From contig JARRQT010000010.1 of the NCBI GenBank assembly GCA_037381445.1, forward strand, positions 1-26,382: a DNA stretch of 26,382 nt. Reading direction: 5' to 3'. Of this stretch, positions 1 to 26,382 are shown in pieces. Every line of letters starts with the position of its first letter. Positions within the stretch are counted from its first letter, which is position 1. This DNA is from Calditrichia bacterium. Lineage in GTDB: Bacteria > Calditrichota > Calditrichia > RBG-13-44-9. The notes beneath the pieces were generated by a model. The model worked only from the letters and a program-made list of their open reading frames with translations. It did no database searches and was not told where the DNA came from. Made by a program: the position numbers and the translations under genes.

Positions 1-2
1 CC

Positions 3-428
3 GCTGCTGACAACTCCACCGATATTGATAAAGGTGAATCCATCTACCGTCCAACCCGATCCGGCACGGATAACGATTCCGAAAGAAGCATCGGCGGTCT
101 TTGAACCATCGATGATTGTATTTTGTGCGCCTTCCAAAGACATTATGGTCAAACTGTCAGGTCTTGGCGCAGCTATATTTGCGTTCCCATATGTTCCGGG
201 AAGCACTAATATCGTATCCCCACTACTTGCTGCCAGGCAGGCCAGATCAATTCCCGGATAAGGATGCGCCTCGGTGCCATCTGCTGCAGCGGTATCTGCT
301 GCGGCATCCACATATAACTTTGTTAAATCTTGTGCCAGCAAATTATTAACCAAAACTAATTGTGCTCCTAATATTAAGACAATAAGTATTACGAAAGTAC
401 TGAGATGAATTTTGTTGCCAATACTCAT
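3..428 (-). CDS. Secreted right-handed parallel beta-helix (pectin lyase-like/DUF1565-type) protein, N-terminal part only; runs off the window edge
   Basis: Not in the ORF track; translated by hand from ATG at 428 (SD GGAGG just upstream): MSIGNKIHLSTFVILIVLILGAQLVLVNNLLAQDLTKLYVDAAADTAAADGTEAHPYPGIDLACLAASSGDTILVLPGTYGNANIAAPRPDSLTIMSLEGAQNTIIDGS...GWTVDGFTFINIG. Signal peptide, then the YVD...DGT..HPY...GDTILVLPGTY...TIIDG...TVDGFTF pattern typical of beta-helix N-termini. No stop before the edge. Confidence 0.8.
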   Translation of the reverse strand, partial: MSIGNKIHLSTFVILIVLILGAQLVLVNNLLAQDLTKLYVDAAADTAAADGTEAHPYPGIDLACLAASSGDTILVLPGTYGNANIAAPRPDSLTIMSLEGAQNTIIDGSKTADASFGIVIRAGSGWTVDGFTFINIGGVVSS

Positions 429-430
429 TT

Positions 431-493
431 CTACCTCCATTTTTGGTTAACTTCAGGACCACATGAATTATTTACCCTGCATGCCTCCCTCAT
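431..493 (-). CDS. Putative 20-aa leader peptide/uORF (MREACRVNNSCGPEVNQKWR)
   Basis: ATG at 493 directly follows the perfect SD GAAAGGAGGTGA (498-509). Its last codons (TGG AGG TAG) overlap the SD of the gene starting at 428. Confidence 0.35.
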   Translation of the reverse strand: MREACRVNNSCGPEVNQKWR

Positions 494-497
494 TTCA

Positions 498-509
498 TCA
501 CCTCCTTTC
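498..509 (-). promoter_or_regulatory. Extended Shine-Dalgarno-like element GAAAGGAGGTGA (copy 1)
   Basis: + strand tcacctcctttc, identical to 21703-21714; complementary to the conserved 16S rRNA 3' tail UCACCUCCUUUC. Confidence 0.6.
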
Positions 510-586
510 ATCGTGGCATTTTATTCCAGGGTGGGACTTCGAATTTTCTGTTATTCCTGTTATCAGGGCACTAATCTATATTCCCC

Positions 587-2572
587 TTATTTGTGATCCC
601 ATGTTGGGCAAAATCGAATTGCACAACCTCCTCCCGGGGCCATGCTTATCTCCAATTGATCTGAAGAATTAACAACTTTCATTGTGGCCTGTACACTTGT
701 CGGATTTTTAGCCGCATCTTTGCCATCCGAGTAAATTTCGGCCATATATTTACCTGAACCAAGAAATGATAGTGGTATCGATAATACTCGATTCGTCCAA
801 TTCGTCATGCCTCCCAAATACCACTTGTCACCATTTCTTCGCGCAATTATGATGTACTCTCCTACCTCACCTTTAATGAATTTTGTTTCATCCCAGACGG
901 TTGGTACTTCTTTCAGAAATTCTACACCGGTTTGTCCAAAATAAGCCGAAGGATGATCAACCAGCATTTGCAAAGGGGATTCATAAACTACATACATTCC
1001 CATTTGGTGCGCCCGGGTCCCCTGTGCCATCGGGTCTGTAAACTGAGCCTTAAAACTATCTTTGGCAGCAACATGGAATGCTCCGGGCGTGTAATCCATC
1101 GGTCCGGCTAACATACGTGTAAATGGAATAATCAAATCATGCTCCGGACTGCAGTGCTGACTCCATTTGCTATATTCCAGACCAAGCACGCCTTCCCTCG
1201 TAACAAGATTTGGGAACGCCCGTCTCAAACCAGTTGGCTTATAGGCACCATGAAAATCCACCATCAGATGATAGCGGGACGCCGCTTTCACAACTTTACG
1301 ATAATAATTTACCATATCCTGATCGTCACAATTCATATAATCCACTTTGACGCCTTTAATCCCCCATTTTTCATACAATGGAAACGCTTTTTGCATCTGA
1401 TCGCGAACACATTCCCAGTATAACCAGAGGAATATCCCAACTCCCTTGGAATTAGCATAGCGAACAATTTCCGGCATATCAATTTCAGGAATAGTTGTCG
1501 TAATATCTTCATCAGGGGTGTCATGCTTCCCATACCAAAGGGCATCAATTAATAAGTACTGCAATCCGGCATCTGCCGCGAAATCAATATAATATTTCAT
1601 AGTGGCGGTATTCATCCCACCCTTAAAATCCCGTCCGTCGACTACCCGGTCCGACCACCAGGGCCAGGCAACTTTTCCGGGTTTAATCCATGATGTATTT
1701 TCAAGCTGGCAATGATCACTCAAATTCATAATTATGTTTGATTCAATGAATTTTCCCGGATTATCGGAAATCATGAAAACACGCCAGGGTAAGTCATGGG
1801 GGGTATCGATCCGCGCACTCAATGTACTGTCTGACCTTAAGGGCGATAACCTGGAGACAAAGGTATTTTCTTCCTGCCGGAACGTTTTCAGATACATCCC
1901 TGGATAGTCAACCAGATTGGCTTCTGTCACAGCAACCCAGGGACCATCATTTGTATGAATCAATAGCGGCAAACCGATCAAAATATCAGGTTCAATATCA
2001 TCGGTTTTGAGAATCTGATAATTATTTTCGTAGGGCGTCATAAAACCACTCAGCGGTAACACCCAGGCCCGACCTGGTAACATGCGAATAAAAGTTTCTT
2101 CGTTTTCGATATCAATTTTTTTAGGTTGCGATTGTCGCGGAATGGACAAATGAAAAGCTGCCCCTTCATCATAGACGCGAACCGTGAGAATGATTTTTCT
2201 GTTAGGTTTGCTTTTCTCTTCGAGAAAATATCTCATTTCGTTACAGGAATCGTGCAACCATTTGGTCTTTCCAAATGCTAATTCTGAAAATTGATCGACG
2301 CTTCTGCCAATGTTGTTAACAATTTTTAAATCATTTCCCAGCGTCACTTCATTTTTCAGCAAGAGTCTAACCGGGGATGGGTTAATAAGGGTAGAGCCTT
2401 TGTATTGAATGCTGTAGCACAGGTATTTTCCTTCCGGCATGGGATTAGAAAATTTTTTTACATCAATATTAAATTTAATCCGCCCATTAGGGGATGTCAC
2501 TTCCCAGGAAGCGAATACATTTGCAATGATGAAAAACATAATGAGACACGTAAAAATGAGCTTCTTCAGCAT
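587..2572 (-). CDS. Glycoside hydrolase family 97, retaining type (probable alpha-galactosidase), exported
   Basis: Signal peptide (…ANVFA|SW). GH97 motifs WIKPGKVAWPWW, YIDFAA, GVKVDY, VDFHG, TREGVLGLE, PFTRMLAGPMDYTPG, YESPLQM, VPTVWDET. Confidence 0.93.
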   Translation of the reverse strand: MLKKLIFTCLIMFFIIANVFASWEVTSPNGRIKFNIDVKKFSNPMPEGKYLCYSIQYKGSTLINPSPVRLLLKNEVTLGNDLKIVNNIGRSVDQFSELAFGKTKWLHDSCNEMRYFLEEKSKPNRKIILTVRVYDEGAAFHLSIPRQSQPKKIDIENEETFIRMLPGRAWVLPLSGFMTPYENNYQILKTDDIEPDILIGLPLLIHTNDGPWVAVTEANLVDYPGMYLKTFRQEENTFVSRLSPLRSDSTLSARIDTPHDLPWRVFMISDNPGKFIESNIIMNLSDHCQLENTSWIKPGKVAWPWWSDRVVDGRDFKGGMNTATMKYYIDFAADAGLQYLLIDALWYGKHDTPDEDITTTIPEIDMPEIVRYANSKGVGIFLWLYWECVRDQMQKAFPLYEKWGIKGVKVDYMNCDDQDMVNYYRKVVKAASRYHLMVDFHGAYKPTGLRRAFPNLVTREGVLGLEYSKWSQHCSPEHDLIIPFTRMLAGPMDYTPGAFHVAAKDSFKAQFTDPMAQGTRAHQMGMYVVYESPLQMLVDHPSAYFGQTGVEFLKEVPTVWDETKFIKGEVGEYIIIARRNGDKWYLGGMTNWTNRVLSIPLSFLGSGKYMAEIYSDGKDAAKNPTSVQATMKVVNSSDQLEISMAPGGGCAIRFCPTWDHK

Positions 2573-2665
2573 ATCTAAATCCTGACATATATGAGTTAGT
2601 AGTTTAACTTACCCGGCTGAAAACCATTCCATTGATAAAAGGATATCCTGATGCCAAATATCTTC

Positions 2666-3556
2666 TTACATCAAAATTGCAGTGCGAATCGTTAAAAATA
2701 TTCCCAATCCTATAATGACGAATGAACCAAGTATAGGAAGTAACTGTATCCGCTTATCTTCAAAACGGTTTTTGATTAAGTTCGAAGCCCGCACCATGAC
2801 AATGCCGATTGTCATTAGAACAGCTGCAAGTCCAAAACTGAACGCCACTATAATTGTAATACCAAGGACAATTCTTTGCAGAGAAATGGCCAGCAATAAT
2901 ATCACAATGGCTTTGGGACAGGGTACTATTCCGCCAGAAATCCCCAGCGAGATATTACTCCAAAGAGAGATGTTTGGATCATAATGATGGTGCGAATGAG
3001 AATGCGCATCGGAATGATCATGGAAATGACCAGAATGATTCTGATGAACGGAGACAGTCCGATTCCCCTCGATTGGACGAATTGGGATGCTGGAATTAAA
3101 TTCCCGTGCAGCAGCGAGAGGATAAACTGTTGCGGTCGTTATAGGATTTTCCGGTATTTTTTCATTTGGTATTTTCTGAAAAATGATTCCCTTTTTAAAA
3201 GCACGCAAACGAGTAACAAATAGCCAGATTCCGATTCCAAAAATCAGAACTCCGGAGAACAAACCCAGCCAAAGACTCAGTTTTTCAGACCAGAAAAAAT
3301 CTGTTATCAACAAGGCAAGCACGCCAACCAGAATGACGCTGAAAACATGAGAGATAGTTATCGTGACACCGAGTATTACCGCATCCCGAATTTTCCCTTT
3401 TGAACCAATCAGGTAAGCAGCCATTAACGATTTGCCATGGCCGGGGCTGAGGGCATGAATAGCACCGAGAACGAAGGCTATGCCCAAGACCAATGCGATA
3501 ATACCTGGGCTGAGCTGTTGATAATATAAAACTTCTTTTACAAAATCCTGATTCAT
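2666..3556 (-). CDS. RcnA/NicO (HoxN/HupN/NixA-like) nickel/cobalt transporter family membrane protein
   Basis: GAIHALSPGHGKS motif, His-rich loop (HQNHSGHFHDHSDAHSHSHHH), GISGGIVPCP motif, about 6 TM segments. ATG at 3556 (GAGGA SD) preferred over the TTG at 3577. Confidence 0.85.
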   Translation of the reverse strand: MNQDFVKEVLYYQQLSPGIIALVLGIAFVLGAIHALSPGHGKSLMAAYLIGSKGKIRDAVILGVTITISHVFSVILVGVLALLITDFFWSEKLSLWLGLFSGVLIFGIGIWLFVTRLRAFKKGIIFQKIPNEKIPENPITTATVYPLAAAREFNSSIPIRPIEGNRTVSVHQNHSGHFHDHSDAHSHSHHHYDPNISLWSNISLGISGGIVPCPKAIVILLLAISLQRIVLGITIIVAFSFGLAAVLMTIGIVMVRASNLIKNRFEDKRIQLLPILGSFVIIGLGIFLTIRTAILM

Positions 3557-3563
3557 CCAATCC

Positions 3564-4283
3564 TCAACGTCCGGCAAATTTAATTCTGAATTTTGGCACT
3601 TTTGACTGTTCCACTTTTAATAGAGTTGCATCATAAAAAACGCCATAAATGGAAATTTCGTTATTTTTTTGACGGATTCTGCCTGGGAAGGTGGAAAGAA
3701 ATTTTATTCCATCAGAGGCGAACATTTTTATCTGCAAATAGCGCCCCGTAACCTTGTCCTGCTGCTCGGTAAAATCTACCCGCTTTTTAGCAAGCCATAC
3801 AAACTGGCTGCTGTTTTCAAAAAACAATTTGGGGTCGATCTGTATTTCATTCTCGCCATCAATTACAGGCAAATTATTGGCTGAAAAAAGCATTTCCAGC
3901 TTCAATGGGGCGAGAAGTGAATCTTTTTCAAGGTTCGGAGCAAAAACATCGACTAATTTGAGAGTGACTTTGCTTTTGCCAACATAGAATGGCAGTCTTT
4001 TCAGAGAATCATTCACAATTTGTTTATATTCTGCGATGAAATGATCAATTTCATCTTTTGTTAAGACGGTGTCCGCATCAGCATCAATCATGTTTCGAAT
4101 GTGTGGAGCAATTTGTCCCTGGTATACTGATTGATAGAAAATTGTCAAATAACCCCGATATAAATCAATTCTGACATTATCCCGGATTTCATTATTGGAT
4201 TTTGAAAAGACATACCCATGAGCATCCAGGCAGCGAAGTGGAAAAATAAGCAAGATTAGAATTAAAACAGACAAATACTTCAT
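3564..4283 (-). CDS. Exported DUF1007-like protein, partner of the RcnA/NicO-type transporter
   Basis: Signal peptide cleavage LDA|HG would leave an N-terminal His. EF-hand-like DADADTVLTKDE. Immediately upstream of the RcnA/NicO gene, a known pairing for this type of protein. Confidence 0.55.
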   Translation of the reverse strand: MKYLSVLILILLIFPLRCLDAHGYVFSKSNNEIRDNVRIDLYRGYLTIFYQSVYQGQIAPHIRNMIDADADTVLTKDEIDHFIAEYKQIVNDSLKRLPFYVGKSKVTLKLVDVFAPNLEKDSLLAPLKLEMLFSANNLPVIDGENEIQIDPKLFFENSSQFVWLAKKRVDFTEQQDKVTGRYLQIKMFASDGIKFLSTFPGRIRQKNNEISIYGVFYDATLLKVEQSKVPKFRIKFAGR

Positions 4284-4361
4284 AAATAAATCAACTATAA
4301 TTATTTTCTTTTTAAATTTTTCCCTAATTATTATTCGAGTTCACGCCTATTCCTTATGCGA

Positions 4362-7145
4362 TTACCGCAGCAGAAGCATTTTATTAGTTTGTGAATGAGC
4401 CCCCGTCTGCAATCTGTAAAAATATATGCCTGATGGAAGACTCTTTCCATGATCGTCTTTTCCGTCCCATTCAATCTCATATTTCCCCGCAGGCATCTCA
4501 CGGGAAACCAGGGTTCTCACTTTCTGCCCGAGAGAATTAAATATTCCCAGCCGCACATGCCCGGAACCTGGTATACTATATTGTATGCGCGTAACCGGAT
4601 TAAACGGATTCGGATAATTCGCACCCAGGGCAAATTCAGTAATAACCGACCCTCTACCATTATCTTCTACAGATGTTGTGTTTTCCAATTTCAAATTAAC
4701 AAATTCATATTGATCAAATGTGGTAGCCCAAAAGGAATTATCGCGGTTAATATTTGAATAACTGATGTTTAGACCAATATTGGTTCCCGGTTGAAGAGTG
4801 AGCCCGGCGTAATCACGGCGAGCGATAGCTATTTCAATTTGCTGCGGGATTTCCTTTGAGACTTTTAAATGAACCGCCTTGGGGTAGATCACTCGCATGT
4901 GAAACTGGGACTGATATGCGGCGTCATCATCCCACATTCCCCCGGGGCCATTTTGTGAAAGGCTGTAATTCTTCACGGCATCACTTGCATCCCAGGAATG
5001 AAACTCGGAAAAGGTTCCGTTAGTGGGATTTACTCTCATGATGGTATTCCCGGATGAGTGCCACCAGCCATCACCCTGAAAATCAAAATAAATGGCCGGT
5101 ACAGTAAAATAATCCGATTGAATGGCAAGATACAGAGAATCGTCATCATAGCTCATATAGAGTCTTGAGGAAAATCCTTCAGTGGCGAAACTAACCGTAT
5201 CATCTATCAGCGGCCACCCTTCCTCTATGCTTCCGTCAATAAGGGGAGTATATTGGGGGATTGTTGTCTTGATCGGAAATCTGGGGAAAGGATCCTGACT
5301 GTCTTCTATCGAATCGCCATCTGTATCCTTGCGATTGGGATCTGAACCGGTGTAGGCCCCATCCAACGCCTCGGCTTTATCTGAGTAACTATCTCCGTCA
5401 GTATCCGTTATGGTTGAATTGCTGCCAAACCGGGCTTCATCCAGGGCTACCGTTTTATCATTATCCGGGAAACCATCCCCGTCGGCATCCACAGCTTCAT
5501 AGATATCTCCCCAATTATTCTGGAGATATTCATACTCCTTAAATGTTCTGAAAATTTTTGACTGAAAATCGAATTGTTCACCGCAGGCGACCGGCAGAAC
5601 CCAGGGTTGATCTCCATGATACATTTCAGGGAAACCGTTGGCGTCGTAGACAGCATCAATAGCATGTTGGCATTCATGAACAAAGATCCAGGTCAATGCA
5701 TAGTTAATTTCGGGATCATTGCCGGGATAAATGACCCCTGTGCCCATCGGCCATTGTGACTGAGAGAAGCCGGTTTGTCTAGCAGGACCGGGTAGCCCCA
5801 AATCAACCACCCCATAAGACCAATAACCGTTTACAGCCGGAGTGATTCTGAAAATGATATCATATTGGGTGTTCATGACTCCCAGAGTTTTTAAATCGGC
5901 AGCGGTTTTGGAAACACTTCCCCAGGAATCGTCCGGATCACCGAAATCCTTATATGCCTTCCAGGGATAATAAGTAAATTCCACATTTAATTTCATTTCG
6001 GAATTGCGCCAGTAAAACAGTTTCGCAATGTCCAACATTTTCTTCATTTTTGGAATTTCACTATCCGCAATAGAACCGCCATTTGTATTTTGATAGATAA
6101 TGACCGCCACTTTTAAGTTTGCGTAACGGTAATAACCTGCAGCCGAACCTTCGGTCCTTATGGCAACTTCCTCTGATTGCCCAAATTCTTCCCCGTTATC
6201 AATTCGGGCCGTTACTTTATATAAATAGTCTTTCCCTTGGGCCAGCCGAGAATCGACAAAAGTCGTATCCAATCCGCAATATGCAACAGGCTGATCATAT
6301 ACACCGCTCTCGGTTTTCCGGTAAATATTATATCCTTTTAAAGTTCCAACTGCAGGAATAAAGGGCCGCCAGGAGAGATGCACAGTGGTTGCCGTTGCGC
6401 TAAGCTGAAGATTTTTAATCAGACCACTCTCGACAGTTTCCCGGGAATGAGAACTTATAACTCCCGCGGAATTTCTGGCATAGATGATATAGGCAAAAAC
6501 AGCACCTTCGACCAAATCAGCATCAATGAATTCCCCGCCTGAAACATTTTCTGCAATTCGCTGATACACTCGCCGCGATTTCCCGTTCTGCAAGGTGTCC
6601 CGCAAATCTGTCCGGTATATGGAATAAGTCACGTCAGCTGTCGGTGTCCATTGGATAACAGCCTGGCTAGTCTCATTGATTTCGACCTTGATACCAGAGG
6701 GAGGAGAGGGTAAATCTACTGTCGAAAGAGTCAGGTTCGGAGGGAAGTAATACCAGGGAATGGCTGTTATTTTTTCTTTCATAATCCCCTGTTCTCCTGT
6801 CTCATTGCAGGTAAACCGCAGAAAAACGCTATCGCCAATTTCAATAGAGGGATTGTTAAAATTTCCCAGCTCAGCTCCAGCATATCCTTTGCCTGAAATA
6901 TTTGGTTCTCCATCATCCCATCTCGGTGCATTCTCGACTAACACTCTGCTTTGATCACGATTTAAATAAACGGTAAAAGTGGCGGTTGGTGGAATATGCT
7001 CGCACATCGTTGTATTTGAATGTCTGACTATGCCCGAGAAATAGACTGAAGGAATTTCGGTCTGGGCATATGCATAAGTCTGCAAAAAAATGGTTCCGAA
7101 AAATGCAAGAATTAGTACAAATAATGTTCTGTTAATTTTTGTCAT
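4362..7145 (-). CDS. Secreted multidomain zinc-metallopeptidase-like protein (unknown N-module, FN3-like domains, HECQH catalytic motif, DxDGD Ca-binding repeats, CBM9/DOMON-like domain, T9SS/FlgD-Ig CTD)
   Basis: Signal peptide AYA|Q; FN3-like segments (LSW…GYNIYRK…YLYKVTA); WIFVHECQHAID at 5664-5678; DADGDG/DTDGDS repeats; TPLIDGSIEEGW…YDDDSLYLAI; C-terminal NYPNPFNPVTRIQY…WDGKDDHG…SGIYFYRL…KMLLLR. Confidence 0.75.
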   Translation of the reverse strand: MTKINRTLFVLILAFFGTIFLQTYAYAQTEIPSVYFSGIVRHSNTTMCEHIPPTATFTVYLNRDQSRVLVENAPRWDDGEPNISGKGYAGAELGNFNNPSIEIGDSVFLRFTCNETGEQGIMKEKITAIPWYYFPPNLTLSTVDLPSPPSGIKVEINETSQAVIQWTPTADVTYSIYRTDLRDTLQNGKSRRVYQRIAENVSGGEFIDADLVEGAVFAYIIYARNSAGVISSHSRETVESGLIKNLQLSATATTVHLSWRPFIPAVGTLKGYNIYRKTESGVYDQPVAYCGLDTTFVDSRLAQGKDYLYKVTARIDNGEEFGQSEEVAIRTEGSAAGYYRYANLKVAVIIYQNTNGGSIADSEIPKMKKMLDIAKLFYWRNSEMKLNVEFTYYPWKAYKDFGDPDDSWGSVSKTAADLKTLGVMNTQYDIIFRITPAVNGYWSYGVVDLGLPGPARQTGFSQSQWPMGTGVIYPGNDPEINYALTWIFVHECQHAIDAVYDANGFPEMYHGDQPWVLPVACGEQFDFQSKIFRTFKEYEYLQNNWGDIYEAVDADGDGFPDNDKTVALDEARFGSNSTITDTDGDSYSDKAEALDGAYTGSDPNRKDTDGDSIEDSQDPFPRFPIKTTIPQYTPLIDGSIEEGWPLIDDTVSFATEGFSSRLYMSYDDDSLYLAIQSDYFTVPAIYFDFQGDGWWHSSGNTIMRVNPTNGTFSEFHSWDASDAVKNYSLSQNGPGGMWDDDAAYQSQFHMRVIYPKAVHLKVSKEIPQQIEIAIARRDYAGLTLQPGTNIGLNISYSNINRDNSFWATTFDQYEFVNLKLENTTSVEDNGRGSVITEFALGANYPNPFNPVTRIQYSIPGSGHVRLGIFNSLGQKVRTLVSREMPAGKYEIEWDGKDDHGKSLPSGIYFYRLQTGAHSQTNKMLLLR

Positions 7146-7209
7146 TACTCCTTACCCTTTGAGCCTCTTGTTAATGATTTGCTGAATTATGAAATGCAGA
7201 TTTATAGAC

Positions 7210-9636
7210 TTAACGAATTAACATCATCTTTTTAATAAGAATATTTTGATCTGCCATCAATTTATAAAAGTAGATTCCGCTTGAGCAATCATCGCCACGT
7301 TCATTTTTCCCATCCCATTTCATGGCATGCTCACCTGGACTTTGGGTTCCTTTGAACAATACCCTGACTCTTGCTCCCAAAACATCATAAATTTCAAGAC
7401 TGATTTTGGAAGTTTGAGGCAGTCTATAGCGAATCAATGTCTCAGGATTAAATGGATTCGGAAAATTTTGCAGCAGCTCAAAATCGTTTGGCAGCACATT
7501 TGAGTTTTCTGCAACAATGGCAGATAGTTCATTCAGATTAATACGAAGTTCATAATTGCCCTCCTTGGTGTTACCCCGCCAGTATTCCATATTAAAGGAA
7601 GTCACCTCCAGAAATCCATAACCTATTTTTCCTTCATACTCCGCCCTCAGAATAATCACACCATTGGAGAAACCATATCCATGCTCAATTCTACCGGTTT
7701 TGCAGAAAGGACAGCGACCGAGTGCCACTCGTCCATTTTCATCTGCGCTTAAATATAAATCGGGTTCGTCATCATAAAATTTTCCGTACCATTCCCCGTC
7801 TTTGGGTCCCGCCTGATAAATTCTAACTCCCGCATTCGATAAAATATTGCCCTGAGTATCTTTTAGAGTCACCACATTCTCTTCCGGCAGATCCTGTAAA
7901 AATATGCCGATATTCCCGGGAGCATTATAATTTCCTTCAATAGCCCGGTGACCGACAATTAGGTTTAGGGCAGCTGCGCTATATTCATCGACATAGGTAT
8001 ATTGGCCATTCATTAATCCTTTATAATTTGCGGCATGCACAACATCGCCGGTAATTGGAAGGTAGGGAGTACCTGCGATTTGATACCCATTTTCCTCAAT
8101 AGCTACCGTATTACCCGATCCATTATCATGCACATTAAATCCGTACTGATCAATCAGGTACCTGGCGTGTCCGAGTTCATGGAGAAGGGAGCCTTCAAAA
8201 TAAAAGGGATTGTTGGTCGAAACATTTTTATGATCGGCATAAAAATTTCCATCCAGCAATGTGGTGGGGAAACCCCACTGTAAATCGATCGTCTTGTCAA
8301 GAAAATCCGGATCATTGGTAGCCAACCCGCCATTAAGGGGTAATGCATTATCCGGAACAATCGTAATTTTATCGAGACGAATGCGATCGAGTACGCCGTC
8401 AGGGGAATCCGAATAGATCGCGGCTTTGAACATTCCATTCCACATCAAAACATGCCGCTGAGCCCAGTCATCCCATGAATTAGAATGGATTCCCAAATCT
8501 TTTTGATACTGGTGGAAATAATCATATACGCTTTGTTCCACATAAAATCCTGCAGAAATGGCATTGGTATATATTGTCAAATCATTGTTTTCTTCTTCCT
8601 CTTCCGCCACAACATTTTCGGGATCAATAACAAATTTTAGCGTGTGTCTGTCAAAAGTCCACTGCCATGGATAATTAACTGCTACGGTATCCCCGGCCGG
8701 AATATCAACAGAAGATGAATCTACCAATGTTCCATCCAGGAACCACTTATATGGAATCTTTACCAAATTCGAATCAGACCAGTTCCTGATCACTGCCTGC
8801 CAGTAAACGGTACTTCCGACAGATGGCCATCCGGTAATCCAGGGAGCCTCACTGTCCCACACATAATCCTGGCGTGGCAACCGGCCAATATAACTAATAT
8901 CGAGGTCCATTCCCGGCTTAATATAAGGGTCTTCATTAACTTCCAATGAATGTGAACTATGAATCCCCTCGTCTGAGACAGAATAAACGATATATCCATA
9001 TTTTTCTGATGAAACGGCAGTACTATCAATAAAAAAATCAGTAGTTATATTAAAGCCAATCCGATAATAAACCATCCTGGGCAGACCACTAGACAGCGTA
9101 TCACTATAAACGCGACGATAAATTTCATATTTCTGGTTGCTTGCGCCACTCCAGGAAATAATACGATGGAAGGTAAGGCTATCAATCTGCAGTTTTAAAT
9201 TTTCAGGGGGATCAGGCAGATTAACACTTTTAAGGGTCAGCGTCTTAGGAAAAAAATACCAGGGAATCCCTAATACGCTATCATTAAGAATTCCCTGTTC
9301 ATGAGCGGCATTACAGGTGAACCTGACATGGACGCTATCACCTGTTTTTAATTTAGGATCAAAAAAATTCCCCAGCTCAATCCCAAATGTACCGTTGCCC
9401 GAAATATTAGGATCACTGCTATTTTTCCAACGGGGCGCATTCTCAATTAAGACCTGATCGCTGTCATTATTTAAATAAGCAGTGAATGTGGCCTCCGGTG
9501 ACGGGTGATAGCAATAATCCCCTGCCGAGTGTTTAACAAAATTTTTATAATATACGGAAATATCTTCTGCATCGCTTTGCGTATACACATTTATTGTAAA
9601 AAACAGAATCGTTAAAAAGGCCAACAAAAATCTCAT
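7210..9636 (-). CDS. Secreted metzincin-like metallopeptidase (shared N-module, FN3-like, CARDB, HELGH motif, T9SS/FlgD-Ig CTD)
   Basis: Signal peptide from MRFLL (ATG 9636; track starts at GTG 9645); CARDB-like HTLKFVIDPENVVAEEEEENN; LLHELGHARYLIDQY at 8167-8181 with downstream GLMNG (Met-turn-like); C-terminal QNFPNPFNPET…SGIYFYKL…KKMMLIR. Confidence 0.78.
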   Translation of the reverse strand: MRFLLAFLTILFFTINVYTQSDAEDISVYYKNFVKHSAGDYCYHPSPEATFTAYLNNDSDQVLIENAPRWKNSSDPNISGNGTFGIELGNFFDPKLKTGDSVHVRFTCNAAHEQGILNDSVLGIPWYFFPKTLTLKSVNLPDPPENLKLQIDSLTFHRIISWSGASNQKYEIYRRVYSDTLSSGLPRMVYYRIGFNITTDFFIDSTAVSSEKYGYIVYSVSDEGIHSSHSLEVNEDPYIKPGMDLDISYIGRLPRQDYVWDSEAPWITGWPSVGSTVYWQAVIRNWSDSNLVKIPYKWFLDGTLVDSSSVDIPAGDTVAVNYPWQWTFDRHTLKFVIDPENVVAEEEEENNDLTIYTNAISAGFYVEQSVYDYFHQYQKDLGIHSNSWDDWAQRHVLMWNGMFKAAIYSDSPDGVLDRIRLDKITIVPDNALPLNGGLATNDPDFLDKTIDLQWGFPTTLLDGNFYADHKNVSTNNPFYFEGSLLHELGHARYLIDQYGFNVHDNGSGNTVAIEENGYQIAGTPYLPITGDVVHAANYKGLMNGQYTYVDEYSAAALNLIVGHRAIEGNYNAPGNIGIFLQDLPEENVVTLKDTQGNILSNAGVRIYQAGPKDGEWYGKFYDDEPDLYLSADENGRVALGRCPFCKTGRIEHGYGFSNGVIILRAEYEGKIGYGFLEVTSFNMEYWRGNTKEGNYELRINLNELSAIVAENSNVLPNDFELLQNFPNPFNPETLIRYRLPQTSKISLEIYDVLGARVRVLFKGTQSPGEHAMKWDGKNERGDDCSSGIYFYKLMADQNILIKKMMLIR

Positions 9637-9656
9637 TATCACCAAATCTTGTTCGT

Positions 9657-10577
9657 TTAAAGAGAGAAAGATATTCCAAACCGATGCGCACCGCCCAAGA
9701 TACTGTAATCATTGTAGGAATAGTCAAATTCCAGAAGATAATTTGAAACACGCCAGTGCAGACCACCTCCAAAAGAATACTTTGTTACATCGTTATTCAG
9801 TTGATAACCGCCCCGCAGATAGATGGTTTTATTAAAATTCCACTCTGCCCCAACTTGACCTAATGGTTTGCCATCATTAGGCTTAATGGCTGTTAGGGAA
9901 ATGAGAAGTGTCTGCGATTCCTGCTGCAGGGCATTCATGGAAAGTCCGAATTGGAAATTTGTCGGCAGCGGATAAGATTCATTAACATATTTCACTTCCG
10001 AACCAAAATTTGCGATTTTCATTCCAAATCGGAATCCACGGAAATCTGTGGAATATAGCACCGCAATATCTCCCGCGATGGCATTGGCATCAAAGTCAGA
10101 ATAGAGAGACATATGGATGTAACTGATAGTACCTCCCATCGTCACTTTGTCTGTCAGAAATCTTGAATAAGAGAATCCATAACGGTAATTTCCAGAGTAA
10201 AAGGTTTCCCCGGTACCGTCGGGTTGAAGCGGGGTTCGCACTTTCATTTCATCTGTATATAGGGCTGTTACGGAGAGTCCAAAGGTACCCCAGATACCAA
10301 ATGTTCGGGCAGCGGCTGCGAACTCATGATTTATTCCGGCAAACCATGAGGTGTGCGTGAAGGCAAAATCAGTATTTGGTATTCTCGCCAAAGCTGCAGG
10401 ATTATAATAGGTGGCTTCCGCTCCGTCAGTAACCGAAATATAGGCATCCCCCATCGCAGCGGCTCGGGGGCTCACACTTATTCTTAAAAACTGACCATCT
10501 GTACTTCCCGGCCGTTCATACTGGGCCATTAATACAAACGGCACTAAGACGAACAATAGTACGAATTTCTTAATCAT
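9657..10577 (-). CDS. PorV/PorQ-family (UPF0164-like) outer-membrane beta-barrel
   Basis: QFLRISVSPRAAAMGDAY and YYNPAALA motifs, amphipathic beta strands, C-terminal HRFGISFSL. Start at MIKKF (10577) gives a clean signal peptide; the upstream ATG at 10616 is possible. Confidence 0.85.
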   Translation of the reverse strand: MIKKFVLLFVLVPFVLMAQYERPGSTDGQFLRISVSPRAAAMGDAYISVTDGAEATYYNPAALARIPNTDFAFTHTSWFAGINHEFAAAARTFGIWGTFGLSVTALYTDEMKVRTPLQPDGTGETFYSGNYRYGFSYSRFLTDKVTMGGTISYIHMSLYSDFDANAIAGDIAVLYSTDFRGFRFGMKIANFGSEVKYVNESYPLPTNFQFGLSMNALQQESQTLLISLTAIKPNDGKPLGQVGAEWNFNKTIYLRGGYQLNNDVTKYSFGGGLHWRVSNYLLEFDYSYNDYSILGGAHRFGISFSL

Positions 10578-10619
10578 ATCTAAATCCCAATTTTTATTGT
10601 TAAGCTCTTTTTTCATTTA

Positions 10620-12410
10620 TCACTTAATGACAACAAATTTACCTACCTGAACATCACCGGAACCCTCTGCCTGAACAGAAAAAAGATATATGCCGCTCGC
10701 AATAGCCTGGCCAACCGATGAAGTAAGATTCCAGTCTTCAAACCCGATTTCTGCATTATTATGATAAAGAGTCTGTATCAGGTCACCTGCCAGCGTGTAG
10801 ATTTTTATTGTGCATCTGCTTGGCAAATTAATGAATTGAATACGGCGATCCTGCTCCATCCAATATTGGCGCGTGCCTTCCGGCTTTTCCCACTGGGGAT
10901 TGTATTCATGGTATGCCACGTCCCCGCGATATGGATTCGGTACGACAGCAACTTTCCCAACTGTTTCCGGAGCCGCGGTCCCGGGAATAATCTTCCGCGC
11001 ATTCGCAGCAATACTGGATTCCTGAGAAGGGAAATCTGTGGCAGAATCCGGTTTTGAATATGCCGACACACTATAGTAGTACTCAAAGTTGTTGAGTAAG
11101 CCTGTATCCGTAAATTCCCAATCAAGGCCGGTATTGGGACCATATTTGTCATTCTTTATATCATATTCGCCCAATAAGGTCCACGGTCCCTGCGGGCTGG
11201 AAGTACTTTTATATAGCCGGTAACCCTCAAAAGGTTGCTCGGCATTATCACCCCGGTAAGGATCGAAGTAGGTTTCAGGATTTACATCACCTTCCTGCGA
11301 TTTCCAGCTTAATTTAACCTTATGATTGCCAATTTGAACCCTGAGTGGCGGTTTGGGAGGCGGAAAAGGAACTTTATATTCCCGCTCTTTTAGAAATTCC
11401 AGATAATCAGCATTTTTCATGACTTCATCTCTGCCCATTCCAAATACTTCAGCGATTTCAAAATGCAGCGTATCGCCCACAGCCACTGTCTCAAACGGAC
11501 CAAAAGCTACCGCCACATGGACTCTTTCGGGATCCGCCCTGTTTGCCATAATTTGTCCACTGCTCATGGCGACCTTATATCGCAAAGCATCATTTCCAAA
11601 ACCACTGAGATCTTCATGATCGTACCATTTAAATGTCCATTTCAGCGTGCTATCCTTGGGTGAAAGAAACTTGATGCCGATAGGGCTCTGAGTATTACCA
11701 TCGTTTCCACCAGGATTATCATCTCCGATGGCCATATGCTTGGTAGGATAAAAAAATGTAAGATCATCAATAAAATTATCCGCCACGTCATTATTGCCAA
11801 TCTCACCATGCAGCCAGAAAGCCACATATACATTCTTAAGGTCATTTTTCACAGGAATCACATCATAATTGAAGACGATGAACTCATCCAGAGGCGCCGA
11901 ACTCCAGGCAAAACTTCTCTGAATGACATCAAGATATAAAGGTTTATGCTTGTCGACAGTGAGAATATTGTAATCGCTGTATCGGCAAATAAAATCCTGA
12001 TCGGAAACGGCCGTATAATGCGGCCAATAGGGAATATCCAGAGTATCACCTTTCTTTGCTACCCAAATCGTATCCCATGGCTGTGCAGTGGGATAAAATT
12101 CTTCCGGGGTGAAATGGGTTTTGCTAACGGATACCAGGGTATCTCCCTTTGGATCTATTGCACCTATCCAGATTCCACCCTGATAAATATGTTCTTCATT
12201 GCTGCCGATCGGCATTTCAGAGTATATTAGGCCGGGATAACTAAGCTTCTGATCAGAATCATCCAGCGTGCCTATATTGGTTATAAGCTGTTTAACTTTG
12301 CCCACATTGTGCAATTTCCAATCCAATGTGGTAAGCTGGGCAAACAGTGGATTTATCATAAATGCAAACCCACCTAATATCAACCAGATCGCTAAAATTT
12401 TTCTTTTCAT
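10620..12410 (-). CDS. Secreted hypothetical protein, TBDR-associated family with FN3-like domain and VVPNPY-type C-terminal sorting-like domain (paralogue 2)
   Basis: Signal peptide LFA|Q; LDWKLHNVGKV; PPPKPPLRV; FEGYRLYKS; VAVVPNPY…IQFINLP…CTIKIYTLAGD…WNLTS…ASGIYLF…GKFVVIK. Aligns by eye over its whole length with 12486-14285. Confidence 0.8.
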   Translation of the reverse strand: MKRKILAIWLILGGFAFMINPLFAQLTTLDWKLHNVGKVKQLITNIGTLDDSDQKLSYPGLIYSEMPIGSNEEHIYQGGIWIGAIDPKGDTLVSVSKTHFTPEEFYPTAQPWDTIWVAKKGDTLDIPYWPHYTAVSDQDFICRYSDYNILTVDKHKPLYLDVIQRSFAWSSAPLDEFIVFNYDVIPVKNDLKNVYVAFWLHGEIGNNDVADNFIDDLTFFYPTKHMAIGDDNPGGNDGNTQSPIGIKFLSPKDSTLKWTFKWYDHEDLSGFGNDALRYKVAMSSGQIMANRADPERVHVAVAFGPFETVAVGDTLHFEIAEVFGMGRDEVMKNADYLEFLKEREYKVPFPPPKPPLRVQIGNHKVKLSWKSQEGDVNPETYFDPYRGDNAEQPFEGYRLYKSTSSPQGPWTLLGEYDIKNDKYGPNTGLDWEFTDTGLLNNFEYYYSVSAYSKPDSATDFPSQESSIAANARKIIPGTAAPETVGKVAVVPNPYRGDVAYHEYNPQWEKPEGTRQYWMEQDRRIQFINLPSRCTIKIYTLAGDLIQTLYHNNAEIGFEDWNLTSSVGQAIASGIYLFSVQAEGSGDVQVGKFVVIK

Positions 12411-12485
12411 ATATTTACCTGTTTCTTAAGTAGTGAATATTGCTATCACCTATGAAGCTAAGATTCGTAATACCGATTTAAATAA

Positions 12486-14285
12486 TTATTTAATAATTAC
12501 AAATTTACCAACCTGGGCCTGACTAGAGCTGTTATCTTCCACGGTGAACAAATAAATACCACTTGCCACAGCCTGCCCAACATATGAAGTAAGATTCCAA
12601 TCCTCATAACCTTTTTCGGGATCATTATGAATAATCGTATTCACCCAATCACCAGCCAGAGTATATATTTTAATGGTGCACGAAGCCGGCAAATTAATAA
12701 ATTGAATTCTACGGTCCTGCTCCATCCATTTATCTCGGGTGGCGTCAGGCTTTTCCCAGGGAGGATTATAAGAATCGTATGCAAAATCACCACGATACGG
12801 ATTAGGCACGACTGCAACCTGCCCCACTTTTGCGGGAGGCTCCGGCCCCGGTATTACTCTGACAGCATTGGCATTAAGGCTCGATTCTTGGGATGGGAAA
12901 CTTGACACCGTGTCTGGCTTGGAGAAGGCAGTTACTGTATAATAATAATCAAAATTATTAAGAAGTCCCAAATCTGCATATGTGGTATCCAACCCCGTAT
13001 TATATCCATATTCATTATCAGGAGTATCAAATTCTGCTAAGAGAGTCCAGGGACCTGTTGCACTTCGGGTGCTTTTATACACTCTATATCCTTCAAACGG
13101 CACTTTCATACTATCAGCACGATATGGATCAGTGTAGTGCTCAGGATCCGGATCCCCCGGATGGGGATTCCATTTGAGCCTGACATAGTGACTTGTCATA
13201 TCCACTCTTAATGGCGGTTTTGGAGGAGGAGAAGGGACTCTGAAATCATTCTCATATAACCAATCAAGTCTTTTGGCGTTTTTGAGCAGACCACTGAGAC
13301 CTTCACCCAGAACTTCACCAACAGCAAATTTTAATGTGTCTCCGACAGACAGATCAATAGGCCCGAATGATACTATAAACTGCGAGCCAACAGGTTCTTT
13401 TTGGTCTGTCATTATTTTATTTTCAGACATCTGAAGATATCTATCCCCATCTCTGCTGGGCGGAGCGCTTCCGCTGCCACCCTCATACCAATTAAAGGTC
13501 CATTTCAAAGAATTCTCATCGACATTCTTAGGAGGGAAAAGACGCATCCCAATCGGACTATAGGCATTTTCATCTGTACTACCCGGATAATCCATTGATA
13601 TACCCATATGCTGGTCGGGATAGTAAATAGAATAGTCATCCAGAGCAAATGACCATCCGCTGCCGCGATAGCCGACATTTCCATCCAGCCAATAGGCGAT
13701 ATAAACGTCTTTCAGGTCAGTTTTTTTGGCAATAACATAGAATTTGTAAATTATCATTTCATCCAGGGGACTGGAACTCCAGGCATGGCTCGTCTGAATT
13801 ACGTCAATATTCAAAGGCTTATGCTGCACCATATTCGTAACATTGTAATCACTATATCGGCAGACAAAATCCTGGTCCGAAATTCCAACATATTTGGGCC
13901 AATAAGGGATATCAACTGTATCACCTTTGTAGACAGTCCAAACAGTATCCCATGGTTGAGCACTGGGAAAGAACTCCTGGCTAGAATTCCAGCTCGTGGT
14001 AACCGATACAGCTGTATCGCTTCCCATAATAGCACCAACCCAAATTCCTCCTTCACCAACGTGTTCTTCAAAACTATTGGGTGGAAATTCACAATAGATC
14101 AGTCCCGTGAAGTCACCTAACAGATAACTTGTCGGCCAAAGACTTCCGAGATTTGAAACAAACTGTCTCACCTTTCCAACATCATGCATTTTCCAATCCA
14201 GGCTTACATTTTGCTGTGCAAACGCTGCGAAGGCAAAGATCAAAATAAAAAATATAATATTACTCTTTTTATGTACCACAGGCAT
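12486..14285 (-). CDS. Secreted hypothetical protein, TBDR-associated family with FN3-like domain and VVPNPY-type C-terminal sorting-like domain (paralogue 1)
   Basis: Start at MPVVHKK (14285, GAGG SD) preferred over 14348; signal peptide AFA|QQ; same motif series as 10620-12410. Confidence 0.8.
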   Translation of the reverse strand: MPVVHKKSNIIFFILIFAFAAFAQQNVSLDWKMHDVGKVRQFVSNLGSLWPTSYLLGDFTGLIYCEFPPNSFEEHVGEGGIWVGAIMGSDTAVSVTTSWNSSQEFFPSAQPWDTVWTVYKGDTVDIPYWPKYVGISDQDFVCRYSDYNVTNMVQHKPLNIDVIQTSHAWSSSPLDEMIIYKFYVIAKKTDLKDVYIAYWLDGNVGYRGSGWSFALDDYSIYYPDQHMGISMDYPGSTDENAYSPIGMRLFPPKNVDENSLKWTFNWYEGGSGSAPPSRDGDRYLQMSENKIMTDQKEPVGSQFIVSFGPIDLSVGDTLKFAVGEVLGEGLSGLLKNAKRLDWLYENDFRVPSPPPKPPLRVDMTSHYVRLKWNPHPGDPDPEHYTDPYRADSMKVPFEGYRVYKSTRSATGPWTLLAEFDTPDNEYGYNTGLDTTYADLGLLNNFDYYYTVTAFSKPDTVSSFPSQESSLNANAVRVIPGPEPPAKVGQVAVVPNPYRGDFAYDSYNPPWEKPDATRDKWMEQDRRIQFINLPASCTIKIYTLAGDWVNTIIHNDPEKGYEDWNLTSYVGQAVASGIYLFTVEDNSSSQAQVGKFVIIK

Positions 14286-14354
14286 TATTTCCTCAAATCC
14301 TTTAATAGTCTGATCTCTTTTGTATTCGTTCATCAAAAAATCATTCAATATTTT

Positions 14355-17186
14355 TTACCAGTTAATGCTAAGACCTAACCTGATGTCACGTCCCGATGCA
14401 AATTGTCTGGGATCCAGCTTTGTCAGCATATCATAATAGCCAATATAGCGATAAGTGCTATTGCTTATTAACTGGGGATCAAGATCTCCATATTTGAAAG
14501 GTTTGCCGGTTAATGTGTTAAATCCGTATGCAATCTGAACATTACGCTGGTTGAAGATATTTAATATGTCAGCAAAGACAGATAGGCCCAAATTCCCTAC
14601 ACCAAAAGTCTTTTTAATCTTGAGATCCGTTACCATGGTAGAAGGCCCGATTTTGGTATTTTCAGTCTTCTGCTGAACGACAGGATCAAGCGAGTAAGGC
14701 GTATAAGGCTGACCAGTAGAGAACCTGGAAAGAACCGTTGCATTCCAATTATCGGGTATGGTAATTCCAAAAATTTTGGGTGCGCGATGAGGTGGAATGG
14801 CAATGGTTCCCTGGAATATGACCTGATGCCGGATATCCCAGCTCAGCGCCCTCTCACGGATCGGATTAGGGAAGTCTGTTAGTGATCGAATATAGTTATC
14901 AAAGGCGGATGAGGAATAACCGGTCGCCCATTGGACAGTATATGTTAGATCTGTGGAAAAATAATGGGAATAACGTTTGTTTAATGAAAATTCCAATCCT
15001 CTTGCTCTTCCATAGCCTTTGTTATCATAAAGATATACTGGCAATCCCAAAGCAGCTCTTAATTGGGTTGTCTCCACCTGTTTGGATATATCTTTTGCAT
15101 AGCTCTTAATATCAAGCGCCCAATCAGTTGCCAACTGTCTCGTGAATCCGAATTCATAGAGAATGGTTTGTTCAAAATCCAAATGCGGATTACCCGTAAA
15201 TCCTCCCGTATAGGGATCGCGGTAAAAATATTGAAGCTCAGGCAATTGATTAAAGTGACCGTAAGAGAAGAAAACAACAGTTTTTTCCGAAATCGGAAAT
15301 GATATGCCAAAACGGGGACTGAATTTTAGTTTCAACCAGTTCCAATCTGCTTTCAGGCCGGTTGCAGACTCCCACTGTCTCTTCCAGTTATTGTTCATAA
15401 CTGTTGAACCTAAAGCAAGCCAGTCTAATCTTGCGCCTGCATTAATAATTAAGGTCTCTTTTTCAAATTTATCCTGGATATATGCCCCACCAATGATTGG
15501 ATAAGCATTGAATACCCACCGGTTTTGACCAAATTCCGGGTAGGGACCAATAGGAGCAACAAAAGTCTGCTCATTTTCAAATGCCGCTTTGCCATAATTG
15601 GATAAAGCAACGCCACCATCCTGAATATCAACATACTGGATATCGTTATACTTCATTTCGATACCGGTTTTCACAAGATGTTCAGGATGTATCTGGGAAG
15701 TAATATCTCCTTTAAAAGTATAGGTGGCCGTCGCATCATCACGCCATATATTATCATAGCTCAAAGGATCCACAAAACCATAGATGTCGGTTGTGGCAGG
15801 ACTGATCGTAGAGCGTATTGAATCGGGTGCACCGGAAAAAAGACTCTTATATGTCTGATAATCATAAACATTTCCATCTTTATAAAATCGCCAGAAATCA
15901 CCGGGATTTTTTCCATTCAAAGAGCCGGCATATTTAACACCCAGATATCCAAAATTAATATTATAGAATGTTGATTTTGAAAGCGTATGATTGATCCTGA
16001 AAATGAAATTTTGATTATTCCTGACATAATCTGCCATATGGTCGGGATAGTTTTTCCAGAGCCAGTCAAAATTGCTCCAATTATTCCAGGAACCATGATA
16101 ACTTAAATTAAGATTAAGCTTGTTGGAAACATTCCAGCCAATTTTAGCATTCAAATTGCCTGTATTATCCTGCTTCTCTTTTAAGTTCAAACCGAATAAG
16201 GAAAAAGTATCTCTCGTTCTGCTATTATTGTAGGGAGTATTGCTCAGCGTCCCGTTGCCTGAAAGAAAGAAATGGAGTTTGCCCGGTAAATGTATACCCA
16301 GCCCGGGCAATAAACGGCTGGAAATCGGATCGGGCCCCCCCAGATAGAAGGAGGTATATTGCATATCATAGGCGGTGTTGAAAAAATCATACTGAGAAGT
16401 TTTATATTCAATTCCGCCCTCATAATGATCACCGCCCGACCGTGTAGTGATATTTACCACACCCGATTGAGCCTGCCCGTATTCGGCATTGAATGCCCCG
16501 GTCAATAGCTCCATCTCCTGCACATCAACCACATTGAGGTTCAAAACATCCCGGCCTCCATAAATGGGATGGGTTACCGGCACCCCGTCTACCATATACA
16601 GGATTTCACCGCCGCGGCCGCCTCTGACATGGATATCTTTCAGACTTTCATCCCTGACCTGTAATTGAGCGCCGCCTTCGAGTTGAATCGATTGGGGGGC
16701 TGCGCTTGTAAATGCGCCTCCCTGAAGCATGAAAATATCCGCAGTCGATTCAAATCCAGGGGTCTCAGCAATTTCTTCGCGCGAGGTTACTTTTCTGGTG
16801 GAGGTCACATCCTTTTGGACAATGGGTGCCTTGGCGAAGACTTCAACAGCAGGACCTTCAATTGCGTTTGATTCCATTTTTATATCAACTCGCTGAGTCA
16901 GATCCACTTTCACGCGTACTTCGCGAACGGTCAGGGTATGATATCCGATATAGGAACACTCTAAGTCATATGTACCGGGCGGAACCTGCAATATGTAATA
17001 GAAACCTTCCTCATCGGTCGCGGCCCCAAGGGAGCTTCCCTTCACTACCACATTGACGCCAATTAGCGGGTCCCCCGTAGATTTATCGGTTACCCTTCCT
17101 GCAATTTTCCCCGTGTTTCCAGCAAAGAGCATCCGGGAAAAAATCAAGAATATCAGAAAAATCGATGAATATTTTAGACACCTCAT
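14355..17186 (-). CDS. TonB-dependent receptor with N-terminal carboxypeptidase-regulatory-like domain
   Basis: GKIAGRVTDKSTGDPLIGVNV…GAATDEEGFY…PPGTY; plug IHVRGGRGGEILYMVDGVPV…GAFNAEYGQAQSGVVNITT; barrel motifs FSPRFGISFP, FFSYGHFNQLP, GNPHLDFEQT; C-terminal Trp. Confidence 0.95.
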   Translation of the reverse strand: MRCLKYSSIFLIFLIFSRMLFAGNTGKIAGRVTDKSTGDPLIGVNVVVKGSSLGAATDEEGFYYILQVPPGTYDLECSYIGYHTLTVREVRVKVDLTQRVDIKMESNAIEGPAVEVFAKAPIVQKDVTSTRKVTSREEIAETPGFESTADIFMLQGGAFTSAAPQSIQLEGGAQLQVRDESLKDIHVRGGRGGEILYMVDGVPVTHPIYGGRDVLNLNVVDVQEMELLTGAFNAEYGQAQSGVVNITTRSGGDHYEGGIEYKTSQYDFFNTAYDMQYTSFYLGGPDPISSRLLPGLGIHLPGKLHFFLSGNGTLSNTPYNNSRTRDTFSLFGLNLKEKQDNTGNLNAKIGWNVSNKLNLNLSYHGSWNNWSNFDWLWKNYPDHMADYVRNNQNFIFRINHTLSKSTFYNINFGYLGVKYAGSLNGKNPGDFWRFYKDGNVYDYQTYKSLFSGAPDSIRSTISPATTDIYGFVDPLSYDNIWRDDATATYTFKGDITSQIHPEHLVKTGIEMKYNDIQYVDIQDGGVALSNYGKAAFENEQTFVAPIGPYPEFGQNRWVFNAYPIIGGAYIQDKFEKETLIINAGARLDWLALGSTVMNNNWKRQWESATGLKADWNWLKLKFSPRFGISFPISEKTVVFFSYGHFNQLPELQYFYRDPYTGGFTGNPHLDFEQTILYEFGFTRQLATDWALDIKSYAKDISKQVETTQLRAALGLPVYLYDNKGYGRARGLEFSLNKRYSHYFSTDLTYTVQWATGYSSSAFDNYIRSLTDFPNPIRERALSWDIRHQVIFQGTIAIPPHRAPKIFGITIPDNWNATVLSRFSTGQPYTPYSLDPVVQQKTENTKIGPSTMVTDLKIKKTFGVGNLGLSVFADILNIFNQRNVQIAYGFNTLTGKPFKYGDLDPQLISNSTYRYIGYYDMLTKLDPRQFASGRDIRLGLSINW

Positions 17187-17241
17187 TTAAAAACGCTCCT
17201 CATTTACATTATATAAAAATCACATCGACAAATTTCAGTCT

Positions 17242-18687
17242 TTAATATCCCAGACTCTTAAGCATTTCATTTGCCATTATTTGTGCATCACTTTCCCTAA
17301 TAAAAAACATTGGGAAACCGAGAACAATAGTATTAAAGCTGGTTCCATAATAGCGAATTCCTGTTGGCTCACCCCGCCATTTTGTACTACCGGTGATATC
17401 ATTGGCATATGTATAAATGACATCGGTAAAGCCCGCTCGCCTGGGCATGATGTTTATCTGAGAAAGCATGCTAAAGTATGGAAACTCTTTCAGCTTCTGT
17501 GGATCGATCTGAATGTCCGTGAAACCACTAAAGCCGGTGCATCCCGTAAAATCTGGCATGGATGAAGATTCATCCGCTGTTAATATATGGAGATAATCAT
17601 GGATGAATGTTCCCTCATCGAAGGTTTTAGGGAAGGATTCAGATTGTGCAAAGGATTTCAGAATTCTCCAGCCGCCCATGATGAAATCACCACCAACATT
17701 TAGATAGTCCTTGATGTCTTCAATGTTTGCTGGCAATTTATGAACATTTTGTGCATTACTGTACGGATTATCTGCATGCCAGATTACCAGTTTATAGCGC
17801 CCTAATACTGATTTGGGCGGCATGCCCTGTTTTTTGAAATCCCAGGATTCATTCGTTCCGAACATTCTGGCATAGAAGCTATCCACATCTGCATCTTTAT
17901 AAACGCCTAATCCGCCGGAAAATAATGATTCATCCGTTTCATCAATAATAAGAATTCTTTGATCGAAAGTGGGTCTAATCAGATTAACCGTCTTTACATC
18001 ACCTATGGGATCAACAAGATTAGTATTGTCCCGGCAGGTAACATAGATTTTGTGACTTCCATCCAATGTTTCAAAATAGCTCGGATCAATGAATAAAGTG
18101 GTATCGGTTGTCCAGTTCCATTCCCCATCATCAACTTTCCATGCGTATTCTATCACCTCGCCATCCTGGTCGGTTGCGTGATATGTCAAAGGTACACCCT
18201 GCCACCAGTCTGTTGTTTGATCAATGATGAAAAATTGTTGTTCCTCTTTGGGAGAAATGATCTCGGTCTGTGGAAAAATAGTCTGAACTGTGTAAAATTC
18301 TTTTTCGGCTGGCGAGGGATCAGCGTCCCCTTTATCATCTATTGCCCGCACCTGGAATCTTTGATGGTTGAGGAGGTCACTTGACTCAAAGGGAATAGTA
18401 ATACTTGTCTGGGTGGTATTTACCCACTCCTGCACCACGGAGTCACCGTTGACCATATGTTTGGTTATGTAACGGTATTGGTAACCGGAAATGAAACCGT
18501 CATTATCTTCCCCGTCCCAATGAAGAGTGACCAGTGCAAAAAGAGTATCATTTACAACCGGAATATTAGCCAGAGTAGTATTGGGCGGATCATTTGGACT
18601 GGCAATCTCTGCTTTTCTCTCACAGGAAAGCAATACCAATAATAAGATTGTTATACTTATTGTTAGAACGACGCTTAGCTTTCTCAT
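17242..18687 (-). CDS. Lipoprotein with two Ig-like domains and a C-terminal alpha/beta domain
   Basis: Lipobox LLLVLLS|C; repeated Ig-like motifs WDGEDNDGFISGYQY…FQVRAIDDKGDADPSPA and YHATDQDGEVIEYAWKVD…DNTNLVDP; C-terminal RILIIDET…YKLVIWHAD…DYLNVGG (class I glutamine amidotransferase-like fold, inferred). Confidence 0.75.
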   Translation of the reverse strand: MRKLSVVLTISITILLLVLLSCERKAEIASPNDPPNTTLANIPVVNDTLFALVTLHWDGEDNDGFISGYQYRYITKHMVNGDSVVQEWVNTTQTSITIPFESSDLLNHQRFQVRAIDDKGDADPSPAEKEFYTVQTIFPQTEIISPKEEQQFFIIDQTTDWWQGVPLTYHATDQDGEVIEYAWKVDDGEWNWTTDTTLFIDPSYFETLDGSHKIYVTCRDNTNLVDPIGDVKTVNLIRPTFDQRILIIDETDESLFSGGLGVYKDADVDSFYARMFGTNESWDFKKQGMPPKSVLGRYKLVIWHADNPYSNAQNVHKLPANIEDIKDYLNVGGDFIMGGWRILKSFAQSESFPKTFDEGTFIHDYLHILTADESSSMPDFTGCTGFSGFTDIQIDPQKLKEFPYFSMLSQINIMPRRAGFTDVIYTYANDITGSTKWRGEPTGIRYYGTSFNTIVLGFPMFFIRESDAQIMANEMLKSLGY

Positions 18688-18717
18688 TTTAGACCTTAAA
18701 TTATTTTAAATCATATA

Positions 18718-19320
18718 TTAATAGTATTTTACATCAGCGATCTGCATCTGCGGTTCAAAAATATATTTGTCTTTATATCTGGAAACGGACTTAAATGGGC
18801 TGACTCTGATATTAACCTCCGTTACCTTATTTTCAAAAACTTCAAAATCGTGTTTTAGATTTACAAAATAGTTTGTCGGCGTTTCGACACTTATCATGTC
18901 AAAATTTTTGAGCTTGAGATAGTCTGAATCTATTCCAAATTGAACCTCATCATATTTTTGCGGAGGGACATAGGATTCAAATATCGTAAACTTGCTGTAT
19001 TGGTTGTTTTCACGAACAATTAAATTGTAATATAATTCTTCCTGGCTATTACTTGCCAGTGTTGGATAAAGTGTTGCATATGCAGTGTCGTGATATACTT
19101 TTCCCTGATATACTTTAATTCTGAAGCCATCCTTGTCGGACACATGAAGCGTATCGGTTACAATAATAATTGATGTATCTGCCGGGTCAGATTCCAGGGT
19201 TATTCTGAGAATTCCTGGCGTGGGAGAGCTCTCAACTCCTGTGTTACATCCCAGGTATATAAATATGAATGCCCCCAAGACAAACAATATTAAATATTTA
19301 AAACCAATTTTTCTGGTCAT
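18718..19320 (-). CDS. Lipoprotein, DUF4382-like
   Basis: Lipobox FIYLG|C; GILRITLESDP near the N-terminus and FKSV…YIFEP at the C-terminus resemble DUF4382-type lipoproteins. Confidence 0.6.
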   Translation of the reverse strand: MTRKIGFKYLILFVLGAFIFIYLGCNTGVESSPTPGILRITLESDPADTSIIIVTDTLHVSDKDGFRIKVYQGKVYHDTAYATLYPTLASNSQEELYYNLIVRENNQYSKFTIFESYVPPQKYDEVQFGIDSDYLKLKNFDMISVETPTNYFVNLKHDFEVFENKVTEVNIRVSPFKSVSRYKDKYIFEPQMQIADVKYY

Positions 19321-19358
19321 AATGATTATTCCTTGATTACATATAAAACTTAAAAGTT

Positions 19359-19391
19359 TGGGGCTTAAATCCGCAAAAGATTCAAGCCCCA
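19359..19391 (-). terminator. Stem-loop downstream of the LamG gene (leaky terminator or 3' stabilising hairpin)
   Basis: Minus strand TGGGGCTTGAATC-TTTTGCG-GATTTAAGCCCCA: 13-bp stem with one G.U pair, followed by an imperfect U tract (AACTTTTAAGTTTT). Confidence 0.7.
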
Positions 19392-19406
19392 GGAATTTTA
19401 TTCGTG

Positions 19407-21539
19407 CTATTTCATCAACATCATTTTCTTCACCCGGGTGAAGTTTTTGGTTTGCAGCTTGTAGAAATAAACGCCACTGGCTACGGCATTACCTATTTCA
19501 TTGGTTCCGTTCCAGAGTGTAACATGTTTCCCGGCAGTCACGGTTGCATTTACCAGAGTTTTCACATGTCTTCCCAGCAAATCATAGATAATAATCTTGA
19601 CTTTTTCGGTCTTAGGAACAGAATAACGAATCTCGGTTACCGGGTTAAAGGGGTTCGGGAAATTCTGACTTAAATCATATGTTAAGACCACATTCGATTT
19701 CTTGTCCCCAATAGCAGTGATGTTTTCGAGCGGCAGATTCGCAAAAGGATAGTTGTAAATTTTTACGTTATCAAAATTCCCCTTGAAAAATGGCGGATAG
19801 GTCCCTGTATCCGGGGAAGCCGCTTTTCCGATTCTTAACGGCTGGAAACCTTCAACAACGGGATTATCGAAACCGGCATACTTTTGCTCAATAATTTCGT
19901 CATTCTCATCCAGGAGACGCAATACCGCATAGTAATTCACAGTATCTCCCGGTTCAGCGGCCCTGACTTCGTACATGACGTGATACCACTTGTGCATTTC
20001 CACAGAATCATCCAGGGTAATTACCACGCTGCCATCCGTACCTGCATACAGCCTGCTGTCCGGATCAAAACGAATTTGGTAATTGTTATCGGACCAGGAA
20101 GTTGCGTTTCTCGGCCGATTCAGGATGCGACAATAGAGACCATCTTCCGGATTCGTATAGTCCGGGTACATCCAGAAATCCACCAGGAATTCTTTTGCAG
20201 CCAAAAATGGTCCGGGAACTTCCAGGAAGCTGGAATCACCTTCCAGATAAATCGAATAGTCGCTGCCTGCTGCGGCGTTCGATGAGTATTCAGGTGTTCC
20301 ATACATCGTTACAGAATTGGCATAGTCACTATAGTCCACAGGGGTTCCACTGCCCTCTTCAAAAGTTAAATCCAATGCCTGGGTTACGGGCTGATAAACA
20401 CCAAAGCTATAATAATCTGCAGATTGCCATCCAGCATCCTTGGGCGAATTAAAAGTTAATCCATTATTATCGATTGCTTCAATGTAATACTGTACCACAG
20501 TTCCCAATGGTTGTTTCGGGATGACTGCCATCATGGAGTCCCCGCTAACTGTTGTCATATCAACATCTGTCCAGGCATTTCCGCCATCGATAGAGTAATA
20601 CAGTTTTGCGCTCTGAATGGAAGTACTTGCAAACAGGGTAAAAATATTTGCTCCCACTTCATAATCAGGCGCTTCAGTGGTTTGGTTAGAGAGCGAAGTA
20701 ACATTCTTAACAATGGGCGGAATTGGCATTTCACGGACCACATTACTGATGCGGACTTCATCTACAAAGCCGTCAAGGAATGAATCTTCACCCCCACCGG
20801 CATAGCCAATATGAACAGGTTGATTGGTGGTTATTGGCGTGGGATCGGCAGCACCGAAACTGAGGTAATCAGACACGCTGAATGATGCCAGCTCAATTTC
20901 ACCACTGGTGTCATTATACTTGTGAATAACCGTCATTAGCAGGTGCCTGTTAGTATCGCGAATGAACGCCATGTGGTACCATTTTCCAACTTCCATAAGA
21001 TTGCTTGGAGTATTGGCCTGGGGCCACTGATCCTGAGAAGCGGCCATATATCCGCAACTGAACAATCTATTATCGCCCCACATTTCGACGAAATAATTTG
21101 GCTGCCAGAATACTTCATCCCCGGTCTTGATGACCAGACGCGGCACCCAACGCCAATCGCTGGAACCGGTTCCGAAGGTAAATATGTTGATCCAGCCTTC
21201 AATCGTCCAATCACCAGTCAGATCCAGATAAGAAGTATCGTCAACTGTAACGTAAGCTGAGTCGGATTTTGAATCGTTCTGGATTCTGAGACATTGTCCC
21301 ATATTCGGTACTGAATTCGGCAAATAGAAAAAGCTTGATTCGTTGCCATGCATTACACCATCTTTTGAGAACTGGGAAACATTGGACATATCCCCGTCAA
21401 AATGCAACAGCATCATGGTATTATCATCAGGAGTGTACGGACCACCAACCGGATTTTGTTGAGCGAAGGCAAAACCTACAACCAATACCATGAACAAGAT
21501 TCCAAGTCGGCTTACCCATGACCATAACGGACTCTTCAT
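19407..21539 (-). CDS. Secreted protein with two LamG/concanavalin-A-like domains, a central Ig-like domain and a T9SS/FlgD-Ig CTD
   Basis: Start MKSPLWSW (21539, SD ATGGAGGT) preferred over 21620; signal peptide AFA|QQ; LamG motifs LLHFDG…WTIEGWI…KWYHMAF…GFVDEVRISN and LTFEEG…VDFWMYP…KWYHV…GNFDNVKIYN; C-terminal QNFPNPFNPVTEI…SGVYFYKL…KKMMLMK. Confidence 0.85.
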   Translation of the reverse strand: MKSPLWSWVSRLGILFMVLVVGFAFAQQNPVGGPYTPDDNTMMLLHFDGDMSNVSQFSKDGVMHGNESSFFYLPNSVPNMGQCLRIQNDSKSDSAYVTVDDTSYLDLTGDWTIEGWINIFTFGTGSSDWRWVPRLVIKTGDEVFWQPNYFVEMWGDNRLFSCGYMAASQDQWPQANTPSNLMEVGKWYHMAFIRDTNRHLLMTVIHKYNDTSGEIELASFSVSDYLSFGAADPTPITTNQPVHIGYAGGGEDSFLDGFVDEVRISNVVREMPIPPIVKNVTSLSNQTTEAPDYEVGANIFTLFASTSIQSAKLYYSIDGGNAWTDVDMTTVSGDSMMAVIPKQPLGTVVQYYIEAIDNNGLTFNSPKDAGWQSADYYSFGVYQPVTQALDLTFEEGSGTPVDYSDYANSVTMYGTPEYSSNAAAGSDYSIYLEGDSSFLEVPGPFLAAKEFLVDFWMYPDYTNPEDGLYCRILNRPRNATSWSDNNYQIRFDPDSRLYAGTDGSVVITLDDSVEMHKWYHVMYEVRAAEPGDTVNYYAVLRLLDENDEIIEQKYAGFDNPVVEGFQPLRIGKAASPDTGTYPPFFKGNFDNVKIYNYPFANLPLENITAIGDKKSNVVLTYDLSQNFPNPFNPVTEIRYSVPKTEKVKIIIYDLLGRHVKTLVNATVTAGKHVTLWNGTNEIGNAVASGVYFYKLQTKNFTRVKKMMLMK

Positions 21540-21685
21540 AACGACCTCCATTAGTTTGTTATTAATTAGTTTAGTAAACAGAAAACCAGCTACAGAATTC
21601 CTTTTCGTTCTTCTCCTCATTTCTGTTACTGATTAAAACTTCCACTCCCTTACCTGTTTAGAACAAAAACATACCTCTGATGCAA

Positions 21686-22888
21686 CTAAACTTTTTCTAG
21701 ATTCACCTCCTTTCCGGAAACCTTATCATTAGTCTTTATGGAACTTTGAATTGAAGTGCCTGCCTCAATTTTTGTAACATAAATTTTAGGGTTGACATTT
21801 AGTTTTTTAATAAATACAGGAGTAATTTCTTCAATAAAATTATTTAATGCGTCTTCTTTAACCAGGTTGATGGTACAGCCACCAAAACCGGCACCCATCA
21901 TCCTTGCTCCCAACACTCCATTTATTTTCCGGGCGGATTCCACCAAAATATCCAATTCTGTGCTGCTGACTTCATAATCATTTTTCAGGCCTTCATGCGA
22001 TGCAAGCATTTTCTGTCCAAATGATTGAAAATCATTGCGTTCCAGATCAGAGCAGGCTTGAACAACCCTATCATTTTCTTTCACAACATATTCACAACGT
22101 TTGTAAATCAGGGGATCAAATTCTTTTTTGTGAGCATAGAGAAGATCGACAGTAACGTCGCGCAGGCTATTAATGCGGGGATAAATCTTCTTCAATAAAT
22201 GCACACCCGACTCACATTGTTTTCGGCGCACATTATATTCTGAACCGGCTAATTCTCTCCTTACCTGAGTATCACATAGGACTATTCTTAAATCATCACG
22301 CTCAAAAGGATAAAGCTCATAGTCCAACGAACGACAGTCTAATTTAAGCACTTTTTTCGATTGTCCAAATATATTAATGAACTGATCCATAATTCCGCAT
22401 TGAACACCAACAAATTGATTTTCCGCAGCTTGAGCCATTTTTACCAAATTAATTTTTTCAAGTTTTAAATTGTAAAGCTCAGAGAGTGCAAAAATTAGCC
22501 CACCCTCAATGGCTGCTGAAGAAGACATACCAGATGCTATGGGGATATCACCACCGAAAACGCAATTAAAGCCTGATATCTCAAATTCGTTTTTGGTTAG
22601 CTGTTCTACAATCCCCAGGAGATAATTAGGCCACCCTTTTCCGGACTTTTGAATATTAGTTACACTTCCATCAAAATATTCATTAAAATCCTTTGAATAA
22701 ATTTTAATCATTCCGTCATTTCTTTTTGAAATGGCAAAATAAATAGCCTTATTCACGGCAGCAGGTAGCACAAATCCTTCATTATAATCTGTATGTTCAC
22801 CAATTAAATTAACCCGACCTGGTGATCTTACCAATAATGGTTCGGTCTTATATATTTCTTCAAATTTCTTTTTAATGATATCCAGCAT
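21686..22888 (-). CDS. galK: Galactokinase
   Basis: SPGRVNLIGEHTDYNEGFVLP, IPIASGMSSSAA, CGIMDQF, EYNVRRKQCE, GARMMGAGFGGC. ATG at 22888 or TTG at 22903. Confidence 0.97.
   Translation of the reverse strand: MLDIIKKKFEEIYKTEPLLVRSPGRVNLIGEHTDYNEGFVLPAAVNKAIYFAISKRNDGMIKIYSKDFNEYFDGSVTNIQKSGKGWPNYLLGIVEQLTKNEFEISGFNCVFGGDIPIASGMSSSAAIEGGLIFALSELYNLKLEKINLVKMAQAAENQFVGVQCGIMDQFINIFGQSKKVLKLDCRSLDYELYPFERDDLRIVLCDTQVRRELAGSEYNVRRKQCESGVHLLKKIYPRINSLRDVTVDLLYAHKKEFDPLIYKRCEYVVKENDRVVQACSDLERNDFQSFGQKMLASHEGLKNDYEVSSTELDILVESARKINGVLGARMMGAGFGGCTINLVKEDALNNFIEEITPVFIKKLNVNPKIYVTKIEAGTSIQSSIKTNDKVSGKEVNLEKV
21703..21714 (-). promoter_or_regulatory. Extended Shine-Dalgarno-like element GAAAGGAGGTGA (copy 2), within the galK C-terminal tail and upstream of the LamG gene
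   Basis: + strand tcacctcctttc, identical to 498-509; no ATG at normal SD spacing downstream. Confidence 0.55.
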
Positions 22889-22920
22889 CTTTTCTATTTC
22901 CAATCTGCATATGGTCTAAT

Positions 22921-23142
22921 TCACACTTTCGCTTTTCTGCTGATGAGAAAGAATATCAGGCCCACCACGGCCATCAGGCCGCCCCACCAGGCGTCCGGGT
23001 AATAGCCCGAGAGCACCTGCACCCGCTCGGTGCCGGTAAACAGGTGATACAACCCGGTCCCGAAGATGATGGCTCCCATGGCCAGCAGCACCAGCCCCAC
23101 GAAATACCAGATCGGTTTCATTCCCTTCTGTTCCTCTGTCAT
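22921..23142 (-). CDS. Small two-TM membrane protein associated with the SSS transporter
   Basis: MKPIWYFVGLVLLAMGAIIFGTG…WWGGLMAVVGLIFF; GGGGAG SD before ATG 23142; same GC-rich composition as the symporter. Confidence 0.8.
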   Translation of the reverse strand: MTEEQKGMKPIWYFVGLVLLAMGAIIFGTGLYHLFTGTERVQVLSGYYPDAWWGGLMAVVGLIFFLISRKAKV

Positions 23143-23158
23143 CACGGACTCCCCTCTC

Positions 23159-24820
23159 TTACCAGTAGTAAATATTTAATATTATCAGCACCACCACCGA
23201 GACCGCCGCCCAGAATTCCGGTTTGCGAAGCAGCGGCACCGGCTGACCCACCGTCTCTTTGGTCAGTCCCTTCACCAGACCCACCAGCTCCCCGTCCGGC
23301 TTGCGGCGGGTAAACCAGCTCACTACAATGGTCACCAAAAAACAGATCAGCCAGGCCCACCACGCCCGCCAGAAATTGGCCGCCATGTCGCTGGCCACAT
23401 CCGAAAGGGTGATCACACTCTTGGAGATCCAGTCGAACTTCACCGCCAGGAACAGGGTAAAGGAGGAACCCATGCCTGCCAGCAAACCCCAGAAGGCCCC
23501 GTTGGGCGTTATCCAGCGCACGAACATTCCCAGCAGCATGGTGGCAAACAGCGGGGCGTTCACCCAGGAGAAGATGGCCTGCATGTAATCCATGATGGTG
23601 GGCATGCTCTTGGCCCAGTAGGCGGTGCCCACACTGATCACGATTCCCACAATGGTGGCCACCCGACCCATCCACAGCAGGTGCTCCGGGGAGGCTTTCT
23701 TGTTGATCACCGAATGGTAAATATCATAAGTCCAAACCGTGTTGAAGGCACTGATGTTCCCCGCCTGCCCGGCCATGAATCCCGCCAAAAGGGCCGTGAT
23801 GCCCAGACCCATCAGCCCGGTGGGATAGTAGCGCTGGATCAGCATGGGCAGGGCCGAATCGTAATTGATCTTGCCCCCGTCCTGCAGCAGGTGAAACCCG
23901 CTGTTGGGATCCTGGGAAAGCACCAGGGCTATCAGACCGCCCAGAATCACGATGAAGGGCAGCGCCATCTTGAAGAAGGAGGCGATGACCGGGGTCATGC
24001 GCGCCGAACGCATATCTTTGGCCGAAAAGGCCCGCTGAACCACCAGGAAGTCCGTAGTCCAGTAGCCGAAGGAGAGCACAAATCCCAGACCCAGCACAAT
24101 GCCGCCCCAGGTCACCATCATCCCGTTGTCGGCCGGATTGGCCGAGGTGGACCACAGCGCGGAATAGGCCTCCGGAATCCGGGCAAATATCTCATGCACA
24201 CCCCCGATCTCCACGATTCCCAGGGCAGTTATCAGAAACAGGCCGAACCAGATCAGAAAAAACTGGATGATCTCGGTAAAGATGGCCGACATCAACCCGC
24301 TCAGCGTCACATACACCGCCACCGTGGCCGCCGAGGCCCACATGCTGGCGTCCCAGTTCCAGCCCAGAAAGGTGTGCAGCACCAGCGCCATGGCATACAG
24401 GTTGATCCCCGATACCAGCACCGTCATCACCCCGAAAGAGATGGCATTGAGCACCCGGGTCTTTTCATCGAAACGAAGTTTCAGATACCCAGGCACCGAT
24501 TTGATCTTGCTGCTGTAATAGAACGGCATCATATAGATGGCCAGGAACAGCATGGCCGGAATGGCCCCGATCCAATAGAAATGAGCCACAAACATCCCGT
24601 ACTTAAAGGTGTTCCCGGTCATTCCCAAAAGCTCCAGGGCCCCCAGGTTGGCCGAGAGGAATGCCAGGCCGGCTACCCAGGAGCTGTTCTTGCGCCCGGC
24701 CAGAAAAAAGTCCTCGTCGCTCTTCGTAAAACGCCGCAGGTAAAATCCGATTCCCAATACAAAACCAAAATAGATGGCTATGATCAGCCAGTCAACAAAC
24801 GTCAAACCAATGGCTTCCAT
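23159..24820 (-). CDS. Sodium:solute symporter (SSS/SLC5 family), probable sugar (galactose) importer
   Basis: DFFLAGRK, LSANLGALE, YLKLRFD, GYWTTDFLVVQRAFSAK, AFNTVWTYDIY; many TM helices. ATG 24820 has a GGGAG SD; ATG 24835 abuts the upstream stop. Confidence 0.93.
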   Translation of the reverse strand: MEAIGLTFVDWLIIAIYFGFVLGIGFYLRRFTKSDEDFFLAGRKNSSWVAGLAFLSANLGALELLGMTGNTFKYGMFVAHFYWIGAIPAMLFLAIYMMPFYYSSKIKSVPGYLKLRFDEKTRVLNAISFGVMTVLVSGINLYAMALVLHTFLGWNWDASMWASAATVAVYVTLSGLMSAIFTEIIQFFLIWFGLFLITALGIVEIGGVHEIFARIPEAYSALWSTSANPADNGMMVTWGGIVLGLGFVLSFGYWTTDFLVVQRAFSAKDMRSARMTPVIASFFKMALPFIVILGGLIALVLSQDPNSGFHLLQDGGKINYDSALPMLIQRYYPTGLMGLGITALLAGFMAGQAGNISAFNTVWTYDIYHSVINKKASPEHLLWMGRVATIVGIVISVGTAYWAKSMPTIMDYMQAIFSWVNAPLFATMLLGMFVRWITPNGAFWGLLAGMGSSFTLFLAVKFDWISKSVITLSDVASDMAANFWRAWWAWLICFLVTIVVSWFTRRKPDGELVGLVKGLTKETVGQPVPLLRKPEFWAAVSVVVLIILNIYYW

Positions 24821-24835
24821 GTGACTCCCTGTCAT

Positions 24836-25852
24836 TTACTCTTTAATATCAACATTTGACCAGAATTGAGGGCGACCTTTCATTAATGTCATCTTTATGC
24901 TCCATTTTTTTCCCTCACCAGCCAAAATCTCTGCATATTCATTTCGATTTATTGCTTCCTTCAATGAGTCAGGACGACCGCTTGCGGGCTCTAATCCAAC
25001 TGTTAAATGTTTTTCCTCATTATTAACCGGCCATCCCCCATAACAGAGCCAGATACCTAAATAGGGATTTTCAGCCGGATCAAAATGAAATAGCAAATGT
25101 TCGTCCGTATCAGGGTGATAAATACCTGCCACTCCCTTATTCAGACTGCCTGTAAAACACTTGAGGGCTTTTCCAAATTCCTTAGATTGGACTTTAGAAT
25201 AATCGACCATTGTATTTCCGCTTCCTATAACTGGCCAGGAGAGTTCGTCACCAAATCCGCCCAATTCCGCATCCGAGGCCCAATTCAAAAATACCTTTTC
25301 GATCTCCTTGTCCAAAACCAGCCTGGCCCCAGCCTCTACTTTCAATAAGGGATGAGCAGACCAAATATATTTAAAAGGGTGATCAGAATAGTTTTTCAGA
25401 TGATAATCAATAAGCACATGATTATCGAAAAGTTTAATGTGCTTGATAAAGCGATATTGAAATTTTATTCCATTCGCTGTGAGTATTAATTGTTCACCAT
25501 CAATATGATGATGCCAGGACAAGGCCCATAATTCCCCATGATCGGGAAAAATGATATTATCTCCACCTCTCAGCTCTGCCAGCTGAGGATGTTCAGACGG
25601 CTCAATAGTCGGGAAACACTCATCAAAACCACTGGTATCATATTCTTCAAAATTAGCGCCATAGTAAGCACGCTTGTAGAATTGCTCTGGATTCTGAGGC
25701 TCTAACAGATATTGTCGCCCTGTCTCTTTTAAAGTCAATTCTATCATTTTTCCACCAATTTCAGGAAGAAAAACAACTCGAATCTTATCGTTCTCCAGTG
25801 AAACATGAATTAAATCATTCCTGGTAAATTCCTTCACAACGCCCTGTGTCAT
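24836..25852 (-). CDS. Galactose mutarotase-like (aldose 1-epimerase superfamily) protein
   Basis: LENDKIRVVFLPEIGGK, GFDECFPT, PDHGELW, WSAHPLL, GLEP, containing the His/His/Glu residues characteristic of the fold. ATG 25852 preferred over TTG 25894. Confidence 0.8.
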   Translation of the reverse strand: MTQGVVKEFTRNDLIHVSLENDKIRVVFLPEIGGKMIELTLKETGRQYLLEPQNPEQFYKRAYYGANFEEYDTSGFDECFPTIEPSEHPQLAELRGGDNIIFPDHGELWALSWHHHIDGEQLILTANGIKFQYRFIKHIKLFDNHVLIDYHLKNYSDHPFKYIWSAHPLLKVEAGARLVLDKEIEKVFLNWASDAELGGFGDELSWPVIGSGNTMVDYSKVQSKEFGKALKCFTGSLNKGVAGIYHPDTDEHLLFHFDPAENPYLGIWLCYGGWPVNNEEKHLTVGLEPASGRPDSLKEAINRNEYAEILAGEGKKWSIKMTLMKGRPQFWSNVDIKE

Positions 25853-26281
25853 GCAAAATCCGATCTCTTTTTTTCCAGAAAAACTATCAATCAACTTTAA
25901 ATTTAATCAAAACCAATCTTATGAACCATCCATCCATTCAACTCAGCATCTATTACAAGCAAATTGCCATTTTTGACCAACTCGTGTACCATCGATAGGC
26001 TGAAACAATAATAATTCCGCTAATTCTGTTTCATTCAGCAATTCCCCTATGCATTCTCATTTTATTGCAGGCTTAGCCTTCACAAGGCTGGTCAATCTAA
26101 AATTGGCCTATTGCACCCTTCCAACCAGAATAGTAAAGAGATGCAGTATTCCCGGACGCATCTACAACCAATAACACACCATTTACACCAGCAATAAAAA
26201 CAAACGCTTCAGGGCAACCTCCTCATTTTTTGAATAAAAACTCTTTCAGGTCCGTTTTCTTGTAAGCACTCAAGATTTAAT

Positions 26282-26297
26282 ATGTTATCGCTAACAT
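26282..26297. promoter_or_regulatory. LacI/GalR-family operator (copy 1)
   Basis: Near-perfect palindrome ATGTTA-TCGC-TAACAT with central CG, fitting the TGTTAnCGnTAACA pattern of LacI-family sites. Confidence 0.75.
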
Positions 26298-26368
26298 TTA
26301 ACGGCTAAAAAAATATTTTACAAGGCATGACTCAAATGTTGATTTATTTGCAATTGAATTAATTGACT

Positions 26369-26382
26369 ATGTTATCGTTAAC
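26369..26382. promoter_or_regulatory. LacI/GalR-family operator (copy 2, cut by the window edge)
   Basis: ATGTTATCGTTAAC. With the preceding T it matches 14 of 15 nt of copy 1, 87 bp away. Confidence 0.7.

Follow-up and report, generated by a model that had tools for sequence, protein, structure and literature searches.

A SusD-less TonB-dependent transporter cassette with a dedicated PorV/PorQ-family barrel in a Calditrichia bacterium

A galactose-associated locus of a Calditrichia bacterium holds one copy of a conserved cassette in which a TonB-dependent transporter (TBDT), one to three secreted proteins of a family that we call X, and a PorV/PorQ-family barrel are encoded side by side. The analysis shows that these genes are linked, predicts the folds of their products, divides X into subtypes, and finds no SusD match in the genome. 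The cassette probably takes up sugar-bearing nutrients instead of a SusC/SusD pair, with X predicted to do the binding. We favor, with modest confidence, a reading in which X, retained by its private barrel, acts as an exchangeable subunit that captures ligand for the TBDT. No description of such a cassette was found in the literature that we searched.

Layout and conservation of the cassette

The window (the whole stretch of 26,382 nucleotides that we analyzed) includes a block of six ORFs with intergenic gaps of 30-75 bases (Table 1). The initial annotation had described a co-oriented block at 9657..19320 with two lipoproteins, a TonB-dependent receptor, two paralogous secreted proteins of about 600 amino acids, and a PorV-like barrel. 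This block is real: all six ORFs are on the minus strand at these positions, both lipoproteins have a lipobox cysteine, the receptor has the Pfam domains of a TBDT, the X proteins are 55% identical over 578 residues, and the barrel belongs to the PorV/PorQ family. Sugar-catabolic or carbohydrate-active genes (GH97, galK, and a sodium:solute symporter, or SSF) are located in the same window. Rfam gave 0 matches, and both promoter-like sites (55 vs. 44.4, standard deviation 6.9) and terminator-like sites (19 vs. 14.5, standard deviation 4.5) were near the level of shuffled sequence.

Table 1. Features of the locus
Feature	Coordinates	Strand	Evidence
Secreted protein, 737-aa ORF, two LamG/ConA-like domains and a generic type-A CTD	19407..21620	-	Pfam Laminin_G_3 x2, Por_Secre_tail
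Lipoprotein, 200 aa, DUF4382-like beta protein	18718..19320	-	C25, DUF4382 matches, Atlas neighbors
Lipoprotein, 481 aa, two Ig/FN3-like domains and a ThuA-like C-terminal domain; candidate surface glycan-binding protein	17242..18687	-	
TBDT, 943 aa, below SusC cut-off	14355..17186	-	Pfam CarboxypepD_reg, Plug, OMP_b-brl_4
X protein, subtype A, 620-aa ORF; likely start ATG 14285, giving 599 aa	12486..14348	-	Supersandwich head, FN3, VVPNPY-type CTD
X protein, subtype B, 596 aa, architecture as subtype A	10620..12410	-	Subtype-fixed H99, H265, R296, H298
Dedicated PorV/PorQ-family barrel, 319-aa ORF; likely start ATG 10577, giving 306 aa	9657..10616	-	NF033709
Two secreted type-A CTD proteins, 811 and 927 aa, likely zinc metallopeptidases; variable downstream cargo	4362..9645	-	CTD matches, HEXXH motifs
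Galactokinase, sodium:solute symporter, and 352-aa ORF (weak DUF5107 match)	21686..25894	-	Cytoplasmic/inner-membrane side of locus
GH97 glycoside hydrolase, nearest retaining alpha-galactosidases	587..2572	-	Pfam GH97; NF053844 570.5 bits, under cut-off of 800

A gene-neighborhood survey, as the initial annotation had proposed, found that the gene order is kept across phyla; related loci include ones labeled Ignavibacterium album and Melioribacter roseus. We compared 60 related loci, chosen on X alone, and describe a locus as having room if its contig is long enough to show the neighbor in question. Among the loci with room, the TBDT is directly upstream of X in 56/56, a PorV-family gene is directly downstream in 52/52, the 200-aa lipoprotein is present in 47/47, and the 481-aa lipoprotein is upstream of the TBDT in 52/52. 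The LamG-CTD gene is upstream in 43/44, and the conserved unit thus extends beyond the coordinates of the initial annotation to take in this gene as well. One or both of the HEXXH CTD proteins are found at 31 of the 60 loci (the motif is present in 28/28 full-length homologs) and galK at 10. Genes for galT, galM, GH27/36-like, GH127, DUF2961, and MGH1-like proteins also occur at related loci.

This genome encodes 17 such cassettes, all of which have X and a PorV-family barrel, with cargo that differs from one cassette to another. The module is the genome's standard cassette and not a one-off, which the initial annotation had missed. In three single-contig genomes, a PorV-family gene directly follows 36 of the 46 X tails, and 41 of the 46 are within 10 kb of one. 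Across the phylum, 55 of 56 genomes have X-family matches, while SusD matches are found in only 21 of 56 (1-3 copies each). No fused forms were found, which is weak evidence: of 6330 X candidates, the 9 long relatives all match over short stretches, and 0 of 7998 long PorV candidates are fusions.

The transporter and its lipoproteins

The initial annotation noted that no SusD-like lipoprotein accompanies the receptor. Indeed, no SusD model matches any protein in the window, PF07980 has 0 matches in this genome (B. thetaiotaomicron was the positive control), and there is no SusD Pfam match among 46 homologs of the 481-aa lipoprotein or 41 homologs of the 200-aa lipoprotein. The predicted models of X and of the 481-aa lipoprotein are also without TPR helical repeats. 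The TBDT fails the SusC/RagA model TIGR04056 (90 bits vs. a cut-off of 368.25, with the best stretch at residues 27-263). The cassette is like the SusC/SusD PULs and utilisomes of Bacteroides (such as the levan utilisome, PDB 8AA2) in that its TBDT has an N-terminal CarboxypepD_reg domain, its neighbors are glycan-catabolic, and there are many paralogous copies per genome. In contrast to those systems, it has no SusD, its TBDT is far under the SusC cut-off, and the partner always found with it is a beta protein that has a CTD and a barrel of its own, rather than a lipid-anchored TPR lid.

In the 200-aa lipoprotein, C25 is invariant in 41 rows of the alignment. DUF4382 is found in 13 of the 41 members, and the Atlas structure neighbors lie in DUF4382 clusters (TM up to 0.80 among rows meeting the bar for naming). 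In the 481-aa lipoprotein, C22 is present in at least 90% of 46 rows. It has two Ig-like domains and a ThuA-like C-terminal domain, which is the plan of Bt1761, the SGBP of the levan utilisome. Its profile has no PDB sequence match at E <= 1, and 4 of the 46 family members have a weak match to DUF4960. W282, W303, and W340 are invariant; the tryptophan glycan-binding platform of the levan-type SGBP comprises W297/W359. The 481-aa lipoprotein, which the initial annotation had passed over in this respect, resembles the glycan-binding protein of a utilisome and could itself partner the receptor.

In one alternative, X might be anchored on its private barrel as an accessory surface binder that never touches the transporter, and the lipoproteins, above all the 481-aa protein, would be the true partners of the TBDT. 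The levan SGBP of the same plan contacts SusC via its first Ig-like domain (10.1101/2022.08.15.503959), and the 481-aa lipoprotein precedes the TBDT at every surveyed locus with room. However, only 2 of the 17 cassettes of this genome have a detectable homolog of the 481-aa lipoprotein, whereas all have X and the PorV-family barrel. Furthermore, paralog distances for the X tail and the TBDT barrel are correlated across 16 cassettes (Spearman 0.70), although co-duplication alone could yield this. We consider this arrangement rather unlikely.

The X proteins and their barrel

The predicted model of X is mostly beta, with a mutarotase-like beta-supersandwich head, an FN3 domain, and a distinct subtype of CTD. 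The lists of fold matches are dominated by the head, and the best matches are the N-terminal sandwiches of GH15, GH65, GH94, and GH116 enzymes, at 8-12% identity. The X profile has no PDB sequence match at E <= 1, Atlas gave no family name, and Pfam has no match to an aldose 1-epimerase or GH supersandwich family; the fold itself is one that X shares with these enzymes. By these profile, PDB, and fold searches, the two X proteins are neither SusD homologs nor members of a named enzyme family.

X comprises three ancient subtypes (A, B, and C). The initial annotation described the proteins as twins, which holds for this locus, but the number varies from one to three per locus, and no locus has two of the same subtype. 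Identity within and between subtypes is 0.61 and 0.46 for the head, 0.65 and 0.60 for FN3, and 0.74 and 0.73 for the CTD, and 16 of the 17 subtype-fixed positions are in the head and none is in the CTD. These residues change chemistry between subtypes (W/H/E at 99, D/H/N at 201, and Q/H/K at 298), and when 74 distant relatives are compared, several of the positions prove to be hypervariable and aromatic or polar. We ruled out an obligate A/B heterodimer: of 43 loci bounded by the TBDT and PorV genes, B is the only subtype at 9 and A the only one at 1, whereas 12 combine C with A. We also ruled out a recent tandem duplication because each subtype clade spans several phyla (in a FastTree analysis only). 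Metal uptake was considered because subtype B is His-rich and NicO is a neighbor; we treat it as a minor candidate because NicO is found at only 8 of 60 loci.

X might instead be an enzyme at the cell surface (for example, an epimerase, lyase, or hydrolase) whose family has no name and whose active site is in the supersandwich, in which case the subtypes would act on different linkages. In the GH15, GH65, GH94, and GH116 families, the helical barrel is the catalytic part, and this is missing from the model of X. The chemistry changes at positions 99, 201, and 298, as well as the use of the same scaffold in all 17 cassettes beside differing cargo, also argue against catalysis, and we judge it improbable.

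The initial annotation took the twins to be T9SS substrates with CTDs. The standard type-A CTD models miss the tail: neither X protein matches TIGR04183 or PF18962 at E <= 0.01, whereas three neighbors do. Nevertheless, the tail has a weak match to the C-terminus of PorZ and is homologous to type-A CTDs by profile-profile comparison (hhalign, 98.3% over 64 columns). The X tails form their own class of CTD (18 tails vs. 135 generic type-A tails in this genome).

By the initial annotation's own account, a lack of core T9SS genes (sprA, porK/L/M/N) would speak against its proposal. In this genome sprA, porU, and porV are present and porK/L/M/N were not detected, which half bears out that objection. 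SprA_N is found in 24/24 near-complete genomes of the phylum. The PorM model TIGR03517 has no match in this genome (which is 91.85% complete), although a very divergent homolog could escape it; the same model does score above its cut-off elsewhere, in 9 of the 41 genomes that make up another phylum sample. PF12081, a model without a positive control, is above its cut-off in 0 of 56 phylum genomes. GldL and GldN have no match in this genome (the controls were likewise without a match), and GldK has only a 20-bit fragment (vs. a cut-off of 350).

If the PorLM motor is missing, the TBDT and the PorV-like barrel might together be a private, TonB-energized route for exporting and displaying X, which would resemble Oar/PopC of Myxococcus. 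The strict linkage of the TBDT, X, and barrel genes fits this, as does the failure to detect GldK/L/M/N. But SprA is conserved in the phylum, the 135 generic CTD proteins of this genome have no transporter of their own, and the catabolic neighbors (galK, galT, galM, GH97, GH27/36-like, and GH127) point to import, so we view an export route as very improbable.

The barrel passes the family model NF033709 (189.5 bits vs. a cut-off of 90) and is under the cut-offs of the PorV and PorQ equivalogs (NF033710, 68.8 vs. 250; NF033711, 93.1 vs. 220). It is not PorP/SprF (TIGR03519, 16 bits vs. 90.55). Its only significant match to a solved structure is to PorV (6h3i_F, E = 1.3e-13). As the initial annotation had proposed, it is a dedicated paralog, because the housekeeping PorV equivalog (271.1 vs. 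a cut-off of 250) is on another contig (C46). The barrel has a weak UPF0164 match, and two other PorV-family paralogs of this genome have weak FadL or Toluene_X matches, but it is scarcely credible that the barrel is a FadL-like channel through which some small hydrophobic solute passes, unrelated to holding X, given the structural match to PorV, the position of the barrel gene after 36 of 46 X tails, and the correlation of X-tail and barrel distances (Spearman 0.64; we do not take such Mantel correlations as proof of co-evolution).

Proposed function and significance

There are published precedents for cognate barrels that retain CTD proteins (PMC12365241, PMC12618676). PorQ and PorV serve as anchors for PorZ and PorU (PMC12365241), which retain their CTDs (PMC11285876), and the shuttles of type-B CTD proteins are cognate and often encoded alongside them (PMC12618676). 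Like PorZ-PorQ and PorU-PorV, the cassette places a PorV/PorQ-family barrel beside a protein, here one whose tail weakly matches PorZ, and we propose that both work by retention through an uncleaved CTD. PorZ-PorQ and PorU-PorV belong to the sorting machinery and are single-copy, whereas the pairs of the cassette number 17 paralogs, all next to a TBDT, and the supersandwich head of X is unrelated to PorZ outside the tail. As in the type-B system of Flavobacterium johnsoniae, there is a special class of CTD with a dedicated barrel, and several substrates can share one shuttle; unlike in that system, the barrel is of the PorV/PorQ family, not PorP/SprF, and the cargo is linked to a transporter and is no adhesin.

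We propose a utilisome-like import cassette that operates without SusD, of which this locus would be one substrate-specific copy. X would reach the periplasm via Sec and, by means of its special CTD, would cross the outer membrane through the SprA translocon. By analogy with PorZ on PorQ, the co-encoded barrel probably takes the CTD and leaves it uncleaved, so that X would stay bound to the surface. The head, on its FN3 stalk, likely binds its ligand non-catalytically, with A, B, and C as interchangeable heads that differ in specificity and use a common barrel and a common transporter. The head may then pass the ligand to the TBDT, either as a lid or as a neighbor in the same complex, with help from the SGBP-like lipoprotein. 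The substrate may well be a galactose-bearing glycoconjugate, such as a glycoprotein on which the HEXXH proteins would make the first cuts, with alpha-galactosidases and the Leloir pathway completing its breakdown. The initial annotation's alternative PUL architecture is thus supported as to gene order, the dedicated barrel, and twins that are not SusD, and its interpretation is supported in part.

More tentatively, the TBDT, X, and the private barrel might constitute a second machine for outer-membrane uptake, put together independently, on which several phyla allied to the Bacteroidota mainly rely: its lid would be exported by a T9SS without the PorLM motor, clipped to its own barrel, and swapped among ancient specificity subtypes on one transporter. 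This raises the question of how SprA is energized without PorLM; a TonB-ExbBD operon on contig C16 is one candidate. The locus is well suited to testing because subtypes A, B, and C have a common tail and differ at few residues of the head. The cassette would give a role to many paralogs annotated as "PorV/PorQ family" and would define a further class of CTD. In sediments and hot springs, polymers are broken down by Calditrichota, KSB1, Ignavibacteria, and allied groups, yet PUL predictors rely on SusC/SusD. A three-gene marker would make the uptake loci of these groups countable and would allow substrates to be assigned to them.

Gene order of the cassette and its conservation

The initial annotation described two lipoproteins, a TonB-dependent transporter (TBDT), twin ~600-aa secreted proteins and a PorV-like barrel as a single block, and we find just such a run of six co-oriented ORFs with intergenic gaps of 30-75 bases, nested in a longer gene run from galK to GH97. 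The receptor matches the CarboxypepD_reg, Plug and barrel domains, and it scores 90 against the SusC model (cut-off 368.25). The twins, which we call X, are 55% identical to each other and have no Pfam match; their last 73 residues weakly match the PorZ model, with no other match shown. The last gene does belong to the PorV/PorQ family (189.5 bits; cut-off 90), and its profile matches the solved PorV structure (E = 1.3e-13), yet it is neither the PorV equivalog nor the PorQ equivalog. The GC-rich symporter stretch (see table) may reflect acquisition of the gene or a join made during assembly.

Coordinates of the gene block and of other features in the window and on other contigs (C-numbers) of its genome
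Sequence	Coordinates	Strand	Content
Window	9657-19320	minus	Six-ORF block
Window	2666-4283		After the cassette: NicO/RcnA-like His-rich membrane protein (8/60 loci); unannotated 239-aa secreted protein (10/60 loci)
Window	23001-25000		Symporter gene; GC 0.53-0.58 vs ~0.40 on both flanks
C44	4946-8826		Cassette, X gene broken into two ORFs
C118	2953-6058		Cassette, X gene broken into two ORFs
C48	L099:454-11275		Rearranged cassette: X, CTD protein with ExeM/NucH-like nuclease stretch, 481-type lipoprotein, TBDT, PorV-family barrel, NHL lipoprotein
C16	L101:114-13397		One run: 2113-aa Ig-repeat protein with CTD-like end, PorV-family barrel fused to FlgD-like domain, 1020-aa TPR protein (weak PorW/SprE match), then ExbB/TolQ, ExbD, TonB
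C46	L097:5653-9854		Housekeeping PorV, then T9SS-dependent M6-like inactivated metalloprotease (NF052323 above cut-off; tail weakly matches PorZ)
C128	L100:3-7717		Single run: CTD-like protein, PorV-TPR fusion, PP2C/anti-sigma regulator

Scanning GTDB with a profile of X yielded 240 confirmed stretches; the best 80 were kept and gave 60 loci, which are the closest relatives only and were chosen on X. Among their labels are Calditrichota, KSB1, Ignavibacteria, Fidelibacterota/Marinimicrobia and, once, Rhodothermales. Among loci whose contig leaves room, the TBDT is immediately 5' of X in 56/56 and PorV immediately 3' in 52/52. A gene for the 481-aa lipoprotein comes before the TBDT in 52/52 such loci, the 200-aa lipoprotein is found in 47/47 and a LamG-CTD gene in 43/44. 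The cargo genes downstream vary between loci. The cassette is real and strongly conserved. Two contigs labelled Archaeoglobus and Spirochaetota (L052 and L076) carry near-identical X copies nested among Calditrichota/KSB1 rows of the X tree, and are probably misbinned. We found no description of the cassette by title or abstract opening among the best-ranked matches in the full-text literature (subscription journals are sparse there and supplements outside its scope). A term search of the main text of the Caldithrix abyssi genome paper (PMC5317091) found none of "SusD", "type IX" or "T9SS".

The genome that the window comes from (91.85% complete) has 24 PorV-family genes above the cut-off, and 17 of these belong to TBDT-X-PorV cassettes: the order is kept in 16 (with a 238-aa gene inserted in one) and rearranged in one. 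This is the standard design of the genome. The remaining X proteins of this genome, 664-1209 aa long, show homology across the head, FN3 and tail; the split X genes on C44 and C118 are due to frameshift or sequencing error. The housekeeping PorV lies on a separate contig, as expected if the cassette barrel is dedicated. The reported absence of SusD also held, with no match to PF07980 in this genome and a positive control; the cassette is not a SusC/SusD member. Across the phylum, 55/56 genomes have X-profile matches (many by the tail alone) and 21/56 have SusD matches, 1-3 each. In three single-contig genomes of the phylum, with 46 X tails, a PorV-family gene is directly next in 36, within 10 kb in 5 more, and not within that distance in 5. 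PorV-family matches in these three genomes also occur in frames of 635-647 aa, similar in length to the C128 fusion.

Three subtypes of X

A FastTree phylogeny of 97 X copies and one outgroup resolves three clades, with 41, 39 and 16 rows (SH-like support 98, 100 and 99). Every clade includes members of several phyla, and L055, a long row, was assigned to none. The window's copies belong to subtypes A and B. Of the 43 loci in which a TBDT and a PorV flank the X genes, 15 are AB, 12 CA, 9 B, 4 CAB, 2 BA and 1 A; a subtype is never repeated within a locus. Heads of one subtype have an identity of 0.61, against 0.46 for heads of different subtypes; the corresponding values are 0.65 and 0.60 for FN3 and 0.74 and 0.73 for the tail. 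The head carries 16 of the 17 positions that are fixed by subtype, and the tail carries none. We also compared 74 distant relatives (76 of the 101 supplied could be aligned adequately, and 2 of those were excluded as close). In these, positions 76, 99, 265, 291, 296 and 298 range over aromatic and polar residues, and D139, D146, H155, P157, W169 and G304-P305 are retained. This is the pattern expected if the heads were interchangeable specificity modules on a common anchor. Because Asp and His are conserved, it is possible that X is an enzyme. The three subtypes are ancient and, with the SGBP-like lipoprotein, are what this locus adds.

Secretion background

The presumed core type IX secretion system (T9SS) was found in part: SprA and PorU are above their cut-offs in this genome, and GldM has no match here or in five carrier genomes (the same model passes in 9/41 genomes of another phylum sample). 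SprA_N is present in 24/24 near-complete genomes of the phylum. PF12081, a model without a positive control, exceeds its cut-off in 0/56 phylum genomes; the GldL and GldN models gave zero matches, with their controls silent as well, and GldK gave only a 20-bit fragment. On these results, export of X seems to rely on a reduced or divergent T9SS. The ExbB/TolQ-ExbD-TonB genes on C16 are a candidate TonB-type energiser; they adjoin T9SS-like genes, and the genome gives no matches for PorK/L/M/N.

Substrate and proposed mechanism

Sugar genes in the window are galK, an SSF symporter and GH97. Related loci also hold galT (8 loci), galM (4), LacI (6), DUF2961 (12), MGH1-like (14), and GH27/36-like and GH127 genes (one each), with labels from one representative per cluster and 26/40 representatives scanned; galK is in 10/60 loci within the 10 kb of flank examined. 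One or both of two downstream CTD proteins, whose HEXXH motif is kept in 28/28 full-length homologues, occur in 31/60 loci. Our best guess is that the substrate is a galactose-bearing glycoprotein or glycopeptide. The NicO/RcnA-like and 239-aa proteins might be a source of metal for the HEXXH proteins. The rearranged C48 cassette suggests that nucleic-acid fragments may be imported too.

Gene linkage, predicted folds, subtype structure and the lack of a SusD match are observed; we infer that X would be exported via SprA, that the private barrel would hold its uncleaved tail, and that the head would capture ligand and pass it on to the TBDT. There are precedents: PorV and PorQ are described as anchoring PorU and PorZ, respectively (PMC12365241), both of which retain their CTDs (PMC11285876), and these pairs resemble the barrel-held, uncleaved CTD proposed for X. 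Similarly, cognate shuttles are described for type-B CTDs, and one shuttle can be common to several substrates (PMC12618676), as proposed for X and its private, shared barrel. The suggestion that X acts as a lid of the receptor is plausible, and the cassette most likely operates like a utilisome.
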